Positions 1 through 64,000 of a stretch of DNA of 64,000 bases are shown one piece after another. The notes beneath the pieces are model-generated. The model saw nothing but the letters and a program-made list of their open reading frames with translations, did no database searches and was not told the DNA's origin. The stretch is taken from NCBI GenBank assembly GCA_020773975.1, contig GCA_020773975.1_3638.1; one strand, written 5' to 3'. The first letter of the stretch is position 1. The number at the start of each line of letters is the position of its first letter. Source of the DNA: a phage. The position numbers and the translations under genes are program-made.

Positions 1-9
1 ATCCTAGAT

Positions 10-261
10 TTGAAAACGAATCTGATTGCAATGATTCCTGAAGCTCATCAGGTTCTTAGGGATTTGATGAAGAATGTGAATACAAAAGACAATATCAGAG
101 AAAATATCGCTCGTTATGTTATTGAGAAAGGTGAGCAGATGCTTTCTGATTACTTTGATGAGGAAAACGAAGAGTTACTCGAAAAAGATAACTCAGAAAA
201 AGCTCCTATTAAGGCAGCTAAACCATTCTCGACGGATATTGTTCAATTCAAACAAGGTTAA
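10..261 (+). CDS. hypothetical small acidic protein (83 aa)
   Basis: ORF track; ends just before the tRNA array; no recognisable motif. Confidence 0.35.
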   Translation: MKTNLIAMIPEAHQVLRDLMKNVNTKDNIRENIARYVIEKGEQMLSDYFDEENEELLEKDNSEKAPIKAAKPFSTDIVQFKQG

Positions 262-352
262 TGTGTCGTTAGACCGTAGGGGTAGCTGGGGAGACTGTAA
301 ATCTCCTGTCTCGAAAGGGACTCGGGTAGTTCGACTCTATCACGGCACACCA
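260..352 (+). tRNA. tRNA-Tyr (anticodon GTA), class II with long variable arm
   Basis: Hand fold: acceptor GTGTCGT/ACGGCAC, anticodon stem GGAGA/TCTCC with loop CTGTAAA, T-arm GGTAG-TTCGACT-CTATC, encoded CCA. Confidence 0.6.
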
Positions 353-420
353 ACTGAATCTGTACTGGCTTTGATGTGTGACGATACCCTCCAATCGTGG
401 TTGTTGGGCCAGTACAGTTT

Positions 421-496
421 GGGAGTGTAGATCAGTTAGTAGATCGCTCGACCGATAATCGAGAGGACGTAGGGGCAGAGCCTACCACTCCCACCA
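421..496 (+). tRNA. tRNA-like, anticodon GAT (Ile) with atypical C33 and non-canonical T-loop
   Basis: Hand fold: acceptor GGGAGTG/CACTCCC, D-stem GATC/GATC, anticodon stem CTCGA/TCGAG loop CCGATAA, T-stem GTAGG/CCTAC but T-loop GGCAGAG, encoded CCA. Confidence 0.4.
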
Positions 497-501
497 AATA
501 T

Positions 502-576
502 GCATCCATAGTTTAATTGGGAAAACTACAGCCTTCCAAGCTGAAGTCGAGGGTTCGATACCCTCTGGATGCTCCA
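502..576 (+). tRNA. tRNA-Gly (anticodon TCC)
   Basis: Hand fold: acceptor GCATCCA/TGGATGC, anticodon arm CAGCCTTCCAAGCTGA as in bacterial tRNA-Gly(UCC), T-loop GGTTCGATACC, encoded CCA. Confidence 0.75.
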
Positions 577-687
577 GTTAAAAGATGTCAATGAAATCCG
601 CTTGGGTCAACTGAAGACCGTAACAAATTCCATGGTGTTGTGTTTGCGGTCCAACACCAGACATCTTCTATCTATGTACAGGCTTGA

Positions 688-1251
688 GTGCGTATGAGAT
701 ACTTGAAATATTTATCGTGGATTCTGTTAGCACCTCTTGACCCAATTATGTCGGTTCTATGTGTTATTCTGGCTCCTTTTGTTGTTCCGTTCTATAATGA
801 GAAGACAGGGCATCTACCTTATATTTTCAGGTGGATGGAAACATATGATAATCCTATAGATGGTGACAGAGGACACATAGAGAGATGGGAAGAAGTCCGT
901 AAAATAGGAAGTTTTGGTGTTTACCTACAACGAGTTGCTTGGTTGTGGAGAAATAAAGCCTACAATTTTTCCTATCACGTACTTGGACGTGAAATCACAT
1001 CTGTGACAAAGTGGAAAGGAAACATCCATGTAAGCTCTGATGTGGAGGATAATCAACAAGGCTATTTGTTGATGTGGAATGACAATGCGTGGGGTGTATT
1101 CGCGTTTGTCCCGTCTTTTAGATTGTTTGGAAAACAATTTTACTGGCGAATTTATGTCGGTTGGAAACTGAAGAGTGTGGTTCCTGAAGACAGAGCTTTT
1201 TCAAGAGAGAGAGTGATGTTGGCATTTTTCATAAGTCCTTTCCGAAAATAG
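688..1251 (+). CDS. hypothetical Trp-rich protein with hydrophobic N-terminus (187 aa)
   Basis: ORF track; embedded in the tRNA array; N-terminal hydrophobic stretch; no recognisable catalytic motif. Confidence 0.4.
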   Translation: MRMRYLKYLSWILLAPLDPIMSVLCVILAPFVVPFYNEKTGHLPYIFRWMETYDNPIDGDRGHIERWEEVRKIGSFGVYLQRVAWLWRNKAYNFSYHVLGREITSVTKWKGNIHVSSDVEDNQQGYLLMWNDNAWGVFAFVPSFRLFGKQFYWRIYVGWKLKSVVPEDRAFSRERVMLAFFISPFRK

Positions 1252-1257
1252 TTTTTA

Positions 1258-1337
1258 ATGAGAGTAGCGTAACTTCACTGGGTGAAGGCTGGCCTCCAAA
1301 ACCAGTGACTAAGAGGTTCGATTCCTCACTCTCGTGC
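1258..1337 (+). tRNA. tRNA-Trp (anticodon CCA), atypical D-arm, CCA not encoded
   Basis: Hand fold: acceptor ATGAGAG/CTCTCGT, anticodon loop CTCCAAA matching bacterial tRNA-Trp, T-loop TTCGATT; D region is long and forms a CTTCAC/GTGAAG hairpin. Confidence 0.5.
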
Positions 1338-1340
1338 AAA

Positions 1341-1416
1341 AGGGGATTAGCATAGTGGCCTAATGCAACGGGCTTTGACCCCGTGATCGGTTGTTCGAAT
1401 CAACCATCCCCTGCCA
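1341..1416 (+). tRNA. tRNA-Gln (anticodon TTG)
   Basis: Hand fold: acceptor AGGGGAT/ATCCCCT, anticodon stem ACGGG/CCCGT loop CTTTGAC, T-arm GGTTGTTCGAATCAACC, encoded CCA. Confidence 0.7.
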
Positions 1417-1425
1417 AGTTAAAAC

Positions 1426-1515
1426 GGAGAAGCAAATCGATTGGCGACGAAAACACATTGGAAATGTGCTGACTGGTAAAACGGATTGAGAGTTCGATTC
1501 TCTCCTTCTCCGCCA
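1426..1515 (+). tRNA. tRNA-Ser (anticodon GGA), class II
   Basis: Hand fold: acceptor GGAGAAG/CTTCTCC, anticodon loop TTGGAAA, long variable arm, T-arm GAGAG-TTCGATT-CTCTC, G73, encoded CCA. Confidence 0.6.
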
Positions 1516-1536
1516 GTTTTTAATTACTAAGGTATT

Positions 1537-1630
1537 GGAAGATTAACCCTAATTTGGTAAGGGGTCTCCCTGCTGAGGAGATAGTAACCCAGAAATGGGT
1601 GTGACAGTTCGATTCTGTCAGCCTCCTCCA
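1537..1630 (+). tRNA. tRNA-Ser-like (anticodon GCT), class II, acceptor stem imperfect
   Basis: Hand fold: anticodon stem TCTCC/GGAGA loop CTGCTGA, long variable arm, T-arm GACAG-TTCGATT-CTGTC plus CCA; 5' acceptor pairs with two mismatches, so 5' boundary uncertain. Confidence 0.4.
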
Positions 1631-1857
1631 AGTTATCTTTAATGTAGCTTGTTATTCTTACTTTAGCAGAGTAAATCTTCGGCAAGTGGCGGTAACCACT
1701 TTACCGATACCCCAGAGCAGTCCGCTCTTTACTGGCGTAAGTCAAACACTCATGATGGTCATGTAATCGTAATCTATCATTAGTGTGCCCTCCCTAGAGG
1801 GCTGTTGCGTATAGCTAATTATGTGCGAGTAATTAGCTATTTTAAAGATAATTTAAA

Positions 1858-1934
1858 GGATCTGTAGCCAAATGGTTTAAGGCACTCGACTTTTAATCGA
1901 GGGATTGTTAGTTCGAATCTAACCAGATCCACCA
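1858..1934 (+). tRNA. tRNA-Lys (anticodon TTT)
   Basis: Hand fold: acceptor GGATCTG/CAGATCC, anticodon stem CTCGA/TCGAG loop CTTTTAA, T-loop GTTCGAATC, encoded CCA. Confidence 0.75.
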
Positions 1935-1943
1935 AAATATTCT

Positions 1944-2034
1944 GGTTCTTTGACCGAGTGGTCGATGGTGACGGCCTGTTAAGCCGTTGGGAGGAATCTC
2001 CCCACCGAAGGTTCGAATCCTTCAGGAACCGCCA
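1944..2034 (+). tRNA. class II tRNA (Ser/Tyr-like body, long variable arm, G73) with anticodon GTT
   Basis: Hand fold: acceptor GGTTCTT/AGGAACC, Ser-like D-arm ACCGAGTGGTCGATGGT, perfect anticodon stem ACGGC/GCCGT with loop CTGTTAA, variable hairpin GGGAGG..CTCCC, T-arm GAAGGTTCGAATCCTTC, encoded CCA. Confidence 0.55.
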
Positions 2035-2120
2035 ATTCTTGACTTAATCAAGTCACAGATATCACCTAGCCAGCGATACCAGTTAGTAGATTCTGGGACA
2101 ATTAAAATCTACATCTCTCT

Positions 2121-2198
2121 CTGTCCGTAGCGCAGCTTGGGTAGCGCGGGTCACTTGGGATGATCAGGTCGTTGGTTCAAATCCAACCGGACAGACCA
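2121..2198 (+). tRNA. tRNA-Pro (anticodon TGG)
   Basis: Hand fold: acceptor CTGTCCG/CGGACAG, D-arm GCGCAGCTTGGGTAGCGC, anticodon loop CTTGGGA, T-arm GTTGG-TTCAAAT-CCAAC, encoded CCA. Confidence 0.7.
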
Positions 2199-2240
2199 AC
2201 AAACATATACATATCAAAGCAGAAATGTACAGAGGATACC

Positions 2241-2432
2241 ATGTTAACAGTTAAAGTCGTATCTCCAAATGATGAACAAATTTTTTGTGGCAAAATTGTT
2301 GGGTATTGTGCTCATCAAAAGTCTATAGCTATTTCAGGTATTGACCAAAAAGTGTTTTTGTCTGAGGATCAGACAGCTTATGTTATCAATGCCAATGGGA
2401 AAACTATTTCTGTGTATCGTGGAAAACCATAA
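2241..2432 (+). CDS. hypothetical small protein (about 63 aa)
   Basis: ORF track 2160..2432 trimmed to the internal ATG (MLTVKVVSPN) so it no longer overlaps tRNA-Pro. Confidence 0.35.
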   Translation: MLTVKVVSPNDEQIFCGKIVGYCAHQKSIAISGIDQKVFLSEDQTAYVINANGKTISVYRGKP

Positions 2433-2446
2433 CTGTTGATATAAAT

Positions 2447-2523
2447 GGGCGATTGATGGAATTGGTATACATGTCAGGCTTAGAACCTGAATTTTGGGGG
2501 TTCGAGTCCCTCATCGCCTACCA
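2447..2523 (+). tRNA. class I tRNA with anticodon TAG (would read CUA/Leu) and A73
   Basis: Hand fold: acceptor GGGCGAT/ATCGCCT, anticodon stem TCAGG/CCTGA loop CTTAGAA, short variable loop, T-arm GGGGGTTCGAGTCCCTC, encoded CCA. Confidence 0.5.
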
Positions 2524-2528
2524 ATCAT

Positions 2529-2604
2529 GTGACGGTAACTCAGTTGGTAGAGTGCCTTGCTGAAGACTAGGTGGTCACAGGTTCGAACCCTGTCCGTCAC
2601 ACCA
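2529..2604 (+). tRNA. tRNA-Phe (anticodon GAA)
   Basis: Hand fold: acceptor GTGACGG/CCGTCAC, D-arm CTCAGTTGGTAGAG, anticodon loop CTGAAGA, T-arm CACAGGTTCGAACCCTGT, encoded CCA. Confidence 0.65.
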
Positions 2605-2610
2605 AATTAT

Positions 2611-2689
2611 TGCAGAGTGGTGGAAATGGATTTACCATGTTAGGTTCATACCCTGAAGATTGCAGGTTCGACTCCTGCCTCTGCATCCA
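2611..2689 (+). tRNA. tRNA-Met (anticodon CAT; Met or lysidine-Ile)
   Basis: Hand fold: acceptor TGCAGAG/CTCTGCA, anticodon stem TTAGG/CCTGA loop TTCATAC, T-arm GCAGG-TTCGACT-CCTGC, encoded CCA. Confidence 0.6.
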
Positions 2690-2707
2690 AGAATAAGAGA
2701 GAGTATT

Positions 2708-3133
2708 TTGAAAATATGTGGTTGTTGTAATAAATTAAAGGATTTCTCTGAGTTTAGTAAAAAATCAGCAGCAAAAGACGGTTATGCAAGTAAATGTAAA
2801 GAGTGCCACAATAACTATGTTAGAACTAAATGGTATCCTAGGAATAAAAAGAAGCACATCTCTTCCGTAGCTAAATATAAGAAGCTAAACCCTTATAAAA
2901 TAATTTCACATAGGTATGGTATACCAGAAGATATTGTTGAAAATATAATGTCAAAAGGTGAATGCGAGATTTGTGGCTCAACAGAAAATCTTGTTTTTGA
3001 TCATATACATCTGACAAATACTGCTAGAGGATGTCTTTGTACTCTATGTAATATAATGATTGGAAGATTGGGTGATACGAACGAAGAGATTTTAGAAAAA
3101 CTCCCTAAAATTTTAGCCTATGTAAGTAAATAA
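2708..3133 (+). CDS. HNH homing endonuclease with N-terminal Cys-rich zinc-binding region
   Basis: ORF track 2660..3133 trimmed to in-frame TTG after AAGAGAGAG RBS (track start overlaps tRNA-Met); CxxC pairs and HNH signature ...NLVFDHIHLTNTARGCLCTLCN... Confidence 0.65.
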   Translation: MKICGCCNKLKDFSEFSKKSAAKDGYASKCKECHNNYVRTKWYPRNKKKHISSVAKYKKLNPYKIISHRYGIPEDIVENIMSKGECEICGSTENLVFDHIHLTNTARGCLCTLCNIMIGRLGDTNEEILEKLPKILAYVSK

Positions 3134-3139
3134 AATTTT

Positions 3140-3172
3140 GATTGGTTCGATTCCAATACTCGCAACCAGAAT
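3140..3172 (+). pseudogene. orphan tRNA 3' fragment (T-arm, acceptor 3' strand, CCA)
   Basis: TTGG-TTCGATT-CCAA followed by ACTCGCA-A-CCA; no complementary 5' acceptor strand upstream. Confidence 0.3.
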
Positions 3173-3298
3173 TAAAGTGGACACTAAGGAAGGTCGTGGC
3201 TGAGTAAACGGTAAGACACTCTCGACATGTAAAGGTTCCTTCGCCACTTTTCTCAAATAACTATAATAATAATCCAATCAATCTCCTCTCCTATGCCT

Positions 3299-3324
3299 AA
3301 CCCCGCCTCTTGCGGGGTTTTTCT
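3299..3324 (+). terminator. rho-independent terminator
   Basis: CCCCGC-CTCTT-GCGGGG hairpin followed by TTTTT. Confidence 0.6.
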
Positions 3325-3373
3325 TTATGTGCTAGTCTTTACGCATCTTGTTTTGTACTCAAGGATAGCTAAG

Positions 3374-4711
3374 ATGTTGCATGTTTTCAAAAAAGAAGAT
3401 TTTCAAAGAGAGTACGACATTTTGTGCTCTTTTATACCAAAAGGTGTTTATGATTTATTGTCGAAGCTGGATGTTAAGATAGCTGGCGGTGCAATAACCT
3501 CTTTGTTCTCTAATAGTAAAGTCAACGATCTTGATTTGTATTTCCCATCTTGGGAAAGCCTTGAGATATTCATTGCGTACATGATGGATAAAAATCTCTT
3601 AGGTGGAAAGTATGATTTAGCCGCACAGACAAACGGATGGGGAAATCAAAAAAGAACTTTTAGGTATTTTTATAACCTTGATAATGGGCAGGGTTCTCAT
3701 TTAGGTTTCACAGATCCTTTGTCAAGATGTAAAAATCTTCATTTTGAAGATGAAGATCTTCCAAACCTTACCAGAGTTGGTGTAACCGATAAGAGTGTGA
3801 TGCTGTACTTTGGGAAAGACCCTGTATTACAGTGTGTTGCTGTGGATGTGTTCAAAACAACAGAAGATATCTTTAGCAAAGTTGATTTTACAATCAACAT
3901 GGGCGCTTTTAACTTCAAGGATGGTGTGTGGGAATTTGATAGCAATTTCTTAAAACATATTGCTCAAAGGGTTTTAGTTGTAAATCATAAGACTGAATAC
4001 CCGATTATATCACTTTTGAGATCTGAAAAATATAAATCTCGTGGTTATACAATTTCGAAAAAAGAGACAATGAAACTGGCTATGACCATTGCTAGCCTTC
4101 AGATACAAAGTTGGGAATCGGCAAAGTCACATCTTAGCGGGATGTACGGAATGAAACTGTCTGATATCTTTGATGAGACAAAGCCGTTTTCACTTGATTT
4201 TTTGGTTGAGTGTCTAGACAGATTAGAATCTGGTTGCCAGCAGATAGACAAAAATGTTACCCCTGTGCAACCGTTGCCGTTTAATGATGTGTCCCAAGTT
4301 AATATGTTCAGTATTTTCCAAAGATTAAGAAAAGCAACAGGCAGGAAATACTTTACAAAACTATATGGGGTTTGTCCTGCTGAAGTTTTCTATCTTATGA
4401 TGCCAACAAAAGATACACATTATGTTGGGCTTCACAAAGAAGATATAGCAAATAATTTTCCAACTCTCAGACTTTATGTTGATGAAACGGAGGCAAGAGG
4501 AGAGTACAAAATTCTGTGTGAGAACGGAGAGATAGATGGCTATGGGTTTACAATATATCGGCCAGGTGCAGTTCTGTTAAAGGTTTCTGTAAGCGATACG
4601 TCAAAGATCCAATACGATATAGGTTATTTTAATGATTTGTGTATTTCTGAAAACAGAAAAACAACACTGAAAATTGAAAACATTATTGAGTGTGATGGGG
4701 ATATATCATGA
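3374..4711 (+). CDS. putative tRNA nucleotidyltransferase-like (CCA-adding/poly(A) polymerase family) protein
   Basis: ORF trimmed to ATG after AAGGA RBS; head motif KIAGGAITSLF...NDLDLYF aligns with GGAVRD...DxD, and SKVDFTINMGAF aligns with RRDxTINA at matching spacing. Confidence 0.5.
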   Translation: MLHVFKKEDFQREYDILCSFIPKGVYDLLSKLDVKIAGGAITSLFSNSKVNDLDLYFPSWESLEIFIAYMMDKNLLGGKYDLAAQTNGWGNQKRTFRYFYNLDNGQGSHLGFTDPLSRCKNLHFEDEDLPNLTRVGVTDKSVMLYFGKDPVLQCVAVDVFKTTEDIFSKVDFTINMGAFNFKDGVWEFDSNFLKHIAQRVLVVNHKTEYPIISLLRSEKYKSRGYTISKKETMKLAMTIASLQIQSWESAKSHLSGMYGMKLSDIFDETKPFSLDFLVECLDRLESGCQQIDKNVTPVQPLPFNDVSQVNMFSIFQRLRKATGRKYFTKLYGVCPAEVFYLMMPTKDTHYVGLHKEDIANNFPTLRLYVDETEARGEYKILCENGEIDGYGFTIYRPGAVLLKVSVSDTSKIQYDIGYFNDLCISENRKTTLKIENIIECDGDIS

Positions 4712-5109
4712 TATGGTTTAAAACGCTGTTAACTTTCTTTTCTAAGAACATAAAACAGATAGGTGTTGTTTTGTGTTGTGTGATGCTCGTTTGGGGTGTT
4801 GTGGAGATAAAGCATTGGTATAATGACCAGTTAACATCGTCATACAACGCAGGTGTCAGCGACACTGATCTTAAATGGGAGAGGATTAACCAGCAAGTTC
4901 GGGATCATAATAACGCTTTTAAAAAACAACAGCAGGATAAGATCGATGAGTTGTCAACCATGTTGGTGAAAGAGAGAGAAATTAATAACCAACTGAAAGA
5001 AGACCTTGATAAAAAGGTTAAAAGTTATAGCAAAACACAAGCAGGAAAACAGGTTTGCCTAGATAACCAGTTTGTTGATATTTATAACGATAGTCTGGGG
5101 GTGAAATGA
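4708..5109 (+). CDS. putative i-spanin (Rz-like)
   Basis: N-terminal TM helix followed by charged coiled-coil-like periplasmic domain; overlaps next gene start. Confidence 0.5.
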   Translation: MIWFKTLLTFFSKNIKQIGVVLCCVMLVWGVVEIKHWYNDQLTSSYNAGVSDTDLKWERINQQVRDHNNAFKKQQQDKIDELSTMLVKEREINNQLKEDLDKKVKSYSKTQAGKQVCLDNQFVDIYNDSLGVK

Positions 5110-5399
5110 AAAAGTGTGTCATCATGGTTCCTTTTCTATTATTGATGTTAATAGGGTGCACTTCACCACCTGAGAGAGTTGTTCCTGTTGCAAAAGAGAT
5201 CATAATAAGCGATATCTTAGCAAGACCACCCGCTGAGGCTATGATACCACCGAAAGAACCTGAAAAATTGCCAGGTGGTCTTAGTAATGCAGATGCTATC
5301 GAGGTGATTAAGAAAAACAACATTAAGGCTGCTGAAGATCGTATGAGATTAAGAACGTTACAGCAGTATGTGAAGACAATATTTTCTTCAGATAAGTAG
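5106..5399 (+). CDS. putative o-spanin (Rz1-like), proline-rich signal-peptide protein
   Basis: Signal peptide ending LIGC then Pro-rich mature region; immediately follows the i-spanin candidate. Confidence 0.45.
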   Translation: MKKCVIMVPFLLLMLIGCTSPPERVVPVAKEIIISDILARPPAEAMIPPKEPEKLPGGLSNADAIEVIKKNNIKAAEDRMRLRTLQQYVKTIFSSDK

Positions 5400-5407
5400 T
5401 TGACAAT

Positions 5408-5440
5408 GCCCTTATTTAATGATAAGGGCTTTATTTTTAT
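5408..5440 (+). terminator. rho-independent terminator
   Basis: GCCCTTAT...ATAAGGGC hairpin followed by T-run. Confidence 0.55.
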
Positions 5441-5494
5441 CGTTATTCGTGGTAAACTACCTTCTATGGTAGGAATAGAAAATATGGAGGTCTT

Positions 5495-6841
5495 TTGAGT
5501 AAAGTATTTGGACCTGCCAGTCCTAAACAAAAAATGATTTTGGAGAGTAAAGCCCAAATTCTAATAATTGGCGGGGCCGCCGGGTGTTTGTCTAAAGACC
5601 ACGAGGTGTTGACACCATCTGGCTGGATTAAGATATCAGAATGGTCAGGGCAGGACATTCTGCAATATGATAAAGCCACTGGGGAGGCTAAATTTATCCC
5701 TCCTTTAGAGTTTGTTAAACTCCCTTGCGACAAACTTACAAGAATAGAAGGTAATGGCATTTGTCAAGAGCTATCTGACGAACATACTGTGATTTATAAA
5801 CCAGACTATAAATCACAGCCAAGAACACTTTCTTTTTCTGAAGTGGCAGAAAGACATAACAACTCTGTTAAAAAAGGTTGGACAGGTAAGTTCATAACTA
5901 CATTTAACTATGATGGGCCTGGGATAGACATGACAGAAGGGGAATTAAGGCTTCAGGTTGCTGTCATGGCTGATGGGAGAGTTGTTAAAGAAGGGAAAGA
6001 TAATTATACACAGATGCGCTTTGCTAAAAAGCGTAAATATGACCGCTTAATCGAACTTTGTAAAAAGTTTGGATTAAGATATGAAGACAGAGGATCAAAA
6101 CCCAGTGAAAGATATACCACTGGGGAACAGTACGAGGTCATTGTATGGCCTAAATATCCTGATAAAAAATTTACAGAGAAATACTATCAGTGTTCAAATG
6201 AACAACTGGAGATAATACTTGATGAGATTTTTCATTGGGATGGTTCTTTTTGTAAGCCATATGGCGGTAAAACACATAACAGCTTTACAGGTAGATATTT
6301 TACTGCTCATAAGACGAACGCTGATTTTATTCAGTTTGTAGGATCTTCTCTTGGTTATAATACCACCATAAGCCATGACACAAGAAGTGGAAAGGACAGT
6401 TATACTGTTAATATTATGGCTAGAGGAAAAGGATTAAGGTCACTGGCTAATAAAGACAGAAAAGCTGAGTTTAAAGCGTTTACACCTACGGATGGGTTTA
6501 AATACTGCTTTGTAACACAAACAGGTTTCTTTGTTACCAGACTGGAAGATTGTGTGGTTGTCACTGGGAATAGTGGAAAATCATATCTCCTACAATTGAT
6601 GCCGCTTGCTTATGTCGATGACCCGCAGACAGCATGTATAATGTTTCGTAGGACAACACCTCAATTGACAGGTGCAGGTGGACTTTTTGATACAGCGAAA
6701 AGTATTTATTTGCAACTCGATAAGGAATGGAAGCCGAAGTTCAGGGAGAAAGCTCTGGAAGCAATTTTCCCATCTGGGGCAAAGGTGTTGTGGAGACACA
6801 TGGAGTATGAGAATAACAAATTAGATCATCAGGGTGAATAG
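5495..6841 (+). CDS. terL: terminase large subunit, N-terminal coding segment (P-loop ATPase) containing an in-frame intein
   Basis: TTG start after GGAGG RBS; Walker A split as IIGGAAG-[intein]-SGKSY; lies directly upstream of portal; ORF runs to a stop inside intron-like sequence, real exon end probably 6817-6829. Confidence 0.7.
   Translation: MSKVFGPASPKQKMILESKAQILIIGGAAGCLSKDHEVLTPSGWIKISEWSGQDILQYDKATGEAKFIPPLEFVKLPCDKLTRIEGNGICQELSDEHTVIYKPDYKSQPRTLSFSEVAERHNNSVKKGWTGKFITTFNYDGPGIDMTEGELRLQVAVMADGRVVKEGKDNYTQMRFAKKRKYDRLIELCKKFGLRYEDRGSKPSERYTTGEQYEVIVWPKYPDKKFTEKYYQCSNEQLEIILDEIFHWDGSFCKPYGGKTHNSFTGRYFTAHKTNADFIQFVGSSLGYNTTISHDTRSGKDSYTVNIMARGKGLRSLANKDRKAEFKAFTPTDGFKYCFVTQTGFFVTRLEDCVVVTGNSGKSYLLQLMPLAYVDDPQTACIMFRRTTPQLTGAGGLFDTAKSIYLQLDKEWKPKFREKALEAIFPSGAKVLWRHMEYENNKLDHQGE
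5585..6571 (+). mobile_element. intein (329 aa) with LAGLIDADG-type endonuclease motifs in the terminase P-loop
   Basis: Starts with Cys (CLSKDHEVLTPSGW), ends VVVTGN followed by Ser; internal LQVAVMADG and LDEIFHWDG motifs; removal restores GGAAGSGKS. Confidence 0.7.
6809..6817 (+). repeat. 9-bp direct repeat GAGAATAAC (copy 1) flanking the terminase intervening region
   Basis: Identical 9-mer at 8778-8786; joining the copies puts exon 1 and the C-terminal segment in frame (MEYENN-PDYLAF). Confidence 0.5.
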
Positions 6842-7537
6842 CTTGCCCTTCGTGCCTATAACGGTGGAACTCCCTATGGGAAAATACCGTGCCACAGAAT
6901 ATGGAAATATAAACTCTGGGTGTAACGACTATCTCCGATGAGTGTAGGAGAGTAGAATCACAAGCGATTGGTGATCCAAACGGCACGCCAAGGATGGAAG
7001 ATATAGTCTGTTCCACATGGAAACATGTGGCGGGTGTTTTAGCACACCGCCTCAGTGTAGCGAACTGAGGGGACAATAAGTTGCAATATACCTTTATAGG
7101 TTTCGATGAGGGTAGAACAGTGTGCTCTCTATAAACCCCTTTAATTGACGGGTAACTCTTTATACATATCACCACTAAGTAGGTATGGTAACATATTTAT
7201 GGTCAACGGTAATGACGTTGAGTATAGTAACAGTGTGAATGTTTAGACAATCCGCAGCGAAGCATCCCTACGGGATGAACGTTCAACGACTATCGCTTAC
7301 GGGCGTTAGGGCCAAGCGGTGAGGGAAACCTCCGGTTGATTATCAACCGCCGAAACAGGGGGGTGTGTAATAACACACAAGATATAGTCTGATCTGCATG
7401 GTGACATGCAGCAGCACGTAGTGGTGCGGGATAAGAGTAGCGATCTTATCTGAACAAAAACGACACAATTCACATGGTCACAGATAGATTATCTGATATC
7501 TCGTCTACGTTCAAACTCTAAATATCCGAGCAGGATG
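6830..7537 (+). mobile_element. group I intron-like intervening sequence(s) in terminase, no ORF
   Basis: Conserved core elements: P-like AATTGACGGG (7143), Q AATCCGCAGC (7250), R GTTCAACGACTATC (7282), S AAGATATAGTCTGATC (7379); a second R/S-like pair at about 6926 and 7003. Confidence 0.55.
7381..7430 (+). repeat. 50-nt intron core block (S element to P9 region), copy 1
   Basis: GATATAGTCTGATCTGCATGGTGACATGCAGCAGCACGTAGTGGTGCGGG; second copy at 8674-8723 with 2 mismatches. Confidence 0.7.
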
Positions 7538-7773
7538 GTTATCTCTTGTAACCCTGATCCAGATCATAAGATCAAGGAGTTGATTTCTTGGTATTTAGAT
7601 GATGAGGGATATCCTATACCTGAACGCGATGGGGTGATTAGATGGTTTATAAGACGTGACGGGGAGTTTATCTGGGGTGAATCAGAGCAAGAATTAATTG
7701 AAAAGTATTGGGATGGCAAGGATGAGAAAAGAAAGCCTAAACCACTTTCATTTTCCTTCATTTCCGCAACCAT
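7538..7773 (+). CDS. possible internal terminase exon (or co-converted exon fragment), about 79 codons
   Basis: Open frame between intron-like regions (VISCNPDPDHKIKELISWYLDDEG...FISAT); LISWYLDDE resembles a Walker B strand; begins right after an intron-terminal ATG and ends at CCAT before a GTGG guide-like sequence; frame relation to downstream segment unresolved. Confidence 0.3.
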
Positions 7774-7902
7774 TAAAAGAATAGTGGCTTCATGCAGTAA
7801 TGCATGTCGAATAACTTCGTTAATTGCTGGGAAACCCTTTGTATAAGGGCAATCAGCAGCTATAATTACTTTTCCGAAACTGTAGTAGGGAGAATGTTTG
7901 AG

Positions 7903-8589
7903 ATGAAAAATTTAGGATTTTTAGGGTATTCCCATTATTGTGCGACGTATGATGGAAGAATTTATAGTTTGTATTCCCACAAATTTTTACATCCTAATGT
8001 CCATAAGAAAACTGGCTATGCAATGTTAACGTTGTGTGAGGATGGTAAAAAGTTTCAAGTTCTTGTCCATAGGGTTATTGCTTTTGCTTTTGTCGAGAAT
8101 GATAGCCCTGATACAAAAACTCAAGTGAACCATTTAGATGGAAACAAACTTAATAACGCAGCGTGGAATCTTGAGTGGACAACTGCAAAGGAAAACACAC
8201 ATCACGCACATGAAATAGGGCTTAAGAAGTCTTATGTAAACAGTTACAGGCCTCTTGATGATAACACTGCCCTTGAGATATGCAGATTACTTGAGCAGGG
8301 TGCTAGAGTAAAGGATATCAGTGAGATGTTTGGTATTGGGCAGACTGTGGTTAGTAGTATCAAAGCTGGGAGAGTCTACCCAGACATTTCTAAAGAGTTT
8401 AATTTCAGGATGGTTCCTTCTTCCAACAGAATTAGTGAATCCAAAGTTATAGGGATATGTGAAGATCTGAGAGACGGTATCCTAAGCATTAATAAGATAT
8501 CTAAAAAATGGGGTGTTAGTTTTAATCTTGTTAGAAGAATAAAAGATAGAAAAACTTACATCTATATCTCAAACAACTATGAATGGTAA
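7903..8589 (+). CDS. intron-encoded HNH homing endonuclease
   Basis: ATG 9 nt after GGGAGA (alternative ATG at 7894); N-terminal GYSHY..YDGRIYS NUMOD-like motif, HNH signature VNHLDGNKLNN...NLEW...ENTHHAH, C-terminal helix-turn-helix-like repeats. Confidence 0.65.
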   Translation: MKNLGFLGYSHYCATYDGRIYSLYSHKFLHPNVHKKTGYAMLTLCEDGKKFQVLVHRVIAFAFVENDSPDTKTQVNHLDGNKLNNAAWNLEWTTAKENTHHAHEIGLKKSYVNSYRPLDDNTALEICRLLEQGARVKDISEMFGIGQTVVSSIKAGRVYPDISKEFNFRMVPSSNRISESKVIGICEDLRDGILSINKISKKWGVSFNLVRRIKDRKTYIYISNNYEW

Positions 8590-8673
8590 TGTAGTTCAAC
8601 GACTATCCCGCAAGGGAGTAGATCGCAAGCTAATGGCGTTCGAAAAGCGAAGCACCCATTATGTGTGGGTGGT

Positions 8674-8723
8674 GATATAGTCTACTCTGCATGGTGACAT
8701 GCAGCAGCACGTAGTGGTGCGGG
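8674..8723 (+). repeat. 50-nt intron core block, copy 2
   Basis: GATATAGTCTACTCTGCATGGTGACATGCAGCAGCACGTAGTGGTGCGGG; near-identical to 7381-7430. Confidence 0.7.
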
Positions 8724-8771
8724 GGTTGGCGTTGCGTCCAACCTTGAATACAAGGATTCGATAATCCTCCC

Positions 8772-9557
8772 ATGCTGGAGAATAACCCAGATTATCTAGC
8801 ATTCCTTGAAGGTCTTCCAGAGGTAGAAAAAGCCCAGTTGTTGCATGGGAACTGGAACGCAAGACCTGAAGGGGCAAACTATTTCCAGAGATCTTATTTA
8901 AAAGAGGTTCCCTGCTTACCTCTCGGTGTTGTATCTGTTCGCCCGTATGATAAAGCAGGTACAGAAAGAACATCTGGAAACAGATATCCTGACTTTACAG
9001 CATCTGTTAAGGTAAGTAAAGACAATGATGGCTTTTACTACTTGTCTGGTGATTATTGTCCTGAATTTTTTGATGATGGTAGATATTCGACTCAAACGCA
9101 GGGAAGATTCTGTAAAAAAGCTGGGGAACGTGATGTTATCATTAAGAAACAGGCTTATTTTGATGGTGATGATGTCACTATAATTTTCAGTGTTGACCCA
9201 GGACAAGCAGGAATAAGTGAATTTTTAACAAGCTCTCGTGAACTAATAGCGGAAGGGTTTACAGTAGAAAAAGATCCTACACCAAGCAATAAATCAAAAT
9301 TAACACGATTCACACCGTTTGCAAAACTTGCTCAAGCAGGTATGGTGAGAATAGTTCGTGATAGTTTTGATCCTAAAACTTATGAAGCCCTTATGACAGA
9401 GCTTGAAAAGTTCAATGGGGAAAGGAGTACGACGACAAGAAAAGACGATTGGGTCGACGCCATTTCTTCTGGGATAAATTATCTTGAAAAAGAAGAAATA
9501 GTCAAACCTGTTGTTATTCCAAAAATTGTAGCTCCTACCTTGTATAAAAGAATATAA
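8772..9557 (+). CDS. terL: terminase large subunit, C-terminal coding segment (nuclease domain)
   Basis: ORF track; VTIIFSVDPGQAG and DDWVDAISSG resemble terminase nuclease acidic motifs; in frame with exon 1 across the GAGAATAAC repeats; real 5' boundary probably 8775-8790. Confidence 0.6.
   Translation: MLENNPDYLAFLEGLPEVEKAQLLHGNWNARPEGANYFQRSYLKEVPCLPLGVVSVRPYDKAGTERTSGNRYPDFTASVKVSKDNDGFYYLSGDYCPEFFDDGRYSTQTQGRFCKKAGERDVIIKKQAYFDGDDVTIIFSVDPGQAGISEFLTSSRELIAEGFTVEKDPTPSNKSKLTRFTPFAKLAQAGMVRIVRDSFDPKTYEALMTELEKFNGERSTTTRKDDWVDAISSGINYLEKEEIVKPVVIPKIVAPTLYKRI
8778..8786 (+). repeat. 9-bp direct repeat GAGAATAAC (copy 2)
   Basis: Identical to 6809-6817; see copy 1. Confidence 0.5.
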
Positions 9558-9572
9558 CAGAGGGGATAATTC

Positions 9573-11114
9573 GTGTCAACAAGATTTGCACAACAAGAAG
9601 AGATTTCTAAAGCAGGTAATGAGAGACTTGCTGTTAGTCGTCTTCGCACCGGAGAGTTAGGCTCTGGTGCTCTTTCTCAACTTAGGGCTGAATCAGAGAT
9701 TATGAAAGTTAAGGAGTTGAGATGGCCTAATTTCATCGCCACTGTTGAAGCCATGAAGCAAGACCATACAGTTTCCACAGCCCTTGATACAAAGTATGTC
9801 TTTGTAACTAAAGCATTCAATGATTTTAAAATCTTGTATAACAGAGATAGCAGAAAATCTAAGAAAGCTGCTGAGTTTGTGGAGTATGCGCTGAAGAATC
9901 TTGCTAACCAACAAACTCTACGTGACATAGCCCGAAGCGCAGCAACGTTCAATGAGTATGGGTTTTCGATATTTGAAAAAGTTTATCGTACTGAGCCAGA
10001 GACTTCAAGGTATGCTGGGTATATTACGATTGATAAAATTGCATTCAGGCCACAGTGCAGTCTTTCTAGATCAAAGCCTTGGGTATTTGATGCCGATGGT
10101 AAGACGCTGAAGGGCATTAACCAAAGCAGTTTGGCTTTCTCCAATTTACAAAACGGAATGCTGGGGGATACTTTAAACATTATCCGTAAATTGACTAATG
10201 GTGATGATGTTTTTATTCCAGTTAATAAGTTGATGATAATGAGTTTGGGGGGTACGGAATCCAACCCTGCTGGGTTATCACCTTTGGTTGGTTGTTATAG
10301 GGCATTCCGAGAGAAGATCCTTATAGAAAATTTGGAGACTATCGGAGCATCTAAAGATCTTGGTGGTATCATAGAACTTAAGATACCCTCCCAGATCCTT
10401 AATAAAGCAGCAATAGACCCAACATCACCAGAAGCTGCTATGGTGCAAGGACTAATGGCAGATGCTGCAAACGCACACGCTGGGGAACAAGCCTATTTTA
10501 TCTTACCATCTGACCTCAATAATCAAGGTGGTAAACAATATGAAATGTCCCTTAAAGGGATCGATGGCGCAGGTAAACAATACAGCACACAAGAGCTTGT
10601 TAACTCTCGCAAGAAGGCTATTCTTGATCGTTTTGGTGCGGGGTTTATTAACTTAGGTAACGATGGGCAAGGATCTTATAATCTTTCAGAATCAAAACAA
10701 ACTATTCATGGTCATTTTGTCCAGAGAGATATTGATATTATTGTTGAGGCGTTCAATAAGAACTTAATACCTCAACTTCTTGCTTTGAACGATATAAGAT
10801 TGTCTGACGAAGATATGCCAAGACTGAAACCTGGGCTTATTCAAGAAGTCGATATGGAAGGCTTCTCTAAATTTGTTCAGCGTATTGGTGCTGTTGGGTA
10901 TTTGCCTAAAACACCTACAGTTATTAATAAAATTCTTGAGGTTGGTGGCTTTGACGAAGAAATCCCTGAAGATATGGAGCTTGATGAATTGTTGCAAATT
11001 CTTGGTCAGGATGTAAGCCGTTCTGGAGATGGTATGACACCAGGATCAACAGGTAACGGAACATCAAAAATATCTACTGTCAGGGATAATTCTGTTTCTA
11101 ATTTAGAGAATTAA
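9573..11114 (+). CDS. putative portal protein (513 aa)
   Basis: GTG start after GAGGGGA; size and position immediately downstream of terminase; acidic C-terminal tail. Confidence 0.5.
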   Translation: MSTRFAQQEEISKAGNERLAVSRLRTGELGSGALSQLRAESEIMKVKELRWPNFIATVEAMKQDHTVSTALDTKYVFVTKAFNDFKILYNRDSRKSKKAAEFVEYALKNLANQQTLRDIARSAATFNEYGFSIFEKVYRTEPETSRYAGYITIDKIAFRPQCSLSRSKPWVFDADGKTLKGINQSSLAFSNLQNGMLGDTLNIIRKLTNGDDVFIPVNKLMIMSLGGTESNPAGLSPLVGCYRAFREKILIENLETIGASKDLGGIIELKIPSQILNKAAIDPTSPEAAMVQGLMADAANAHAGEQAYFILPSDLNNQGGKQYEMSLKGIDGAGKQYSTQELVNSRKKAILDRFGAGFINLGNDGQGSYNLSESKQTIHGHFVQRDIDIIVEAFNKNLIPQLLALNDIRLSDEDMPRLKPGLIQEVDMEGFSKFVQRIGAVGYLPKTPTVINKILEVGGFDEEIPEDMELDELLQILGQDVSRSGDGMTPGSTGNGTSKISTVRDNSVSNLEN

Positions 11115-11182
11115 CACTCAACCTTCTGAAATAACTTGCAAAAGAAAAAGAACGATGTTAAAATAACTGTTATGGGGAAATA

Positions 11183-11824
11183 ATGAAATTTAAAAGCATT
11201 AAAGACCTTCCTTCATCAGTATCTGATCTGTCTCTTGTTCAAAAGAGCAAGATACTGAATATCGCTAATGGCCTGATTGCTTCAGGCCATTCTCCAGAAA
11301 TTTCTGTAGAAAAGGCTTCTGAGAGAGTTTTATCTCTAAATCTTAAAAAGAGTCTTAATAAAGAAACATCTGTAGTTAATATCCAAAAAGATGCGGAACA
11401 AATGATCTCTTATGAGGTTATTTATGAGCCAAACACCAAGGATGCCCATGGAGAGTGGATGTCTCCTGAAACGATAGTAAAGGCAAAAGAATCTTACGAT
11501 AAGGCACTCGCTGCTGGTTTGGTGAAAGAAAATTTATTCCATCTTAGCGAGACTGATGCATTCACTATTGAAAAAACTTGGATTCAAGAAGAACTGGATG
11601 TTGTGGTCATTGGGACGGAACAGATAATTAAAGCAGGAACATGGGTAGCCAAGGTTAAGTATAATGATCCTGATTTGTGGAATTTGAAAAAAGCAAATGT
11701 TGTTGGTGGTTTAAGCATCCAGTGCTCTGGGCGTGTGGACACAGCAACAGGAGAAATAACAGATGTTGATTTCGGTATCGAATGTCTGGGTTATCTAGAT
11801 GAAACAGAGGAAGAGGACGAATGA
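11183..11824 (+). CDS. putative head maturation protease or prohead core protein
   Basis: Position between portal and scaffold; acidic C-terminus; call by synteny only. Confidence 0.3.
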   Translation: MKFKSIKDLPSSVSDLSLVQKSKILNIANGLIASGHSPEISVEKASERVLSLNLKKSLNKETSVVNIQKDAEQMISYEVIYEPNTKDAHGEWMSPETIVKAKESYDKALAAGLVKENLFHLSETDAFTIEKTWIQEELDVVVIGTEQIIKAGTWVAKVKYNDPDLWNLKKANVVGGLSIQCSGRVDTATGEITDVDFGIECLGYLDETEEEDE

Positions 11825-12822
11825 CAATTGTAAAGGCCAAAGCCATTAAGGAGAAGGGTATTGCACTGTGTCATGAGCTTCAAGGGTATTCTGCTAATTT
11901 AAGACCAGTATCACTTCTTATGAAGTCTGATCTTAAACCTGAGCAGCTTACTAAAGACGTTATCAAAGCCCTCCAGCAAGTAACTGTTACAATGAGCTTT
12001 GAAGAATTTCTGCGTAGATTCTTCTACATGTGGCATGATGATGCAGAACTGCTGGCAAAACTTCTTGGTTTTGAAACTGAACTTGAATACGATGCGGCGC
12101 AAAACCCTGATGATGAATTTATTGTGGCGTGGAATGCACAACATCAAGAATTTCTTGAAGAACGCGTGCAAGCAATAACAATTGCTAAAGCTGCTCACGA
12201 AGGTAAAGAATTAGATCTCGCTAAACAATATGAGTTGCTAAAATTACAACAATTGTTTGAAAAAGGTGTTGCAGAATTAGGAGTCACTTTCGTAGAGGGT
12301 GATGATAAAGATCTCCAGGTGACTGGGGTCGTCAAAGAAGCAGGTTCAAAACCTGTAGTTGATAAATCCAAGAAAAAAGAGGAGACCTCAGTGTCTAATA
12401 ATGTTGATGTGACCAAATCTCAGGAATATCTGGATCTGGTTAAAAAATTAGAAGAAGCTGAAGCCAAAGCTGCTAAAGCTGATGAAATTATCAAAGCTGC
12501 CGTTGAAGTGGAAAAGAAAGAAGCTCTGAATAAAGCAAAAACTTTCACTTTCGCTGCTGACTCTGATCATGAAGCACTGGCTAACTTTATTATCGAGAAA
12601 GCTAATGCTCCTGTGGTGACTATTCTGGAAAAAGCACAAGCTCGTATTAAGGAGCTTGAAGAAGAAGTTAAGACTGTGAAAAAAGAATTTGCTACCGCTG
12701 AACATGGTTCCGGTGCTGAAGCTACTACAGACGACATTAATAAGTCTGCTGAAGATATTCTGAAAGCCAACGTAGAAAAAGCTCGCGCCCGTGCACGCGA
12801 AGCGGCTGCAATGAACGCGTAA
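11821..12822 (+). CDS. putative scaffolding protein
   Basis: Ala/Glu/Lys-rich predicted coiled coil (EEAEAKAAKADEIIKAA...), located just upstream of major capsid gene. Confidence 0.5.
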   Translation: MTIVKAKAIKEKGIALCHELQGYSANLRPVSLLMKSDLKPEQLTKDVIKALQQVTVTMSFEEFLRRFFYMWHDDAELLAKLLGFETELEYDAAQNPDDEFIVAWNAQHQEFLEERVQAITIAKAAHEGKELDLAKQYELLKLQQLFEKGVAELGVTFVEGDDKDLQVTGVVKEAGSKPVVDKSKKKEETSVSNNVDVTKSQEYLDLVKKLEEAEAKAAKADEIIKAAVEVEKKEALNKAKTFTFAADSDHEALANFIIEKANAPVVTILEKAQARIKELEEEVKTVKKEFATAEHGSGAEATTDDINKSAEDILKANVEKARARAREAAAMNA

Positions 12823-12840
12823 TTCGAGGAGATTAAATAA

Positions 12841-13263
12841 ATGGCTAATCCAATTCAAGGTTTCTACTCTGACATTGTACTGGGTAAAGTTGATTCTTCT
12901 GACCAAGGCTATAGCTTCAAGGAAATGGAGATTCAGTACGCAGCAGGTATGAAAGCAGGTATGATCGTTAAAGAAGATGGTACTCTAGCTGCATCTGGTG
13001 ATGCTGCGCAGGCTTATGGTGTTCTGGTTGACCATGACCTTGTACCTGCATACGAACCTGTTACCCCGTTCAAAGTAGGAACTAAATATAATTTTGTTGT
13101 TGCTGTTCGTGGCCTTACTCTGAATAAGTCCAAGATTGTGTTCTCTGATGGTTCTACTGGAATTGACGAGACTGCTATTAAAGCTCTTGAGGCAAGAGGT
13201 CTGAAAATCACCGATAAATATTACGATGGTTCTGAAGATATTAAAGTAACGGCTATCAGCTAA
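12841..13263 (+). CDS. putative capsid accessory or decoration protein (140 aa)
   Basis: Strong RBS, host-optimised codon usage similar to capsid gene, position between scaffold and capsid. Confidence 0.35.
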   Translation: MANPIQGFYSDIVLGKVDSSDQGYSFKEMEIQYAAGMKAGMIVKEDGTLAASGDAAQAYGVLVDHDLVPAYEPVTPFKVGTKYNFVVAVRGLTLNKSKIVFSDGSTGIDETAIKALEARGLKITDKYYDGSEDIKVTAIS

Positions 13264-13286
13264 TTTGCATCAAGGAGAATTTATAA

Positions 13287-14300
13287 ATGGCAGCAGTACA
13301 GACTAACGACTTTCAAATCGTAAACCTTGGCGCAGCACTGGAACTTGTTCCACGTCAGTATCGCCTGATTACCAACATGGATCTGTTCACCGCTTACCAT
13401 GGTGAAACCACAATTGCTCGTGTTGAGCGTGTTGACGAAATTGTTGCGGATATTCCTGCACGTCGTCGTGGTGGAGAACGTAACTATGTGGGTAGTGAAA
13501 AAGCCCAAATCAAGAACTTCAACATTCCGTTCTTCCCTCTGGATCGTCAGATCACTGCGGCAGATGTTCAGAACTTCCGTAAATACTTCACTACGGACGC
13601 TCCGAGAACTGTTGAAGACGTAGTTGCTCGCGTAGTTAAGCGTATTCGCGTTTCTCATGAACAACTGAAAGAAAAAGCAATGGTTCAGGCAATCATGGGT
13701 AAATCATGGTCTCCACAAGATCCGACCGCACAGTACAACTACTTTACTGAGTGGGGAGTTACCCAGCATACTGCCAATATCAACTTCACAGATGTTGCAG
13801 TTGACCCGTCTGACCTGATTGAGAAAGACGCTCGTGCATACATTATCGACAATGCAGGTGATAACGGCAATAACTACAATATCATTGTTCTGGCTTCTCG
13901 TAAATGGTTCTCTGCTCTGATCGCCCATCCGCTGATCATGAACGCTTACCAGTATTACTCTTCTACCCAAGAGCCGCTGCGTCGTCGTCTGGGTATGGGT
14001 TCTGAGAATGCCAACAACCGTATGTTTGTTCATAAGAACGTAACCTACATTGAAGACATCTCTGGATATATCCCAGATGGTGAGGCGTACATCCTGCCGC
14101 AAGGTATTGATGATATGTTCCAGATCCATTACGCTCCGGCAGACGATGTTCGTGAAGCGAACACTGTAGCTGAAGAACTGTACCTGTGGTACAAATCTTC
14201 TGCATATCTGCGTGAAGAGAAAGTTGAATCTGAGACTTCCTTCTTGACGGTTAACACCCGTCCTGAACTGGTTGTACGTTCTACAGGTACTTTCGCATAA
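13287..14300 (+). CDS. putative major capsid protein (337 aa)
   Basis: Strong RBS AAGGAGA, highly biased codon usage (CGT, CTG, GGT) typical of abundant virion proteins, followed by a strong terminator; synteny. Confidence 0.6.
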   Translation: MAAVQTNDFQIVNLGAALELVPRQYRLITNMDLFTAYHGETTIARVERVDEIVADIPARRRGGERNYVGSEKAQIKNFNIPFFPLDRQITAADVQNFRKYFTTDAPRTVEDVVARVVKRIRVSHEQLKEKAMVQAIMGKSWSPQDPTAQYNYFTEWGVTQHTANINFTDVAVDPSDLIEKDARAYIIDNAGDNGNNYNIIVLASRKWFSALIAHPLIMNAYQYYSSTQEPLRRRLGMGSENANNRMFVHKNVTYIEDISGYIPDGEAYILPQGIDDMFQIHYAPADDVREANTVAEELYLWYKSSAYLREEKVESETSFLTVNTRPELVVRSTGTFA

Positions 14301-14325
14301 GATAGCTTAAATGCTACCTCTAATG

Positions 14326-14355
14326 AGGGGAGGTGATAATTCACCTCCCCTTTTT
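14326..14355 (+). terminator. rho-independent terminator after capsid gene
   Basis: AGGGGAGGTGA-TAAT-TCACCTCCCC hairpin followed by TTTTT. Confidence 0.7.
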
Positions 14356-14431
14356 CACATTCTGACTTTAATAATAACCACTTATCCTGTATTGTAAAGT
14401 GGTTTTTACTAAGGAATAAAAAGGAGAATTT

Positions 14432-14938
14432 ATGGCGAATCAAAATTATCGTATTTTCCCTAACAAAGTTGAGCTGTTTAAATTTTTCGGAGCATATGCA
14501 CCACAATTGAATGCAGCAGTATCTGCAAGACTGCCTTTGAACGGTTTGTGTGTGGGGACACAACACAAGGCATTCCGAAATACGGTTGAATTTTTCACTG
14601 CTCTTGCTGAGATGTCTGGTCTGGATGTTGATGCGCAGCATTCTACCATTCGTATGGGTTCTTATATCGTATTCTTTAATAAAGATATTCCTAATCCAAA
14701 CAGTATGGGTAAGATAGTTGATGCTAAGATTGTTACAGCACAAGAGAAGAAAGATGGAGAGCCACTTTCAGTTGAAGAGATTTTGGCTGAAGCAGAGAAG
14801 TTGAATGACGAAACTGATAAGAAAGGTAGTAAGGATAAACTGGCTGAGTTTGCACTCTCTAAAGGTGTTACATTGGCTAAGAATAAATCTTTTGAGAAGA
14901 TGATTGCTGATTTAAAATCTGAATTAGAAGTATCCTAA
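14432..14938 (+). CDS. hypothetical virion protein (168 aa)
   Basis: ORF track; RBS AAGGAGA; no recognisable motif. Confidence 0.4.
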   Translation: MANQNYRIFPNKVELFKFFGAYAPQLNAAVSARLPLNGLCVGTQHKAFRNTVEFFTALAEMSGLDVDAQHSTIRMGSYIVFFNKDIPNPNSMGKIVDAKIVTAQEKKDGEPLSVEEILAEAEKLNDETDKKGSKDKLAEFALSKGVTLAKNKSFEKMIADLKSELEVS

Positions 14939-14956
14939 TTTTTAAGGAGTTAAGCC

Positions 14957-16234
14957 ATGACAGCAACTACAGGTGTTGGCGGGTTAATTTATGGTCGTGC
15001 ATTAGTTGACCAGAAAACAGGAAAGAAAATAAATTTTGATGAGTTGGGTGGTGGGAATATCCCAGAAGATATAACAGAACTTATTGCATCTAAAGCCCCA
15101 ATAGAAAGCCCTTCATTTACAGGGAAACCTCAAGCACCAACACCATCGGATGATGCGGTAGGGAAGGAAATAACTAATGTAGAGTATGTTAAAAATCTAA
15201 TTGCAAAACTAGTTAACTCAGCACCTGAGACATTGGACACTCTCAATGAGTTGGCAAAAGCATTAGGTGATGACCCCAATTTTGCGACAACGGTCACTAA
15301 TGAACTGGCAGGTAAACAGCCGCTGAACGACGTGCTGACGGCAATCAGTGAACTGAAGCAACGGGCAGATAATCTTCTGTGCTTTAATCAGGACGGGAAT
15401 GCTTCACTGTCCCCGCTGTCAGAAAAAGCCCGGTCACTGCTGGCACTGGACACGACAGAAGCCATGCGCACGGAGCTTGAACTGAAGGCTGCCGCGACAA
15501 TGGATGTTCAGAGCGATATCCGTGACCGCACAGAAGGGCGTCTGGCCCTGCCGGGAGCATATGGTTACGGGCGTCTGTTCGCGTACGATGAGCACCTTTA
15601 CGTGAACGACGAACCCCAGGGCAGGAACTGGATAAAGAGTGCCACGCCGGGACGGTATGCGCTTACTTTTCGCGATGTCTCCTGGCTGCTTCCCGGCGTG
15701 AAAACATTTTCCGGCATTATTGATGTACTCCAGTCACCATTCACCATCAGTGATGATGAGCGTGGTGCCAAAAACATGACACTGGTCTGTTATAACCAGC
15801 GTGGTGATGGTGAAAACAGCATTCATATAGTCAGCTACAGTGTTTCCGGTGATGAGCTGAGCTTCACATCGTCCACTGTTGTCTCAGACGGTCTTTCACT
15901 GGCCCGGTTGATGTCGGTGACGACAGGAGAGGGGCCGTCATCCTGGTACAGGTATCCGGATGTTGGCGCGCCAGTTCTGGCTGTGTATCAGGGAACAGCG
16001 GCCGGAGATAACTCAGTCAAAATAGGCCTGGGAGATACGGTGCCGGGGTCACGACTTGGTCCGGTGAGTATTACCTGTACATTCAGTCAGTCTGGCATAT
16101 CGGAGTCCACACCGTCTGTAAACACAGGAGGTGCAGGTGCATACAGTTTTCCGGGGCGTTATCAGGCGCTGTCCGGGTGGAAGCAGGGAGGGTCAGCCCG
16201 TGGCTGTATCTGCCTGTTCGTGCGCATTGAGTAA
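14957..16234 (+). CDS. tail fibre protein, mosaic (phage-like N-terminus, GC-rich C-terminal receptor-binding region)
   Basis: Conserved fibre motif SPSFTGKPQAPTPSDD...LAKALGDDPNFATT; composition switches to GC-rich at about 15300. Confidence 0.6.
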   Translation: MTATTGVGGLIYGRALVDQKTGKKINFDELGGGNIPEDITELIASKAPIESPSFTGKPQAPTPSDDAVGKEITNVEYVKNLIAKLVNSAPETLDTLNELAKALGDDPNFATTVTNELAGKQPLNDVLTAISELKQRADNLLCFNQDGNASLSPLSEKARSLLALDTTEAMRTELELKAAATMDVQSDIRDRTEGRLALPGAYGYGRLFAYDEHLYVNDEPQGRNWIKSATPGRYALTFRDVSWLLPGVKTFSGIIDVLQSPFTISDDERGAKNMTLVCYNQRGDGENSIHIVSYSVSGDELSFTSSTVVSDGLSLARLMSVTTGEGPSSWYRYPDVGAPVLAVYQGTAAGDNSVKIGLGDTVPGSRLGPVSITCTFSQSGISESTPSVNTGGAGAYSFPGRYQALSGWKQGGSARGCICLFVRIE

Positions 16235-16249
16235 CGGGGTAAATAAGGC

Positions 16250-16825
16250 ATGAAAATCAGAGCGGTAAAAGGCATCAGAAACGCACATTATCTTGAAAAT
16301 GGTGCGGTTGACTGCGAGGTGTTATTTGAAGGCGAAACGGAATTCGTTCCGTATACCGCCATGCGTGACGACAGCGCCCGGACAGGGCGGTATATCTGGC
16401 GGGAGCTGCAAAGCGGCAAATGGGGTGAAGTCGCGCCGTTTACCGTCACGCCTGAACGTATCGCTGCGGCAAAAGCAGCCAAAAAACAGGAAATCGAGGC
16501 ATGGCAAACAGAGCAGGAAGCGCTGGCGTTCACGTTCGAATGGAACGGTCGAACGTGGAATGGAGGTGCGTCCTCAGTATCCCGTCTCACGCCAGCGGTG
16601 ATGACGGCAAAGTCAGAGAGTCGCGAGGAGACAGAGTGGAGTGATGCGGAAAACAGGCGGGTGAAGCTGTCGTTGCAGAAACTGGAAGAGTTGCTTACAG
16701 CGATGGTGCAGGAGCAGGTTATTCGCAACGATGAGATTTATCGCCGGCAGCGGGAGATGAAGGATGAACTGAATAACCTGGAGGATTTAAGCTCAATCAG
16801 AGCGATGACGATTAGCAGCAGTTAG
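16250..16825 (+). CDS. tail fibre assembly protein (Tfa-like chaperone)
   Basis: GC-rich; lambda Tfa-like segments (FTFEWNGRTWNGG, C-terminal DEIYRRQREMKDELNNLEDLSSI); directly downstream of the fibre gene. Confidence 0.55.
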   Translation: MKIRAVKGIRNAHYLENGAVDCEVLFEGETEFVPYTAMRDDSARTGRYIWRELQSGKWGEVAPFTVTPERIAAAKAAKKQEIEAWQTEQEALAFTFEWNGRTWNGGASSVSRLTPAVMTAKSESREETEWSDAENRRVKLSLQKLEELLTAMVQEQVIRNDEIYRRQREMKDELNNLEDLSSIRAMTISSS

Positions 16826-17192
16826 CGGTCAATTAGCCCAGAAAAAAAAACGCGAAGTTACAAAAGAGTGGAGAAAACGGGAAGAAAGCTCTACAACTAT
16901 TGTTTCCTATAATGGTGCAAGGTATGATGTTGATAATGCAACTCTTGATCGTATTTATCCAGTATTATTAGCACAAAAAGCATCCTCGGCTAGGCAAGCT
17001 GTGATTTGGAGAGATGTTGATAACAGACCTGTTGAGATGAGTAGCTCTGAATTTGAAAATCTTGTTGTAGCTATGTCTTCCGAGTTGGCAACCAAGAATG
17101 ATACAATATACACTAGGCAACGAGAGATGAAAGACCAAGTGCTTTCAGCCTCTACAGTTGAGGAATTGCAAAGTATAACAATTGGGTGGTAG
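16826..17192 (+). pseudogene. remnant 3' portion of an AT-rich tail fibre assembly gene (displaced tfa)
   Basis: Frame open from about 16809 with no start; translation is homologous to the C-terminal half of 16250..16825 (DTIYTRQREMKDQVL vs DEIYRRQREMKDELN); ORF track shows only 17001..17192. Confidence 0.45.
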
Positions 17193-17494
17193 CTACGGAT
17201 TATAAGGATAAAGTTGTCAATGCTGAAGTTATACTTCCAGATGGGCATAGTATTGGAGGATCAGGACTCCCAAACCAATCTTTTAAATTATACACAGAAG
17301 ACACCGCGACCATAAAACTTTCAGGTAATGGTGAAAAAGCAACACCACTTAAAGGTGTTGTTGTGGTGGCAGAAGATGAAAATAATGCTCTCCAAGCTGG
17401 AGATAATGGGTTAGCTGGAGTAATACCCGAAGCAGGTGCTGATGAAGCCTCACATGAATTTAATTATGTTGTTCAATATAGTTACACAAGTTAA
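17186..17494 (+). CDS. hypothetical protein (102 aa)
   Basis: ORF track. Confidence 0.3.
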   Translation: MVATDYKDKVVNAEVILPDGHSIGGSGLPNQSFKLYTEDTATIKLSGNGEKATPLKGVVVVAEDENNALQAGDNGLAGVIPEAGADEASHEFNYVVQYSYTS

Positions 17495-17505
17495 AAGGAG
17501 AAAAT

Positions 17506-17763
17506 ATGGCAACAAATGGCGTAGCAGGTAAAGTATATGCATCAAGCCTTATTGATATAAAAACTGGAAAATCTGTGAAAATCGAAGATATTGTTGCTGG
17601 AGGCTCAGATAGCTATGTTCTTCCAGCGGCTACGGAATCAGTATTAGGAGGTGTTAAGAAAGCACAAACACAAGCAGATTCTGTGGCTTCAGATGTCTCT
17701 ACGTTGGTCAACGATTTTAATGCTTTGCTTGCCAAATTGAAAGCCGCTGGTATTATGTCGTGA
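17506..17763 (+). CDS. small protein sharing the N-terminal motif of the tail fibre (85 aa)
   Basis: MATNGVAGKVYASSLIDIKTGKSVKIEDIVAGG aligns with the N-terminus of 14957..16234; RBS AAGGAGA. Confidence 0.4.
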   Translation: MATNGVAGKVYASSLIDIKTGKSVKIEDIVAGGSDSYVLPAATESVLGGVKKAQTQADSVASDVSTLVNDFNALLAKLKAAGIMS

Positions 17764-17765
17764 TA

Positions 17766-17792
17766 AAAAGACCCTTCGGGGTCTTTTATTTT
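17766..17792. terminator. bidirectional rho-independent terminator
   Basis: AGACCC-TTCG-GGGTCT hairpin flanked by A-run and T-run; sits between convergent genes. Confidence 0.65.
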
Positions 17793-18190
17793 AGGATTCC
17801 TTGCACTCCTTTATCCAAGTTTGCATTAATATACACTTCCCGCCCATCTTTGTAAAAAGTGCAGATGTATTTTCCAGTGTAAGATTGTTTTCCTGAGATA
17901 ATTGCGACATCATCAAAATATTGATATGCTTCCGCCTGTTCTGCTATCCTACCCTCGAAACCTGATGACACAACAATAACGCCTGGTTTAAATGCTTCTC
18001 TAAATCTCTTATCGCAAGATAATTGTACAATACGGCTAATTGCCTCATCTTTTTCTTCTGGCGACAACCAACTTGCCTCGACAGATTTATAATCATTAAT
18101 ATCTGGGTTCTTTTTCACATATTGGAAAGTTCCCGCTGCAATAACAGCACAGACGCACAGACCAATTGTAATTTTTAAAATATTTTTCAT
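17786..18190 (-). CDS. secreted (signal-peptide) protein of unknown function, moron-like
   Basis: Only minus-strand gene in the structural module; N-terminal signal peptide MKNILKITIGLCVCAVIAAG; GGAGG RBS; own promoter and terminator. Confidence 0.55.
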   Translation of the reverse strand: MKNILKITIGLCVCAVIAAGTFQYVKKNPDINDYKSVEASWLSPEEKDEAISRIVQLSCDKRFREAFKPGVIVVSSGFEGRIAEQAEAYQYFDDVAIISGKQSYTGKYICTFYKDGREVYINANLDKGVQGILK

Positions 18191-18216
18191 AAATCCTCCA
18201 TAGCAATTGTTGTGTT

Positions 18217-18245
18217 TATCTTACCTACGGAATTTTTCGTGTCAA
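18217..18245 (-). promoter_or_regulatory. putative sigma70-type promoter for the secreted-protein gene
   Basis: On minus strand TTGACA, 17-nt spacer, AAGATA, about 25 nt upstream of the RBS. Confidence 0.35.
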
Positions 18246-18317
18246 GCGTTTTTAATGACAAAAATTGTATTTTGTGATAATATAGTTACTGACAAGTAAC
18301 ATAAAATGGAGAGTTAG

Positions 18318-18836
18318 ATGACAGACCAAGAAATTGTTGATTACATCAGGCTCCTGCTTGGGTCAATATCCCCAGAGGCACTACCTGATGAAGTTATCAT
18401 GGCATTCCTTGAGATGGAGAAAAAAAGAGCAAACTGGCCTAACCCATCATCCACGCCTTGCGACATGTGGAAAGTGGTCTATAACACAATGGTGGCTGTA
18501 TTAAGATGGTTAATTCTTCAAGAGATAAATTCTGGCGAGGCATCCATCACAGAAAGATTGGAAAAGATAGGTGATGAGACAATACAGGTGAAAGGCGGCT
18601 CATCATACCAGAACTGGAAAGATTTTCTGGACTGGCTACTGCAAAACCCTGATTACGTCAATAGTTGTCTGAATGGTGTCTCTGGTTTGATTATTGTAGG
18701 TGGTGTGCGGCAGGATGAGTTTTGGCGTGTCAAGAACAATCCAAACTCCAGAAGCCCGTTTGATGTTTCTGGTATAGTTCCTCAAACAGGAGTCCCCGGT
18801 ATTCCTCGGAGATACCCAAAACACAGGTATTATTGA
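18318..18836 (+). CDS. hypothetical protein, possible head-tail connector component (172 aa)
   Basis: ORF track; position between fibre block and sheath; upstream ATGACA/TAATAT promoter-like sequence. Confidence 0.35.
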   Translation: MTDQEIVDYIRLLLGSISPEALPDEVIMAFLEMEKKRANWPNPSSTPCDMWKVVYNTMVAVLRWLILQEINSGEASITERLEKIGDETIQVKGGSSYQNWKDFLDWLLQNPDYVNSCLNGVSGLIIVGGVRQDEFWRVKNNPNSRSPFDVSGIVPQTGVPGIPRRYPKHRYY

Positions 18837-18901
18837 CAATCGTATTCCTAATTATTGATTTTGCTTGGATAATGTGGTAAAATACCTTAACGGGAGTTCT
18901 T

Positions 18902-19378
18902 ATGAGAACAAAATTTAAATCTCATCAAGATTTAAGTGCTTTGGAGAATTTTTATAACTCTGTACAGCAACTTGATAAAAAACAAGTCTCCTATGGTTAT
19001 TATGATGACCCACACTATTCAGGACTAAATACTGCAACTCTGGCAGCTATCCATGAACAAGGCTGGAATAATCTTCCAGCCCGTACATTCATAACTAGCG
19101 CGGCTGTGTCCTTTCAAAAGGATTTGGAGAAATTACAGAAGGAGTTATTCGGCACGTTAGCATCTGGAAGTAATAATCCAACCCCAATGCTGAAAAAAAT
19201 TGGTAAAGCAGGTGCTGAAAAAATTAAGTTTGTAATAGACTCTGGTCTTTTCCCTCATAATACTGTATCAGATGCATGGGCAGATGTCAAAGGTTTTAGC
19301 GCAGCTATGTATCATTATGGGGATTTAAGAGATTCCACAACTTATAAAATTTCGAACAGAAGAGGTTCAGGGGCGTAA
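18902..19378 (+). CDS. hypothetical virion protein (158 aa)
   Basis: ORF track; synteny. Confidence 0.35.
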   Translation: MRTKFKSHQDLSALENFYNSVQQLDKKQVSYGYYDDPHYSGLNTATLAAIHEQGWNNLPARTFITSAAVSFQKDLEKLQKELFGTLASGSNNPTPMLKKIGKAGAEKIKFVIDSGLFPHNTVSDAWADVKGFSAAMYHYGDLRDSTTYKISNRRGSGA

Positions 19379-19381
19379 ATT

Positions 19382-19816
19382 ATGGCGGGATACAAACTTA
19401 TAGGCAAGAACAAATTGATACCCAGAGTCACCATGAAAGGTAGACACAGACAGTTCAAAAAGACAGACTTAGATAATCCATTTGAAAATGGTGGGTTGGA
19501 TATTGAGTATGTTGAATTTGATGTACCTGAATGTGTCGTTCAACCTATTAGTGGTAAAGCAGCTAGGGATTATACGTCCCAATTAGTTCCTGAAGGTGGT
19601 AGGCAGTATGATTCCTTTACTGTGTATTCATCTGTGATGTTGAAAGGCCCAGTTGAAGGGTCTGATAACATGGCTGATCAGATCCTATTAATGAACTCTC
19701 GTGGTGAGATGGAGTGGTTCACAGTTATTAAATCTGATTTGTATCAGACCACAGGTGTCTCTAGGTTCAGAGCTTATGTGGTGGCAATACCAGAAGGGAC
19801 AAACGGAGGTATTTAA
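19382..19816 (+). CDS. hypothetical virion protein (144 aa)
   Basis: ORF track; tight spacing with flanking genes. Confidence 0.35.
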   Translation: MAGYKLIGKNKLIPRVTMKGRHRQFKKTDLDNPFENGGLDIEYVEFDVPECVVQPISGKAARDYTSQLVPEGGRQYDSFTVYSSVMLKGPVEGSDNMADQILLMNSRGEMEWFTVIKSDLYQTTGVSRFRAYVVAIPEGTNGGI

Positions 19817-20346
19817 TGACTGATTTTATCAGTACAGATGAAATCTTCGATGCTTTGACGAAAACAATAGGTTCTTTTTGTAAAGAAGTTACTGGTAGGA
19901 AAGTCGTGCTGGCAGGGGAAGATGAAATACCTAAAGTTGATGGTGAGTTTATTCTAGTGGATCTTACTGCTGTAGATCAGCTTGACTGGCAATCAGACGA
20001 TGGATTTACTGATGATGGTCGAGCGATGACAGTTCATAACTATGAAATTGTATATACATTGACTGCTTATCGTGGTAAAGCACCAAATGCCCTAAGTCGT
20101 ATTTTACAAGCTATGAACTTACCTTTTATATACGATAAGTATTTCCCAACTAATTCACCTTTTGCATATTCCTCCTCTTCAACAATATCTCGGTTGAGAG
20201 TTCCTTTGAATGTCCAAAAATATGAAACTCGGGCTGTAGTGCTGATAACTTTTAATGTTTGCTTTGCAGAAACAGACACTGGAGTTTTCGAAGATTTGGA
20301 AACCCTCAATGCGCAACTTTCATATCATTTTCCGAAAGAGGATTAA
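19816..20346 (+). CDS. hypothetical virion protein, possible tail completion protein (176 aa)
   Basis: ORF track; overlapping start/stop with upstream gene. Confidence 0.35.
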   Translation: MTDFISTDEIFDALTKTIGSFCKEVTGRKVVLAGEDEIPKVDGEFILVDLTAVDQLDWQSDDGFTDDGRAMTVHNYEIVYTLTAYRGKAPNALSRILQAMNLPFIYDKYFPTNSPFAYSSSSTISRLRVPLNVQKYETRAVVLITFNVCFAETDTGVFEDLETLNAQLSYHFPKED

Positions 20347-20472
20347 AAGAAATATTTTGGTTATTGATAAGCACTGGCTTATTGGTGATCACGATGTGGA
20401 GAAATAACCCACAACACAGCACAAATAAGTGCTGGTCAATAACTGTACGTACAGAAATAAAAGAGGAAATCG

Positions 20473-21885
20473 ATGGCTTATAATGACAAGGTGGTTGATG
20501 TAACAGTCACACTTGGTACTCAACCAATCGACACAAAAGGGTTTGAAACCCCACTGTTCCTTGCGATCCATAATGTCTTCCCAGAAAGAGTTCGTGCTTA
20601 TACCGAACTTAGTCAATTAGTTGATGATGGATTTGCTGTTGGAACACCTGCATATAATTATGCATCTAAGGCATTTTCTGGAACATTCCGTCCACAATAT
20701 CTGATGATTGGTCGCCAAGGCTTCACCAATACGATTGTGGATTTTACAGACCAGACAAACACAGACCCAGAAACACCTGTAGCTCTAAACTTTGTGACAG
20801 GGGCTTATCAAAAGAGCATACTTGTCAATGTAAATGCATCTTCAGAGCCTTCTACAATTGCTACATCTCTGGCTAACGCTATTAATGCGGATACAACGCT
20901 GAAGACTGTACTTACGGCAACAGCAAGCAAGGCTAAAGTAACAATTGCCCCAAAAGATAGTGGCAAGTTTAGTGTTGGTAAAGACAGCGGAAATATGGTC
21001 ATCACCAATACCTCCGATGAGACAGTTTCTTCTGTTCTTCCGCAGGTTATGACCGCAAATGAGAACTGGTATTTTGTCAGCACTGAGTCACACACAAAAA
21101 CATCTATCTTAAGTGCCGCCGCATTCGCCGCTGCAAATTACAAGATGCATGTCTACTCAACTGCGGATGAAAAATCTAAAACTGCTGATAGTGATTCCAT
21201 CGCAGATGAACTGAAAGCTCTGCAATACGACACCTCTATTGGTATGTACGATCCGCTGGCAGACAGTGCCTATCCAGAAGGAGGAATTATCGGGGCGATG
21301 GCCTCAAATGATCCTTCCTATGGGGATTCTATCCACCTGAAGACTATGGACGGGGTTGTTGCTCCAACCTTGAGTGCAACGGAACGTATGACTATCTGGG
21401 GTAAGAATCTGAACTTCTACCGCATGATTAATGGTGTAGGATCCTTCTATGAAGGCAAATGTGCTTCCGGCAATTATGTAGATGTTGTGAGATTTGGTCA
21501 CTGGCTTAAGTTCCGCACCGAAGAAAGTGTTTTCGGATATATGTCCCGCAGATCCAACATGGGACTGTCTGTTAAAATGAGTGATGATGACCTCCCTAAC
21601 CTGAAGTCTGTCATCATGAATAACCCTATCAACGTAGGTATTTCTAACGGAGCTATTTTAACAGGTTATGATGAGGTTAACAAGGTCTTCTTCGACCCTG
21701 TAATCACAATCCCTCTGCGTGGAAGCATACCTACTAACGATCTGGCAGCACGTACACTTAACAACGTGAAAGTGGAACTGGTATACAACACACCACTACA
21801 TTTTGTCAAGATCCGTATGACTGTCATGCTGGACAAAACAGGTTCAAATTCTGGTAACGCACAGACAGTAACAGCAGGAGTGTAA
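20473..21885 (+). CDS. putative tail sheath protein (470 aa)
   Basis: Size, biased codon usage, position immediately upstream of a 157-aa tube-like gene and the tape measure gene. Confidence 0.55.
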   Translation: MAYNDKVVDVTVTLGTQPIDTKGFETPLFLAIHNVFPERVRAYTELSQLVDDGFAVGTPAYNYASKAFSGTFRPQYLMIGRQGFTNTIVDFTDQTNTDPETPVALNFVTGAYQKSILVNVNASSEPSTIATSLANAINADTTLKTVLTATASKAKVTIAPKDSGKFSVGKDSGNMVITNTSDETVSSVLPQVMTANENWYFVSTESHTKTSILSAAAFAAANYKMHVYSTADEKSKTADSDSIADELKALQYDTSIGMYDPLADSAYPEGGIIGAMASNDPSYGDSIHLKTMDGVVAPTLSATERMTIWGKNLNFYRMINGVGSFYEGKCASGNYVDVVRFGHWLKFRTEESVFGYMSRRSNMGLSVKMSDDDLPNLKSVIMNNPINVGISNGAILTGYDEVNKVFFDPVITIPLRGSIPTNDLAARTLNNVKVELVYNTPLHFVKIRMTVMLDKTGSNSGNAQTVTAGV

Positions 21886-21888
21886 TAA

Positions 21889-22362
21889 ATGAATACAGCT
21901 ATTCTAACGCCGTATGCATATGACCCTAAAAAAGTAAAATTGTATCTGATGACTCAAAGAGTAACAGGATTCGCAGCGGACACGAAAATTGTTGTGTCCC
22001 GTAATGAAGACAATATCATCCCCCACATGGGGGTTGATGGTGAGCTATCTGCTGCACTGTCCCGTAACCAATCTGGTGTTATGACGGTTTCTCTTCAGAA
22101 TACAGCATCATGGAATGGTAATTTAGCAAACTGGCAAAAACAAGCATCCGTAACTGGCCTTATTTTCTTCCCTGTTCTTCTGGAAGGTTCTCAAGGTATG
22201 GGCTTGAGTACAATTGGATGGATTCAGAAACAGCCTGACCTTACTTACGGAACGGAAGTTGGTCAGATGGACTGGGAAATTGGTATTCTGGATGCTTGGT
22301 TGAGTCCTGATACTCTGTCCTCTGTTGGCTTCGGCCTCGCTGGACTTTCCGGTATTATTTAA
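21889..22362 (+). CDS. putative tail tube protein (157 aa)
   Basis: Size and position between sheath and chaperone/tape measure genes. Confidence 0.5.
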   Translation: MNTAILTPYAYDPKKVKLYLMTQRVTGFAADTKIVVSRNEDNIIPHMGVDGELSAALSRNQSGVMTVSLQNTASWNGNLANWQKQASVTGLIFFPVLLEGSQGMGLSTIGWIQKQPDLTYGTEVGQMDWEIGILDAWLSPDTLSSVGFGLAGLSGII

Positions 22363-22437
22363 TAATTTCGTGTGCCACATGGATGTGGCCTTTATACACG
22401 TAAGGATAGTTCAACTTCTAAAGACGCAGGAGCGTGC

Positions 22438-22905
22438 ATGAAAATCAGACAAACAACTGAAATTGACCTAGCGGGTCACAACTTTGTTATTACACATTGG
22501 TCCCCAACAAAAGCATTTAAAAATATTCCTAAGATAGGACGTTATATTGCTGTTCCAATGGCATCCATTTCTGGAGCACTTATGTCTGGTGGGCAGAATC
22601 TTTCGGATGCTATTCCAACAGCAGTATTATACCTATTTGACCAGATGGAGCAAGATAATATTGAAGAACTTTTTGCCTTAATTCTGGACGATGTATCTGT
22701 TGATGGTATGGCAGGTAAGGTAGACATTGATGATATTTTCCAAGGGAAGATGATGGACCTTATCAAACTCGTGGCAAAAGTGCTGGAGGTTAACTACGGC
22801 TGTTTTTTCACGAAAGACGGTTTCGCAAGCCTTCAGGATCTTCTGGGACGCCTGGGTCAGACCCATCAACTGAACACGATGGATCAGGCAGAGGAAGCGG
22901 AGTAA
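22438..22905 (+). CDS. putative tail assembly chaperone
   Basis: ORF track 22372..22905 trimmed to internal ATG (MKIRQTTEID); position upstream of tape measure gene. Confidence 0.4.
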   Translation: MKIRQTTEIDLAGHNFVITHWSPTKAFKNIPKIGRYIAVPMASISGALMSGGQNLSDAIPTAVLYLFDQMEQDNIEELFALILDDVSVDGMAGKVDIDDIFQGKMMDLIKLVAKVLEVNYGCFFTKDGFASLQDLLGRLGQTHQLNTMDQAEEAE

Positions 22906-22940
22906 CACCGTCTAATATTTCGAAAGTTGTCCTGAGAGCT

Positions 22941-23183
22941 ATGAACTATGCAAGAAAAAATAGCTCATTGACTTGGTTCGATTATTTGTGGTGTCGTGCT
23001 CTGAAGAGTTTTAAAGGTGAGTCTTATTCCTCACTTGAGTCTGCTGACATGGCCTACCTGCTTAAACTGAACGAATATCTTGATATCGAAGAGTTTATCC
23101 AAGACGTACAGGAGAGAGAGGAACAAAGTGCAGCCAATGCTGCCGCCGCTGCAAATAGGTCGCGCCGAGGTAGAAGAGGTTAA
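22941..23183 (+). CDS. hypothetical small protein, possible second tail chaperone (80 aa)
   Basis: ORF track; acidic, Arg-rich C-terminus; upstream of tape measure gene. Confidence 0.3.
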   Translation: MNYARKNSSLTWFDYLWCRALKSFKGESYSSLESADMAYLLKLNEYLDIEEFIQDVQEREEQSAANAAAAANRSRRGRRG

Positions 23184-23188
23184 TCTCA

Positions 23189-23222
23189 AGCCAGGTTCCT
23201 TCTCGGAACCTGGCTTTTTTAT
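23189..23222 (+). terminator. rho-independent terminator
   Basis: AGCCAGGTTCC-TTCTC-GGAACCTGGCT hairpin followed by TTTTTT. Confidence 0.65.
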
Positions 23223-23234
23223 TGAGGAAAATCT

Positions 23235-25619
23235 ATGGCGAATATCATAGTAACTAAAACCGTAAATGCTGTCGAGTGGTCTGTAGATCGCACCAGTTAC
23301 GGTCGTGCAATGAAAGCTATAAAATCCCTGAAGAAGGAATGGGAAAAGACTAACAGAGCTTTCACTTCTAATAAAAGTAATCCGGCAGCAATTTATAAAC
23401 GTTCTGCGCAAGAGGCTCGTCTTGTAGCTAAAAGATTACACCAAACTGAACGTGCAGAGCAAGCAAAATCTACGGCACATGCTATTGCAATGGCAAAAAA
23501 GGAAGCTCGTGCTCGTGAACAAATAGCCAAAGTTGAGAGCGCGAGAAGAAAGCAAGCAGTAGCCAGACTAACAAACAGAAGAACACCTGAAGAACAAAAA
23601 GAATATAATGCATTAAAATCAAAGTTGAAGCAGATGGAAAAAACAGGTTCTGGATATGGAACAAATCCAGAAATATCTGCTGCCCGTCAAGCAAGATTGC
23701 AGCAAGAACTTGCAGCAAGAAAGTCTTCAGGGTCTGCCTCTGGTATTGTTGGGGATCCTAATAGTCGTCACGATCCAAGTCTTGTGGCTGCCCAGAACTC
23801 TGCTATGGAACGCTATCATAAATCTATTCCGAAAGAAAAAACAGCGGATGAGATTAAGGCAGAAAAAGATGCTAATAAGAAGAAAGAAAGAGAAGCGTTA
23901 AGAGCAGAAAGGATAAAGGCTGCAAAACAATCAACAATTGCTAATGCTGCTGTAAGACTTCGTGCTAAGTATGGTGATGATTTCAGGTCTAAAATTAAAG
24001 GTTATGATGATCTGGAAAAGAGATTTATGCAAAGCCAGACTATGAGAGCTTCTAATTTCCGTGCTGAATTGGCAGCAATGGAAACAGGACTCCGCAAAGC
24101 TAAGGCAAATACACTATCTCTTGATCAAGGATTGAAAAACCTTCGTAGCACATTAATTAGTGTTTCTGCTGCATACGGAGCTTTTAATGCTGCCGCAAGT
24201 GTTGTGAAAACAGGACAATTCTTTCAAGGCATGGAAGCTACCATGTTAATGGTTTCTGATGACTCAGAAGAAGCAGCGAAAAGAATACAGTTTGTTCGGG
24301 AGCAATCTTACAGATTGGGTTTGGATTTAAAAACCGCCGCCCAAGGTTATACCCAAATGTCCATATCTGCCAAAGGTGTTTTGAGCAAGGCGCAAAATGA
24401 CGAACTGTTCAAAGGTTTCTCAGAATATGCTACTGCACTTCAGGTTGATCCTGTAAAATACCAGCGTGGTATTACCGCTATCCAACAAATGATGGGTAAA
24501 GGTCAGATCATGGCTGAAGAATTAAAACAGCAGTTAGCCGAGGGTATTCCTGGTTCTCTTGATGTATTCCTTAAAGCCACACAAGAAGCATTCAATGATT
24601 CATCTATAGACATTGCAAAATTAATGGATATGATGAAGAATGGAGAGCTAAAGGCTTCAAAAATTCTTCCTTTGGTCGCTAAGTATTATGCCGAGGCTGC
24701 AAGAAAAGGTGGTGCACTTACCAAGGCACAACAAAGCAACCGTGTTGCTATGCAGCGTTTACAACAAACATGGATGAACTTTCAAAATAAGATATTCGAG
24801 AGTGGATTCGGGGATGAATTAACTAAAACGTTTAATACTCTAGCTGACGTATTGGATACCAATGGAGAGTTAGCCACTAATCTAGGGGAATTTGTTGCAG
24901 GATTTATACAGGGGTTTAAGGATATATCCCTAACGGTGGTAGATACACTTCTGTTTATCAACTTGGCAATAAAAAATTCTATACCACAGTGGGTAAAAGA
25001 GAGTGAGACATTCCAAAAAGCGACTAACTGGGTAGGTTGGGGTCTCGGTGCTCTATTCTTCGCGACTTCCTTGGTTAGAGTATTCAGAATCTTGGCTAAA
25101 ATTGCTGGAATAACGGGAACATTGAAAGTATTGAAGGATATCTTTGGTGATGGTGACGGCTCTGGAGGTGATAAACCTAAAAATCCAAGAAAACCAAGAA
25201 TACCAAAATTCCTGAGACGCGGGAAAGGTTGGCTCGGTTTAATAGCAACAGCCGCTATAGCAGCAACAGGTTTGGATGTTGATGACTCCGAAGAACCAAG
25301 TTCTGACCAAATACCTACAAAATCAATGCAGGAAGATTTTGTTAAGAATAGGAGTGTTTCAGGCGGCCTTTCTCAATGGTGGGATAGTTTATGGGCTGGG
25401 CATATGCAGGATAAAGCCAACTATCTTCAATCCCATAATCTAATGCCCGGCGGATCTGCTACAGGTCAAACTGTAGCTCCTATGGTTATTCCTACCGAAC
25501 CTGTCAGTGGTGAAATAACAATTAAAATAGATGCTGGAGAATTACGTAATATGATTGATCAGCAAATAGAGACAGCTAACATGGATAACATTAATCTTAT
25601 TCTCGCTGTCCCTCAATAA
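23235..25619 (+). CDS. tail tape measure protein (794 aa)
   Basis: Long Ala/Lys/Glu-rich coiled-coil N-terminal half, central hydrophobic segments, Gly-rich region; position after tube and chaperones. Confidence 0.65.
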   Translation: MANIIVTKTVNAVEWSVDRTSYGRAMKAIKSLKKEWEKTNRAFTSNKSNPAAIYKRSAQEARLVAKRLHQTERAEQAKSTAHAIAMAKKEARAREQIAKVESARRKQAVARLTNRRTPEEQKEYNALKSKLKQMEKTGSGYGTNPEISAARQARLQQELAARKSSGSASGIVGDPNSRHDPSLVAAQNSAMERYHKSIPKEKTADEIKAEKDANKKKEREALRAERIKAAKQSTIANAAVRLRAKYGDDFRSKIKGYDDLEKRFMQSQTMRASNFRAELAAMETGLRKAKANTLSLDQGLKNLRSTLISVSAAYGAFNAAASVVKTGQFFQGMEATMLMVSDDSEEAAKRIQFVREQSYRLGLDLKTAAQGYTQMSISAKGVLSKAQNDELFKGFSEYATALQVDPVKYQRGITAIQQMMGKGQIMAEELKQQLAEGIPGSLDVFLKATQEAFNDSSIDIAKLMDMMKNGELKASKILPLVAKYYAEAARKGGALTKAQQSNRVAMQRLQQTWMNFQNKIFESGFGDELTKTFNTLADVLDTNGELATNLGEFVAGFIQGFKDISLTVVDTLLFINLAIKNSIPQWVKESETFQKATNWVGWGLGALFFATSLVRVFRILAKIAGITGTLKVLKDIFGDGDGSGGDKPKNPRKPRIPKFLRRGKGWLGLIATAAIAATGLDVDDSEEPSSDQIPTKSMQEDFVKNRSVSGGLSQWWDSLWAGHMQDKANYLQSHNLMPGGSATGQTVAPMVIPTEPVSGEITIKIDAGELRNMIDQQIETANMDNINLILAVPQ

Positions 25620-25622
25620 TTT

Positions 25623-25646
25623 GAAGGGGCTTTTGCCCCTTTTTGT
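25623..25646 (+). terminator. rho-independent terminator
   Basis: AAGGGGC-TTTT-GCCCCTT hairpin followed by TTTTG. Confidence 0.6.
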
Positions 25647-25698
25647 TGTTTTAATAAAATATTTATGATAAAATCATACAATAACAAGTGAGGTTTTT

Positions 25699-26550
25699 AT
25701 GGCTTCAGTTTCCAATAACCAGTCAAAACCACAGCAAGGGAAAGCTACAGCAAATGTCGAAAGAAAGGTGAGTAGTGCACAGGAAACAAGTTCCGGCATT
25801 AAGTATACACTTTTCGCAAGTGGCTTGAATTATGGTGGGCGTAATATTGAACTGAAAGATAAAAATTATACAGATGATTTAGCTATAATTTTTGATGTTG
25901 TTGAAGAACACTCCTATACAAGAACTGTGGATAAAACTTCGTATGCAGTTGAAGATAGGGTTAAGTTCAGTGACCACGGTGTAATAGGAGATGGGAAATT
26001 CTCTTTTAGTGCAAGGGTTAGCTCATCACCACTTTCAATTATTCAGTTTAATTATATAGATAAAGATACCGATAATCAGAACCCCGCTGCCTCAAAAAGA
26101 CCAGAAAAAGCTCTGGAAGTGCTTGAGCGTCTCATAGACCAACGACAAATTGTAACCCTTGTGACAGAGGATAGAATCTTAGATAATTATATCCTTACTT
26201 CAATGGAGGCATCTCGTAGCAATTCAGATGGTGCGGCATTAGTTTTTCAATTAGAGTTTACAGAGTTCCGTACATTCACATTAGGAAAGACTGTTTTAGC
26301 TACTATCTACACAGATCCTAAAAAATCAGGTAAAACAAAACAAAAAGGCGCTGTCCAGTCATCTGCTACACAACAAGAAGTTGATATCATGGTGCATAAA
26401 AGTATTTTTAATGGTCCTTGGACAAAAGATGCGTATGCACAAATGGCTAAAGATATGCATTGGGATGGTGCGACAGTATTACGCAAAGCAGGTACATACA
26501 ATCCTACAACAGGCCAATGGAAGGATTTGGATGGTAATCCTATGAAATAA
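25699..26550 (+). CDS. hypothetical tail/baseplate protein (283 aa)
   Basis: ORF track; synteny downstream of tape measure. Confidence 0.35.
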   Translation: MASVSNNQSKPQQGKATANVERKVSSAQETSSGIKYTLFASGLNYGGRNIELKDKNYTDDLAIIFDVVEEHSYTRTVDKTSYAVEDRVKFSDHGVIGDGKFSFSARVSSSPLSIIQFNYIDKDTDNQNPAASKRPEKALEVLERLIDQRQIVTLVTEDRILDNYILTSMEASRSNSDGAALVFQLEFTEFRTFTLGKTVLATIYTDPKKSGKTKQKGAVQSSATQQEVDIMVHKSIFNGPWTKDAYAQMAKDMHWDGATVLRKAGTYNPTTGQWKDLDGNPMK

Positions 26551-26572
26551 TTTTGCAAACAGGAGAATACAT

Positions 26573-26923
26573 ATGTCCAAAATAACTTTTGTGTGGGATA
26601 TAGATGGTTTTGCTGATCAAACAATGAGAGTTGTCTTGGACAGCCAAACATACGAGATGAGATTTCAATGGAATGAGAGAGATGAATCTTGGTTGGTATA
26701 TTTTGGTGATGTTGGAGCAACACCAACAATTTCTTTTAAGTTGACAACTATATTTGATATCTTCGAGCCTTTCAAGTATCTTGAAAATATTCCGTCTGGG
26801 CAATTAAGGGTCTTTTCTTTTAAACAGTCTACAAAACGTGTCGGAAGATACAATATCGGATTTCTTGCAGATCTCCAACTTCTTTATTCATCTCCTGACG
26901 AGGAGTTAACAGGTGAGGAGTAA
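26573..26923 (+). CDS. hypothetical baseplate protein (116 aa)
   Basis: ORF track; synteny. Confidence 0.35.
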   Translation: MSKITFVWDIDGFADQTMRVVLDSQTYEMRFQWNERDESWLVYFGDVGATPTISFKLTTIFDIFEPFKYLENIPSGQLRVFSFKQSTKRVGRYNIGFLADLQLLYSSPDEELTGEE

Positions 26924-26928
26924 TAATT

Positions 26929-27927
26929 ATGCCATCTTACAGAACAAGAACATATAAACTAACAATAGGTAAACCAATATACATTGGAGAGAAGCCAACG
27001 AATATTTCAGATTATACAAATCAGAATAATAAGGATGCTTATGTTGTAAGTAACGAGTACGGTTCTGCAAATATAGAATTTGAAGTTAAAAAAGACAACT
27101 CAAAAGACCCCAACAAAGGTTACGTAACAATTTACAATTTAAGTGATGAGACCGTTAGCTATCTAGATGCTAATCAGAGAGAATCTCTAGCCATAGTGTT
27201 GGAGGCTGGGTTTGATGGTGAAAACCAAATGTTATTCTCTGGGACAGTAGAGTTTGTTCAGGATAAATGGGATGGAAATACTCGCCAAACAAAAATGATC
27301 CTTGGTGATGCAACCACAAATATTATGACTGCTAAAACAGCAAGATCATATAAAAAAGGAACACCTTTAGATACTGTTCTTAATGATTTAATTTCTGATT
27401 TAAAATTACCTATCGGAAAAGTTGTTAAATTCGGGAATAAGACTCTTCAACAATCAATGGCATTCACAGGGAATGCTGCTAATAATCTTGAGAGGTTAGC
27501 TAGAAATACAGGTTCCACATTTAGTGTCCAAGACGGTGCTGTGTACTGGACAACCCAAGGTAAAAGATTTAAGAACGCTGTTTTTGAAATAAGCGCAGAA
27601 TCTGGGATGCATGATTCTCCAACCCCACAAAATCCAGAACCTGCTAAAAGAAGACTTGAGAAAGAAAGCAAAAAGAAAAAAAGGAAACCTAAACCTGGCA
27701 CGGATACAAGACCAAGTAGAGCAAGAATAAAAGAAGACGCTGGGTTGGTTGTAACCACAGAGCTTAATGGGGCAATTATTCCTGAGAGCACAATTTATTT
27801 GAAGAGTCATAAATATACAGGTTTTTATAAAGTAGTATATTTGACACACAAAGGGCAACTTGAAGGTGGAGATTGGATTTCCGAAATTGGCCTTGCTGAA
27901 GCCCGTGGTGGTGTTGTGGAGGAATAA
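26929..27927 (+). CDS. putative baseplate hub protein (332 aa)
   Basis: Synteny; Lys-rich internal linker. Confidence 0.35.
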   Translation: MPSYRTRTYKLTIGKPIYIGEKPTNISDYTNQNNKDAYVVSNEYGSANIEFEVKKDNSKDPNKGYVTIYNLSDETVSYLDANQRESLAIVLEAGFDGENQMLFSGTVEFVQDKWDGNTRQTKMILGDATTNIMTAKTARSYKKGTPLDTVLNDLISDLKLPIGKVVKFGNKTLQQSMAFTGNAANNLERLARNTGSTFSVQDGAVYWTTQGKRFKNAVFEISAESGMHDSPTPQNPEPAKRRLEKESKKKKRKPKPGTDTRPSRARIKEDAGLVVTTELNGAIIPESTIYLKSHKYTGFYKVVYLTHKGQLEGGDWISEIGLAEARGGVVEE

Positions 27928-28628
27928 TGGCAGCAATTCAAAGAATGGACGCAGCATTGAATCAGTGGTTTGCGAGACAAGCTAGAGACATCCACACAGG
28001 ATTAAGGGCGAAGGTTGTTGAGGTTGATTATAGCATACCCTCAGCAACTGTACAACCTTTAGCATCCACTAATTTCGATGACGGAACAGTAGATGCATAT
28101 CCTGCTGTTTTCGATGTGCCGCTTTCGATGCCAAGCGCAAACGGCGGTAAGGCAAGACTTACATTGCCTGTTAAACCAGGTGATATTGTCGGGTTATCTT
28201 TTTCAGAGAGAAATGAGTCAGATGCTAATGACTTAACGACACACGGTTTATTTCCTGGGTGGTCAATCATTGGTGTTCACAGTGATGGGAATGCAATGGT
28301 TATCGACCCAAACAATGTGGAATTATGGAACGACCAAGTTCATTTCTCTCTTGCCCCTGAAGGAGATTTTGTATTAAAAGGCCCAGTGGGAACATTTACT
28401 GTTGATAAAGATGGTAAAATGTCTTTTACCAACGGGTCTGCGACATTGACAGCGAAGCCTGATGGGAATATAGAGATGAATGGGGCGAAGGTTACACCAG
28501 ATGGGAATATCGTGACAGCTAGAGGTGTGAATCTAAATGATTTCTACGACTGGTTTACAAGACACACACATCACTATGTTTGGACAGACCCATCTGGTGA
28601 AAGTGACACAAATGCCCCTAACAAATGA
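27927..28628 (+). CDS. putative baseplate spike/assembly protein (233 aa)
   Basis: Synteny; size comparable to gpV-type spike proteins. Confidence 0.35.
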   Translation: MAAIQRMDAALNQWFARQARDIHTGLRAKVVEVDYSIPSATVQPLASTNFDDGTVDAYPAVFDVPLSMPSANGGKARLTLPVKPGDIVGLSFSERNESDANDLTTHGLFPGWSIIGVHSDGNAMVIDPNNVELWNDQVHFSLAPEGDFVLKGPVGTFTVDKDGKMSFTNGSATLTAKPDGNIEMNGAKVTPDGNIVTARGVNLNDFYDWFTRHTHHYVWTDPSGESDTNAPNK

Positions 28629-28637
28629 GGAGTGTAA

Positions 28638-29165
28638 ATGGCAACTCTCTATTCTGATTTATTAATGGATCCTGTTACTGGGGATCTCGATGTCTCAGAA
28701 GGTCTTAAACTGATAGAATCAAACCAAGTTAGTCTTCGTCAACGTTTGTGGCTAAGGTTTAATGTCTGGCAAGGAGACTGGTATTTCGATGAGACATTCG
28801 GATTTCCATATCGAACATATATTAGCAAGAAGGTTATGAAGACTGTACTTGATAATAAGATAAAAGAGGTAACAAGGCAGGAACCGGACGTTTTGGAAAT
28901 AACTTATTTTCATTCCACAATGGATTCAGGGACAAGAAGCTATCAAGCATATTTTGAAGTGACAACCAAAGAACAAGAGGTTGTTAGGATTGCCTTTATA
29001 GGGCAGGATGAGTATTATTATCCAGAAGCTGATGCAGGGACAACAATCCTTTGCGATGATGATGGCTGGATACTTTGGGCTAACAAACTCTATTACCTCA
29101 TTAATTTCCGTTTACCTCGTACAGGTGACGCAACTTGGTGGAATAAGTGGGCAACTAATGAATAA
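28638..29165 (+). CDS. putative baseplate wedge protein (175 aa)
   Basis: Synteny upstream of baseplate J-like gene. Confidence 0.35.
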   Translation: MATLYSDLLMDPVTGDLDVSEGLKLIESNQVSLRQRLWLRFNVWQGDWYFDETFGFPYRTYISKKVMKTVLDNKIKEVTRQEPDVLEITYFHSTMDSGTRSYQAYFEVTTKEQEVVRIAFIGQDEYYYPEADAGTTILCDDDGWILWANKLYYLINFRLPRTGDATWWNKWATNE

Positions 29166-29168
29166 TGG

Positions 29169-29194
29169 AAAGGGGCTTATGCCCCTTTATTTGT
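29169..29194 (+). terminator. rho-independent terminator
   Basis: AGGGGC-TTAT-GCCCCT hairpin followed by T-rich run. Confidence 0.5.
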
Positions 29195-29270
29195 GTTTAC
29201 TATTTATAATTAAGACATATTGTGGTAAAATAACCACATCTTATAATAATTTACAAGAGGAGGCATAATC

Positions 29271-30764
29271 GTGGCTGCTCAATTTGGATTAAATGACTAC
29301 GGTTTTTCAATTCCGTCCCTTGATGACTTGATAACAGACACTAAGCAATCCCTTATTAGAGCTTTTGGTGAAAACTTTAACACCCAAACTAACTCTGTTG
29401 TTGATAAGATCACTACTATTTTCAACGAAAGGGAATATCAATTAATTCTTTTGGCTGCATCTATTTATGCAGCACAAACGCTAGCAGGGGCAGAAGGTAT
29501 ATATCTTGACGAGATTCTTGGTCGTCGTGGCATATTCCGTAGAGGAAAAGCCAAAGGGTCCGGTACTGTTCAAATGGTAATTAATAACACAGTGCCGTAT
29601 AACATGATTTATGATACCGCAACATACAGTATTGACGGTGGAAATTTTGTGTTAACAGAAGATACCGCCGTTGCTGGCAATATCATAGCGCAGCAAATAA
29701 CCAATCAAGATTGGGTTCTTGGTAACTACACCATCCAGATAGTTAACCAGAATGATGAGACAACAAAGACACTGAACCTATCTCTGAAAAACAAAACTCC
29801 AAACAGTACCGAATTAAACTCTTTTATGATGGCTATGAAAAAGTTTATAGTCGATAATACAACTTATCTGAACGAAGATAAGATCTTTATCGAATCTTCT
29901 TCAGGAAGTATGTTTATAGGTTATGATCAAAATAAGAAAATGATTGGTCTTAATGCTCCTGTGGACTTTAGAACATCACCCCTACTTGGTCAAAGAACAA
30001 TAACCATGGATGTTATTGCTGTTGAAGCAGGAGAAATATCTAGAGAAGCAGAGACAGTTACTAACATAAGCCCGACACCAAGTGGTTTTGTTAGCTTGAC
30101 GAACAGGGAAGCATTTAGTGATGGTACAGATGTTGAGACGGATACAGAATATAAGCTGAGGGCTTCGAACACCACATCAGCGGGCGCTGCCGCAACACGA
30201 CCTGCTATTGTTTCTGCTGTTTTAAATGTGCCTGGTGTAAGTAAGGTTAAAATTTTCTCCAACAATACTGGTGTGACAAACGAGTACGGTGTTCCAGCGT
30301 ATAAGTTTGAGACAGTAGTCCATGGTGGGGCCACAGAAGATATCAGTAAGGCACTTTATAATACTATAGCACTCTCTAATGCTACTTATGGTGATGTATT
30401 CTATGATGTGACTACAGAAGATGACCAAGTAGAAAGAATTTATCATAGCAAGGCAAAAGTAAGGCAACTTGAAATTCGTGTCAGATATAAAGGTAAATTA
30501 CTATCCCTTACAGAACAGAACACGATCAGGGATTCCCTTAAAGCTGTTGTTGATCCTCTTAACATTGCAGATACGTTGTACAATATCCAACTTGTTTCTG
30601 CTGTGGGGTCATCCATCTCATCAGGCAGATTTACTCAACTTTTAGTAGATGTCAAAAACAAAGGTGAGCCAGACAGTACGTACACTAATGATGATATTGT
30701 TGCTACTATGACAGAAGTTTTCGCTGTAGAGTTAAATGACATAACTTTCCAGCAAGTTCTTTAA
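29271..30764 (+). CDS. putative baseplate J-like protein (497 aa)
   Basis: GTG start after GAGGAGG; size and position typical of gpJ/gp6-like wedge subunit. Confidence 0.45.
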   Translation: MAAQFGLNDYGFSIPSLDDLITDTKQSLIRAFGENFNTQTNSVVDKITTIFNEREYQLILLAASIYAAQTLAGAEGIYLDEILGRRGIFRRGKAKGSGTVQMVINNTVPYNMIYDTATYSIDGGNFVLTEDTAVAGNIIAQQITNQDWVLGNYTIQIVNQNDETTKTLNLSLKNKTPNSTELNSFMMAMKKFIVDNTTYLNEDKIFIESSSGSMFIGYDQNKKMIGLNAPVDFRTSPLLGQRTITMDVIAVEAGEISREAETVTNISPTPSGFVSLTNREAFSDGTDVETDTEYKLRASNTTSAGAAATRPAIVSAVLNVPGVSKVKIFSNNTGVTNEYGVPAYKFETVVHGGATEDISKALYNTIALSNATYGDVFYDVTTEDDQVERIYHSKAKVRQLEIRVRYKGKLLSLTEQNTIRDSLKAVVDPLNIADTLYNIQLVSAVGSSISSGRFTQLLVDVKNKGEPDSTYTNDDIVATMTEVFAVELNDITFQQVL

Positions 30765-30774
30765 GGATGTTATT

Positions 30775-31452
30775 ATGGCAGACTATTTAAAAGATGTAAA
30801 TCATATACACACACTGCCAGATTTCGTTGAGGGAGGTATTGATTATCTCCCTGGTGATTTTCTGAAAGAGAAAAAGAATCTTGTAAAATTTCTGACAATA
30901 TACCTTGAAAGATTGAAAGCTATTGATGAGATGCTTGTAAAGCTATCAGAAGGTAGATTATTAAGGAATGCCGCAGGGCTGAATCTTGATGAGATAGGTA
31001 ATCAGGTTGGTATTGAGAGAAACGGGCTTGATGATGCCACCTATAGGGCAATAATAATGATCTTGGCTGCTGGATCTGCAAGACACGGTACAAGACCAGA
31101 GTTTATTGAAACATTAGATCAACTGTTTGGTGTTGGAAATTTTACAACTTACAAAGGGGATAATTACCGTTTTGACGTAAACGTATCGAAAAGCTGTTTC
31201 GACTTAGCAGCAGCGATAGATGAGATACTTGACCTATTACCGTTACCAACTCACCTTAGACTAACAGAGTCTGTGGGTTTGGCGTTTGGTTTTAAGAATG
31301 ACAAACATGCACTTGGATTAGGATCTGTGGCAGAGAAATCAAGAACTGGGGATGGTGGTTTAGCCCATCTAGTTTACGTACCGGATCCACCAAGAACATC
31401 GGATGACATCCTTATTTATGTTGACAATATTTCTGTAGATGCAACAGAGTAG
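30775..31452 (+). CDS. putative baseplate/tail-fibre-associated protein (225 aa)
   Basis: Synteny (gpI-like position after the J-like gene). Confidence 0.35.
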   Translation: MADYLKDVNHIHTLPDFVEGGIDYLPGDFLKEKKNLVKFLTIYLERLKAIDEMLVKLSEGRLLRNAAGLNLDEIGNQVGIERNGLDDATYRAIIMILAAGSARHGTRPEFIETLDQLFGVGNFTTYKGDNYRFDVNVSKSCFDLAAAIDEILDLLPLPTHLRLTESVGLAFGFKNDKHALGLGSVAEKSRTGDGGLAHLVYVPDPPRTSDDILIYVDNISVDATE

Positions 31453-31464
31453 AGGAGACCACAT

Positions 31465-33528
31465 ATGGCAGAGGCTATTTTCACAGCCAGAAGAGAAGAT
31501 GACTCTGTAGCTGTCAGCTTTGACTATGAAACAATATCAAACACAGCTATTGCTGGAAGAGATTATACACCCAAAGTAGGTACGGCAACAATTCCTAAAG
31601 GGGAAAAGTCTGTACAGATACCTGTGAAGATAAAACAACATCCTAAAAACTCATTACCAAGAGAATTTACCTTAAAAATGAGTAATCCGTCTTTTGGTGC
31701 AAGGCTAGACAGGCTGGCTTCCAGATGTGTTATTAGCACCAAGGAGGATATGTCTGAGTTGGGGTGGGGAACAAAAGAAGAGAAAATGTTTCTACCTAAA
31801 TATTGGACAATTGATTCTCAACCCACAGAAAGTTGCTCTATAATATCTAATGGTAATATACTTACAGCTTATATGACTAATAGAACTGTAAGCGGTTTAG
31901 CAGGGGTTATTTGGAGCACAAAAGATAAGTATGATCATAAAGGGATCTCTTTTCAAGATCACGCAGATCTTCGAAACGCTAAACTGTGGTTCGATATAGA
32001 GTTGGGCGACGGAATGCCTGATTTCAATAATGAGAAATTGACCCCGACATTAACCCTTAAACTTTTAGATGGGGCGACCCATTATATCCCTCTGTACGCT
32101 TATGCTGAAAATATCAGCGAGGATTATAAAAGAGCCACAATCAAACTTGATTTTTCAAATTTAAAATCTGGCCCTGATGTGAACGTGCCAGTGGATACCT
32201 CTCAAGTGGATCAGTTTTTCTTTTCTATGATATCTGAGAAGTATGCAGAAGGAGAAGATGTTGTCCCTAAAGAAAATCAGAACCTTATGTTGAAAATAAC
32301 TCTTAAAAAGCCTGATACAGGCTATACAATGATGAGAGTTAATAATTTGACAATTCCTGCACATGATGTGCGTATGTGTACATCCTATGATGACATGTAT
32401 AACCTGACACCTGAACGAGTGGTGGACAACTGCTTGAAACTTGGGTACAGGGATATGATAAACCACTATAATGGTATGTCGCATTATTACGAGTTCTCTT
32501 GGGAAAGCTCTGCATGGAAACTGAACAAAGATGTCCCTGTCAATAATGCAACTCTACAATGGATGAAAAACTATTTCGCACTGACACAAGCAAATGGTTA
32601 TAAGGTTATCAATTCTATTAGTTTTGAGTTGATGAGTACTGTATGTCCGGCAGAATGGGTGCAGCATGATTGGAATGATGCATTGGCTGAAACAGGATAC
32701 ACACCACCAAGTTGGGTATTATCACCTAATATTAATGAGGGTATGCAATATATCCAAAGTGTGATAAATAAAATAGCAGCCACATGCGAACAAGTTAACC
32801 AGGTTGTTATCATTCAGATAGGGGAGCCTTGGTGGTGGTATAATACTGCTACAAATTTACCTTGTGTCTATGATTATACTACAAAAGTTCGTTTTAATGA
32901 AGAGACTGGATTGTATGCTCAAGACATGGGAACAATTTATGACTTTAAGACCGGAACACCCTATGATGAGTATGTAGATTTTCTAAGACAGTGCTTAGGG
33001 GAGCGAGTGGTAAAATTCGGTGCTGATCTTAAAAAATCTTATCCTAATGCAAAAATAACACTTTTACCGTTTTTACCATCCATTATTGGTAATGGTATTA
33101 TGGAAAAGATAAATTTCCCTAGTGGTAGTTATACACCTGAGAATTTTGATTTTTATTGCTCCGAGTGCTATGACTGGTTACTTCAAGGAAAAATGGAAAA
33201 ATCATTCCAGGCCATCACCATTCCGCGAGATGTCTTAAAATTTAAAGAAGATAAGATACATTATCTGGCAGGATTTGTTCCAGACGAAGGGCTAGCACCA
33301 TTATACGGATTTGACCCTAATTCTAATTATAGAGAATATCTTTGGAAAATGATTATAGGGAACATCGTTCTTAATGAGTTTAAGTTTCCAGGTATTTATC
33401 AATACATATGGGCGTATCCACAAGTAATGCATGATTCTATAACAGTGCACAACTCTCAATCCGCAGTCTTTCATATGGGGCATACAGCATTGAAAGGGTA
33501 TTTAAAAGATACCCCACCAGAAGTTTAA
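31465..33528 (+). CDS. putative tail fibre / receptor-binding protein with N-terminal Calx-beta-like segment (687 aa)
   Basis: N-terminal FTARREDDSVAVSFDYETISNTAIAGRDYTP resembles Calx-beta repeats; large Trp/Tyr-rich C-terminal domain; synteny. Confidence 0.4.
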   Translation: MAEAIFTARREDDSVAVSFDYETISNTAIAGRDYTPKVGTATIPKGEKSVQIPVKIKQHPKNSLPREFTLKMSNPSFGARLDRLASRCVISTKEDMSELGWGTKEEKMFLPKYWTIDSQPTESCSIISNGNILTAYMTNRTVSGLAGVIWSTKDKYDHKGISFQDHADLRNAKLWFDIELGDGMPDFNNEKLTPTLTLKLLDGATHYIPLYAYAENISEDYKRATIKLDFSNLKSGPDVNVPVDTSQVDQFFFSMISEKYAEGEDVVPKENQNLMLKITLKKPDTGYTMMRVNNLTIPAHDVRMCTSYDDMYNLTPERVVDNCLKLGYRDMINHYNGMSHYYEFSWESSAWKLNKDVPVNNATLQWMKNYFALTQANGYKVINSISFELMSTVCPAEWVQHDWNDALAETGYTPPSWVLSPNINEGMQYIQSVINKIAATCEQVNQVVIIQIGEPWWWYNTATNLPCVYDYTTKVRFNEETGLYAQDMGTIYDFKTGTPYDEYVDFLRQCLGERVVKFGADLKKSYPNAKITLLPFLPSIIGNGIMEKINFPSGSYTPENFDFYCSECYDWLLQGKMEKSFQAITIPRDVLKFKEDKIHYLAGFVPDEGLAPLYGFDPNSNYREYLWKMIIGNIVLNEFKFPGIYQYIWAYPQVMHDSITVHNSQSAVFHMGHTALKGYLKDTPPEV

Positions 33529-33543
33529 GAAGGAGATACTTTT

Positions 33544-34638
33544 ATGGCTACACCAAGTATACCAATCGAGATTTGGGCAGCGGGGGATGTAATTCTCCCT
33601 AATACTCACGGGAAGAATAAAATAAGACCTATTGACGACCTTTGGTTAAAAGGTTGGGATATGGGAGAAAAACCAGCTTGTGAAGAATTTAACTATGTTC
33701 TTCATATGATGACAAGTTGGATAAAATATGTTACAGAGGATCAAATTCCTGAATTAGATACAAGATTTTTAAGAAGAAGTGAAAATCTGTCTGATTTAGC
33801 TGACAAGGAAACATCCAGAGTCAACCTTGATGTGTGGAGCAGATCAGAGGCCGACAACCGTTACGTGAATGTAACGGGAGATACAATGACAGGAGCTTTG
33901 TCATTGCCGAGATTGAATTTTCAACCTTCTGAAACAGATACTGCGTATATTACAACTACAAATCCGGCTTCTGACTGGACGTACTGGGATTTTGTTCTTG
34001 GAGATAATCCGGGAATAGCAGGGACAAACGGTGTAGATTCTATACGTTTCCGATTCTCTCCTACAGGTAACTCTGGGATGTTCACTATGATGGAGCTTAA
34101 TGCTATTAGCTCCTCAGCGGCTTTGTGTAAAGTAACAGGAAATGTTGTTGCCACAGGAACTGTACAAGGAACAAATGTTAATGGCACAGATGCAACATTC
34201 ACCACAACAAGAACATCCTTTTTGACGGCTACAGGGCAAATTCAAGGTCAGACTGTTGTAGCAACAAGCTCATTAACAACACCATCTGCAAGAGTTAATG
34301 GAACAGCAAACGTAAATGAGTTAATTGTAAATAATAACTTTGCTACGGTTGCTGGGAGAAATATCGTAAGATCTGTTAATGGTGTAGGTGCGGATGGTAA
34401 CGGCAATGTTAATATCCAAACTGGCGGTGTTCAAGATGTTAGATTAACAGGTAACACATGGTACTGGCCTGGTAGTAACCTAGTATCTTGGAACTGGCAA
34501 GCGCCAGCGGGTGCAGTTATGACAGGTATCTGTCCTCAAGATGTTGGTAAAAACTCAGCAGACAACATTGGTGGGGTTTACTATGCGTATATCCAGAAAC
34601 AAGTAAATGGTGTCTGGCACAACGTAAGTAGAGTTTAA
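33544..34638 (+). CDS. putative tail fibre protein (364 aa)
   Basis: Fibre-type motif NVTGDTMTGALSL; Gly/Thr/Asn-rich beta-repeat region. Confidence 0.5.
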   Translation: MATPSIPIEIWAAGDVILPNTHGKNKIRPIDDLWLKGWDMGEKPACEEFNYVLHMMTSWIKYVTEDQIPELDTRFLRRSENLSDLADKETSRVNLDVWSRSEADNRYVNVTGDTMTGALSLPRLNFQPSETDTAYITTTNPASDWTYWDFVLGDNPGIAGTNGVDSIRFRFSPTGNSGMFTMMELNAISSSAALCKVTGNVVATGTVQGTNVNGTDATFTTTRTSFLTATGQIQGQTVVATSSLTTPSARVNGTANVNELIVNNNFATVAGRNIVRSVNGVGADGNGNVNIQTGGVQDVRLTGNTWYWPGSNLVSWNWQAPAGAVMTGICPQDVGKNSADNIGGVYYAYIQKQVNGVWHNVSRV

Positions 34639-34655
34639 TCATTCAGGAGAGTTGC

Positions 34656-35240
34656 ATGAACAAAATATTTGGACCATTTTTCCCTTATTCTCCACTTCCT
34701 GATAATGCAACAGGAGCTACGAAAAGATTGTTGGAAGCTAACCCTTTCGCCCCTTTTTTCTATGAAGAATCTACGGGGAAAGACTATTATGAAATAGCCG
34801 AAGAATTGAAATCCCAAACAGAGCCGGGGAAATATGCTTTTCTTTCGCTGGATCTCGACGATAGGGTTTGCTGCGTTTGCTATGAAGGTTTTGATGGGTG
34901 CACTCCTTTCAGCGGCTGGAAAATAGCGGTTGTTCCGGTAGAAAATTTGCCTAAAGGCATTGAGTATGACCTCGGTGACGTGGCATTAAAAGATGGCAAA
35001 TTTGTTTATACCTATTTCCGATCTATACAAGAGGCAAAACTTCACAAGGATAAGGAAATTGCATGGGCAAGTCAATATATTCAGACATATGAAGACTATG
35101 AGCAGGTAACAGGTAAAAAACTACCAGAGCACATGGCAGATATTCTTAAGAAATTAAAGATTTATCGTTGTGAGGTATTAAGCATTAAAACTGAGGATGC
35201 TCCTAACATAACATGGGCTATAAGACCGTCAGTTGAGTAA
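34656..35240 (+). CDS. putative tail fibre assembly chaperone (194 aa)
   Basis: Position directly downstream of a fibre gene; C-terminal APNITWAIRP resembles Tfa-family ends. Confidence 0.35.
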   Translation: MNKIFGPFFPYSPLPDNATGATKRLLEANPFAPFFYEESTGKDYYEIAEELKSQTEPGKYAFLSLDLDDRVCCVCYEGFDGCTPFSGWKIAVVPVENLPKGIEYDLGDVALKDGKFVYTYFRSIQEAKLHKDKEIAWASQYIQTYEDYEQVTGKKLPEHMADILKKLKIYRCEVLSIKTEDAPNITWAIRPSVE

Positions 35241-35252
35241 AGGAGCTAAGGA

Positions 35253-35567
35253 ATGTCTATTGACCTATTTGCTATCTTAAAAGCCGTATGGGGCGTATTG
35301 ACGTTTTTCTTAGTTGGTGTTCTGAAGCTAACATACTCAGACTATAAAAAGACACAACAACGTCTTGATGAACTTGATAGGGACATCATAAGAATTAAGG
35401 CAGAAATGGTCACTAAAGAAAAACTTGATGAGATTCTTGATAAAAAACTGAAAGCTGTCCGCGATGATGTTTCAGATTTTAGAAAAGACTTAAAAGAGGA
35501 TGTAAGCAGTTTGAGAGTTGATCTTATAGACCGGCTTAAAATTCTTATAGAGAGCCAAATGAAATGA
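35253..35567 (+). CDS. small membrane protein, N-terminal TM plus coiled coil (104 aa)
   Basis: Hydrophobic N-terminus LFAILKAVWGVLTFFLVGVL followed by charged helical region. Confidence 0.4.
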   Translation: MSIDLFAILKAVWGVLTFFLVGVLKLTYSDYKKTQQRLDELDRDIIRIKAEMVTKEKLDEILDKKLKAVRDDVSDFRKDLKEDVSSLRVDLIDRLKILIESQMK

Positions 35568-36040
35568 TAAGTTCTGCACTGTACTTTATATGCTTTGCAG
35601 TGCTACTTCTTGATAATGATAAAGGTATCCGAACCATGTCAGTACTTGGCATGGTTCATATCCTGATAGAGAATATATTGTACTGGTGGTTCAGTTCCCA
35701 TATCTACGCATTTGATTTATCACTCTACCTAACTTTTTGTTGGTTTTTGGATATATCTCTGATTTTCTTTACTGCATGTGTTTTGACAGGATGGAGAAAA
35801 AAGCTAATGCTTGCACTATCTCTACCTGTTTTGTTTTGCCAAATTTTAATTATGCAGTTCCCATTTATTTTACCGAACGCATTAGGCTTCACGATAAATT
35901 CATCATATCCAACATTTATGGAAGTTCTTTTATTATGCGCTGCATACAAAACAGGTACAATAAAAGAATTGTTTAAAACTTCTGTTGTTGTTGTTGGTTT
36001 CATAATTATAGCCAGAATTGTTCCTGGAGTAAATTATTGA
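35564..36040 (+). CDS. polytopic membrane protein (158 aa)
   Basis: At least four hydrophobic helices; overlapping start with upstream gene. Confidence 0.4.
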   Translation: MISSALYFICFAVLLLDNDKGIRTMSVLGMVHILIENILYWWFSSHIYAFDLSLYLTFCWFLDISLIFFTACVLTGWRKKLMLALSLPVLFCQILIMQFPFILPNALGFTINSSYPTFMEVLLLCAAYKTGTIKELFKTSVVVVGFIIIARIVPGVNY

Positions 36041-36055
36041 GGATTCTAATGTATT

Positions 36056-36319
36056 ATGATAAAATCAATATTGAAATTTTTAAAAGATCTTGTCAGATCC
36101 CCAGTAAATCCAGAGAAAGCCTCCCACACAAAATTTTGGAGCAATATCGGATTAGCTGCAATGACAGCAGTTTTTTTGGATTGGGGTTTCAAAGGCACAT
36201 TAACGGAGTGGTATATGTGGGTGTATGCCCCCACAGTAGCTGCCCCGCAGTTAATAAGTAAGTTAATATCTCTACGCTGGGGTGTAGAAGCACAACGTAG
36301 GGAAGAGTCAGACCAATAA
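36056..36319 (+). CDS. small membrane protein (87 aa)
   Basis: Central hydrophobic segment IGLAAMTAVFLDWGF; ORF track. Confidence 0.35.
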   Translation: MIKSILKFLKDLVRSPVNPEKASHTKFWSNIGLAAMTAVFLDWGFKGTLTEWYMWVYAPTVAAPQLISKLISLRWGVEAQRREESDQ

Positions 36320-36329
36320 GGAGATTCTT

Positions 36330-38081
36330 GTGGCGGACATGACTAAATTTGAACAGGCGGTAGATCAGGTTGTAGAAGATTCTGAACGCCTTCATAAAGT
36401 TGTCAATGGGGCAGCTACTGAAACTGTAGTTACAGAGGATGGCAGTCTGATACCTACAGTCAGAAAAGCATTTCTTGACAATTTATTCTTTAAAACACCT
36501 CCACTGCCGTGGGTTGCTGGACAACAGACGACGGTATTTAATCAGTTGTATGCCTATACAGGGGAAAGAGGTGTCCAATGGTGGTATGCACCCGGTGCGA
36601 CAGAGAGTTCGCCTGTAACACTACCTCCTAATCCAGTCAATAATGTTAACTGGAGATTATACAACGATTCAGAATCTATTTCTCAGGTATTTGCGCCTAT
36701 TGACAGCCCTATTTTTACAGGGAACCCTCAAGCACCAACACCATCAGCGGATAGTAACAGTACAACTCTGGCAACAACACAATTCGTTACTAGAGCTATT
36801 GCTACTGCTTTGGCTGGAATTGCGGGTGGCAACGGTACATTCGCGGATCTTACTGTAACAGGTTTAGCGAGTCTTAATACGCTTTCTGTTGGCGGTGTGT
36901 CAACATTTAATGGGCCTGTTAATGCTGAAAATCAAACAGGAAAATTCCAGAATCTTATCTTAACAAAAGATAATTCAAGTCTATCTTTTGCCTACAGTGA
37001 TGATTCTAACCCGACGTTTATGAAAACAAGGCTTGAAGCATACTCAGCGCAGACACATCAGTTACATACAGACATCATCATAAACGGTGTGCCAGTAGCA
37101 GACAATACAACAATGTCTTTCACAGGTCTTGGTAATAATACCTTCGACTATGTTTACATTACAGGTAACTCTAAAAAAGACCCTTCTGAAGCTCGTCTTA
37201 AAGTTTCTGGGATAACAGAACTTGAAAACTTAAAGATTACAGGTACTGTAACAGGACTTTCTTTTTCTGTCAATGGGGAAGATATCTCGCCTAATTCTGT
37301 AACAACGGCACAAGGGATTACTGTAGGTGGTGATTTACAAGTCAATGGTAACACCAATCTCAACAGTACAACATGTGAGAGCTTAGAAGTTACTAACAAC
37401 CTTGTTGTTAATGGACAAGCCAGTCTCAAAGATTTCTCCTCTACAACTGGTAATGTCACAGAGCTATTAACTTTAGGGGAGGGATTCACTGCGACTGGTG
37501 ACGGGTATGTAGGTGGTGATCTAACTGTCAACGGAACTTCAACCCTTGGTAAGATAATATCTGATGGCGATGTGACTTTAAATAGATCTTCTGGCACAAC
37601 AACAGTAAACAACCTGATTGTTAAGGGGACTGTATCTGGTATTACGGTTGATTTGACAGGACAAAACGTAAACGTAGCATCTCTTTCTGCTCAAAGCAGT
37701 GTAACGACAGATCAGTTATTTGTTAACGGCCAGACACAACTTTCTTCCACCAATGTAAGTTTCCTAACTTTACAATCGGAAGAAGTTGACGATCCGACAG
37801 CAACATGGGCACCAAGCGGCACATCCAACATTTATAATGTCACAGTAAATAAAAATCTGACAATCGGAGCATGGCCTGATCCACAGCAACCTTTCTCCGC
37901 TATGATTTATCTGACGCAGGATGCCACAGGTGGGCACAGTGTGACTCTGGATCCTAATTATGTTGTCCTTAACAGTGAAACTGTTAATACAACAGCAAAT
38001 TCAGTCACCATCCTTCAATTAACCTTTAATGGTGTTGAAGGTGGGGTTATCGACACTGTTATTGTCCGTAGACCACAATAA
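36330..38081 (+). CDS. tail fibre protein (583 aa)
   Basis: GTG start; conserved fibre motif SPIFTGNPQAPTPSADSNSTTLATTQFV; long Thr/Gly/Asn/Val-rich repeats. Confidence 0.6.
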   Translation: MADMTKFEQAVDQVVEDSERLHKVVNGAATETVVTEDGSLIPTVRKAFLDNLFFKTPPLPWVAGQQTTVFNQLYAYTGERGVQWWYAPGATESSPVTLPPNPVNNVNWRLYNDSESISQVFAPIDSPIFTGNPQAPTPSADSNSTTLATTQFVTRAIATALAGIAGGNGTFADLTVTGLASLNTLSVGGVSTFNGPVNAENQTGKFQNLILTKDNSSLSFAYSDDSNPTFMKTRLEAYSAQTHQLHTDIIINGVPVADNTTMSFTGLGNNTFDYVYITGNSKKDPSEARLKVSGITELENLKITGTVTGLSFSVNGEDISPNSVTTAQGITVGGDLQVNGNTNLNSTTCESLEVTNNLVVNGQASLKDFSSTTGNVTELLTLGEGFTATGDGYVGGDLTVNGTSTLGKIISDGDVTLNRSSGTTTVNNLIVKGTVSGITVDLTGQNVNVASLSAQSSVTTDQLFVNGQTQLSSTNVSFLTLQSEEVDDPTATWAPSGTSNIYNVTVNKNLTIGAWPDPQQPFSAMIYLTQDATGGHSVTLDPNYVVLNSETVNTTANSVTILQLTFNGVEGGVIDTVIVRRPQ

Positions 38082-38085
38082 TGTA

Positions 38086-38112
38086 AAAGGCCACAGCAGT
38101 GGCCTTTGTTTT
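38086..38112 (+). terminator. rho-independent terminator
   Basis: AGGCCAC-AGCA-GTGGCCT hairpin followed by TTGTTTT. Confidence 0.5.
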
Positions 38113-38122
38113 AGGAGGTTTA

Positions 38123-38731
38123 ATGTATCCAATTCCTTGTTTCTATAATACAATTATTAACAAGATAGCGGCACAATCCATAACTTTACAACCTATAGGT
38201 ATTGCATTAAAAGGTAGTTCTAAAAAGCTGGCGTATGCGGTTTCCCCCGAAGGGGCTGATATATATGATATAACTTTTGAAGCTAATACGCCGGATTCGG
38301 TCTCTGTTAATAAAGATGGGGAAATATCCTTTATTTCAGAAGGTTACTTCAGTATATTAATGACAGCAAAGACAGTTGGAGATATAACTTTATCCGATGT
38401 TATAATTGGAAATGTAGAAGAGTTGAGATTGGACGTTGACCCTATAGGAAATAGACCAATCGGGGACAGGTTCTGGTTTGTCTATAGAGGCGATCCTTCT
38501 TTTGATCCTGGCAACCCATCCCCTAATATGGTTGGTTTTGATGTATTCCCGCCAAAGATCATGGAAGAAGATGACTTCTTTGTCTATGGGTTTGCAGAAA
38601 CACCTAACATCATAAGCATGGCTCCTAGCGGGATATTTACATGCATATCCTCTGGTGAGGCACAATGTGGATTAAAAGGTACATACAAAGATGTTTCTGC
38701 CACCCACAAAGAAACAGTAACGGTGGTTTAA
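38123..38731 (+). CDS. putative Ig-like (BIG2-type) domain protein, fibre-associated
   Basis: ORF track 38099 trimmed to ATG 5 nt after AGGAGG; ITLQPIGIALKGSSKKLAYAVSPEGA resembles bacterial Ig-like domain. Confidence 0.4.
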   Translation: MYPIPCFYNTIINKIAAQSITLQPIGIALKGSSKKLAYAVSPEGADIYDITFEANTPDSVSVNKDGEISFISEGYFSILMTAKTVGDITLSDVIIGNVEELRLDVDPIGNRPIGDRFWFVYRGDPSFDPGNPSPNMVGFDVFPPKIMEEDDFFVYGFAETPNIISMAPSGIFTCISSGEAQCGLKGTYKDVSATHKETVTVV

Positions 38732-38875
38732 TAAAGCTCTTTTATAATTTTGTAGGACATCACTTATTTTTACAAGTAAATATTTATTACAAATAATCCA
38801 CACTTTATAGGAGTATGTAATTATCATAAGATCGCCACTGTTGTATAAATCCCTAATAAACACCTAGACTTTAAT

Positions 38876-38909
38876 CAAAAAATGGAGGGGAGATCCCCTC
38901 CATTTTTAT
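38876..38909. terminator. bidirectional terminator at the switch between late (+) and early (-) gene blocks
   Basis: ATGGAGGGGA-GATC-CCCCTCCAT hairpin flanked by A-run and T-run. Confidence 0.65.
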
Positions 38910-38916
38910 GAGGTAT

Positions 38917-40134
38917 TTACAGGATGTATACCCGATGTTTACCGTACTGTAGACCTACAGGACTGAAAGGGATATCTTCATCATAGTCAAATTCAGGTGC
39001 TGGCGATTCCATATTCGGAATATCGCTATTGGAACTGTTCAAAGGTTCCTCAGCATGCTGTTTGTTCTTTTGTTGTGTCTTCCCATCACCTTTAGATAAG
39101 AACTCGTAAAACGGCTCTGATAGTGTTAGGTAAACATCTTTGGCGGCATTCAGAATACTATCTTCTGTTATTTTATCGGTTTGATGATACAAAGCACAAG
39201 CCACTAAGATAGCATTACCCGCACTAGCGCCCACCGCATTAGATTCCACATCTTTTCCTGTTTTCTCTGCCACAAAAGCCTTCATAGCTACTGTAGCGTT
39301 GTGAACCATCTTCGCGGCAGAGAGACGATCCTCGATCTTAAAACCAGCTTTAATGAGTTCCTTCACACCGTTGATGCCGTGCCCACAAGCAACACCTAAA
39401 GCATCATAGCCGCCAGATGACTTCTTAGTCTGCCCAGCAGGACCATAGGCTTTAAATCCACTTAAGACCGTACCATCACTTAGGTTAACAATCGCAGTGA
39501 CACGACCACCTACTACAACTTGCGCCAATTGCTCATCTGTGAGGACAAGGTTTCCTTGACCATTCTTCTCATCATTAACTGTCACCACATTGCCAACGAT
39601 TGCAGCAATCTCACCATAAATTTTAGTGCCTTTAACTTGGGCATTTGCAGGTGATTGGGTCGAAGATTGCTGGCGAGGAGCACTTTGACCAACTTTACTT
39701 TCATCGAGAATGCTGAAGGTCTTTCCGTTTAAAGTGCCGTTTGTATACGTTTTATCCCCACTCTTAGTAATTTTGAGAGGGAAAGAAACAACCATCCCCG
39801 CCACAATATCTTTGTATCCAGAATCAAATTTCACCTGAATTTTGTCTGCATGGCTTGGGTGAAGTTTTTTCTCACCCATAGAAATCCACTCACCTTGGCT
39901 CTGTGGGTCAATAACGTTGTTATTATCGTCAACCTCTTGCATCAGGAAACTGATTGAGTGCGTAGCCTCAATAACTTTAGCTGGTTGCCCGTTGCGAGCA
40001 GGGATATGGGTACGCCGGATACCATCTGCGTCAGCGTTTTTCACTGGACGAATATTAACATACTTGATAAAACCTTTCGCAAAATAATCAACTTTTCCGT
40101 TGATTGGATTCTTAAATTCATTGATTACGCTCAT
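38917..40134 (-). CDS. hypothetical protein, possible DNA-binding protein (405 aa)
   Basis: ORF track; acidic C-terminal region with DEDIPF reminiscent of SSB tails but not at the extreme C-terminus. Confidence 0.3.
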   Translation of the reverse strand: MSVINEFKNPINGKVDYFAKGFIKYVNIRPVKNADADGIRRTHIPARNGQPAKVIEATHSISFLMQEVDDNNNVIDPQSQGEWISMGEKKLHPSHADKIQVKFDSGYKDIVAGMVVSFPLKITKSGDKTYTNGTLNGKTFSILDESKVGQSAPRQQSSTQSPANAQVKGTKIYGEIAAIVGNVVTVNDEKNGQGNLVLTDEQLAQVVVGGRVTAIVNLSDGTVLSGFKAYGPAGQTKKSSGGYDALGVACGHGINGVKELIKAGFKIEDRLSAAKMVHNATVAMKAFVAEKTGKDVESNAVGASAGNAILVACALYHQTDKITEDSILNAAKDVYLTLSEPFYEFLSKGDGKTQQKNKQHAEEPLNSSNSDIPNMESPAPEFDYDEDIPFSPVGLQYGKHRVYIL

Positions 40135-40148
40135 TCTCTCTCCTTTTA

Positions 40149-40490
40149 TTACTTAACGCCTTCAGCAGTTTCGTTTCCAACGCTCAACATTTTATCTACC
40201 ACTAAATCTTCAACTTGATTTAGCAGGTTCAATGCAAAAGTGGAAGCAGTATTTAATTTCAACAAATTGTTGCGGTGTCCTCGGATCCATGAAATTGCAT
40301 CCTCTACCGTTTTATAGTTACCACTTTGGATGAGCTTTAGCATCTCTTCTCGAATTTCTTTCGACCCGATTACTGTTCCCATCTGGTGACTGGCGCTGGA
40401 CAAGTATACGATTGTTCCAAACTGCCCTTCATCAAGATCAAGAAAACGGATATCCTCTTTATTTTCAGGTGTTTGTTTTTCTTTAGGCAT
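40149..40490 (-). CDS. hypothetical protein (113 aa)
   Basis: ORF track. Confidence 0.35.
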   Translation of the reverse strand: MPKEKQTPENKEDIRFLDLDEGQFGTIVYLSSASHQMGTVIGSKEIREEMLKLIQSGNYKTVEDAISWIRGHRNNLLKLNTASTFALNLLNQVEDLVVDKMLSVGNETAEGVK

Positions 40491-40550
40491 GTCTATTCCT
40501 TACAAGGTTGTTGAGTATCACATCTTACACTATGCATGCATGCATGTATG

Positions 40551-40742
40551 TCAAGATGATTTTTTGTCTTTTTCTTGGAGAAAAGACAGGACAAATGCTG
40601 TAACCGCTATAATCAAAGGGGGCATGACAACAATTGCCCATGGTAGGTATAGAGGGGCAAGAACTAACCACCAAGACCAGTCTATAATCTCACACAACTT
40701 CAACGCTATGAAGAGAATGCTTAACGCAGATAAAAATCTCAT
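40551..40742 (-). CDS. small membrane protein (63 aa)
   Basis: ORF track; two hydrophobic helices. Confidence 0.3.
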   Translation of the reverse strand: MRFLSALSILFIALKLCEIIDWSWWLVLAPLYLPWAIVVMPPLIIAVTAFVLSFLQEKDKKSS

Positions 40743-40749
40743 AAAAACC

Positions 40750-41031
40750 TCAAGAGAAAAACTCTTCTATAACTTCCCAAACCCTTTCCGAACCCCCTCC
40801 TGAAAGGATACTCCAAATAACCATATCTTGATAGCCTTTCTTACACACATCCACTTGTCGAAATGCTTTGTGGAAACCCTCTGGACAACCATATTCCACA
40901 GGGAGCATATCCACATTATCTTCGAAATATTTAAGTAGCAATTCCTCTTCCAAAGAGGGGTTGTTGCGAAGTTTCTCTTTGAGATTCTCAACAAGTTGTG
41001 CACCTGTTAACTTTTTGTTTGTCATGTCCAA
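40750..41031 (-). CDS. hypothetical protein (93 aa)
   Basis: ORF track. Confidence 0.3.
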   Translation of the reverse strand: MDMTNKKLTGAQLVENLKEKLRNNPSLEEELLLKYFEDNVDMLPVEYGCPEGFHKAFRQVDVCKKGYQDMVIWSILSGGGSERVWEVIEEFFS

Positions 41032-41378
41032 TCTCCATTTTTAATTTCCAGTATATCTACGCTCTCTGTTGGTACAAAGCCAACAACAGGCTTCATACAT
41101 TTCTCTTTTACATTATCGAAGACATACATTTCATCCAATGCTTTTTGTGTTGTGCACGATTCCCAGTTTTTTGTGTACTCTTTGTAGCCATCCTCGTAAA
41201 GGAGGAAGTAGTTAATAGTTGTTGCCCCAAGAATAACGAACATAACAAAAGAGACAACAACGTGTTTCCATGTTCCTTTATACGATAAAATGAAAGCCCA
41301 AATAGAACACAACACATAAAACGATAAAGCAGGGAACCAGTTATTATGCACCTGTACCCACTCTAAAAAAGACATCAT
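41022..41378 (-). CDS. membrane protein (118 aa)
   Basis: ORF track; hydrophobic helices. Confidence 0.3.
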   Translation of the reverse strand: MMSFLEWVQVHNNWFPALSFYVLCSIWAFILSYKGTWKHVVVSFVMFVILGATTINYFLLYEDGYKEYTKNWESCTTQKALDEMYVFDNVKEKCMKPVVGFVPTESVDILEIKNGDWT

Positions 41379-41382
41379 GTTT

Positions 41383-41676
41383 CTATCCTTTATTTATATA
41401 TCTCTTCCAGTCAGAAACAATGTTAGATGCAAGCTGGTAAGTTCCGTTGGCATGTCCATCAGTTTTTGCTGCCGCTTTTACATATGGTAGGGATTGTTCG
41501 AGAGCATCCACAATCAAGGGACACATTGCAATAGCCAAAGCTAGATTCCCGTTTTCAGCGGTACAGATTGGGGAGTAGCTCTCCATTCCGTTTCCGTATT
41601 TCTCAAGACTACCTTTAACAATAACTTGGTCTTCACCAAACAAATCCTCATGATGTTCCCACATTTCTTCGATCAT
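41383..41676 (-). CDS. hypothetical protein (97 aa)
   Basis: ORF track. Confidence 0.3.
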   Translation of the reverse strand: MIEEMWEHHEDLFGEDQVIVKGSLEKYGNGMESYSPICTAENGNLALAIAMCPLIVDALEQSLPYVKAAAKTDGHANGTYQLASNIVSDWKRYINKG

Positions 41677-41898
41677 CTAGTTGTTCCTCAATTTTGCCAT
41701 TGCATTATTAAATATTTTTTCGAGTTTCCTGTATTTAATCTTTTGTTTTATGCTTAACTTTTTTCTCTCTCCGGCAACCATTGCGCCATAATACTTAAAT
41801 AAAACAACACGTCTATTGCTTACTTTTAATACTTGGGATTCCCTTTTCCTTGGCAGGAGAAGGATTTTAGCTTTGCGATTTTTCAACTTTACCTCCAA
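41677..41898 (-). CDS. hypothetical basic protein (73 aa)
   Basis: ORF track; Lys/Arg-rich. Confidence 0.3.
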   Translation of the reverse strand: MEVKLKNRKAKILLLPRKRESQVLKVSNRRVVLFKYYGAMVAGERKKLSIKQKIKYRKLEKIFNNAMAKLRNN

Positions 41899-42310
41899 TC
41901 ATCTTATCCAGTTTTCGCCACATATCCCACACACCACCATTACCTATTGTGTTTTTCGATGGAGTCACACAGGCGATAAATTCCAGATCAGTGCCCTTAT
42001 TCATAAGATATTCAGATACCAACCCTGAAGCGATCAGTTTTATATTTTCAAGGTCTTCTTCAAGCTCCTTAATACGAGCCTGTGCTTTTTCAATTTCTTC
42101 CTTATGTCTTTTGTATTCTTGAAAAGCGTGCCAAGATTGTCCTTTATGAACACTTTCACAAATGGCCTCTACTTGCTCTTTTGAGAGCACAGTGAGTGGT
42201 TGAGATGGGAAAATCATTATTTGTCCACTATCCCAATCGAATCCTGCATGTATAGATTGAACATCAACCGAAGGTGTTGCTCCAACAGTACCTGGGGAAT
42301 GAATAACCAT
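41867..42310 (-). CDS. hypothetical protein (147 aa)
   Basis: ORF track; C-terminal coiled-coil-like region. Confidence 0.35.
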   Translation of the reverse strand: MVIHSPGTVGATPSVDVQSIHAGFDWDSGQIMIFPSQPLTVLSKEQVEAICESVHKGQSWHAFQEYKRHKEEIEKAQARIKELEEDLENIKLIASGLVSEYLMNKGTDLEFIACVTPSKNTIGNGGVWDMWRKLDKMIGGKVEKSQS

Positions 42311-42432
42311 CGTTAATTTTAATCAAAGGGAAGTCAGTAATCAAGACATGATTTAAACCAACGGCAGTAACAAGGTATTTCTGCTCTGGATCCCAAGACA
42401 ATTTAGACTTGTACAAACAACCTTGTCTAATT

Positions 42433-43068
42433 TTAAAATCTTCCACACACCCACCCTTCACAGTTGTGATCACGACATCCTTCAAAATCATATGGGCTGT
42501 ACTGCCAGGTTATTTTTCCGCAGTGCGGACAATTCCAGCGCACTTTCCCGCTTCGTGACCTCTTCCTTCTGTTCTGCTTTTTCAACCAATCAGGCATGAC
42601 CAAACCTGCGCCCTGAACCATTGTTCTGCGGTTAAAGTTATTGATATTGAACGTCCGGCGCTTTGCTGCATCAGCAATGGAAAATGGCAACCAAACTATT
42701 CCTGGTTCGTTTTTGTTGGCGACGCTAAAGATGGTCGCTTTACTGAAGTCATCTGTTGGCAATCCACCGTGTTGAAGCCAGTAAACATCGTTGCCGTTCC
42801 AGCTACCTTTTTTGTAGGCCACATACGCAGTGCAATCTGACTCAATCAGGCTTTCTGTAGGGATGTACTGGCAATCAACGTGCCACACAGCCATTGCATC
42901 CACACTATCAGCGCAAACAGGTTGATCGATATCTCGACCACAATTCCAGGCTTTTTGGGCTTCTTCCAGCGTGTAAACATGAGCGCGATCGATATCATAA
43001 CTGTAACCATTGCCGTTATGGCAATGGAATGAGGCGTTATTACCCACAGTTTCACGCAAGCACATCAT
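42433..43068 (-). CDS. hypothetical protein with C-terminal CxxC zinc ribbon (GC-rich island)
   Basis: ORF track 42433..43119 trimmed to internal Met; C-terminal WNCPHCGKITW...CEGWVCGRF; enterobacterial-like composition. Confidence 0.35.
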   Translation of the reverse strand: MMCLRETVGNNASFHCHNGNGYSYDIDRAHVYTLEEAQKAWNCGRDIDQPVCADSVDAMAVWHVDCQYIPTESLIESDCTAYVAYKKGSWNGNDVYWLQHGGLPTDDFSKATIFSVANKNEPGIVWLPFSIADAAKRRTFNINNFNRRTMVQGAGLVMPDWLKKQNRRKRSRSGKVRWNCPHCGKITWQYSPYDFEGCRDHNCEGWVCGRF

Positions 43069-43082
43069 GTAAAAACGGTTGC

Positions 43083-43532
43083 TCACTGGTTGCCTCCGTT
43101 GCGAAGCTGTTCCGCACAATGCCGCAGGGCATCCGTAGCATCTTTAAGCGTAACCATCTCGTCATCATCCAGTCCTGCTCCCCTCGCATCCATGACAAAC
43201 GCTGCGCAAAGGTCGTTAAACACTTCAGCCCGTATTTCAGCCAGAAAAGCATCGGTGGCTGGGGTTTTGATATCATAAATTTCAGGAAGAATCTCTTCCC
43301 ATGTGACGATATCACCATTCAAATGCCAATCGGCAATCCCACTGGAGTTATCAGCAACATCGTGGACAGCTTTAATCGCTCTGTGCAGGGCTATATTCTC
43401 AGCAACCAATTCTGCACAACGAGTCTCCAGTTCTGAGATTTTCTTTTTATTATGGTATCCCTTTTCTAAAAGAGTTGCGCATTTACTACCTAGGCGTTTG
43501 ATTTCATTGGTGTACACTGATTTCTCAGTCAT
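43083..43532 (-). CDS. hypothetical protein, lambdoid-prophage-like (149 aa)
   Basis: ORF track; GC-rich; N-terminal coiled coil. Confidence 0.35.
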   Translation of the reverse strand: MTEKSVYTNEIKRLGSKCATLLEKGYHNKKKISELETRCAELVAENIALHRAIKAVHDVADNSSGIADWHLNGDIVTWEEILPEIYDIKTPATDAFLAEIRAEVFNDLCAAFVMDARGAGLDDDEMVTLKDATDALRHCAEQLRNGGNQ

Positions 43533-43752
43533 GGTTGGCTACCCCTTTCTTCAACAACTTGATGTTAGTTTTAAGTTCTGCAATTTGACACATAGCGTCA
43601 ATATTTGTGTCTTCTAACTTCTTAATTTCATCAAGAAGTGTCAATACAACCTCCGGTGTTACCATACTACGATAATCCGTCACCTCTTGATAAGTACCGC
43701 CATCTCTTGCTATCTCTGCTAACTTACGTAATTCTTGGTAGTCAATTTTCAT
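43525..43752 (-). CDS. hypothetical protein (75 aa)
   Basis: ORF track; GC-rich island. Confidence 0.3.
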   Translation of the reverse strand: MKIDYQELRKLAEIARDGGTYQEVTDYRSMVTPEVVLTLLDEIKKLEDTNIDAMCQIAELKTNIKLLKKGVANHD

Positions 43753-44146
43753 AACTTGATAAGTCCTGCGTTGTTTTATTTACTACATCATATGCCTCTT
43801 TGAGCACCCAGTCAACAGCATCTTTCCATGCTCCGGTTTCGACTGGTGGATTCTCACGCTTAACCTGTTCATAGAAGCGCACTGCTTTAATCAATCCTTC
43901 TAAGGTTACAGGTGTGGTGTATAACGCCTGAATTTCGTAGTTTGGTCTGTCGTTACAATCCTCTTTTGTCGGTACATATTTCCAGTCACCAACCCACGGC
44001 TCCCCCTGAGAGTCCGTAACGCCTTTTTTCACGTAGCGATATCGCCATGCAACTGGTTGTTGGGTTGCTGCTTTAAGGCTTGGTGACGAAGATGGAAGCG
44101 CAACATTAGTCATTTCCGAGATGACAGGTTGATAACCATTGCTCAT
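43742..44146 (-). CDS. hypothetical protein (134 aa)
   Basis: ORF track; GC-rich island. Confidence 0.3.
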   Translation of the reverse strand: MSNGYQPVISEMTNVALPSSSPSLKAATQQPVAWRYRYVKKGVTDSQGEPWVGDWKYVPTKEDCNDRPNYEIQALYTTPVTLEGLIKAVRFYEQVKRENPPVETGAWKDAVDWVLKEAYDVVNKTTQDLSSYEN

Positions 44147-44321
44147 TTAAATCTCCTCCTGCCTCATATGCCACTTGTAACCAATACATAAATGTTTCAA
44201 TAGAAACACAACCACAATCCACATCAATCTGGTCATGTTGTTGTTCCAACCACTGCTGAAAACGTGATTTTTGAGTATCATTCTCTGGTTGTTCTTTTAT
44301 CATTATCACCCCCATCGGCAA
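44106..44321 (-). CDS. hypothetical protein (71 aa)
   Basis: ORF track; GC-rich island. Confidence 0.25.
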   Translation of the reverse strand: MPMGVIMIKEQPENDTQKSRFQQWLEQQHDQIDVDCGCVSIETFMYWLQVAYEAGGDLNEQWLSTCHLGND

Positions 44322-44385
44322 ACTGAGTACACTGCAAAGGCTACAGCCATTACAACCCCTACCGTTGTGAATGCTTCAGGCCAAG

Positions 44386-45048
44386 TCATTGATTCATCCC
44401 CTTCTTTTTGAGCATAGCGGCACGACAGGCATTCCAGCCATCAACATAATCAAACGTATTGCTATCGTCTGGCTCGATTTCATCTGGTACTGCCAATGTC
44501 GGCTGGGCGGCAGCATTGGCAAAGGCTGCACGCAACCCTGTCTTAATCTCCTCTACCTCATCAGCACCTAGCGATGAATCTGACAGTGCATGATGGAATG
44601 CGTATGCCATGTCGTCGTTTACTGTTATCGGTTCCACTTTCTTTACTGTAAGTGTTGGCGGTACATGATACAACGGGATTACACGACGCGGGTCTGTACC
44701 TTTACCTGGTGGGTACGGCATTATCCAGCCTAAACCAATCTGATCAACATCCCGCAACTCCTCTTCGTCCGTCCATCCCACCGGTTCTGCTCTCAACTCC
44801 ACCTGCGCATTAGGGGAGGTGTAGAGTGGGATTCCTTTCCTCCCACCAGAAAATTCATTGCGAGCGTTATACTCACGACCATCTGCGTCCTCACACATCC
44901 ATGCTACAGGCTCTGTTTCCAGCACTGCCAGAGCAATTCGAGCCAGTTCTTGCGCTTCTTCTGCTGGCAGTACAACGTTGCCACCAAGTCCGTATGTTTC
45001 GCGCCATTGCTTGATTGTCAGCAGACGTTCTTTGGTAATAGTGGTCAT
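44386..45048 (-). CDS. hypothetical protein, prophage-like (220 aa)
   Basis: ORF track; GC-rich; acidic. Confidence 0.35.
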   Translation of the reverse strand: MTTITKERLLTIKQWRETYGLGGNVVLPAEEAQELARIALAVLETEPVAWMCEDADGREYNARNEFSGGRKGIPLYTSPNAQVELRAEPVGWTDEEELRDVDQIGLGWIMPYPPGKGTDPRRVIPLYHVPPTLTVKKVEPITVNDDMAYAFHHALSDSSLGADEVEEIKTGLRAAFANAAAQPTLAVPDEIEPDDSNTFDYVDGWNACRAAMLKKKGMNQ

Positions 45049-45050
45049 AA

Positions 45051-45311
45051 CTATTTCACCTTAATCTCAACATTTCTCACATCTAGCTCTACGGGGAGTT
45101 CTGACTTTCCGGTCAGTGCTAATGCAAGATTTTCTGGGGTAACAAGGACAGTTATTGTTTTTCCTCTCTCCAGACGAATAGCCATTCTTATCTTGTCATC
45201 ATCACCTGTGTTAGGTCGAGTAATTGATATTTGTCCGTTCATATATTTATCCTTTGTTATTAATATGCCAATCCTTAACAAATAGTTATGTGAATGAAAG
45301 AAAGCAACCAA
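45051..45311 (-). CDS. hypothetical small protein
   Basis: ORF track; true start may be the internal Met (MNGQISITRP). Confidence 0.3.
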   Translation of the reverse strand: MVAFFHSHNYLLRIGILITKDKYMNGQISITRPNTGDDDKIRMAIRLERGKTITVLVTPENLALALTGKSELPVELDVRNVEIKVK

Positions 45312-45642
45312 AGAATTGACTCAATAGCTGCCCAACCAATAACTGCACAAACAACACCAAGAAACAAGAAAAAACCAGTACTGGGCAAATTATTGAACAT
45401 CCTCACTCCCTTTTTTGTTATTAACACGCTGTTGGAGGTCTTTTAGATGGTCAATATTAGAGCGAACATGCTTAAGTAGCTGCTCTTTTGTAAAGGTTTT
45501 CATGATTCCCCCTCATTGAACAGAATATCTCGTAATACAGGGACGCTTTTATCCATACTTGCTTTAAATTGTTTACTGTTCGCACTTGCCCATGTATACA
45601 CAACCATTTTAGCAGCGTCGCTCAAAGTTTCATACTTATTTC

Positions 45643-45984
45643 TTAAAGCTCCTTGAACAAATCTATGTTGTCTTGTACCCATTGCAAGCGTTCTTTGTTC
45701 TCATGGCAAGCCTTTTTAAACATTTCTCTACTATAGGGACTTGTCTGGTTGAAAGGCAATCTTTTGTCTAGCCCCGCCTTTTCGAAATCATCATGCAGCA
45801 TGTCTAGTAGGTCATCTCTGTAGCAGGACAAATGATTCACATTGCACCAATCAAATAAATTAGCGCACAAACCACAGTCACGAGAGAAAATATCAGAGTC
45901 TGGTGCTCCTCTTTTTACCCAAGCATCGTAAGAAAGGTAAAAACTTTGTAGTAAGACATGTAGCTTTGTAATATCAAAATTCAT
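45643..45984 (-). CDS. hypothetical protein (113 aa)
   Basis: ORF track. Confidence 0.3.
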   Translation of the reverse strand: MNFDITKLHVLLQSFYLSYDAWVKRGAPDSDIFSRDCGLCANLFDWCNVNHLSCYRDDLLDMLHDDFEKAGLDKRLPFNQTSPYSREMFKKACHENKERLQWVQDNIDLFKEL

Positions 45985-46442
45985 TGTTCGAAATCTCCAT
46001 TACGAAGTTGTTCTGCATAAAGAAGGGCTTGCTTTCCCGCATAGATGATGCTTTCTTCTTGCTCCTGCTCTCCGATACGGATTGTGAGCATACCGTACAT
46101 ATGAACACCTTGAGCCATCATCTCTGTAGAAAACTTCTGTGTGGCTTCCAAACCAGGCATTAAAAGTGATTGATCTGCTGGGGTATATGCATCAGAGATA
46201 TCAGATTGTTCCCCATCAAAAACATAACAACTCTCACGAATGAACTTCTTTAGGAGTGCATTTTCTGATGCTACGTCAATGAACATACCCTCCAGTTTCT
46301 TGTAGTCATCGTAAGAAACCATGTCTGTACAGAAGGAACTCCCTTGTACAGGGGGTGATAAATAGTCACTTGGTATTGCATGTATCTTTACATTTCTCAT
46401 AGAAATTCTCCACAAAGTGTCAGGTAGCGAAATGATACACAA
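45981..46442 (-). CDS. hypothetical protein (153 aa)
   Basis: ORF track; overlapping stop/start with neighbour. Confidence 0.3.
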   Translation of the reverse strand: MCIISLPDTLWRISMRNVKIHAIPSDYLSPPVQGSSFCTDMVSYDDYKKLEGMFIDVASENALLKKFIRESCYVFDGEQSDISDAYTPADQSLLMPGLEATQKFSTEMMAQGVHMYGMLTIRIGEQEQEESIIYAGKQALLYAEQLRNGDFEQ

Positions 46443-46466
46443 ACAGATTGCCTATAGCAAGTGTTC

Positions 46467-46838
46467 TTAATTAGCCAATTCAGCATCCAACGACATTATA
46501 TACTCAGGTAGCTTTCGGATGTTCTCATACAGCACAATCTCTCCGTGTGTCAATGGCCTGATTTCTTTATCCACACCAACATTATTATGGTAATCCCAAT
46601 CGGCATCAACATGGACGAAGACCAGTGTTCCTCTATTGCCAGCCTTAGCGTCCTTTCTTACGATAATCTCTCCGTCTATTGAAGGTAGGCATCTTTTGAA
46701 GAATTTGTTTAAAAGTTTTTGTTGAATTGCTTCTGCCAAGATCATTTTGTCTTGGCTATCTACGATTCTTTTGATTTCAGAGTCGTTTACTTCAACATCA
46801 ATAAGTTGTGTTGTTGTCTGGGTTCCTTTTACTTTCAT
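46467..46838 (-). CDS. hypothetical protein (123 aa)
   Basis: ORF track. Confidence 0.3.
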   Translation of the reverse strand: MKVKGTQTTTQLIDVEVNDSEIKRIVDSQDKMILAEAIQQKLLNKFFKRCLPSIDGEIIVRKDAKAGNRGTLVFVHVDADWDYHNNVGVDKEIRPLTHGEIVLYENIRKLPEYIMSLDAELAN

Positions 46839-46883
46839 GCCACCTCTTCTTTTAAAAAGGTGCTTTTCAGCACCTTACCATTT

Positions 46884-47183
46884 TTAGTGAGAATCTGCCC
46901 ATGTGTATCCACAAAGATATTCTCCTGTAATTAAAACTGGAAGCCCCATTATCTTAGATGCTTTTTCTACACATTTTGTTGCAAGCTCTCCTACTGGGCA
47001 ATGCAGTATCCTGTATTTCCCATACACATCAGGTTCAACAATAACTCTACCCGCTTTCACATAATGTCCGTCGAAACGATGACCTTTTTCAAGCATCATA
47101 TCTACATAGCTTTGTGCCGCCTCTAAGTTAGAATGCTCCGTTATTGATTTAAATCTTTCCGGTACTTGTACCTGTATCTCATC
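46884..47183 (-). CDS. DNA polymerase (family A), exon 2 (motif C to C-terminus)
   Basis: Begins DEIQVQV (motif C HDE completed by exon 1 His) and ends ...GYTWADSH like Pol I-type C-termini. Confidence 0.65.
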   Translation of the reverse strand, partial: DEIQVQVPERFKSITEHSNLEAAQSYVDMMLEKGHRFDGHYVKAGRVIVEPDVYGKYRILHCPVGELATKCVEKASKIMGLPVLITGEYLCGYTWADSH

Positions 47184-47492
47184 CATCAGTTCAGAGAGTT
47201 CGTTACGCTCTCCCGCACCATTACGTGCATAGCCACAAGATTTCTCCTGTGGGTCGGACTATCTCATCCTCCTGATATTAAGGAGGCCTCCCGTTTCGAC
47301 CGCACTTGCTGGCCTACTCTACTCGCTTTCACATTACTAGTGTGCTTTCGATAGTCTCTGAACGTTCATCCCATAGGGATGCTTCGCTGCGGATTAGCAT
47401 ATTGAACTTTTGCTACTTTTACGTATAAAAGCCAGCTTAGCCTTCCCGTCAATTAGAGAGGTTTTCGACATGCATTACTGCATGAAGCCACA
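47184..47492 (-). mobile_element. group I intron (about 309 nt, no ORF) in the DNA polymerase gene
   Basis: On coding strand: exon ends CCAT, GTGG guide-like sequence 10 nt in, P AATTGACGGGAA, Q AATCCGCAGC, R GTTCAGAGACTATC, S GAGATAGTCC, terminal G before GATGAG; splicing restores VIYYH-DEIQV. Confidence 0.6.
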
Positions 47493-49913
47493 ATGTTATT
47501 TATGGTAGTAGATAACCCTCCTGACACCTTGGTCGTACCATCCCCATTTCACCAATTCCCAATGGAACAGGACTCCCATGAGGTCAAACAATGAAGCACC
47601 ACCGTTTTGTTGGTAAGCATTCAGCAGAGAATGTTTAGAACGAGTCCAAATTTTACGCCCGTCCATGCCTGGAATATAGCGTCTCCCATTTGCCTCCCAG
47701 AATTTTTCCAACCACTCCCTACGCATTTTCAACCCGAAGTTACTATCCCAGAATGCATCTATTACAGCCTGTGCTCTATTAAGGGGGATACCCAGCATTG
47801 CGGCTATCTTAGGAGCTTGTGCTCCATACATAATTCCATACGTAACCCCCTTTCCTCCAGAGCGTGTTACCTCCTTTCCTGCTGCTATTGTGTATGCTCT
47901 TGCGTTTCGTTCATGGGCATCCTCTTCCATCATGATACGTAAATACTCACCACCATCAAACTCAAAAGCCCCTGCCGCTGCAATCATACCTTCTAAGTTA
48001 GATCCATCACAACCCATCAGGTAGTAGCCTTCAGGGACTGTCCAAAGACCCCGCATTTCTTTTCCCAACAAAACCTTCGGATCAGGCTTGGGCATGTTTG
48101 CGCAAACAGTATGCTTGCACCTGCCCGTGTTAGTGATTCCAGAAAAACGTGCTGGAAGTTTTCCGTCAATGTCTAAACGAGGGTGATTTAATAACCCTGT
48201 ATCCGTCTTATCCTCATCCATTGGGTCTAAAACAGATCGCCTGTTACGAAGTGATAGCCACTTAACAATCTGTTTTGCCATATGCACATCAATTTTCTCC
48301 AAATTTGGACACAGATGCCCAAAATTATCTTTTAATTGAGGAGATGTCGGTAACTGGCGTGCTTTACGCCGAAATTTCTTAAATATCTCTGAATAACCCC
48401 TTTCAGATGCATGGCGATGGTCAAACTTACGCTCTGAAATGTTGAATTTCTCATCTGAATCATTAAGGTAGTCAAGAATAAGAGATTTATACTCAGACTC
48501 TGCCAACTCTTCTATGTACTTCTTAACTAGTACATCAATTTCAGAATCTTCACGAGTCTTTTTAAATTGATCCTTAGTAACATCTTTTACGCGCCACAGT
48601 GTAGGTTTCCAACCAGCATCTTTGATCAAATATTTTTTAATATCATCCTGATTAGAGATTTTCATTGGAACCATTAAATCTGGCATTTTTCTGTTTCGAA
48701 GGTCTTCTTTAGCCTTCTCTAGAAGATCCGGCGGTAAAGGTTCGAGTGTGTTCTCTTTGGTTCGCTGGGAACGAATGAAATCACCGTATAAAGCCGGATC
48801 TTCAATGCCATTCTGGATGCAATATCTCTCCCCTGCTGCACTTACATCCCCATTGCTCTTAAAAGCTGTTTTTGGTGGAGCTTTAAACTCCAGAGCTTCC
48901 CTGTTAACAGGATAGCCAAGTTTATATTCCAACCAATTCCACCCATGATGAGATATATTACCCGCTGTGTCAAAAGGGTTAGCTGGGAATTTTGGTTGTT
49001 GAGATTTCGTCATCTCTTTTTTTGGAAGAAGTGGTTCTACCTCTTCTTCAATTTCTCGCATCATCTTATCTATGCGATCTCTTAATTTTTCTGCCTCCTC
49101 CCGATTAAAGTATACGCCTTGTATTTCTTGCTCTATCATCAAATAGTCTGTGAGCATTCTCCTACGTAATGCATTTTTCCAATTAATCTGGTGCATCCCG
49201 TGAGGTTTATCAGTGTACATAAACTGCTTGTCATCAGGCCATCGCGTACCATTTGACTCATCAATAAGAGCTTTCCACACAAGTTCGTTAATGATAACGT
49301 CTTCCCACACACGGTTTACATATTCCCACAATGGCTGATTACGCCAATCATCAATCTGCACTTTCTTGTTTGCTACACGATAACCCCATGCCAATAAGCC
49401 GTGTGGCCCAACCCTGTCACGTTTTCCTGTTACAGGGTTCAATACAGAATCTGGGCAGCCATTAGGCAATGGGCGATCTGGGTAAAGAACACGACTCATT
49501 GAAAGAGTGTCGTAAAGATTTACCTGTTTATTACCTATCGTCCCCATACATTTTAGGTCTTTGAACATGTCATATTCAATCCCAGAAAGTTTTTTCCACA
49601 GACGTAAATCATAGCCGAACAGGTTATGTATTGCTATCCCTCTTGGCTCGGTCTGCAACCAAGAGTAAAAATCATCATAAGAAAGGATACGTAAATTAAC
49701 ACCTTCTTTGCTGCGTGCAAAATTAACTGCACTCTGGTATTCCTTGTGAGCAGGATCGAGAAACAACACCCAGTTATTTACAGCATATTCTTTAAAAAGT
49801 GTGCAGTGATATTTAGTTGCCTCTTCTAATAATCCGTCAGCTTCGTTATCTCCGACAAAAAGCCCTTTCATACTCCTCCTATTCAAGATGGGCTTGACTG
49901 TATCGTCGCCCAT
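47493..49913 (-). CDS. DNA polymerase (family A), exon 1
   Basis: Pol I-like motif B RSGGKGVTYGIMYG and pre-motif C NAYQQNGGASLFDLMGVLF...RRVIYYH; ORF track stop lies within the intron. Confidence 0.7.
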
Positions 49914-50066
49914 CTCTTAGTTGGTTATAGATTATGTGGAAAACTACCTATTTTTGATTTATGTTTCTTTGCCAAAGGGCTTCTCTTGGCGGGAATGTAC
50001 CCCTCAAGCCCCTTGGCAACACGAATAGCTAACTCATCATATTTTACATGTATCCTCTTTTTTCTC

Positions 50067-53039
50067 TCAAAATGGAGAATCGCTATCTAAATCTTCAGGT
50101 TGCTCAATCACAACAGCAGGTTCTTGTTGAGGAACAGAAACAGCAATTTTCCCCACAGGTGTTTCAAGTTCCAGACTTTGAATCATTGATTTAGGTCTTA
50201 GCATTACCTCCCCGTTGAGTTTAAACATATTGTCTTCCCACACCCATCCTGACGCATCAGAAAACTGACCATTATCATCCATAATCAGGGTATCCGCTAT
50301 GCCTAATTTTTTGTGTGGACGGTTTTTCAAAACAACACTACGAATACGCCCACGAGATCGGTCAGGGAGTTCTTCAGGCTCGACACCTAAGACAACCCAC
50401 GATAACTGTTCGAGTGCTGCACTATTTCCTGTGACAAAAATATGTCCGTTGCGGCGTGCCACCCACATACCGGATGGTAATGTAAAGCAATACTTGCGAC
50501 CATCTGGGGAAGGTACACGTTTAATAGAAGATTTATTTTTCCCTCCTTTACGTATATGCATATACTTTGTGGCACAAACTCTTACTACATACAGAGGTTT
50601 GTGATCATATTTACCATCAAACGCACCATTGCCATTTTTTACAACAGACACAGACGTTCTATGCCCACAAGCACTGTAAGCAAATTGTAGGAAATCTGCC
50701 TCAAATTTGTTAATGGTTGATACCCTGTTTCTGTTTACAGAATCACCATCCCAATACATGACTTCATCACAGATAATCTCCAACTCGTGCTGTTTAAGAT
50801 TAAACCATTCCTTTGTCACCCCTTTATACCCACAAGGGGCTTTAAATTGGTACTCTGTTCTGCCTTCATGCTTCCCGTGCAAATCAAAACTCTTGTAAGG
50901 AGTGTTCGTCTTCTTCAGTAGCATCTCAAGGCGTTGTTTCTTACGTTCTTTTTTGATGCGTACAGCTACCCTTCCCGTTGATTCAGTAAGAACCGTCCCA
51001 TCAGCATTTACAGCTATCTGTAAACGTAGTTGATCATCAGTTAACCCTAATGAACCATCACATCCAGTGGTGAATGTAGTAGGTATTTTACCACGCATAC
51101 CTGATCGTTTATTGGTATGGTCATGAACAACCTCCTGCATAGTTTTCATACGAAAAATATCAGGCGTTCGATCGTTTACATACACAACACGATGTTCATC
51201 GCTCAACATCATGTCTACAACATGGCTATTAGAAAGATGCCACATTTCATTACAAGGTAGATTAATGTACGCCTCGGGATTTACGAAGGTCATTACACCA
51301 TTTTTATCGTGTTGTGCAACCAAATCTCCTTCTACGTATTCATCAATACGTTTCCAGCCTTGCGGGGTTAAGAACTCTGTGCTTGCATCAACACAACCAC
51401 GGAGATCCTCTTTCCGCACAGGATACCAAAACGGTAACAAATTACCTTCTTTATCTTTCGGAATTTGTATATCAACACGCTTCATATGACTGATACTGAG
51501 GATAAACACGTCATATTTTTTGCAGAAGGCAGCCAATTCCGTCATGATGTTATCTAAATCTCTTCGCTCGTTATCGGATTTTAATCCTGATATCACCATC
51601 GATAAGTGATCTAAGATAATCCATCTACACCCATCAAGGAAAACCATCTGTTTCAATTTTTGTAGTAATTGGTCAGTTGGTATTGAACCAAAGTGATCGA
51701 AAATTTTAACCTTATCTTCGGCAATCCATCGTTGGTGTATAGCTAAGTGCTGCTCATCGGTAAGGAATTGTTCTGGGTCTGCAACAAATGCTTTCGGGTC
51801 AATCTTTAGCTCCTCAGCATATAAACTGTTTACAGACTCCTCCTCATCCTCCTCTAGACGAATAATTGCAATTTTCTCGTTCTCTTTCCAACCGTCTAAT
51901 CGGGGAATATCCATGTTACGGAGGTACTCGATAATTGCATACTCAATCTTTCTTGAGAAAGTTGATTTCCCAGCTCCAGATGGGCCTGTCAGTGTCCACA
52001 ATTCTCCTGTTCGTGGGCCTCTTGTTAGTTCATACAAACGAGGAAAGCACGGCAACGGAACGCCATCTTTTTTCTTTTTACGGAGATTTTCAATAGATAT
52101 TCTCTCCAACCCAATCAATTTGTCTGGAACATATTTATCCTGCGCTTTAGCAAACATATTCCAGATATCCATCCATTTACCTTTTTTGTAAATATCCCGG
52201 ATATCTTTAACACCATTTGGGTCATTGCGCTCATTTGGGTATCGTGCAACATAGATGTTGTCAGACAGTAAAAAACCTGCGACATCATCTGTGGCTTCCT
52301 TACCTTTCTTAATTCTGTGTTCTTTTTCCCTTGCTGTGGCTTCATCATTGTCTAAGCCAAGGACAATCTTTTCATATTCCCTGATAAACTTTTCGTTGTG
52401 GGCGAATGTATCCACAGCATTGGCTGTACCACAGTTCAACCCGATAAAAGGTAATGTCGGGCAATTAGAAACCTCTTCCCCATCCTGAATTGCTTTGATG
52501 CCTTTTAAAGCATTGTTTGCCCACTCACGTACTGAACGTGACGTGTTAGGATTGCTATGAAGGAATTTAATATACTCAAACCCAGCTTGCCAGCCAGCCG
52601 TTACATCACCTTCCCCCTCAACAATAAAGATCTGTTTTTTACCAGATCCCATAGAGGCCTCATGTTGACCAAAAAATTGAGAGGAAGCCTTTACTGTGCC
52701 AACAACAGAGAAATGCCCCTTTTTCTCTTTCGGAACAGTCCAGTCTCGTTTTTTGTACCCTGTCAATTTCCCATATTTGTCATAATATGGAAGATATGTT
52801 GCCACCACTGTAGTACCGTCTTTCAAATCTGTTGCAGATCTGATCTTGAAGTACTTAGCTGCATCTAAACTAATATCCATTTGGGGGACAGCCAAGATCC
52901 TTGTACTATCTAGGACAGACTCTACAGTTTCTTCTTCTTTTTTCTGATAATTCACTTTACCACCACTTTTTGTAGGTCGGAATGCTTTTGGGTTCTCACC
53001 TTCAAAGTATGCACCAGCCCCCCATTTTGTCATCTTCAT
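50067..53039 (-). CDS. primase-helicase (TOPRIM primase plus DnaB-like helicase) containing an intein
   Basis: TOPRIM IFIVEGEGDVTAGW, Walker A TGPSGAGKST, Walker B WIILDHLSMV, motif H4 split as DLRG-[intein]-SAALEQ. Confidence 0.7.
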   Translation of the reverse strand: MKMTKWGAGAYFEGENPKAFRPTKSGGKVNYQKKEEETVESVLDSTRILAVPQMDISLDAAKYFKIRSATDLKDGTTVVATYLPYYDKYGKLTGYKKRDWTVPKEKKGHFSVVGTVKASSQFFGQHEASMGSGKKQIFIVEGEGDVTAGWQAGFEYIKFLHSNPNTSRSVREWANNALKGIKAIQDGEEVSNCPTLPFIGLNCGTANAVDTFAHNEKFIREYEKIVLGLDNDEATAREKEHRIKKGKEATDDVAGFLLSDNIYVARYPNERNDPNGVKDIRDIYKKGKWMDIWNMFAKAQDKYVPDKLIGLERISIENLRKKKKDGVPLPCFPRLYELTRGPRTGELWTLTGPSGAGKSTFSRKIEYAIIEYLRNMDIPRLDGWKENEKIAIIRLEEDEEESVNSLYAEELKIDPKAFVADPEQFLTDEQHLAIHQRWIAEDKVKIFDHFGSIPTDQLLQKLKQMVFLDGCRWIILDHLSMVISGLKSDNERRDLDNIMTELAAFCKKYDVFILSISHMKRVDIQIPKDKEGNLLPFWYPVRKEDLRGCVDASTEFLTPQGWKRIDEYVEGDLVAQHDKNGVMTFVNPEAYINLPCNEMWHLSNSHVVDMMLSDEHRVVYVNDRTPDIFRMKTMQEVVHDHTNKRSGMRGKIPTTFTTGCDGSLGLTDDQLRLQIAVNADGTVLTESTGRVAVRIKKERKKQRLEMLLKKTNTPYKSFDLHGKHEGRTEYQFKAPCGYKGVTKEWFNLKQHELEIICDEVMYWDGDSVNRNRVSTINKFEADFLQFAYSACGHRTSVSVVKNGNGAFDGKYDHKPLYVVRVCATKYMHIRKGGKNKSSIKRVPSPDGRKYCFTLPSGMWVARRNGHIFVTGNSAALEQLSWVVLGVEPEELPDRSRGRIRSVVLKNRPHKKLGIADTLIMDDNGQFSDASGWVWEDNMFKLNGEVMLRPKSMIQSLELETPVGKIAVSVPQQEPAVVIEQPEDLDSDSPF
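50424..51395 (-). mobile_element. intein (324 aa) with LAGLIDADG-type motifs in the helicase domain
   Basis: Starts CVDASTEFLTPQGW, ends HIFVTGN followed by Ser; internal LQIAVNADG and ICDEVMYWDG; end blocks closely match the terminase intein. Confidence 0.7.
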
Positions 53040-53048
53040 CTCTTCTCC

Positions 53049-53240
53049 TTAGAAGGGTTTGCTAACTACAGCCATATACCAGCCATTACACACAGATATA
53101 CCACCTGAAATACAGTAACCTTTTCTAAACCAAGTGTTTAGCTTTAATTCTAATTCTGAAATACTAGTTCCTGTGAGAATCTTGACATTTTTATCCACCA
53201 GCCCTCCTAAAATCATTATATAGGAATACAGCTTTGGCAA
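53049..53240 (-). CDS. hypothetical small protein (63 aa)
   Basis: ORF track. Confidence 0.25.
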   Translation of the reverse strand: MPKLYSYIMILGGLVDKNVKILTGTSISELELKLNTWFRKGYCISGGISVCNGWYMAVVSKPF

Positions 53241-53913
53241 ATCCTCTTGGGGTTAACGATCTTATAACCTTTGTCTTTTTTGATTTACCACCCAATTTTA
53301 GGTGCTGCTCAGAATACCCGCTTACCACGGGAACAGGTAATTTCTCAGGCATCCTAAAACCATTGCCTGTCCACAAACAAGTCCTCTTAGGGTAGGCATC
53401 TCTGGGTTTTATGTATTCTGGAAAAAACGGATGAACATCATTCTCTGATAGATACCCGCCGTACTCATAAGGATGAAATGAATGATCTGGTTTACGCCAC
53501 AGAGAAGATAGAACACTAACAGGATTTTCTATCATGTAAGGGCAGTCGTATTCATCTGCCAACCTTGCTGCCACCTTTGCTGTATTTACAGCCTTTATCT
53601 GGAATAAAGGGTCTTTTGCAGCTTTTCTTGCGAAATGCGCTGCACCACTAACAGCCATGTCAGTACATGGTGGAGATGCGAATATAATACTTGGCTTACA
53701 GATCCCTATCTCTGTTGGGTTAAACTGGTCATCTATCCAAACATTAATGTATTCTATATTTTTATGTTTTACTCGGATACTTTCATAACCGCCGTGATCA
53801 GCGCCATCATAGTTAAGGCATATTACTTTGTACCCATTCTTTGCCCACTCATAACCCATGATGCCTGATCCGTCAAACATGTACAAAACCGTATCACTCA
53901 ATACACCTCCCAT
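53191..53913 (-). CDS. putative DNA methyltransferase-like protein (cytosine-5 MTase-like motifs)
   Basis: MFDGSGIMG resembles motif I (FxGxG), FASPPCTDMAVSG resembles motif IV (PPCQ with Thr for Gln), IENPVS resembles the ENV motif; shorter than typical C5-MTases. Confidence 0.4.
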   Translation of the reverse strand: MGGVLSDTVLYMFDGSGIMGYEWAKNGYKVICLNYDGADHGGYESIRVKHKNIEYINVWIDDQFNPTEIGICKPSIIFASPPCTDMAVSGAAHFARKAAKDPLFQIKAVNTAKVAARLADEYDCPYMIENPVSVLSSLWRKPDHSFHPYEYGGYLSENDVHPFFPEYIKPRDAYPKRTCLWTGNGFRMPEKLPVPVVSGYSEQHLKLGGKSKKTKVIRSLTPRGFAKAVFLYNDFRRAGG

Positions 53914-53959
53914 ACCAGAAAACAGGCCCGTAATGTGGGCCTTTTGAGTACACTAGAAA

Positions 53960-54181
53960 TCAATGCAATGCTGTATGGACAGGAGTTCCATCTGCACCGT
54001 ATGGAATGTCTTGCACTTGGGAATGCTTTCTCACTAAAGTATACACCAGCCAACCTTCAGCTTCATGCTGTCCTGCAATGTCATAGCCATCATCAAGAAG
54101 TTCAGCCAGTTTGCTCTCTACTTCTTCTCTTTTTGTTTTGCTAATTTTGAACTCAATGAGTTTAACAGTGTTTTTAACCAT
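53960..54181 (-). CDS. hypothetical protein (73 aa)
   Basis: ORF track. Confidence 0.3.
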   Translation of the reverse strand: MVKNTVKLIEFKISKTKREEVESKLAELLDDGYDIAGQHEAEGWLVYTLVRKHSQVQDIPYGADGTPVHTALH

Positions 54182-54185
54182 AATT

Positions 54186-54470
54186 CTAGAAACCTTCTTC
54201 TCTATTGTAACACCCGTTTATCTCTAGATCTCTTAGGTATTCTCTTAAATGATGGTATAGCACATCATCTGGAATGTCAAGATAGATTTGCTTACCGTTT
54301 TTGAATACAGCGCAATATTCCAGTTCCTGAAAACCGTTGTAATCCCAGTCGCTTTCTTTACTGAAGAAGTCAGGTTTTTGAACAGAAAATAGAGCTTCGA
54401 CAACCACCAATCCGCAATCCTCATGGTCGTATTCGAACTCAATGTCTACCATAGGGGATTTGCTATTCAT
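54186..54470 (-). CDS. hypothetical acidic protein (94 aa)
   Basis: ORF track. Confidence 0.3.
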   Translation of the reverse strand: MNSKSPMVDIEFEYDHEDCGLVVVEALFSVQKPDFFSKESDWDYNGFQELEYCAVFKNGKQIYLDIPDDVLYHHLREYLRDLEINGCYNREEGF

Positions 54471-54937
54471 ACTCCCCCCAACTCTTGTTTTAACTCAATA
54501 TTTTCTTTTAACAGGGCATCCACAAAAGCTAATATGTGAACAAGAGAACTATGACAACCATTAGCATATAGTTCGGCTTCTACACGCTTTTTCAATTCTG
54601 CGCCATAGCCGCCTAAGTTGTCGAGATGCTCTTTAATTTTATCATAAGCATCTCGTTTTCCTCTTAGCTCATTAATAATGTACAGAACATTATCTGGGCT
54701 TGCGGTGGCAATGTAACTGGCATCGTAGTCATTTTGCCAGTGAGATAAATTCCCGGTTCCCTCATGTCTCTTTGCCGGACCCATTTTAGGATCTGTGATG
54801 AAAACAGTTTCTATTTTATTATCATTTTGGAATGATACCATTGCATGTCCATGGCTATCTATCCACCAGTGCCCTCTGGTGGCTTTCTTTGCCAGTTTCT
54901 CAATATCTCCGATTAAGATATCAGCTTTTGTCTGCAT
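54467..54937 (-). CDS. hypothetical protein (156 aa)
   Basis: ORF track. Confidence 0.3.
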   Translation of the reverse strand: MQTKADILIGDIEKLAKKATRGHWWIDSHGHAMVSFQNDNKIETVFITDPKMGPAKRHEGTGNLSHWQNDYDASYIATASPDNVLYIINELRGKRDAYDKIKEHLDNLGGYGAELKKRVEAELYANGCHSSLVHILAFVDALLKENIELKQELGGV

Positions 54938-55247
54938 TGATATCCTCCTTCTTCAAGACTAAACTTGCTCTTGAGATCTCAGAAGAAACATACTCTATGT
55001 GACTAATCACATATGTCGTTACTTCGCTTCCATCGCCAAAAATATTATCAAGATCTACGATAACAAGATCACCATTCTCCGGTTTTTCTACATCCTCGGA
55101 TAAGATGATAACAGCTTCTGCAACCTCACCAGATTGGTTGAGACGCAGTGTAATATCGTGACCATTACCCCTATACTTAGTAAAATCAAAAACTTTTTCT
55201 GCTTTTTGGTGTGGTGGGAAAAACCACTTAAAGAGCTTCTTCAACAT
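54921..55247 (-). CDS. hypothetical protein (108 aa)
   Basis: ORF track. Confidence 0.3.
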   Translation of the reverse strand: MLKKLFKWFFPPHQKAEKVFDFTKYRGNGHDITLRLNQSGEVAEAVIILSEDVEKPENGDLVIVDLDNIFGDGSEVTTYVISHIEYVSSEISRASLVLKKEDINADKS

Positions 55248-55410
55248 TCATTCGCTCCTTAATTTCATTTAGGATGTCTTCGTATCGCTGCCACGACTCT
55301 TCGGCAGACAACTTTGCTTCAAGAAAGTTGTCTCGTGCAACATCTCGTAATTTCAACAATTTCTCAGTTGAAACTTGACTCAAATCTGTAAAGTCTTCGA
55401 CTTTAAACAT
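55228..55410 (-). CDS. hypothetical small protein (60 aa)
   Basis: ORF track 55228..55581 trimmed to internal Met after AAGGAAA RBS to avoid overlap with upstream gene. Confidence 0.25.
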   Translation of the reverse strand: MFKVEDFTDLSQVSTEKLLKLRDVARDNFLEAKLSAEESWQRYEDILNEIKERMNVEEAL

Positions 55411-55774
55411 CTTTATTTTCCTTAAAGTAGTTAAACAGATCAGTGATCTTCTCTTCCACACCTTTATAGAAGAGATACTTTGTGTCTGCCATACGAGAAT
55501 TATATGCGTCTTGGCCTTTTTCTTGTAACCAAAAGAACGCCTGTGCAAACTCACCCTCTCTAAGGGTAGGGTCATATTCAAACCCTATTCGTTTACATGC
55601 TTGCAAACACTGAAAGATAAGAACATCCAATGAGTTTATTACATGTGCAGCTATCTCAACATCCCTTGCCATACGATGCTCTCCTTTTGCAGAGAGTTCT
55701 TTAGAAATCTCTATGAGTCTGCTGTAATTCTCTTCTGCCGCTGTCTTTGCTCTTTTGCTTGTAGATGTGCTCAT
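55403..55774 (-). CDS. hypothetical protein (123 aa)
   Basis: ORF track. Confidence 0.3.
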   Translation of the reverse strand: MSTSTSKRAKTAAEENYSRLIEISKELSAKGEHRMARDVEIAAHVINSLDVLIFQCLQACKRIGFEYDPTLREGEFAQAFFWLQEKGQDAYNSRMADTKYLFYKGVEEKITDLFNYFKENKDV

Positions 55775-55776
55775 AA

Positions 55777-56202
55777 TCAGTCCTCGAACTTAATCCAACG
55801 CTTCTGGGATTTGATCTGCCCTCGTTCACCTTTACCTTTCAAACGCTGGACAGCCACCTGTTGTACAATTTTACTCCGTAAAGCAAAGCTGATAGCGTCA
55901 GGAGCTAAAACACGAGCTTTACAAACACAATTATTATGAAGTGACACAGCATCTTCAAAAGACAGGTTTAAAGGGTGTTTTTCAGAACCCCAAACACGAT
56001 AATATCCAAAACGACCATCCTTAACATCTGGGTAGTTAGGTAGTAAACGAGGTGCATATCCTAATGCAGCCATCATTTCATCAACCGATGCCATCTGGAT
56101 ATGTGTGGTGTCTTTACCATGATGAGATTCTTTATTATCCCACCAACCCTTTAATTCAGCTTTAAATTTCTTCAAAAGTTCACTTTTTGAATATGAGGTC
56201 AT
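55777..56202 (-). CDS. hypothetical protein (141 aa)
   Basis: ORF track. Confidence 0.3.
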   Translation of the reverse strand: MTSYSKSELLKKFKAELKGWWDNKESHHGKDTTHIQMASVDEMMAALGYAPRLLPNYPDVKDGRFGYYRVWGSEKHPLNLSFEDAVSLHNNCVCKARVLAPDAISFALRSKIVQQVAVQRLKGKGERGQIKSQKRWIKFED

Positions 56203-56212
56203 CAGCTATCTC

Positions 56213-57517
56213 CTACTTACCAGGGAAAGTCTCTTCATAAAACTTAACAAGACGTTGATCAACGATAATATCTTTATCCCTGATCCTACGTAATAACCTT
56301 AATCCTTTTGCACTTGTTGCTCTGCTAAAAGCCACGTATGCCATGCCTGGTGCAAAAGTCCCATTGCCAAAGTCAACATTAACTTCCGGTAATGTTAATC
56401 CTTGTGCTTTGTGTATTGTAACAGCCCACCCAAGACGAATCGGCAAAGCCCTGTACTCACCAATGATAATCTTCTCAATTTCTTCAGTTATTGTACCATC
56501 TGGGTTTTTCACCTTTATGGGGTTATACTCAACATTTTCCCACACATAAGGTTCTACGTCAACAATATCACCATTCTCAAGGCGGACTTTAACACTGTAT
56601 TTACGTAGTTCAACAATCTCCCCACGGGAACCATTCACATAACTTGGTTCATCCAGACCTCTGGGGTCATTGACAGTAATCATCACCTGCGCCCCCTCTT
56701 TCAGATATAACTCTTCAGGTACAGGTGTCTGGTTAAATTGCCCTGTCTTTTTTGCCTTGTAAACTGTTGGGATTCCAGGTATTGCATCAAAACGTTTTTT
56801 GTTTATTTTGTCTGCTGCCGCGTTTGTTGAGGTTATTGTTATAGCATCCAAGGGTTTTCCCATGTTGTAGCAATAAGTATTCATAAACTCAACAATCTCT
56901 GGAATACGCTCTCCCTTGCGAAGGCAATTAAGAAGTGTTGAAAAATGAACACTACTTTGCCTGTATATTTTATCAAGAAATACAGGATATGGGTTCAATT
57001 CTTTCCATGTTTTAGAAAAGCAACAAAGTTCTGTGTCGTGGAACTGGTAGTAGATCTCTTTTTCTTCACCTTTCAAAACAGGTGGATTCTGTAAGAAATC
57101 CCCGAACATGCACACCTGCAAACCACCGAAAGGCTCTTTAGGTTTTTTACGTGCCAGACGACATTTCATGTCCATTTCCCAAAGTTTGTCTGCCCTGAAC
57201 ATACTTATCTCTTCAATAATAAGAATCTTCAGTGCTTTACTTTTAAGCAACTTCTTAGCCTTTGCCTTTATCTCTTCTGCATCTTTTTTAGTGGACACGC
57301 CTAATGAAAGTCCGAAAGCTCTGTGTGCCGTCATACCATCCACATTAATGGCAGCAGCCCCTGTAGGGGCCACTGTCAAGACTGAACCTGCGTATAAGGA
57401 TTGGATAGTTTTTATGGTATGGCTCTTTCCAGCACCTGCATAACCACTGATAAACACATTTTCACCGGACATTATAGCGCCAAGAGCTTCTTCAACGCCA
57501 ACCCCGTATTGAGACAT
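56213..57517 (-). CDS. SF1B DNA helicase (Dda/RecD-like)
   Basis: Walker A GYAGAGKSH, GDFLQNPPV, C-terminal AVTIHKAQGLT and YVAFSRA motifs. Confidence 0.65.
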   Translation of the reverse strand: MSQYGVGVEEALGAIMSGENVFISGYAGAGKSHTIKTIQSLYAGSVLTVAPTGAAAINVDGMTAHRAFGLSLGVSTKKDAEEIKAKAKKLLKSKALKILIIEEISMFRADKLWEMDMKCRLARKKPKEPFGGLQVCMFGDFLQNPPVLKGEEKEIYYQFHDTELCCFSKTWKELNPYPVFLDKIYRQSSVHFSTLLNCLRKGERIPEIVEFMNTYCYNMGKPLDAITITSTNAAADKINKKRFDAIPGIPTVYKAKKTGQFNQTPVPEELYLKEGAQVMITVNDPRGLDEPSYVNGSRGEIVELRKYSVKVRLENGDIVDVEPYVWENVEYNPIKVKNPDGTITEEIEKIIIGEYRALPIRLGWAVTIHKAQGLTLPEVNVDFGNGTFAPGMAYVAFSRATSAKGLRLLRRIRDKDIIVDQRLVKFYEETFPGK

Positions 57518-58530
57518 CAGTCCTCCTTAGATTCTTGTAGATAAATCTCTTCAAGAATTTTACCCTGTACACCAATGACAATAATATCTGGTGCACCTGC
57601 TGGTTTTGGTGTTCCTGTCAGAACTTCATAACGACAGCAACGGCATTTTTTCTGGTTATAGTCATAAGGGACACTGACAATATCTGCCGGATCCACAGAT
57701 ACTTCTACAAGTGCCCTTGAAGTCTTCTCAAAGGTAGCGGCATAGTCAATAGATGCAACATGCAAACCTTGGCTACATGTTCTATTGGGATTATCCTCAA
57801 CCATATTACGTGGCATGGAAATCACTTGCCCTTTATAATTAGGAACTTTACCTGTATGACAATCTCGTGGGCCATCTACAGTTATCTTAATTTTCTTGTA
57901 TGCCTTAATATTTCCGTTTTCAAGGATCTCAAGATCATTATGTTTTACAAAATCATAAAGCATTTTAACAGAAGCATACGACGGGTTGTGTAGCAACTTC
58001 TGCATGAATTTGACATATCGTTCGTCAAAGCAATCATTCTCAATATCTTTAATGATTCGTTTAGCAATACTGCTTTCCTGTTTTTGACCGTGCCAATATA
58101 AAACGTTATCTATCAATACTAAATTATCACCAAAATCAATGGTCTTTTTCTTTTCTGCTTCTTTCTCTTCCAAAATACGTTGTACAGCAGCATCTATTCC
58201 TCCTGTCCAAAGGATAACACCAACTTCTTTGAAGATGGGGCTGCTACTATTTAGAGTATATTGTTCACCATTTAACAAAGTGATATGGATATTGTCTTGG
58301 GTAACAAGGACAATTGGTTGTGCAAGAGTATGCACTGGCTTCATAATACCTACAGGATCTTCCTTAGCCTTTTTGGTTGTCGGCATTCCTTTTTTGGGTG
58401 CAACTGTCCAGCGTTTAAGAACATTTAGACCACGATCAACAACCACCATATTATTTTTCTTAGCGTATTCACGAGCTTCACGACGTGACATGAATAAAGG
58501 ATTACTCACCTTTTTCTCCTTTGCTGTCAA
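57517..58530 (-). CDS. putative rIIB-like protein
   Basis: Assigned by adjacency to and co-orientation with the rIIA-like gene, and size (337 aa); no independent motif. Confidence 0.35.
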   Translation of the reverse strand: MTAKEKKVSNPLFMSRREAREYAKKNNMVVVDRGLNVLKRWTVAPKKGMPTTKKAKEDPVGIMKPVHTLAQPIVLVTQDNIHITLLNGEQYTLNSSSPIFKEVGVILWTGGIDAAVQRILEEKEAEKKKTIDFGDNLVLIDNVLYWHGQKQESSIAKRIIKDIENDCFDERYVKFMQKLLHNPSYASVKMLYDFVKHNDLEILENGNIKAYKKIKITVDGPRDCHTGKVPNYKGQVISMPRNMVEDNPNRTCSQGLHVASIDYAATFEKTSRALVEVSVDPADIVSVPYDYNQKKCRCCRYEVLTGTPKPAGAPDIIVIGVQGKILEEIYLQESKED

Positions 58531-60514
58531 TAAATTTACGATACTCTAGCATCTCTGGAGTATTGAAATGCCTAATATTAATGTATTTTAACAATGGGTA
58601 ACGATCTTTCTTAATCTGTAGTAGCTTTTTCCCAATTCTCTTCTTGGCCTCTATCATCCTTAATGCTTTCTCACGACTATCTTCGTAGCCAGGAACTGAC
58701 CAATAACTGGGTATGTTTACCTTCATCTCCCATTTTGGGAAACTAGCTACCATCACACCAAAATAGCTAAGCTCTTTAACAATGTTATGATACTCATGAT
58801 CTTTCCCCACTTCTTGATATAAATGATATTCAAGAAGGTTAGTTTTTGCAAGAGCATGAATATCCTCCTCAGTTATAACCCGTGCCTCATCTGGCAGCCA
58901 ACTTGATCTGTTTAAAGGCACAATATATAACTTACCAGCTACACCAAGATTCTTAAGAAATGTTGGTGGTTGCTTTCTCCAAGATGTTCTAAGATTTGTT
59001 CTAAGATTGGAAACGTATCCTAACGGGCATAATCCTTTCACCTGCCCACCCCAGTAGACCATAGCCGCCTCAATATCTTCAAACTGAGCACGGGAAATGC
59101 GGGTTACATCTACGGAGCCATCTTGGTTGATTATCCAAACTTTATGACCCGGTTCGTAATAACCATAGCCACCATACTTTTTATCTGCTTTTTGCACTGG
59201 TCGTTTTTCAAGTTCAGATAACTTGAAAATCATCCCTTCAAAGAATTTATCACTGTATAAGGACAGAGCGTAATCAGCATCGGTTATAAATGATCTCTTA
59301 CCAAACTTCTCTGCGAGCCAGTTACATTTAGAGCGCACATACTTGTGATCATCATTGTAAACCAGTGGATGACCATTCATCAACTCTGCGTATGAATATC
59401 TCTCATCCTTACCACGGCGTGATCCTTCGCCACCATATGTTTCACAGTAATCTATGTAAGAACCATCAGTATAATTCTTGAACTTATTTGCAATAAAAGC
59501 AGCACCGTACTTTGTAGCGAAGTACCCGCCAATAAACTTCATATGATCAAGAACTGCTTTTAACGTTGGCAGATCGCTTAATTCTTTTGTGATTTCTTCT
59601 CCGCGAAGTCGGATAGCTTTCGTCACAAAACTTTCAAGTTTATCACGAAATCCCCCGTCATTCTTTCCTTCTACTGTCCACTCCCTGCCAGGATCTACAT
59701 TACAATCCCCAATAGGGATAGATACCGTCATCATAGGCAGTTCTTTGCGAGTAGAGAGATAATCAGAGAGATATGGTTGTTGCCCCATGATGACAACACT
59801 ATCAGCGTTTCTTGAAATGCTACTATACATCTCAAGAACCCAGCCAGTCTCCTCATCCTCATACCGATACTGAACAGGATAAGTGCGATCTTCAATCTGA
59901 GTTTTAACAAAAGGATCGTTAATAATATATGGGAATTTGGCATAACGAAGGCATTTTACAATAGCCTGTCGATAAGCTCCTGTTTCCCAAGTGTTTACGT
60001 TAAATTTAACCTCTACACCATTCTCCTCTGTTGTTTCACAACAGAATAAAGGTACAACCTCTGGTATTCCGCTGTTTTTGTGAACAGAGTATGTTGTTTT
60101 CACTCCATCTTTAACAGAAACAACTGTGAACATATCTGTTACTGCAAGAGGCGCTTTTGACCCAATACCTTTCGCGCCAATCAGATCATTACTGTTTCTT
60201 TTTGTGGACTTACCAATCATCATGAATGTACGTGTTACCATCTCATGATCCATACCTAACCCTGTATCCTTAACAGAATACCAAGGTTCCAAGTCTGTTG
60301 GTGAGTGGATGATGATGGGTTTATCAGAACACCCTGCCTCTGTATGAGCATCTACAGCGTTGAAGAGAGGCTCTCGTACTGCTGCCAAAGGTTTATCTTT
60401 ATAAATTCCATCGATAAGAATACTGAAAGTCTCAGGATTCATTGCAATTGATGCTTGGTATCTTTCTACGTTCCCAGTTACCTGAACTTTGTTGTCAGAT
60501 CTTTGAATAATCAT
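58502..60514 (-). CDS. rIIA-like protein with N-terminal GHKL-type ATPase motifs
   Basis: N box LFNAVDAHTEAG, G1 box VKDTGLGM, G2 GAKGIGSKAPLAV; 670 aa. Confidence 0.55.
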   Translation of the reverse strand: MIIQRSDNKVQVTGNVERYQASIAMNPETFSILIDGIYKDKPLAAVREPLFNAVDAHTEAGCSDKPIIIHSPTDLEPWYSVKDTGLGMDHEMVTRTFMMIGKSTKRNSNDLIGAKGIGSKAPLAVTDMFTVVSVKDGVKTTYSVHKNSGIPEVVPLFCCETTEENGVEVKFNVNTWETGAYRQAIVKCLRYAKFPYIINDPFVKTQIEDRTYPVQYRYEDEETGWVLEMYSSISRNADSVVIMGQQPYLSDYLSTRKELPMMTVSIPIGDCNVDPGREWTVEGKNDGGFRDKLESFVTKAIRLRGEEITKELSDLPTLKAVLDHMKFIGGYFATKYGAAFIANKFKNYTDGSYIDYCETYGGEGSRRGKDERYSYAELMNGHPLVYNDDHKYVRSKCNWLAEKFGKRSFITDADYALSLYSDKFFEGMIFKLSELEKRPVQKADKKYGGYGYYEPGHKVWIINQDGSVDVTRISRAQFEDIEAAMVYWGGQVKGLCPLGYVSNLRTNLRTSWRKQPPTFLKNLGVAGKLYIVPLNRSSWLPDEARVITEEDIHALAKTNLLEYHLYQEVGKDHEYHNIVKELSYFGVMVASFPKWEMKVNIPSYWSVPGYEDSREKALRMIEAKKRIGKKLLQIKKDRYPLLKYINIRHFNTPEMLEYRKFIDSKGEKGE

Positions 60515-60534
60515 TCAATACCTCTATGAACTAA

Positions 60535-61080
60535 TTATGCGTCAGGATGCTTGTAAAAAATATGATTCCCAACCTTCACTGTTTTCACCATGACTTTTGC
60601 CCAAGATGGCCTAACAGTAGTTGCATGATAGTACGTTGCTGATTTTGTGTAGTCAAGAGCCTTGTATAAACTTTTGTGGTCTTTATGCAATCTCATCAAG
60701 ATTTTAGCATAAAATTTAGCTCTTAACCACCTATCCTTTTCATAGACTTTAAAGGATTGCCCACCGAATGTCCAAGAGAATTGCCCCGGCTGGTAAACTA
60801 CTTTCTTGATAGTATGCGGGAAATTCTTGTCATCTTTTCTATTCAATGTGACAAAAGCGACACCCATCATTCCATAATCACCTTCTCCTCTTCCCTCTTT
60901 ATACAAGTTACAGGCAAGAATATTAAGCTCTGTATCATTCTTCTTGCAAATGTGAAGAACTTGGGGCTTCTTTGCACTTTCTTTGGCTAGAACAGGGGTA
61001 ATAGACAGAGAAAGTGCACAGCAAACTGCAAATAATAAAGATCTTATTTTCAAAACTAACTCCAGACAAATAAGCCCCAT
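60535..61080 (-). CDS. cell-wall hydrolase (SleB/CwlJ-like) with N-terminal signal-anchor; candidate endolysin
   Basis: ORF track 60535..61155 trimmed to internal Met (MGLICLELVL...); catalytic region ILACNLYKEGRGEGDYGMMGVAFVTLNR...VVYQPGQFSW. Confidence 0.55.
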   Translation of the reverse strand: MGLICLELVLKIRSLLFAVCCALSLSITPVLAKESAKKPQVLHICKKNDTELNILACNLYKEGRGEGDYGMMGVAFVTLNRKDDKNFPHTIKKVVYQPGQFSWTFGGQSFKVYEKDRWLRAKFYAKILMRLHKDHKSLYKALDYTKSATYYHATTVRPSWAKVMVKTVKVGNHIFYKHPDA

Positions 61081-61094
61081 AAAGGGGCTTTCTG

Positions 61095-61436
61095 TTAACG
61101 ATGGGTAATATCTCCAGATACTGTGTTTACACTTCCATGGATTGTATTTGCGCAAACATCGCCAGACACCGAAGACACATTGCCTAAGATATCTTTTTCA
61201 ACATTAATATCCCCAGATGTTGAGATCACACCATTAGAGACATTTCCATAGACATTGATACCACCTGATGTTGTACGTACCTCTTTAGCATCACCTTTGA
61301 TAATAACTGTGATGTTTTTATCGTTTGTGGTATGAACTAAATCACCATTGATATAGACATTATCACCCTTAGTGGTGATAGAGATACTACCATTGGTATA
61401 GTTTCCAGAAATTGTATTACCATTAATCGTAATCAT
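61095..61436 (-). CDS. beta-helix repeat protein (bactofilin-like repeats)
   Basis: ORF track 61095..61547 trimmed to internal Met (MITINGNTISGN); tandem degenerate G-x-[IV]-x-[VI]-x-G repeats. Confidence 0.35.
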   Translation of the reverse strand: MITINGNTISGNYTNGSISITTKGDNVYINGDLVHTTNDKNITVIIKGDAKEVRTTSGGINVYGNVSNGVISTSGDINVEKDILGNVSSVSGDVCANTIHGSVNTVSGDITHR

Positions 61437-61611
61437 TGTTTTGTTTCTCTTTAACAATAGGTGCTTTCTGAACAGAGTATACAAATGTTTTATTGTCTTC
61501 AATAAACTTTCTGCCCTGTTCTTCATCTTCAAAAATAATTGTGTCACACTTTGCCTTTAACATACCACGTTCTACAGTTGTGTGTGTCGTAGAAACAATT
61601 AAAGCCATCAA
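61423..61611 (-). CDS. hypothetical small protein (62 aa)
   Basis: ORF track. Confidence 0.3.
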   Translation of the reverse strand: MMALIVSTTHTTVERGMLKAKCDTIIFEDEEQGRKFIEDNKTFVYSVQKAPIVKEKQNNDYD

Positions 61612-62642
61612 GACACCTCGTTAAGTTGTTCCATGTACCAACTACGGGCTTTATTTGTTGTAAATTTTGCCACGTCTTTCATAGAAAGAGAATTGGCTTC
61701 TAACACATCTGCTTCTTCTTTGTTGATATCGCGGTTAACCCATGCGATAAATGCCCCCAGAGATGCGATGTCCAATCCAATTTCTTGCAACCCTTGTCGT
61801 AAACGGTTCTCAGTAACTGCATACTCCACAAAATCTTTGATAGATTGCAGTTTCACAGGATCAACAGCAGCCAGGGTTTTCACTTTAGAAACAGAATGTT
61901 TTTGCCCTTTCACTTTAAACCAAAGTGCAGAAACATGTGCCAAGTGGCGATCTTTAGGTGTCCATACCACACCCTCACCAACACCAGATACGCCAAAATA
62001 TTTACCTACTGGACACTCTTTTTCCACACCTTCGGTAATCTGTGCAATTTCTGATTGCACTGTCTCTGGCATGTTAAAAGGAATATCCAGTTCCCACTTA
62101 CCAAAAGTTAAAATATTATAAATACGTTGTTCTGGTAATCCAATGCCAAGAATATCGTTTAAAGCTAACCATTTCCGATGGTCATTCTCTTTTCCTACTG
62201 CCACACGGAAAATAGTAAAGAAAGGCATGATTTCAGATACCGCAACACCTTTCTGGATACCTTTCCCTGCAAATTCCCCAGCGATTTCTACTGGGAACTT
62301 AAATTCAATACCACGATCTTCGCAGATCTGTTTGACTTGCTCCAACAGGCCTTTAGGGTCTTTTTCAACCATAAAGGCCATAAACCCATAATTATCTTCT
62401 TCCAGAGACAAAACGCGTTCTTTGGACTGGTATACAACCTCATTTTCAGAATTAAAGACTACACGGCAATTAGTCCCGTGAATTTTAACTGTTCCTACAT
62501 AAGGAATGAGATATTGGTCTGGAGAGGCAACCTTACGCTTTATATTGCCATTCTCATCACGACCATCATAAGTCAGACGGTCATTAACCGCTCGGATAAC
62601 ATTGCGAAATTGACTAGTGCTTGGGTACTTAGTTGCTTGCAT
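61608..62642 (-). CDS. ATP-dependent RNA ligase (Rnl2-like)
   Basis: Nucleotidyltransferase motif I KIHGTN, motif III AGEFAGKGIQK, motif IV EGVVWTP, motif V WFKVKGQKH; about 344 aa. Confidence 0.6.
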   Translation of the reverse strand: MQATKYPSTSQFRNVIRAVNDRLTYDGRDENGNIKRKVASPDQYLIPYVGTVKIHGTNCRVVFNSENEVVYQSKERVLSLEEDNYGFMAFMVEKDPKGLLEQVKQICEDRGIEFKFPVEIAGEFAGKGIQKGVAVSEIMPFFTIFRVAVGKENDHRKWLALNDILGIGLPEQRIYNILTFGKWELDIPFNMPETVQSEIAQITEGVEKECPVGKYFGVSGVGEGVVWTPKDRHLAHVSALWFKVKGQKHSVSKVKTLAAVDPVKLQSIKDFVEYAVTENRLRQGLQEIGLDIASLGAFIAWVNRDINKEEADVLEANSLSMKDVAKFTTNKARSWYMEQLNEVS

Positions 62643-63015
62643 TACTATCTTCCTTATTAATAAAAGTCACACCAAGAGTTGCCTGGGCAAGAAGTTTCGT
62701 GATCTCCTGGCTCCATACAGGACTGGAGATAAAATGTTGTAATTGGAGGCTACCTAAGCGATAGGCGCTGTTCATCGTAATAGCATAGATCTCCCCATCG
62801 TGCATAATCAGACTTTCGACAACAGAAGTCCTGATATTAGAACCACTAAATCCACGCTTTTTGAGGTCATCTGCTAAGTATCCGCAGATACAACGCACAT
62901 CTTTTGTATCACCAAAACCGAAATAGGGTTCAGCACCAAACAGGATACCAGCGTATCTCTTCCCACAGACATAAGTATCTTTAGATACGCCTGTTACAGA
63001 TTTACTTTCCATCAT
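62629..63015 (-). CDS. hypothetical protein (128 aa)
   Basis: ORF track; overlaps RNA ligase start, suggesting translational coupling. Confidence 0.3.
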   Translation of the reverse strand: MMESKSVTGVSKDTYVCGKRYAGILFGAEPYFGFGDTKDVRCICGYLADDLKKRGFSGSNIRTSVVESLIMHDGEIYAITMNSAYRLGSLQLQHFISSPVWSQEITKLLAQATLGVTFINKEDSNASN

Positions 63016-63197
63016 TGTCCCTCCACATCGTCAATATCTTCCATACCATCTTGCCACAGAACTTCATAGCAAGCGTCATAAATTGCGCTCATAGCATCTT
63101 TACGATCTAACACATCTACAATTTTTGGATCAATACTTTTAATTGCTTCCGCAATTTTATCGTAAGCAATATCAGGATGCATGTTCTCTTTTGCCAT
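63012..63197 (-). CDS. hypothetical acidic protein (61 aa)
   Basis: ORF track. Confidence 0.25.
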   Translation of the reverse strand: MAKENMHPDIAYDKIAEAIKSIDPKIVDVLDRKDAMSAIYDACYEVLWQDGMEDIDDVEGQ

Positions 63198-63780
63198 CTG
63201 GGATCTCCTCTTCGTTTAAGACATAAATTGTCACATCACAATCATGGAGAACAGATTCTATCATAGTTTCTATGATTTTCCAATCCCCACCTGCTAGTCC
63301 AGCACCTATTTTTGGCAGCCCGATCTTATAATCAGACATAAAGCCATCTGTGTGCCTTTGCAAACAATCTCGCATTGCTGCTAAAGAATCGTAAAGGGCG
63401 TTATAATTCAGATCCCTCACACCCATTCTACGCCCATTATATCCGTATTGTGTGTACAGATTAAAACCCGCCAGCTTACCTTCGTTCATGACAGCCCAAG
63501 TATAACTGCCCAGTTTTGTTCGATCACCTTTCTCTGTCTTTAAATCTTCAGCATACATTTTTGGGAATGTATTCTTTATTTCTTTAGCAATTCCAGACCC
63601 CATGGTGCAAAATGTATTACAACCATGAGCTATCACATTAACATCCCTTTTAAGTGCTGCCTCTATTAAGCAACCAACTTTATACTTAAGCATTGTCTGA
63701 TACCTCTTCGCATTCGTATGGATAGATATCCAGTCTTTTCCCATTCCATTCGCAAGAGTAACACTCAAGAAAACTACCAT
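63172..63780 (-). CDS. macro-domain protein (ADP-ribose binding/processing family)
   Basis: DVNVIAHGCNTFCTMGSGIAKEI and IGLPKIGAGLAGGDWKII align with macro-domain glycine-rich motifs. Confidence 0.5.
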   Translation of the reverse strand: MVVFLSVTLANGMGKDWISIHTNAKRYQTMLKYKVGCLIEAALKRDVNVIAHGCNTFCTMGSGIAKEIKNTFPKMYAEDLKTEKGDRTKLGSYTWAVMNEGKLAGFNLYTQYGYNGRRMGVRDLNYNALYDSLAAMRDCLQRHTDGFMSDYKIGLPKIGAGLAGGDWKIIETMIESVLHDCDVTIYVLNEEEIPDGKREHAS

Positions 63781-63868
63781 TAAATATTTCTTCTCTTACT
63801 TCAAGAATATCTCCTGTTTTTGGATATCCATCAACATCCGAAAAATCAGAAATCATTTTAACCTTCAT
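63686..63868 (-). CDS. hypothetical small protein (60 aa)
   Basis: ORF track. Confidence 0.25.
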   Translation of the reverse strand: MKVKMISDFSDVDGYPKTGDILEVREEIFNGSFLECYSCEWNGKRLDIYPYECEEVSDNA

Positions 63869-64000
63869 TCACAACTCCTTTCAAGGAAGGCATTCATACT
63901 TTCCAATGCCTCGCTTTTATTTTTAGCACAAACAACAAACACACGCTTATTTTTATAGGTGTATCCTGCCATGACCATATCGGATCTTTCAACCCACCAT

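Follow-up and report, generated by a model that had tools for sequence, protein, structure and literature searches.

An ORF-less group I intron at the HDE motif of a family A DNA polymerase gene in an rV5-like phage

Introns in phage DNA polymerase genes

In Pectobacterium phage CB7 (Vequintavirinae, Certrevirus) two HNH-bearing introns interrupt the DNA polymerase gene; their splicing was demonstrated in vivo by RT-PCR and Sanger sequencing, and an HNH insertion of the same phage, CB7_245, was reported not to splice (PMC7344957). On checking the CB7 sequence we found that the intron between CB7_51 and CB7_49 occupies a YYH|DEYQ site identical to that of the intron described below, and that it starts AAGUAACAUUGUGG and ends AAACUUUUG, like its CR9 homologue. 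In the genome paper of rV5 the terminase gene is the only one reported to have introns, and the polymerase is given as a 775-aa protein. This protein corresponds to exon 1 only of the split gene considered here.

More distant phages also carry introns in polymerase genes of this family. Motif C of E. coli Pol I is formed by H881-D882-E883. PMC3428280, citing Bonocora & Shub 2004, places the polymerase introns of the T7-like coliphages PhiI and W31 at E. coli Pol I site 881 and describes them as IA2 introns with P7.1/P7.2 and an HNH gene in P6a. Going by that description, they resemble the present intron in interrupting a family A polymerase gene, in falling at a site that is the His of HDE and in belonging to subgroup IA2; moreover, their HNH gene sits in the same loop that carries HNH in the relatives of our intron. 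Unlike it, they reside in podovirus genomes and encode an endonuclease (I-TslI in W31). Given site 881 and this position of motif C, the PhiI/W31 site would be the same as ours. Conserved regions of family A polymerase genes are likewise interrupted by self-splicing IA2 introns in the phages SPO1, SP82, Bastille and Pf-WMP3, but these contain an HNH gene and are inserted elsewhere, in the fingers at Pol I site 674.

Here we describe an intron in a phage contig (GCA_020773975.1_3638.1), analysed as a stretch of 64,000 nucleotides that we refer to as the window. The intron is an ORF-less allele of the one that is common at the HDE site in rV5-like phages. The polymerase exons of the window are 95.9% identical to those of Escherichia phages 18-1-2, 19-1-2, 24-2-1, vB_EcoM_TH18 and Av-05, and the source phage is an rV5-like myophage of the Vequintavirinae, closest to TH18 and to Av-05, the latter being the type of Avunavirus. 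Compared with TH18, identity is 97–98% in exon 1 and 95% in exon 2 against 86% in the intron. The G+C content of the intron is 46%, that of the exons 42%.

Exons, splice junction and reading frame

Two minus-strand ORFs encode the pieces of the polymerase. The upstream ORF (49913..47496, 805 codons) ends ...GVRRVIYYHK*, where the final K and the stop are there because the intron bases AAA TAA supply them, and the downstream ORF (47186..46884, 100 codons) reads MDEIQVQV...GYTWADSH. The preliminary description of this DNA had recognised the same split family A polymerase, with a frame running through RRVIYYH and resuming at DEIQVQV. Its interval of 309 nt holds for the gap between stop and ATG (47495..47187), but the intron itself is 318 nt long (47501..47184). 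It had also put the intron immediately before motif C, whereas it lies inside that motif, where it separates the His codon of HDE from the codon for the catalytic Asp.

Alone, the upstream ORF covers no more of the Pfam DNA_pol_A profile than positions 114–278 of 381, and the downstream 100-codon ORF has no Pfam match. Joining 47502 to 47183 in silico yielded a 903-aa protein that matches DNA_pol_A from 114 to 344 (+66 profile positions) with 38.1 bits, against a gathering score of 34.3. This product aligns without gaps across the junction both to T7 DNA polymerase (VIYYHDEIQVQV versus AWVHDEIQVGC; in the alignment, query ...rrviyyHDEIQVqv and T7 ...aymawvHDEIQVgc) and to Taq polymerase, in the latter case through residue 814. 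With the Pfam match and with HDE aligned to the catalytic residues of T7 and Taq, the split gene is one family A (T7-type) DNA polymerase gene. The predicted spliced junction is ...TACTACCAT|GATGAGATA..., and the predicted tryptic peptide spanning it is VIYYHDEIQVQVPER.

The junction is also seen in alleles from related phages. In nimi (Vequintavirus), CR8 (Certrevirus) and SSBI34, which are intron-less, ...RRIIYYH DEYQL... is contiguous, and in Iguana and Ro1 the polymerase CDS is annotated as a single uninterrupted frame. Excision would therefore recreate the HDE motif, as had been proposed: the joined product aligns to T7 and Taq and the intron-less alleles read YYH|DE. In silico splicing gave the same junction in 12/12 intron-bearing alleles. 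The junction reads CAT|GATGA in every intron-bearing allele, while CAC or GAC is also used by intron-less ones; such a codon bias would follow from constraints that P1 (U at -1) and P10 (GAUG) place on the exon sequence.

The intron starts at 47501, opening AAAUAACAUUGUGG..., because the Rfam alignment sets the U.G wobble of P1, which marks the 5′ splice site, at U47502. At the other end, the terminal G falls at 47184, as required by the reading frame and by the conserved junction sequence ...CUGAUG|GAUGAG; a G as the last intron base had indeed been noted before. The U.G pair and the terminal G, together with the frame and the intron-less alleles, thus fix both intron boundaries. A 3′ splice site at G 47187, which would give H-M-D-E, was rejected since intron-less alleles show HDE directly and ...NUG|GAUGA is conserved. 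The features are collected in Table 1.

Table 1. Exons, intron and structural elements of the split polymerase gene, in window coordinates
Feature	Position	Strand	Details and basis
DNA polymerase exon 1	47502..49913	-	804 codons, ATG 49913; last codon CAT, His of motif C HDE; Pfam DNA_pol_A
DNA polymerase exon 2	46884..47183	-	99 codons + stop; starts GAT GAG, Asp-Glu of HDE
Group I intron, 318 nt, subgroup IA2-type, no ORF >25 aa	47184..47501	-	Rfam RF00028, frame, intron-less alleles, covariation
In-frame TAA, two codons into intron	47496..47498	-	Sequence; would stop translation of unspliced RNA
Terminal guanosine (omega-G), 3′ splice site	47184..47184	-	...NUG|GAUGA kept in 12/12 homologous introns examined and in CB7
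P1, exon CCAU + intron AA with internal guide UUGUGG (47493..47488)	47488..47505	-	Rfam alignment; 6/6 pairs invariant, n=11
P10 part of guide, CAUU with first four exon-2 bases GAUG (47183..47180)	47492..47495	-	Tentative
P2 hairpin	47469..47484	-	6/6 pairs compensatory
P3 5′ strand CCUCUC, partner 47292..47287 (GGGAGG)	47456..47461	-	2 pairs compensatory, 100% paired
P4-P5 domain and P5 extension (P and Q elements)	47388..47451	-	Alignment and covariation
P6/P6a short hairpin	47362..47387	-	Alignment of ORF-less and HNH-bearing introns; P6a covariation
P7 5′ strand (R, GAGACUA), partner 47261..47256 (S, UAGUCC)	47352..47358	-	6 pairs, 2 compensatory, 100% paired
P7.1 (47351..47323) and P7.2 (47314..47298), linker GUAGAGUA	47298..47351	-	Covariation analysis
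P8 hairpin	47268..47286	-	4/6 pairs compensatory
P9, P9.1, P9.2 hairpins	47193..47252	-	Compensatory pairs 5/7, 1/4 and 3/6 respectively

Ribozyme fold and the case for splicing

An Rfam scan of the whole window, a check that the preliminary description had itself suggested, returned Intron_gpI (RF00028) on the minus strand at 47511..47236. The match is full-length (model positions 1–253 of 253) and scores 81.2 bits (E = 4.6e-19) where the gathering score is 50 bits. The insert combines a score above this threshold with the U.G wobble in P1, a terminal G whose joining restores the frame and a covarying P3–P9 core. The 318-nt insert is a group I intron, and its match is far beyond chance. In the Rfam alignment the P and Q elements correspond to the 5′ and 3′ strands of P4 (AAUUGACGGGAA and AAUCCGCAGC) and the R and S elements to those of P7 (GUUCAGAGACUA and GAGAUAGUCC), in agreement with the ordered P, Q, R and S recognised earlier from the letters. 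The GTGG proposed at the same time as a guide lies at intron nt 11–14 and pairs with the exon-terminal CCAU, with the U.G wobble at the splice site.

Homologues of the intron were collected from the genomes of 11 further phages (TH18, Av-05, JEP1, FV3, JLBYU08, O157 typing phage 5, GEC_vB_MG, CR9, Csp-D17, K412 and qdvp001). The fold alignment (n=11) comprises the window copy and ten of the others, Csp-D17 being omitted, with 8 nt of each exon; HNH-bearing introns were entered without the inner part of their P6 insert. Using the Rfam alignment as a guide, we drew by hand a structure of 71 pairs comprising P1, P2, P3, P4, P5, P6, P6a, P7, P7.1, P7.2, P8, P9, P9.1 and P9.2, in which P7 forms a pseudoknot with P3; P5a and P5b come solely from the single-sequence fold.

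Standard pairing occurs in 98.6% of cells (71 pairs, 11 introns), and falls to 34–41% when the 3′ partners are slid by 1–3 columns. Both sides have changed in 30 of the 71 pairs, and none of 500 shuffles matched the observed covariation score. Compensatory base changes occur in every variable helix, with P2, P6a, P8, P9 and P9.2 being rich in them, and P7 has two compensatory pairs, one changed from G-C to A-U (TH18/Av-05) and the other from U-A to C-G (O157 typing phage 5/GEC_vB_MG). P1 and P10 are without covariation support because both are invariant; P10 has 97.7% of cells paired, versus 28–56% when slid, and zero covariation. The single-sequence fold of the window intron has z = -2.9 relative to shuffles. 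RNAalifold alone recovered every helix except P7. In its structure the S element (GUCCG) is instead bound to the 3′ splice region, a pairing that we rejected as an artefact because RNAalifold cannot draw the P3/P7 pseudoknot; P7 as drawn is 100% paired.

Extra helices P7.1 and P7.2 between P7 and P3′, with a G-U-A link, are the criterion for IA2 (PMC3428280). The window intron has both helices in this position, linked by GUAGAGUA, and it therefore falls into subgroup IA2.

We consider it very likely that this is a functional self-splicing IA2 intron whose removal restores the HDE catalytic motif of a family A polymerase, and we infer that splicing takes place in the phage of the window. Under the model that we propose, the transcript would fold into the group I ribozyme and an external guanosine would attack after U47502, which the guide UUGUGG would hold in P1. 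Exon 1, once released, would then attack after the terminal G47184, with P10 (GAUG/CAUU) aligning exon 2, and the joining of CAT|GAT would give an mRNA for the 903-aa polymerase. Unspliced RNA would yield only an inactive 805-aa product, owing to the TAA two codons into the intron.

Conceivably, the gene might instead make two polypeptides, of 805 aa and of 100 aa (from ATG 47186), that assemble as in the split NrdA of Aeromonas phage Aeh1, the insert then being a non-splicing relic. There is indeed an in-frame ATG directly before exon 2: the last three intron bases are ATG (GTG or TTG in relatives), all of them possible starts in frame with exon 2. Moreover, the pieces are entered as individual CDSs in many database records, and non-splicing HNH insertions are known in the subfamily, CB7_245 being an example. 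However, this arrangement would divide the HDE motif between two chains, separating its His from the catalytic Asp-Glu. Inspection of the sequence found no Shine-Dalgarno before ATG 47186, which moreover lies just 3′ of the P9.2 stem. The full ribozyme core shows compensatory changes and is kept by purifying selection, which would make no sense if the intron did not splice, and the homologous intron of CB7 does splice (PMC7344957). We consider separate polypeptides to be very improbable.

We give even less credence to a loss of splicing activity in the phage of the window, by which the polymerase would be a pseudogene (arising at the sequencing stage or from a decaying element) and replication would proceed via another polymerase. 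In favour of this, no other segment has diverged as far from TH18 as the intron (86% identity against 95–98% for exons), and the intron has no endonuclease gene to maintain it. Yet every helix is intact in the window sequence, as in a family where nearly all cells are paired, and both exons are open and conserved. The differences from the TH18 intron are concentrated in the peripheral stems P5 extension, P8 and P9.2, where they are compensatory and pairing is preserved. The strong Rfam match, together with a TAA two codons inside the insert, led us to reject an intein or a frameshift.

Splicing of a group I intron thus stays our preferred account of the split gene, and its main value lies in annotation. 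The polymerase should be entered as a single 903-aa CDS, joined across an annotated intron, where many related GenBank records give two or three 'DNA polymerase' or 'hypothetical' fragments instead.

Same-site introns and the absent endonuclease gene

Dozens of Vequintavirinae genomes in the databases have a homologous intron at the identical site, and a sensitive nucleotide search found related sequence in 178 phage records. The same insertion point, YH|DE, is used in Av-05, TH18, rV5/FV3, JEP1, JLBYU08, O157 typing phage 5, GEC_vB_MG, CR9, Csp-D17 and CB7, and also in Vibrio phages K412 and qdvp001, whose subfamily is unassigned. The ribozyme core of the window intron is homologous to these same-site introns, with 74–86% identity and the same helices. 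Because the same intron is already common at the same site in rV5-like phages, we regard the window intron as ordinary, and it raises no new mechanistic question. As a sequence it is distinct: no deposited copy exceeds 86% identity to it, and it has P5-extension and P8 sequences of its own. A scan of IMG/VR with the 5′ junction pattern returned only 8 loci, 0 of which were identical to the window, and a search of the literature found no description of an ORF-less polymerase intron in Vequintavirus or Avunavirus. Av-05 and TH18 differ from the window in having a second, upstream HNH insertion in motif B.

The intron had been called ORF-less from the outset, and the longest ATG ORF within its 318 nt is 25 aa, with no homing endonuclease gene. 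In Av-05, FV3, GEC_vB_MG, CR9 and Csp-D17 an HNH gene replaces the P6a hairpin; the P6 region is 16 nt in the window, as against ~500 nt encoding the HNH enzyme there in the relatives. The intron-encoded endonuclease that characterises a mobile (homing) group I intron is absent from the window copy, which, having no HNH gene, therefore cannot home on its own. It may have been inherited vertically, or may have moved by recombination or with endonucleases supplied in trans.

A short P6 hairpin, CAUCC-N-GGAUG, is common to the ORF-less introns of the window, TH18 (near Avunavirus Av-05), JEP1 and JLBYU08 (Vequintavirus), while the P6 stems of HNH-bearing copies are unrelated to it. Moreover, the window copy is a mosaic in which P6, P7.1 and P9 are TH18-like and the P5 extension and P8 are unique. 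It is possible, though we hold it doubtful, that the ORF-less form is itself a circulating entity. If so, endonuclease-free introns would be exchanged between co-infecting phages, by recombination or by endonucleases acting in trans, and their retention would be explained by the occupied site being immune to cleavage. Alternatively, each ORF-less copy may be an independent decay product of an HNH-bearing intron.

In either case, the window adds one more variant at a polymorphic site, which may be empty, occupied by an ORF-less intron (~250–330 nt) or occupied by an HNH-bearing one (~690–840 nt). Such an intron size series could be a natural system in which to study the gain and loss of homing endonuclease genes. 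Individually, the ORF-less introns measure ~253 nt in Vibrio phages K412 and qdvp001, 276 nt in O157 typing phage 5 and 317–329 nt in the window, TH18, JEP1 and JLBYU08, and those with an HNH endonuclease gene measure 687–843 nt in Av-05, FV3, GEC_vB_MG, CR9, Csp-D17 and CB7.

Insertions and flanks of the polymerase gene

The polymerase gene of the window is unbroken at motif B (GVTYG/IMYGA), whereas in its relatives Av-05 and TH18 this site is occupied by an HNH-containing insertion of 735 nt, and the number of polymerase insertions therefore varies between one and two within a single lineage. Moreover, the annotated exon 1 of the JEP1 polymerase comprises 1132 aa compared with 804 in the window, suggesting that the JEP1 gene holds a further in-frame insertion, which may be an intein. 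Directly 3′ of the polymerase stop codon lies a G+C-rich hairpin with a T run, a putative terminator, which the scan flagged on the plus strand only. In some relatives a free-standing HNH endonuclease gene overlaps the polymerase 3′ end; the gene found there in Av-05 and Iguana is absent from the window, and the next ORF has no Pfam match.

Features of the window and of related phages (L002, L003 and L015 are the records of Av-05, JEP1 and Iguana)
Feature	Record	Position	Strand	Basis
tRNA gene cluster (n=10)	window	421-2686	+	Rfam tRNA matches
Terminase N-terminal ORF	window	5495-6841	+	
Second group I intron	window	7086-7411	+	Rfam, 67.9 bits
Terminase piece	window	7535-7846	+	
HNH_3 endonuclease ORF	window	7804-8589	+	Pfam
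Terminase piece, Terminase_6C	window	8772-9557	+	Pfam
Next ORF after polymerase	window	46467-46838		
Hairpin (AAGGUGCU-GAAA-AGCACCUU) and T run	window	46857-46876		
Empty insertion site, motif B	window	~47835/47836	-	
Primase/helicase gene	window	50067-53039	-	
Primase/helicase insert, 323 aa, residues 550-872 (CVDAS...HIFVTGN/S)	window	50424-51392	-	
Free-standing HNH endonuclease gene	L002	5761-6399		
Free-standing HNH endonuclease gene	L015	1772-2314		
JEP1 polymerase exon 1	L003	608-4006		annotation

An intein in the primase/helicase

The insert in the primase/helicase is an intein, located within the DnaB-like helicase domain. The Av-05 orthologue lacks it, with flanks 99% identical to those of the window, and TH18 matches residues 527-990, insert included, at only ~50% identity.

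The large-terminase region

The Rfam scan of the window placed a second group I intron in the large-terminase region, within 5495-9557 on the plus strand. Here, two terminase pieces flank the HNH_3 ORF, a layout that agrees with the terminase of rV5, reported in three segments (PMC3606486). A Pfam search of the terminase N-terminal ORF gave no match; its translation reads GGAAG/CLSKDHEV...VVVTGN/SGKS, which, judged by sequence, looks like an intein interrupting the Walker A motif.

Follow-up and report, generated by a model that had tools for sequence, protein, structure and literature searches.

Inteins in the primase-helicase and terminase genes

The 64-kb stretch of phage DNA analysed here, referred to below as the window, belongs to the genome of an Avunavirus (Vequintavirinae) coliphage with Escherichia coli as its host, and two of its genes contain inteins. 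On the minus strand, positions 50067..53039 encode a T7-gp4-like primase-helicase precursor of 990 aa. Residues 549-872 of this precursor are a 324-aa intein (50424..51395) that begins with CVDASTEF and ends with IFVTGN (Cys1 to Thr322-Gly323-Asn324), followed by Ser+1. The N-extein matches the Pfam families DnaB_C (1.3e-10) and AAA_25 (8.8e-8), and homologues of the protein in phages Av-05 and 24-2-1 are annotated as 'DNA primase/helicase'. The second host gene is terL, annotated as 'terminase large subunit' in relatives, whose first exon lies on the plus strand at 5495..6835. The end of this exon is approximate (ORF 5495..6841), its extent having been set by tblastn mapping against an intein-trimmed full-length TerL. 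The 329-aa TerL intein (5585..6571) runs from CLSKDHEV to VVVTGN (Cys1 to Thr327-Gly328-Asn329), again followed by Ser+1. Removal of the inserts in silico restores the Walker A motif in TerL (joined exteins ...IIGGAAG/SGKSYLL..., where the slash marks the insertion point) and motif H4 in the helicase (...EDLRG/SAALEQLS...). An earlier note on this DNA had located both inteins exactly and had correctly read their shared GN ends (IFVTGN/S and VVVTGN/S). A search of all six translated frames with a family HMM recovered these two copies and no others in the window.

The two inteins have the same predicted layout. In the helicase intein (minus strand throughout), the N-terminal splicing (HINT) lobe, delimited by the secondary structure of the model, covers about residues 1-108 (51072..51395) with Cys1 of block A and S65-x-x-H68 of block B. 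The LAGLIDADG endonuclease domain (about residues 109-285, 50541..51071), placed by model secondary structure and Foldseek, contains the motifs LQIAVNADG (residues 125-133, 50997-51023) and ICDEVMYWDG (residues 208-217, 50745-50774). The C-terminal splicing lobe (about residues 286-324, 50424..50540) carries K-Y-C303-F and R314 of block F and V-T322-G323-N324 of block G. The TerL intein (plus strand) has its N-terminal splicing lobe at 5585..5908 (Cys1, S-D-E-H67) and its C-terminal splicing lobe at 6461..6571 (K-Y-C308-F ... V-T-G-N329). Its endonuclease domain (about residues 109-292, 5909..6460), placed by the same means, includes LQVAVMADG (5951-5977) and ILDEIFHWDG (6215-6244).

Homology, fold and conserved residues

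Alignment of the helicase and TerL inteins by BLASTP (133 bits, E 4e-41, 31% identity over 344 columns) extends from the first to the last residue of both. The similarity therefore takes in the endonuclease part and goes beyond generic splicing blocks, which bears out the proposed homology of the splicing and endonuclease parts alike. AlphaFold models of both inteins are of high confidence and match solved intein and LAGLIDADG endonuclease structures, with a HINT fold present in each model. The TerL intein model (AF2 pLDDT 91.6) matches the TliVMA intein (Foldseek E 7.6e-15) as well as I-Tsp061I and I-DmoI. The helicase intein model goes through an alpha-beta-beta-alpha-beta-beta pattern twice and matches I-DmoI (Foldseek E 2e-6, TM about 0.56 by target), and the pseudo-dimeric LAGLIDADG alpha-beta-beta-alpha-beta-beta-alpha fold was found. 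Each intein has two LAGLIDADG helices with an acidic residue followed by Gly (D132 and D216 in the helicase intein, D130 and D219 in the TerL intein). Sequence identity to the solved LAGLIDADG inteins PI-SceI, PI-PfuI, TliVMA, and PhoVMA is 11-15%; these have the usual Asp at F:4, a penultimate His, and extra DNA-recognition regions.

All of the hallmark intein residues are present in the helicase intein (C1, S65-x-x-H68, N324, S+1) and in the TerL intein (C1, S-x-x-H67, N329, S+1). In an alignment of 180 family members (helicase numbering), H68, C303, and the terminal N324 are found in all 180, C1 and R314 in 179 each, and the remaining block G residues T322 and G323 in 167 and 175, respectively. 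The endonuclease aspartates are nearly as constant (D132, 177/180; D216, 174/180). Both copies retain every family-invariant splicing residue and both LAGLIDADG acidic residues.

Neither insert has a match to curated profiles in Pfam (E<=0.1) or NCBIfam (E<=1), which reflects a gap in those libraries and is not evidence against the fold. Single-sequence PDB searches with the inteins gave no matches, a mini-intein construct gave spurious PDB matches only, and PHROGs was matched solely via intein-bearing PhoH and RNR families. For the N-terminal splicing lobe, the family profile matches residues 12-91 of PDB 6zgq (E 3e-8). The family assignment is a predicted one, drawn from structure prediction and our own profile. 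Word-index protein searches were insensitive (11 and 23 matches), and an exhaustive profile search was required to reveal the family. There are roughly 8,000 hits at E<=1e-10, and at E<=1e-30 the family comprises at least 1,770 clusters (50% identity), hosted by terminases, helicases, PhoH, RtcB, RNR, primases, and other genes in unrelated phages. The preferred insertion site, G/[STC]GK[ST], accounts for 149 of 172 copies, and proteins with two family inteins are common. Because Pfam and NCBIfam are blind to this family, the proteins that carry its members are frequently entered as 'hypothetical', 'PhoH', or 'terminase' proteins of excessive length.

Relatives of the two inteins and their sites

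Within a sample of 180 family members ranked by similarity to the helicase intein, the TerL intein comes only 167th; when the ranking is by similarity to the TerL intein, the helicase intein comes 155th. Judged by sequence similarity, the two rank among the most distant pairs in the family. To place them, we built a neighbor-joining tree of this sample from Kimura distances with 200 bootstrap replicates. Clades specific to insertion sites are well supported, both for the H4 site (bootstrap 84.5-100) and for the TerL site GAAG/SGKS (bootstrap 86-100). Deep branches of the family tree have bootstrap values of 12-25; as the shallow clades alone are supported, we make no claim on the deep branching order, and an ancient jump between the TerL and H4 sites may have taken place somewhere in the family. 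The nearest relatives of the helicase intein occupy the corresponding site elsewhere: P0053 (77% identity) in a DnaB_C protein at NLRG/SAAIEQ, and P0173 (41.5% identity) at DLRG/SAGLEQ. Relatives of the TerL intein at GAAG/SGKS range from 99% down to 49% identity, and four marmot-associated Avunavirus records carry it at 97.9% identity.

Closely related phages differ in what occupies the helicase site, although they share 95.7-96.3% DNA identity over the helicase region. Av-05 (96.3%) encodes an uninterrupted KESLRGSAALEQLS in a 666-aa helicase that lacks an intein. This empty allele with its uninterrupted motif indicates that the insertion was precise and in frame. The 37 bp on the 5' side of the insertion point in Av-05 contain 13 differences, compared with 65 over the full 2,001 nt (binomial P 8e-11); nearly all of the 13 are silent, and one amino acid change results. 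This cluster could be a recombination scar as opposed to selected endonuclease resistance. In the marmot phages, this helicase site is occupied by another member of the family (31.6% identity), flanked by divergent tracts of its own (-94..-37 and +14..+122). From these sequence comparisons, the helicase site is one of active intein turnover among close relatives. The TerL intein of Av-05 has near-identical splicing ends and a divergent, partly deleted endonuclease region, which by its sequence places it in the decay phase of the homing cycle.

The earlier note had raised the possibility of intra-genomic spread. In that case, one intein would have moved ectopically between the Walker A site of TerL and the H4 site of the helicase within this phage lineage, leaving two direct paralogues. 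Both inteins do belong to one family in one genome, both junctions are Gly/Ser with AGT as the +1 codon and site centers of GG(T or G)/AGTG, and the frequency of two-intein proteins demonstrates that multiple occupancy occurs. However, each intein has more than 150 closer relatives among the 180 sampled and is nested in a site-specific clade (bootstrap 84-100). The 42-bp target sites agree at only 16 positions, centered on the Gly/Ser codons, and this degree of DNA similarity was judged uninformative as a sign of ectopic transposition. Further, the sister phage Av-05 has the TerL intein and nothing at the helicase site, and the marmot phages share this TerL intein but carry another intein in the helicase. 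We therefore consider a direct copy within the genome very improbable. Instead, two core genes of this phage very probably each carry a full-length and probably active intein that was acquired independently, neither having been copied from the other. The note's other suggestion, repeated acquisition from one source, stands as far as repeated acquisition is concerned; in place of one source, the family offers a large pool of clusters spread over many genes of unrelated phages.

Proposed splicing and homing

Each intein would be translated in frame inside its host protein, after which the HINT domain is predicted, by its conserved residues and by analogy with tested relatives, to excise the intein and rejoin the exteins. 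Through splicing, TerL would regain its Walker A (GGAAG-SGKS) and the primase-helicase its motif H4 (LRG-SAALEQ). Residues at hand for this reaction are Cys1, the block B His, the block F Cys, the block G Thr, the terminal Asn, and Ser+1; both helper His residues of Asn cyclization are absent from both inteins. In mixed infections, the two-motif LAGLIDADG endonuclease would cut intein-less alleles, and repair off the intein-bearing genome would copy the intein together with flanking sequence. Each intein would have reached its site separately through homing, with the allelic site of related phages as the donor. Homing is what we infer here; its population footprints, in the form of presence/absence polymorphism, divergent flanks, and an empty site with clustered substitutions, are observed in the sequences.

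That one or both inserts are dead relics, which do not splice and leave host proteins either non-functional or working while interrupted, would fit with the failure of standard intein models to recognize either insert and with the missing penultimate His. Yet the family-invariant splicing residues and the LAGLIDADG acidic residues are intact in both, and the reading frames are open over 324 and 329 codons in two core genes. This type of phage has been isolated as a viable virus. Unspliced TerL and helicase would be without an intact Walker A and H4, respectively. Relatives that end in GN also splice well. The relic explanation is accordingly hard to sustain and highly unlikely, and we retain the reading of two probably active inteins.

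GN terminus and splicing class

The note had remarked that both inteins end in GN and not in the common HN. This end is not special to the pair but a hallmark of the family (175/180 members). In the Bethlehem RDF intein, the penultimate Gly supports efficient splicing and the G316H substitution slows it (PMC5050341), and AceL NrdHF, which is without both His residues, still splices within minutes (PMC7891396).

Assignment to a splicing class is mixed. The N-terminal nucleophile of class 1 is present in both inteins as Cys1 (179/180 members), while the usual class 1 helpers are absent: F:4 is Cys in 180/180, the F:13 region has V, I, or L, and G:6 is Gly in 175/180. These helpers (Asp F:4, His F:13, His G:6) are typical of class 1 and not strictly defining (PMC2807308). 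Of the class 3 WCT residues, Cys F:4 and Thr G:5 are present, and B:12 is Val rather than Trp, with V, I, M, or F at this position in the family as a whole. Class 3 inteins have no N-terminal nucleophile, or one that they do not need, and here Cys1 is almost invariant. AceL NrdHF, a validated class 3 intein, also lacks Trp at B:12, having Met there, and class 3 inteins with Cys1 or Ser1 still in place have been described (PMC2807308, PMC5222942). A class 3-type route might be the one used, or be usable as well, in which the block F Cys (C303/C308) attacks the N-terminal junction with help from the block B His and block G Thr, and Cys1 is redundant or auxiliary. The retention of Cys1 in 179/180 members argues for its use, the Trp at B:12 has been replaced, and Kelley et al. 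handled the related RDF intein as class 1 (PMC5050341); we consider this route unlikely.

A broader proposal can be put forward tentatively. The sequences point to a very large, mostly phage-borne superfamily, missed by standard domain libraries, in which the class 1 nucleophile Cys1 occurs alongside the class 3 triad (Cys F:4, His B:10, Thr G:5) and both His residues of Asn cyclization have been lost; perhaps either nucleophile is usable, so that loss of Cys1 might be a single viable step. The insertion point of AceL NrdHF, an Ala1 member, in RNR beta corresponds to that of Cys1-bearing phage NrdB inteins, with the same Glu preceding it and the same x-x-His following it. The Bethlehem 'DnaB' class 3 intein would not fit into the DnaB-like gene annotated in AY500153, which is too short.

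Comparison with known inteins

The closest solved relative of the family is the AceL NrdHF-1-1 split intein (PDB 6zgq; Hoffmann et al. 2020, PMC7891396). It has Ala1 and uses the block F Cys in a class 3 route, whereas both phage inteins have Cys1. Its natural form is also split, the two halves flanking a free-standing GIY-YIG gene, in contrast to the contiguous inteins with a LAGLIDADG domain found here. Among mycobacteriophage TOPRIM inteins, that of Turj99 gp53 is a family member with 26-28% identity over the full length. The Bethlehem RDF/phosphoesterase intein (Kelley et al. 2016, PMC5050341) is only distantly related (E 2e-4) but shares the GN end of both inteins (..V-W-C-L-R-V...L-T-G-N/S); E. 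coli does not tolerate its endonuclease, which is toxic (PMC5050341). The Turj99 and Bethlehem inteins differ from those described here in host gene, site, and host bacterium, and sequence identity is low.

Insertion hot spots at the terminase Walker A and at motif H4 of DnaB-type helicases are already known. Inteins at site 'a' of DnaB (Msm DnaBi2, Mtu DnaB; PMC6195587) resemble the helicase intein in having an endonuclease domain and in lying in H4 next to a conserved Gly/Ser. The likeness is at the level of the motif; the host here is a gp4-like primase-helicase and theirs is cellular DnaB. While the TerL intein does interrupt a nucleotide-binding motif, as had been stated for both, H4 is described as a DNA-binding loop in DnaB-family helicases (PMC6195587). 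The mycobacteriophage inteins TerL1-a and TerL1-b (PMC5050341) are likewise LAGLIDADG inteins inside the Walker A of TerL; TerL1-a splits the motif at its Lys and Thr, and the TerL intein here is two residues upstream, at the Gly/Ser of G-A-A-G/S-G-K-S, which is the site that its family prefers. Vequintavirinae genomes with multiple inteins and many endonucleases have also been documented, as in CB7 (PMC7344957). Both inserts are ordinary additions to a known kind of intein, with one mechanistic side lead.

The helicase site constitutes a clean natural experiment, with an empty recoded allele, an intein of a first lineage, and an intein of a second lineage (31.6% identity) in phages that are 95.7-96.3% identical there. 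Together with the endonuclease-decayed TerL intein, these alleles illustrate the homing cycle and possible escape of a target site. The class-3-like active site with Cys1 points to fast-splicing, His-independent inteins that are potentially useful tools for protein engineering. If functional, it would bear on how class 3 splicing arose. If either nucleophile is indeed usable, this would favor the view that class 3 inteins arose by divergence in phages and count against the convergent, protease-derived origin proposed in PMC7664689.

Two inteins in the terminase and primase-helicase genes

The window derives from an Avunavirus (Vequintavirinae) coliphage. Across the helicase-polymerase region (48000-54000), it shares 96.3% identity with Escherichia phage Av-05 and 95.7% with a set of four marmot-associated phages (24-2-1, 18-1-2, 19-1-2, and TH18); across the terminase region (4500-10500), the corresponding values are 95.6% and 97.6%. 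The primase-helicase ORF (50067..53039, -) encodes 990 aa, with Pfam matches to DnaB_C and AAA_25 at residues 332-521, and carries an insert (CVDASTEF...IFVTGN, then Ser) at 50424..51395 (-; residues 549-872). The second insert (CLSKDHEV...VVVTGN, then Ser) lies at 5585..6571 (+) in exon 1 of terL (ORF 5495..6841, +; exon end near 6835). Without the inserts, TerL reads IIGGAAG-SGKS, which is the Walker A motif, and the helicase reads EDLRG-SAALEQLS, which corresponds to motif H4 of DnaB/gp4-type helicases and which we take to be equivalent to LRGSGALRQLS of T7 gp4. The Av-05 helicase (666 aa) has the uninterrupted sequence KESLRGSAALEQLS, so the helicase insert is a discrete, precisely bounded, and optional element. 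Motif H4 has been described as a loop that binds DNA, and inteins are known at this site (PMC6195587). The ORFs, the junctions, and the intein-less Av-05 helicase bear out the insert boundaries proposed in the earlier note.

Aligned from first to last residue, the two inserts share 31% identity (BLASTP, 133 bits, E 4e-41); this full-length similarity is not limited to generic intein blocks and far exceeds what such short splicing blocks could give. Neither insert was recognised by Pfam (E<=0.1) or NCBIfam (E<=1), and a single-sequence search of PDB sequences gave no match, so the fold was tested by structure prediction. AlphaFold2 models built on 26-sequence alignments reached pLDDT 93.1 and pTM 0.91 for the helicase intein and pLDDT 91.6 and pTM 0.90 for the TerL intein. 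The top Foldseek matches of both in the PDB are the endonuclease-containing inteins TliVMA, PhoVMA, PI-SceI, and PI-PfuI (E 5.8e-13 and 7.6e-15, respectively), and the middle domain by itself resembles I-DmoI, I-Tsp061I, I-SceI, and WhiA. Both LAGLIDADG helices end in Asp-Gly in the helicase intein (AVNAD132G and MYWD216G) and in the TerL intein (AVMAD130G and FHWD219G), and both Asp positions are nearly invariant in the family. The inserts are precise and in frame in two core genes, with a HINT plus LAGLIDADG architecture and intact conserved residues. Full-length alignment, predicted fold, and intact helices all support their description as homologous LAGLIDADG inteins.

Besides the intein, terL (5495-9557, +) is interrupted by three group I introns. 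Exon 1 (5495-6835) is followed by intron A (about 6836-7080), which Av-05 lacks and which has a sub-threshold Rfam match of 33.8 bits. Next come a micro-exon (about 7081-7113, ~33 nt) that codes for nothing but the Walker B motif LQYTFIGFDEG, intron B (about 7114-7456; RF00028, 67.9 bits), a further exon (7457-7774), intron C (7775-8756, with an HNH_3 endonuclease ORF at 7804-8589), and the last exon (8757-9557), all on the plus strand. The intein thus splits Walker A, and an intron on either side sets Walker B apart. The gene for the family A DNA polymerase is split as well, since a group I intron (47236-47511, -; RF00028, 81.2 bits) is located where its ORF (47496-49913) ends. A ten-tRNA gene cluster (421-2686, +) is located upstream of the packaging module.

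A large phage-borne intein family

Among 50,697 phage records searched by tblastn, relatives of the helicase intein are present in 316 and relatives of the TerL intein in 331. Their host genes include primase-helicase (Pseudomonas phage KIL1), PhoH (Acinetobacter AM24 and many Vibrio phages), RtcB ligase (PS119XW, Bacillus JBP901, and Corynebacterium Lederberg), RecD-like helicases, the alpha and beta subunits of RNR, nicotinamide phosphoribosyltransferase, and mycobacteriophage primases (Turj99, annotated as "intein-containing topoisomerase primase"); this list is not exhaustive, and others exist. An exhaustive search of 1.84 billion representative proteins with a profile of 18 trimmed inteins matched 14,155 proteins at E<=1e-3; of these, 7,960 reach E<=1e-10 and 1,770 reach E<=1e-30. 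In several cases one protein contains two full-length family inteins. The 150 best profile hits, pooled with hits from earlier searches, contain 172 full-length copies; 149 of them occupy the Walker A site G|[STC]GK[ST] and a handful the helicase site (D/N)LRG|S..(E/K)Q. No Pfam or NCBIfam model detects the family despite its thousands of members. In public records, several host proteins (relatives considered here: P0053, P0173, P0033, and P0037) appear under the names "hypothetical", "PhoH", or "terminase" and are over-long.

Probable independent acquisition of the two inteins

When 180 family members were ranked by similarity in an all-against-query BLASTP, the TerL intein came only 167th for the helicase intein, and the helicase intein 155th for the TerL intein. 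Closest to the helicase intein are inteins at the same site in other DnaB_C proteins (P0053, 77% identity; P0173, 41.5%); closest to the TerL intein are those in TerL at GAAG|SGKS (99% down to 49% identity). In a neighbor-joining tree (309 columns, 200 bootstraps), the helicase intein falls within an H4-site clade (bootstrap 100 and 84.5) and the TerL intein within a TerL clade (100, 91, and 86); the backbone is unresolved, at just 12-25. The earlier note had suggested that two paralogous inteins in one genome point to intra-genomic spread or to repeated acquisition from one source. Low mutual ranks and separate site-specific clades do not support intra-genomic spread. Repeated acquisition fares better, in that these placements fit two independent, site-specific acquisitions, with a very large shared pool as the source.

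One segment, EGELRLQVAVMADGRVVKEGKDNYTQMRF.K.RKY.RL, comprising the first LAGLIDADG helix and hairpin (5936-6070, +; family alignment A2), is nearly identical between inteins of different host genes. The TerL intein and the KIL1 helicase intein agree at 28/30 positions here and are ~40% identical elsewhere, and the segment is also present in a PhoH intein (P0025); the window helicase intein does not have this version. Such conservation suggests module exchange or very strong constraint.

Probable homing footprints

Among phages with 95.7-96.3% identity over this region, the helicase site is known in three forms: the window phage has the 324-aa intein, the marmot phages have a 308-aa intein at the same codon (CLNGYVEF...VFVTGN|S; in 24-2-1, L002:2568-5495, -), and the site is empty in Av-05 (L001). 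The marmot helicase intein is only 31.6% identical to that of the window and groups elsewhere in the family, with its nearest matches in GP(I/L)G|SGK terminase-like proteins. Inteins so different at one codon indicate that two lineages invaded the site independently. Across the three intein-trimmed alleles, 65-105 differences over ~2,000 positions are concentrated at the insertion site. Between Av-05 and the window, 13 substitutions are packed into the 37 bp that adjoin the insertion point on its 5' side (51396-51432, -; binomial P ~8e-11), changing only one amino acid (D to S), and the 134 bp 3' of it are identical. In the marmot allele, the divergent tracts are different ones, at -94..-37 and +14..+122. 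Such a pattern would be expected of co-conversion tracts and of an empty site that has been recoded and may resist cleavage. Alternatively, the divergence around the site could be explained by recombination with a divergent allele, and the recoded Av-05 target may be either a homing-endonuclease-resistant site or such a recombination scar.

The TerL intein is common to the window and the marmot phages (97.9% identity), and that of Av-05 (L004:2354-3484, compared with window 5585-6571) is a mosaic. At the splicing ends, Av-05 terL and the window agree at 97-100% of positions, in exon 1 along its first ~290 nt (to about intein codon 67) and then again beyond roughly alignment column 960 (about intein codon 290). 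In the endonuclease region between them, identity falls to ~55%, and large deletions have taken out the first half of the LAGLIDADG domain; the points of exchange are near block B and shortly before block F. The Av-05 intein matches the decay stage that the homing cycle predicts. Presence, absence, and replacement with flanking divergence at the helicase site stand beside the independent phylogenetic placement of the two inteins.

An active site combining Cys1 with a class 3 triad

Both inteins end in GN, as had been noticed before; this is not peculiar to the pair and is a family hallmark. In 180 aligned members, the penultimate residue is Gly in 175, the preceding residue (G:5) is Thr in 167, and the terminal Asn is invariant. 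A Gly in this position is known to allow efficient splicing: the Bethlehem RDF intein of a mycobacteriophage, which also has a penultimate Gly, splices fully, and its G316H variant is slower (PMC5050341); it is a distant relative (..VWCLRV...HLTGN|S). Block F reads K-Y-C-F, with Cys at F:4 in 180/180 members (50487-50489, -, and 6506-6508, +), where standard inteins usually have Asp (PMC2807308). No His occurs near F:13 in this alignment, the family signature has Gly rather than His at G:6 (175/180), and R314 is nearly invariant. The catalytic triad of class 3 inteins consists of Cys F:4, His B:10, and Thr G:5 (PMC7664689). By its conserved residues, the family appears to be a formally class 1 intein that retains Cys1 and carries the class 3 triad. 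The window inteins may use Cys1, the block F Cys, or both; the near-invariance of Cys1 argues that this residue matters.

The best match of the family profile among PDB sequences is the class 3 split intein AceL NrdHF (E 3e-8), which is the closest solved relative of the family and whose N-fragment, as a tblastn query, retrieves family members. AceL NrdHF is described as having S65, H68, M70 (instead of Trp), C124, T144, and N146 and neither of the two His residues; even so, it completes splicing within minutes, and its class 3 route has been demonstrated (PMC7891396). Its signature is the same as that of the family, but it has Ala1 where the family has Cys1. With native exteins SIRDE | SMHVE, it shares its position in RNR beta, between one Glu and the x-x-His that comes next, with two NrdB inteins that have Cys1, from Pectobacterium phage PcCB7V and Vibrio phage C-ZP2022 (FSE|CLAEGTEVLT...NHRM...VRCLE...VTGN|TIHS). 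That the family is a bridge to class 3 inteins is a tentative idea, which we consider rather unlikely.

Implications

After translation, each intein would excise itself and ligate its exteins, so that Walker A is restored in TerL and H4 in the helicase. In mixed infections, the endonuclease would cut empty alleles, and repair would copy the intein plus its flanks; endonuclease decay and site recoding would come afterwards. We consider it highly probable that these are splicing and homing inteins, independently acquired, with later decay and recoding. Terminase P-loops and helicase H4 motifs are established intein hot spots (PMC5050341, PMC4760082, PMC6195587), Vequintavirinae genomes rich in inteins, introns, and homing endonucleases are on record (CB7 has three inteins and 23 endonucleases; PMC7344957), and Turj99, KIL1, and Bethlehem RDF are family members already annotated or studied; both inteins therefore extend a known kind, and two in one genome is unremarkable for this family. 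Their interest lies in a helicase site whose three states amount to a natural experiment on homing, in a family to which standard domain libraries are blind, and in an active site joining Cys1 with the class 3 triad.

Follow-up and report, generated by a model that had tools for sequence, protein, structure and literature searches.

The open reading frame described here probably encodes an active orphan SAM-dependent DNA C5 methyltransferase of a widespread family of short phage enzymes; from its sequence, and by analogy with a homologue that has been studied experimentally, we put the probability of this reading at about 0.8. The gene lies in a 64-kb stretch of phage DNA (hereafter the window). 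The ORF listing returned it as a single minus-strand frame of 240 aa with an ATG start, exactly at the coordinates that the preliminary description had given (Table 1). That description had called the product a short cytosine-5 methyltransferase-like protein, a reading confirmed by its profile-profile register with M.HhaI and by the published activity of a 55%-identical homologue. An annotated orthologue, a catalogued family and one experimentally studied member were already on record.

Table 1. Positions in the window of the methyltransferase gene, its motifs and segments, and the hairpin upstream of it.
Feature	Position	Strand	Basis or remark
CDS of short C5 DNA methyltransferase	53191..53913	-	ORF; PHROG 757; Av-05 orthologue Av05_00139; AlphaFold2
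C-terminal conserved block IRSLTPRGFAKAVFLYN (aa 217-233), last helix of model	53215..53265	-	Arg218 64/65, Gly224 65/65, Ala228 62/65
Short variable linker (aa 187-211), putative specificity loop	53281..53355	-	entropy; indel hotspot
Motif VIII-like strand 7 and lead-in, YPKRTCLWTGNGF (aa 174-186)	53356..53394	-	Tyr174 and Lys176 65/65
Segment from strand 6 to strand 7, conserved and peculiar to the family (aa 147-173; YGGYL, Pro148, Asp172)	53395..53475	-	DSSP; pLDDT; conservation
Motif VI IENPVS (aa 128-133), Glu129	53515..53532	-	aligned to M.HhaI E119-N-V
Motif IV PPCT (aa 81-84), catalytic Cys83	53662..53673	-	aligned to M.HhaI Cys81 and DNMT3A 'PCN'
FDGSGIMG (aa 13-20) of motif I, in the presumed SAM-binding loop that follows strand 1	53854..53877	-	hhalign to M.HhaI F18-x-G-x-G
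Terminator-like hairpin AGGCCC-ACATTAC-GGGCCT, then GTTTTCT	53924..53942	-	10 nt upstream of window start codon

The window shared ~95% identity with Av-05, an Escherichia phage of the genus Avunavirus (Vequintavirinae), and the 6 kb around the gene showed 94-96% identity to Av-05 and four related records. The Av-05 orthologue is Av05_00139 (YP_009111213.1), labelled "DNA methyltransferase" in RefSeq, and it occupies the same position as the window gene, in a block of replication genes on the minus strand where the primase/helicase gene comes immediately downstream. The two proteins differ in the amino acid encoded at 14 of the 240 codons, with Ser80 in the window for Phe80 in Av-05 and 13 other replacements. 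At the nucleotide level we counted 24 synonymous and 16 non-synonymous changes between the genes, for a dN/dS of 0.16, and the window gene is therefore under purifying selection. Av05_00139 is annotated six codons longer than the window ORF, and its upstream ATG is ACG in the window. The annotated Av-05 start codon adjoins the terminator-like hairpin, and it is only a guess that this hairpin limits expression of the methyltransferase gene. For the second 'DNA methyltransferase' of Av-05 (Av05_0071, NPPY type), a counterpart was not found in the window. We also noted that the neighbouring primase/helicase gene carries a 324-residue intein missing in Av-05, that the DNA polymerase gene of the window contains an ORF-less group I intron, and that three Av-05 HNH endonuclease insertions are missing from the window.

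The protein matched PHROG 757 ("DNA methyltransferase") with an E value of 3.1e-85, residues 7-234 falling on profile positions 15-219 of 247. Homologues were detected by tblastn in 1510 of ~50,700 phage records, from phages of Escherichia, Klebsiella, Salmonella, Shigella, Campylobacter, Vibrio, Arthrobacter and other hosts, which places the family among the commonest methyltransferases of enterobacterial phages. In these records the homologues are labelled hypothetical protein, DNA methyltransferase or Dcm-like C5 cytosine methyltransferase. In a large protein collection the family formed 4630 clusters at 90% identity, the listed proteins all being 219-259 aa long, and an exhaustive HMMER search gave 1044 representatives at 50% identity. 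With its 240 aa the window protein is within the size range of the family, whose proteins nearly all have 225-260 aa and whose listed full-length relatives mostly have 214-260 aa.

Searches against single-family models and solved structures were far less productive. Pfam returned zero families for the window protein even at an E value of 10, the gathering threshold of PF00145 not being reached, and the NCBIfam and PDB sequence searches gave nothing usable. The best PDB sequence match was M.HaeIII, with motifs I-IV in register at E values of 0.47 to 1; KtrA, the top match with the broader profile, was set aside as chance Rossmann similarity. Among 120 homologues listed, three had a precomputed PF00145 match. 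The missing PF00145 match is a sensitivity limit of the Pfam model and not evidence against homology, and membership of PF00145 is visible only through profile-profile or fold comparison.

Conservation was judged on a family alignment of 65 sequences reaching down to 29% identity, from which all counts out of 65 are taken. FDGSGIMG, PPCT and IENPVS, the three motifs named in the preliminary description, were all present in the ORF translation, and two of them were confirmed against the raw sequence. FDGSG had been described as motif I-like and did align with motif I of M.HhaI, but its first Gly is variable in the wider family, where the pattern is (F/Y)-D-x-(S/T)-G. IENPVS had been described as ENV-like; Glu129 (65/65) and Asn130 (63/65) bear this out, but the third residue is an invariant Pro131 (65/65), so that the motif reads E-N-P. 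The Thr reported in place of the motif IV Gln was indeed there, yet it is family-wide (Thr84 in 60/65) and not peculiar to the window copy. Because it is kept across the family, Thr84 is, on the evidence of the alignment, a signature rather than decay.

The catalytic residue Cys83 was present in 63 of the 65 family members. Gly90, Glu129, Pro131, Pro148, Tyr174, Lys176, Pro189 and Gly224 were invariant, and Thr178 (63/65), Trp181 (64/65), Arg218 (64/65) and Ala228 (62/65) nearly so. The window copy keeps all of these residues, and the signature made up of PPCT, ENP, Tyr174, Lys176, Trp181 and RSxTPRG is complete in it. Together with the full-length PHROG 757 match, the conservation across 65 sequences indicates that the motifs of the window protein are not due to chance. 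At the motif II position the window subclade has Asn34 versus Asp in 56/65, and the K42-type enzyme discussed below also has Asn. Residue 80, just before the catalytic Cys stretch, is Ser in the window, versus Phe in 58/65 of the family and in Av-05.

When the family alignment was compared by hhalign with an alignment of seven canonical C5 enzymes, the probability was 92% (E value 6e-7), and motifs I, IV and VI lined up. The seven-sequence alignment consisted of phage records together with M.HhaI and DNMT3A, the last two of which were checked by tblastn and by the alignment. Residues 3-137 fell on M.HhaI 8-127, Phe13 coming to lie at motif I while Cys83 and Glu129 paired with Cys81 and Glu119. 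Against single canonical sequences hhalign was too weak past motif VI, and in the C-terminal half its confidence was near zero even against the seven-sequence alignment. AlphaFold2, run on the family alignment, gave a model with seven strands (pLDDT 94.3, pTM 0.91), and the window protein has the seven-stranded fold that marks the catalytic domain of C5 enzymes. All 50 matches listed by Foldseek against the PDB were catalytic domains of DNMT3A, 3B or 3C, at E values of ~1e-5, and the nearest models in a viral structure library were phage proteins named DNA-cytosine methylase. The preliminary description had proposed a profile search as a check for a non-methyltransferase fold; the search returned a methyltransferase fold instead. 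We make no claim of a closer relationship to DNMT3, as two ordinary phage C5 enzymes matched the single-sequence hhalign score of DNMT3A. The DNMT3 resemblance may simply reflect small size.

Judged by this anatomy, the window protein is essentially little beyond the large catalytic domain of a C5 enzyme, and the family seems to represent about the smallest C5 DNA methyltransferase architecture. Strand 6 (SFH, aa 144-146) aligned with "YSFHAK" of M.HhaI. The segment that follows it, aa 147-173, consists of a helix (148-154) and a long ordered loop, is ~20 residues longer than its M.HhaI counterpart in our reading of the alignment, and may contact DNA. Strand 7 then resembles "HRARYFWGN" of DNMT3A; Lys176 followed by Arg or Lys at 177 precedes this strand in the manner of the DNMT3A 'RAR', in a region where hhalign confidence is near zero. 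Lys176/Arg177 may be the counterparts of R163/R165 in M.HhaI.

The linker after strand 7 occupies the place of the target-recognition domain and motif IX of other C5 enzymes. Its mean entropy was 2.9 bits, compared with 1.1-1.8 in the neighbouring parts; indels cluster after aa 198, and aa 191-210 form the most variable stretch of the C-terminal half. We take this stretch, from its variability, as a putative remnant of the target-recognition region. From strand 7 to the C-terminal block IRSLTPRGFAKAVF there are ~40 residues, as compared with ~140 in M.HhaI and ~100 in DNMT3A (motif VIII to X). By pattern and topology the C-terminal block most likely corresponds to motif X (compare DNMT3A GRSWSVPVIRHLF); alternatively, RSLTPRGFAKAV could be motif IX (R-x-L-T-P-R-E). 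The near-invariant Arg218-Ser219 precedes the last helix like 'GRS' in DNMT3A, hhalign confidence being near zero here as well.

The closest experimental information comes from the Dcm of phage K42 (K42/KarlJaspers type, Drexlerviridae). All K42 mutants that escaped retron Ec86 were without the 711-bp dcm gene, and mutants missing dcm were viable (10.1101/2023.08.16.553469; per the reference list of PMC12916289, later Wang et al., Cell Rep 2024;43:114857). Expression of K42 dcm was toxic only in the presence of retron Ec86 and led to more 5mC on msDNA by LC-MS, and both toxicity and the 5mC signal were lost in a C82A/E128A/K175A/K176A quadruple mutant, in which K175 and K176 had been mutated as chosen substrate-binding residues (10.1101/2023.08.16.553469). 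A dcm gene was present in 34 of 35 retron-sensitive phages in that study (10.1101/2023.08.16.553469). In the Dcm of Warwickvirus Jahat_MG145, residues 82, 128, 175 and 176 from the annotated start are Cys, Glu, Lys and Lys. This agreement with the numbering of the K42 mutant identifies K42 Dcm as a member of the window protein's family. The Warwickvirus Dcm shared 55% identity with the window protein across 227 aa (E value 3e-92), and with an offset of +1 the window equivalents of the mutated residues are Cys83, Glu129, Lys176 and Arg177, the last two corresponding to K175 and K176. The family is thus the trigger of a well-studied retron. The retron paper on Bas51 concerned an adenine methyltransferase. 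When the literature was searched for methylomes, structures or measured recognition sequences of the short family, only the retron Ec86 preprint turned up.

Some features of the window protein could also be read in other ways. One is that it acts as a carboxymethyltransferase like phage CmoX, using carboxy-SAM made by the host CmoA to produce 5-carboxymethylcytosine instead of 5-methylcytosine; we consider this very improbable. Enzymes of the CmoX type have SPPC, an Arg at the position of M.HhaI Asn304, and CmoA (often with the ligase CmoY) encoded nearby. The window copy does read SPPC, and its Arg218 is possibly at the Asn304 position. However, Ser80 occurs only in the window copy, Phe being the residue in most of the family and in Av-05. 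It is uncertain that Arg218 belongs to motif X, and an Arg there does not discriminate, since DNMT3A, a SAM-dependent methyltransferase, also has Arg at the motif X position (GRS aligned to GNS). A CmoA homologue was not found in the 64-kb window (best tblastn E value 3.9), an amide ligase was not annotated in the Av-05 stretches inspected, and the K42 homologue gave 5mC by LC-MS (10.1101/2023.08.16.553469).

Slightly less probable still is a derivative without catalytic activity whose role would be to bind DNA or SAM, for instance as a regulator or decoy. The very small size, the lack of a normal target-recognition domain, the zero Pfam matches, the Asn instead of the ribose-binding Asp of motif II and the Ser80 in place of Phe would all suit such a protein. 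Against it stand the retention of the catalytic Cys and Glu and of every other invariant residue, the dN/dS of 0.16, and a homologue that has the same Asn and is active in dependence on its catalytic residues. A substrate other than duplex DNA, either free nucleotides in a pre-replicative hypermodification or RNA/tRNA as for DNMT2, is equally improbable: the C5 modification of pyrimidines that is known at the nucleotide level uses the thymidylate-synthase fold and is not known from the C5 methyltransferase fold, DNA enzymes outscored DNMT2, methylation by the homologue falls on the DNA stem-loop of msDNA, the basic Lys176/Arg177 and KLGGKSKKTK would suit DNA binding, and other hypermodification genes were not seen in the Av-05 annotation covering the matching parts of the window. 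The preliminary description had offered three functions, and two of these, an inactive derivative and a hypermodification enzyme acting on nucleotides, are disfavoured by the kept invariant residues, the dN/dS and the production of 5mC on DNA by the homologue. The remaining one, evasion of restriction by a modification enzyme, is the best fit.

Returning to an active DNA C5 methyltransferase, the reaction would follow the canonical chemistry of M.HhaI and the DNMTs by homology. The target cytosine would be flipped out of the helix, the Cys83 thiolate would attack C6 while Glu129 protonated N3, the methyl group of SAM would pass to C5, and beta-elimination would then free the 5-methylcytosine. 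Since the normal target-recognition domain is absent, we would assign site choice to the variable 25-residue linker (aa 187-211) together with the conserved family-specific loop (aa 147-173). The gene may be expressed together with the replication genes, and its place among them is in keeping with methylation of phage DNA as it is made. The enzyme would act on phage DNA during replication, and on host DNA as well, which would blunt restriction sensitive to 5mC. As a side effect, or cost, it could be sensed by retron Ec86/Eco1.

Restriction evasion is probably the role of the methyltransferase. The type II enzymes of the BASEL panel, such as EcoRI and EcoRV, are not known to cut at CCWGG. Vequintavirinae proved 'exceptionally susceptible' to the systems tested in the BASEL study, and in Drexlerviridae no pattern connecting methyltransferase genes with restriction resistance was seen there. 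Both results count against treating a benefit of the methyltransferase to the phage as demonstrated.

The host lines of the phage records bear on the recognition sequence, as many carriers of the gene had E. coli K-12, an McrBC+ strain, as their isolation host. For this reason the base before the methylated cytosine is probably not a purine, a condition that C(m5C)WGG satisfies without being proved by it. For K42 Dcm, CCWGG was carried over from the host Dcm, and the sole support was that CCTGG mutants of the msDNA stem lose defence (10.1101/2023.08.16.553469). It is possible, though we hold this only tentatively and think it rather doubtful, that the window enzyme is a minimal C5 enzyme without a target-recognition domain that reads DNA by the 25-residue loop and the conserved insertion, possibly as a DNMT3A-like dimer, and that enzymes of the 'GYSEQH' type recognize a short or relaxed motif other than CCWGG. 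If this were true, neither the 'Dcm-like' label nor the CCWGG reasoning of retron Ec86 would apply to the window-type enzyme. The gain in annotation is small: 'phage orphan DNA cytosine-5 methyltransferase' is a suitable name for the gene, in line with RefSeq practice for Av-05.

Compared with known systems, the window protein and E. coli Dcm are both C5 DNA methyltransferases, and many records call the phage protein 'Dcm' or 'Dcm-like'. Orthology with E. coli Dcm was nevertheless rejected: tblastn gave an E value of 0.19, with 24% identity over 103 aa covering motifs I-IV only, and the hhalign probability was 0.2%. E. coli Dcm is a CCWGG methyltransferase of 472 aa, belongs to PF00145 and is paired with vsr, whereas the window protein is about half that length and a Vsr homologue was not found in the window. 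"Dcm-like" is a functional nickname, and the CCWGG specificity that it implies is only assumed for the phage family. M.HhaI and M.HaeIII (PF00145) differ from the window protein in that the latter lacks the small domain and has Thr for Gln after the Cys. Where canonical type II C5 enzymes have ENV and a separate motif IX, the window protein has ENP, and motif IX is absent or merged. Structurally nearest is the catalytic domain of DNMT3, although DNMT3A/3B show only 11-19% identity to the window protein and the TM-scores were 0.37-0.52. The K42-type Dcm shares with the window protein the architecture, PPCT, ENP, the motif II Asn and the C-terminal RSLTPRGFA block. The two belong to different phage lineages, a ~120-kb Vequintavirinae myovirus for the window and a 51-kb siphovirus for the K42 type, and they differ in the variable linker, which reads 'VVSGYSEQHLK' (GYSEQH) in the window and 'PTEKDNPGWAK' (DNPGW) in the K42 type. 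In view of this difference the recognition sequence of the window enzyme may differ from that of the K42 type, and we did not transfer specificity from one to the other.

The primase/helicase encoded directly downstream of the methyltransferase gene has 990 aa in the window compared to 666 aa in Escherichia phage Av-05, a close relative, and an exact 324-residue insertion accounts for the difference, with 99% identity flanking it on either side. This insertion is located in the DnaB-like helicase part; its first residue is Cys, its last is Asn and the residue after it is Ser, hallmarks that point, at the level of sequence, to an intein. Pfam matched only DnaB_C/AAA_25 in the 990-aa protein and found no Hint or endonuclease domain in it.

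Coordinates of the features described (window positions unless Av-05 is named; L004 is a stretch of the Av-05 record)
Feature	Position	Strand	Details
63-aa ORF	53049..53240	-	50-nt overlap with the methyltransferase gene 3' end
Terminator-like hairpin	53924..53942	-	G+C-rich, then a T-run; 10 nt lie between its end and the methyltransferase start codon downstream
Helicase insertion	50424..51395	-	324 residues, aa 549-872; inside ORF 50067..53039
Group I catalytic intron	47236..47511	-	Rfam RF00028, 81 bits, E 7e-20
Second Av-05 DNA methyltransferase	NC_025830.1 38809-39489 (L004 8810..9490)		Amino-methyltransferase type, NPPY motif, 226 aa

The annotated start of the Av-05 methyltransferase adjoins the hairpin; the same codon is ACG in the window. 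The hairpin may curb expression of the methyltransferase, a protein reported to be toxic on overexpression. At the other end of the gene, the 63-aa ORF had no Pfam match, and a 49-aa hypothetical protein is annotated at this site in Av-05. No counterpart of the second, NPPY-type methyltransferase of Av-05 was detected by tblastn in the entire 64-kb window.

The minimal methyltransferase domain also occurs in fusions, since the same fold (25% identity, TM about 0.6) was found as a single domain of two larger proteins of uncultured Caudovirales phages (BFVD A0A6J5SE15 and A0A6J5NPY6; 1126 and 1397 aa), one of which is named 'Helicase/UvrB, N-terminal'.

The group I intron, which contains no ORF, breaks up the DNA polymerase gene; it lies between ORFs 47496..49913 and 46884..47186, and in its place Av-05 carries a gene for an HNH homing endonuclease. 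In Av-05, three HNH endonuclease genes (1005-1626, 2077-2648 and 3098-3835 of record stretch L001) interrupt or border the pieces of the DNA polymerase gene. All three are absent from the window, where the matching positions are about 46838-46886, 47334-47383 and 47831-47836. The window has the putative helicase intein but not the three HNH genes, and Av-05 has the HNH genes but not the intein: mobile elements are reciprocally present and absent in two phages about 95% identical across the 6 kb compared.

Follow-up and report, generated by a model that had tools for sequence, protein, structure and literature searches.

The Vequintavirinae share a gene for a 'SleB-like cell wall hydrolase', known as Av05_00150 in phage Av-05, gp243 in PVP-SE1, SleB in rV5, CB7_83 and CR3_087. 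A signal peptide was predicted for this hydrolase in the paper on phage CB7, together with an unpublished remark that expression of CB7_83 is toxic in E. coli, and the same paper gives the conservation of the gene across the group and describes dispersed lysis genes for CB7, rV5 and PVP-SE1 (PMC7344957). All of these, from the gene and its signal peptide to its conservation and the scatter of lysis genes, can be found in the literature and in public annotation, and little is left for discovery in these respects. Lists of the common catalytic domains in lysins of Gram-negative phages include Hydrolase_2, and literature searches returned no functional study of any Hydrolase_2 enzyme encoded by phages of Gram-negative hosts.

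With the Bacillus spore-cortex lytic transglycosylase SleB (4F55, 4FET), the hydrolase studied here shares the fold of the catalytic domain and the motif Y-x-E-x-R-G-E, at approximately 28% identity, but SleB has in addition an N-terminal PG_binding_1 domain, which is missing from the phage enzyme. As the host has no muramic-delta-lactam cortex, the substrate requirement of the phage enzyme would have to differ from that of SleB. Lys44 of the Oenococcus phage fOg44 is a Sec-exported endolysin with a cleavable signal peptide, and enzymes of this type are likewise muralytic and are brought to the wall by Sec, with no holin involved. However, in their Gram-positive phages they are the only endolysin, whereas the lineage studied here has a separate cytoplasmic GH19 endolysin. 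P1 Lyz and R of phage 21 are signal-anchor-release (SAR) endolysins, and with these the hydrolase has in common an N-terminal hydrophobic export segment, a small muralytic enzyme and a Gram-negative phage as its source.

The window, by which I mean the whole stretch of 64,000 nucleotides that was analysed, contains the orthologue of these Vequintavirinae hydrolases. Over 2.7 kb around the hydrolase gene, the Escherichia phages Av-05, 18-1-2, 19-1-2, 24-2-1 and vB_EcoM_TH18 are 96% identical to it, all of them Vequintavirinae. The complete genome of TH18 (134 kb) is collinear with the entire window, in reverse orientation from position 72903 to 7284; the gene order in the Av-05 record is rearranged. 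The gene is a known and annotated one of a known phage group: a SleB-like cell wall hydrolase is found in all Vequintavirinae, and the window carries the orthologue of the Avunavirus type. Its protein is 96-97% identical to those of Av-05 and TH18 and 59% identical to gp243 of PVP-SE1. The orthologues have the same Hydrolase_2 domain and predicted signal peptide, and their genes keep one position, with RnlB and the repeat gene upstream and, as in the rV5-like phages, rIIA downstream. The hydrolase gene stands among genes for RNA ligase, rIIA and rIIB, helicase and polymerase on the replication-module strand (Table 1).

Table 1. Features of the hydrolase locus and of the spanin genes, with their positions in the window.
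Feature	Position	Strand	Basis or remark
i-spanin, Rz-like, N-terminal TMD (residues 14-32)	4708..5109	+	PHROG 4297, E 1.8e-47
o-spanin, Rz1-like lipoprotein, lipobox LIGC	5106..5399	+	PHROG 1267, E 1.2e-21
rIIB homologue	57517..58530	-	Av-05 annotation
rIIA homologue	58502..60514	-	begins 20 nt after hydrolase stop; Av-05 annotation; HATPase_c_3
SleB/Hydrolase_2-type cell-wall hydrolase precursor	60535..61053	-	172 aa; PF07486; TTG 61053-61051, stop 60537-60535
Catalytic domain, SleB lytic-transglycosylase fold	60541..60957	-	phmmer to 4F55/4FET; Foldseek probability 1.00
Conserved Glu of YKEGRGE	codon 60895-60897	-	aligned with SleB catalytic domains
Predicted cleavable Sec signal peptide MKIRSLLFAVCCALSLSITPVLA, cut before KES	60985..61053	-	n/h/c regions read directly; AXA conservation
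Shine-Dalgarno GGAG	61060..61063	-	6 nt before TTG start; read from sequence
Terminator-like hairpin AAGCCCC-TTTAT-GGGGCTT, then ATTTGT	61072..61090	-	terminator scan and RNA fold
113-aa cytoplasmic beta-solenoid repeat protein, PHROG 3163	61095..61436	-	E 5e-28
62-aa conserved small protein, PHROG 9816	61423..61611	-	between RNA ligase and repeat genes; 11 related loci
RNA ligase 2 (RnlB-type)	61608..62642	-	Pfam RNA_ligase E 2.3e-9; annotated in Av-05, TH18, PVP-SE1

An earlier note, made from the letters of this DNA, had proposed a wall hydrolase of the SleB type, and this assignment is borne out both by profile searches and by the fold of the predicted structure. The protein matches the full length of the Pfam model Hydrolase_2 (PF07486, model positions 1-100, E 4e-21, 76 bits against a cutoff of 27) and PHROG 938, 'endolysin' (E 1.2e-26), and by sequence it finds the SleB catalytic-domain chains 4F55 and 4FET (phmmer, 4.6e-9). 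These two are also the only structures that Foldseek returns at E <= 0.001 for the AlphaFold model (pLDDT 84), with a TM-score to the target of 0.75-0.80. The motif on which the note had relied, NLYKEGRGEGDYG...VTLNR...PGQFSW, is confirmed and contains the columns that are invariant in a 13-sequence alignment (L55, A56, N58, Y60, E62, R64, G65 and E66), and its YKEGRGE aligns with YGESRGE of 4F55 and 4FET; the catalytic role of the glutamate I take to be the one known from SleB. Two cysteines in the catalytic domain (in HICKK and LACN) flank the catalytic region and are universal among the homologues compared. As the score against the SleB equivalog TIGR02869 (spore_SleB) is 53 bits where the cutoff is 236.5, with only model positions 82-201 matched, corresponding to the C-terminal domain, the hydrolase is by its sequence a carrier of the SleB catalytic domain and not a SleB orthologue. 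Muralytic activity, as a lytic transglycosylase, is predicted, and homologues of the hydrolase occur in 1358 phage records.

The start of the gene is placed differently in different sources. The open reading frame listing gives a frame of 206 aa (60535-61155, minus strand), the annotation of Av-05 corresponds to an ATG at 61080, which lies in the loop of a hairpin, and the annotation of TH18 has the same coding sequence as proposed here, of 519 nt and initiated with TTG. The coding sequence most likely starts at this TTG at 61053 and not at the ATG. Reading along the minus strand, the stop codon of the repeat gene is followed by the hairpin, which thus separates that stop from the hydrolase gene, then by ATTTGT, GGAG, six bases and TTG AAA ATA AGA, and homologues of other lineages begin with MK[IL]K exactly at the position of the TTG. 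TTG starts are found in 5 of the 71 annotated coding sequences in the first 50 kb of TH18. The start codon is wrong in several public records of the gene; those of Av-05 and PVP-SE1 begin the coding sequence too far upstream, at an ATG or TTG that lies within the hairpin or ahead of it.

In RNA folding the hairpin dominates its immediate surroundings, yet its score is modest (z -1.9), and in the terminator scan of the region terminator-like sites were not enriched. I compared the start regions of eleven lineages, namely rV5-like slur12, 4MG, PVP-SE1, seven metagenomic viral contigs and the window. All eleven show a GC-rich hairpin with a U-tract, then a GGAG or AGGAG Shine-Dalgarno sequence, and then a non-ATG start; this start is TTG in ten lineages and GTG in slur12, a conservation that partly reflects shared ancestry, by which the lineage count is inflated. 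The sequence of the stem varies between lineages, with PVP-SE1, 4MG, slur12 and the contigs L024-L032 each having a hairpin of their own. As hairpin, strong Shine-Dalgarno sequence and TTG or GTG recur across lineages with different stems, the arrangement suggests selection for a limited dose of a toxic product, and its occurrence across lineages is one modest new point of this analysis.

With the assignment as a wall hydrolase, the earlier note had implicitly taken the enzyme to be the endolysin of the phage, and this part finds no support, as collinear TH18 encodes a GH19 endolysin. The product of TH18 peg172, annotated as 'endolysin' and encoded next to phoH, has a GH19 domain and a weak PG_binding_1 match, is related to solved GH19 phage endolysins, and is 81% identical to gp146 of PVP-SE1. 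PVP-SE1 carries both the SleB-like gp243 and gp146, the latter annotated as lysozyme and likewise adjoining phoH; gp146 is the experimentally characterised endolysin of that phage. The position equivalent to peg172 would be approximately 36 kb past the left end of the window; the gene itself is seen in TH18 and lies outside the window. Because TH18 carries this separate GH19 endolysin, the SleB-like enzyme is probably a second, periplasmic muralytic enzyme beside the main endolysin, and its gene should not be called 'the endolysin'. Comparable pairs are described for T5-like phages, with an M15 peptidase gene adjoining the holin gene and a distant SleB-domain gene, and for phi92-like phages, with a canonical endolysin and a Hydrolase_2 gene. 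That a secreted Hydrolase_2 enzyme and a canonical endolysin coexist in several major phage groups is a modest lead.

The reference record of Av-05 has no GH19 endolysin and instead contains a T4-type lysozyme (Av05_00178). I considered this lysozyme as the endolysin and rejected it, since the segment of the record that contains it matches the T4-like phage phiC120 at 100% identity and is absent from the arrangement of the window and TH18. The record is therefore chimeric, which is useful to know for annotation, and it is unfit for inferring lysis genes. Another candidate, the 'hydrolase' Av05_0065 between two membrane proteins, was set aside as a hidden lysis cassette because, by reading only, it does not look muralytic.

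The spanin pair that the earlier note had placed approximately 55 kb from the hydrolase gene is confirmed by its PHROG matches, transmembrane domain and lipobox. The o-spanin gene overlaps the stop of the i-spanin gene by 4 nt and adjoins the large terminase gene, so that the two adjacent genes, encoding a transmembrane i-spanin and a lipobox-bearing o-spanin, have the separated architecture of a two-component spanin. The dispersal of lysis functions is upheld as well, and it is wider than the note had it: in the window, the spanin genes are located at 4.7 kb and the gene for the SleB-like enzyme, next to rIIA and rIIB, at 60.5 kb, and the GH19 endolysin gene of TH18 lies approximately 40 kb from the spanin genes, on the side away from the SleB-like gene. 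A classic lysis cassette with clustered holin, endolysin and spanin genes was found neither in the window nor in TH18, no PHROG holin was matched by any of the seven membrane open reading frames of the window, and no homologue of the small two-TMD protein of 4MG was found in the window or in TH18.

The N-terminus of the hydrolase had been read as that of a SAR enzyme, which would be tethered to the inner membrane in an inactive form and released and activated for lysis when a pinholin collapses the proton-motive force. The hydrophobic segment is there, as a helix of residues 3-25 in the model, approximately half of its residues are Ser, Ala, Cys or Thr, and in the window protein the hydrophobic stretch S5-A23 is long enough to cross a membrane. 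A cysteine in the segment and two more near the catalytic glutamate recall P1 Lyz, the toxicity of the protein upon expression would suit a SAR enzyme, and in Certrevirus and Seunavirus, although not in the lineage of the window, a gene for a small two-TMD protein follows the hydrolase gene. The homologue of the Pakpunavirus PAK_P2, which has an N-terminal transmembrane segment that looks uncleaved, points the same way, and it is the only such case among the homologues compared. However, read from the TTG, the N-terminus is MKIR / SLLFAVCCALSLSI / TPVLA | KESAKK, with a positive n-region, a short h-region in keeping with the 7-15 residues usual in cleavable signal peptides, and a c-region with Pro and Thr and with small residues at -3 and -1. 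The small-x-small (AXA) motif at positions 20-23 recurs in ten of ten lineages (as VLA, VVA, AMA, ALA, VHA or AQA), with Pro or Thr upstream and a charged, Lys-rich stretch downstream, and the h-regions are only 12-14 residues long in several of these, with a hydrophobic core of just 12 in the contigs L031 and L032. The segment has no glycine and is not a Gly/Ala-rich weak transmembrane domain, and in the model a low-confidence, disordered, Lys-rich linker separates it from the fold. The segment cysteine is found in some lineages and is absent from the rV5-like phages, L031, L032, P0007 and P0008, and I therefore rejected disulfide caging as in P1 Lyz; the two cysteines of the domain, being universal, fit a periplasmic disulfide. 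A conserved regulatory cysteine and an adjacent pinholin, both features of SAR endolysins, are thus lacking: no small membrane protein flanks the window gene, whose neighbours are the beta-helix gene and, after 20 nt, rIIA, and the lineage has its separate GH19 endolysin. The homologues in T5-like and phi92-like phages have textbook signal peptides, too. On this rule-based reading of the n-, h- and c-regions and their conservation, the N-terminus is very probably a cleaved Sec signal peptide and not a SAR domain, the SAR mechanism as a whole is improbable, and the gene should not be called a SAR endolysin gene.

The explanation that I favour, with a probability of roughly 0.7, is that the gene encodes a small, secreted, auxiliary Hydrolase_2 enzyme, for which the repeat protein is only a syntenic neighbour. 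Sec would export the precursor, and signal peptidase I would cleave it behind Ala23 (VLA|KE), which would free a soluble periplasmic enzyme of approximately 149 aa, probably with a disulfide between its two conserved cysteines. Since the product is toxic, the hairpin and the weak start codon would serve to keep its amount low. The enzyme would act on the sacculus from the periplasm, in an auxiliary role of degrading or loosening the wall. The main endolysin, a cytoplasmic GH19 enzyme of the gp146 type, would have its gene in another part of the genome and would need a holin for its release, and the spanins encoded next to the terminase gene would finish the disruption of the envelope. Alternatively, the enzyme may have no part in lysis, and be made in low amounts from an early or middle replication cluster for peptidoglycan remodelling, such as cell enlargement, a block of division or muropeptide turnover, or for interference with superinfection. 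The location in the replication-module cluster, the conserved features that dampen expression, the canonical endolysin elsewhere in the lineage, and the coexistence of a secreted Hydrolase_2 enzyme with a canonical endolysin in three unrelated phage groups are all in line with this. However, gene position does not define timing, as the gp146 endolysin is likewise encoded among metabolism genes, and toxicity upon expression fits a lytic role equally well, so that I regard a non-lytic role as unlikely. Its broader form, in which Hydrolase_2 enzymes are dose-limited periplasmic factors that act before lysis in large virulent Gram-negative phages, is equally doubtful. If it were true, these factors might remodel the sacculus or exclude competitors, and the conserved terminator and non-ATG start would be a built-in throttle; rV5-like, phi92-like and T5-like phages each have such an enzyme beside a canonical endolysin. 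A functional pair, in which the repeat protein controls the hydrolase as a bactofilin-like scaffold, chaperone or inhibitor, was rejected on a survey of 80 viral loci with the repeat gene, in which the hydrolase gene lies within 5 kb in only 12, all from the closest relatives; the rV5-like phages have the hydrolase gene with a different gene upstream. In view of this survey, of the hairpin between the two genes and of the separate cell compartments of their products, the adjacency is lineage synteny, and a functional pair is unlikely, indeed barely credible.

The repeat protein itself belongs to a large family of phage proteins that are predicted to be small right-handed beta-helices. It is contained in a 150-aa frame of the open reading frame listing (61095-61547, minus strand), from the ATG at 61436, and it has no signal peptide. 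The degenerate beta-helix repeats that the earlier note had seen are recovered, with an all-beta solenoid in the AlphaFold model (pLDDT 81) and self-similarity peaks at lags of 7, 11, 16-17 and 33 (z 2.2-3.4), but its comparison with bactofilins is not: the protein has no match to the bactofilin model PF04519 of Pfam at E <= 1, and in the PDB Foldseek found no match to its model below E 0.1. Bactofilins (PF04519), Toastrack/DUF4097 (PF13349), FapA and the C-terminal domain of CAP share with it a length of approximately 110 aa, a period of approximately 16-18 residues and, as far as the predicted structure goes, a triangular right-handed beta-helix. However, weak Pfam matches are limited to 3-8 of 79 family members, three for PF04519 (best E 3.3e-4) and eight for PF13349 (best E 2.7e-6), the window protein being in neither group, and in contrast to bactofilins and other small solenoids it has no flanking tails or membrane-targeting sequence. 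The likeness to bactofilins would thus be the generic similarity of beta-solenoids only. Clustering of the neighbour genes yields no family that is present in more than approximately 15 of 81 loci, and hence no universal neighbour; for the same reason, a suspected association of the repeat gene with genes for ligases or RNA repair is unproven and was not retained. In jumbo-phage-like contigs the neighbours are R2K ATP-grasp/DNA ligase and Thg1 genes, and elsewhere the repeat gene is found with helicase and methyltransferase genes, with NAD-salvage genes and, in KVP40, between rnlB and rIIA.

The gene of the SleB-like wall hydrolase (Hydrolase_2) is preceded by a terminator-like hairpin and a strong Shine-Dalgarno sequence and opens with a non-ATG start codon, an arrangement that is kept across Vequintavirinae-like lineages. 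The hairpin stems vary in sequence from lineage to lineage, and the start codon is TTG ten times and GTG once among the lineages compared. The CDS in the Av-05 and PVP-SE1 records begins 5' of the likely true start. Outside these lineages, the Hydrolase_2 gene of a phi92-like phage (Schickermooser, L103) has a TTG start, as in the window gene, and a strong hairpin again lies 5' of that of the Pakpunavirus PAK_P2 (L102), whose product carries an N-terminal TM-like segment. Cleavable-looking signal peptides are also found on the Hydrolase_2 proteins of T5-like (Stitch, L101) and phi92-like phages (Schickermooser), and in both of these groups a separate canonical endolysin is present.

Downstream, the hydrolase stop and the rIIA start are separated by 20 nt in the window (60515-60534), while in the rV5-like slur12 rIIA and the hydrolase stop overlap by 4 nt (L020:3486-3489). 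In the Seunavirus/Certrevirus-type relatives PVP-SE1, 4MG and CB7, a small ORF and not rIIA is located 3' of the hydrolase gene; this ORF has two TMDs in 4MG and CB7, and CB7 is without rIIA/rIIB. In the Klebsiella phages KNP2 (L025) and BIS47 (L028) the hydrolase ORF (~5340-6510) is contiguous only from LACNMYRE on, and an HNH endonuclease is annotated at the locus. The gene seems to be broken immediately 5' of the catalytic motif; an intron with a homing endonuclease may be the cause.

Positions of the membrane-protein genes, start region, compared stretches and beta-solenoid genes
Feature	Position	Strand
104-aa conserved membrane protein, single N-terminal TMD and coiled coil	window 35253-35567	+
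158-aa conserved multi-TMD protein, overlapping the 104-aa gene	window 35564-36040	+
Other conserved membrane ORFs	window 40551-40742, 41022-41378, 42846-43055, 45275-45427	-
Hairpin, Shine-Dalgarno and start of the SleB-like gene (counterparts in L018-L032, L020)	window 61051-61090	-
Stretches compared for Av-05	L005:3800-9000; NC_025830.1 ~99.6-114.1 kb; window 1-15000 against Av-05	
Beta-solenoid gene in L010, L012, L013	4001-4378	
Beta-solenoid gene in L011	4001-4372	

The 104-aa/158-aa membrane pair (window 35253-36040) lies directly 3' of the tail-fibre assembly genes, and the conserved membrane ORFs further include several small two-TMD proteins. These ORFs (35253-45427) are the sole candidate holin genes visible within the window; none of their products matched a PHROG holin family.

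The Av-05 record NC_025830.1 looks both chimeric and rearranged. The T4-like phage phiC120 is 100% identical to ~4.9 kb of it, a part with genes for a T4-type e lysozyme, denV, a nudix protein and an internal head protein. The capsid/terminase block is inverted with respect to the window and TH18, and the ~27 kb segment with the gp146-type endolysin is absent.

Among phage-like contigs of 130-360 kb, two settings of the beta-solenoid gene occur: in one it overlaps with the end of an R2K ATP-grasp gene and a DNA ligase comes after it, in the other it overlaps with a Thg1-like gene. In KVP40 the beta-solenoid gene is flanked by rnlB and rIIA. A link to nucleic-acid repair genes, hinted at by its neighbours, failed to hold over 80 loci.

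The first large-terminase ORF (window 5495-6841, +), for which a Pfam search gave no match, reads ...IIGGAAG-C LSKDHEVLT...VVVTGN-SGKSYLL..., and judged by this reading there looks to be an intein within the Walker A loop (GGAAG|SGKS). The TH18 annotation splits the terminase into three, and an HNH homing endonuclease separates two of the pieces.
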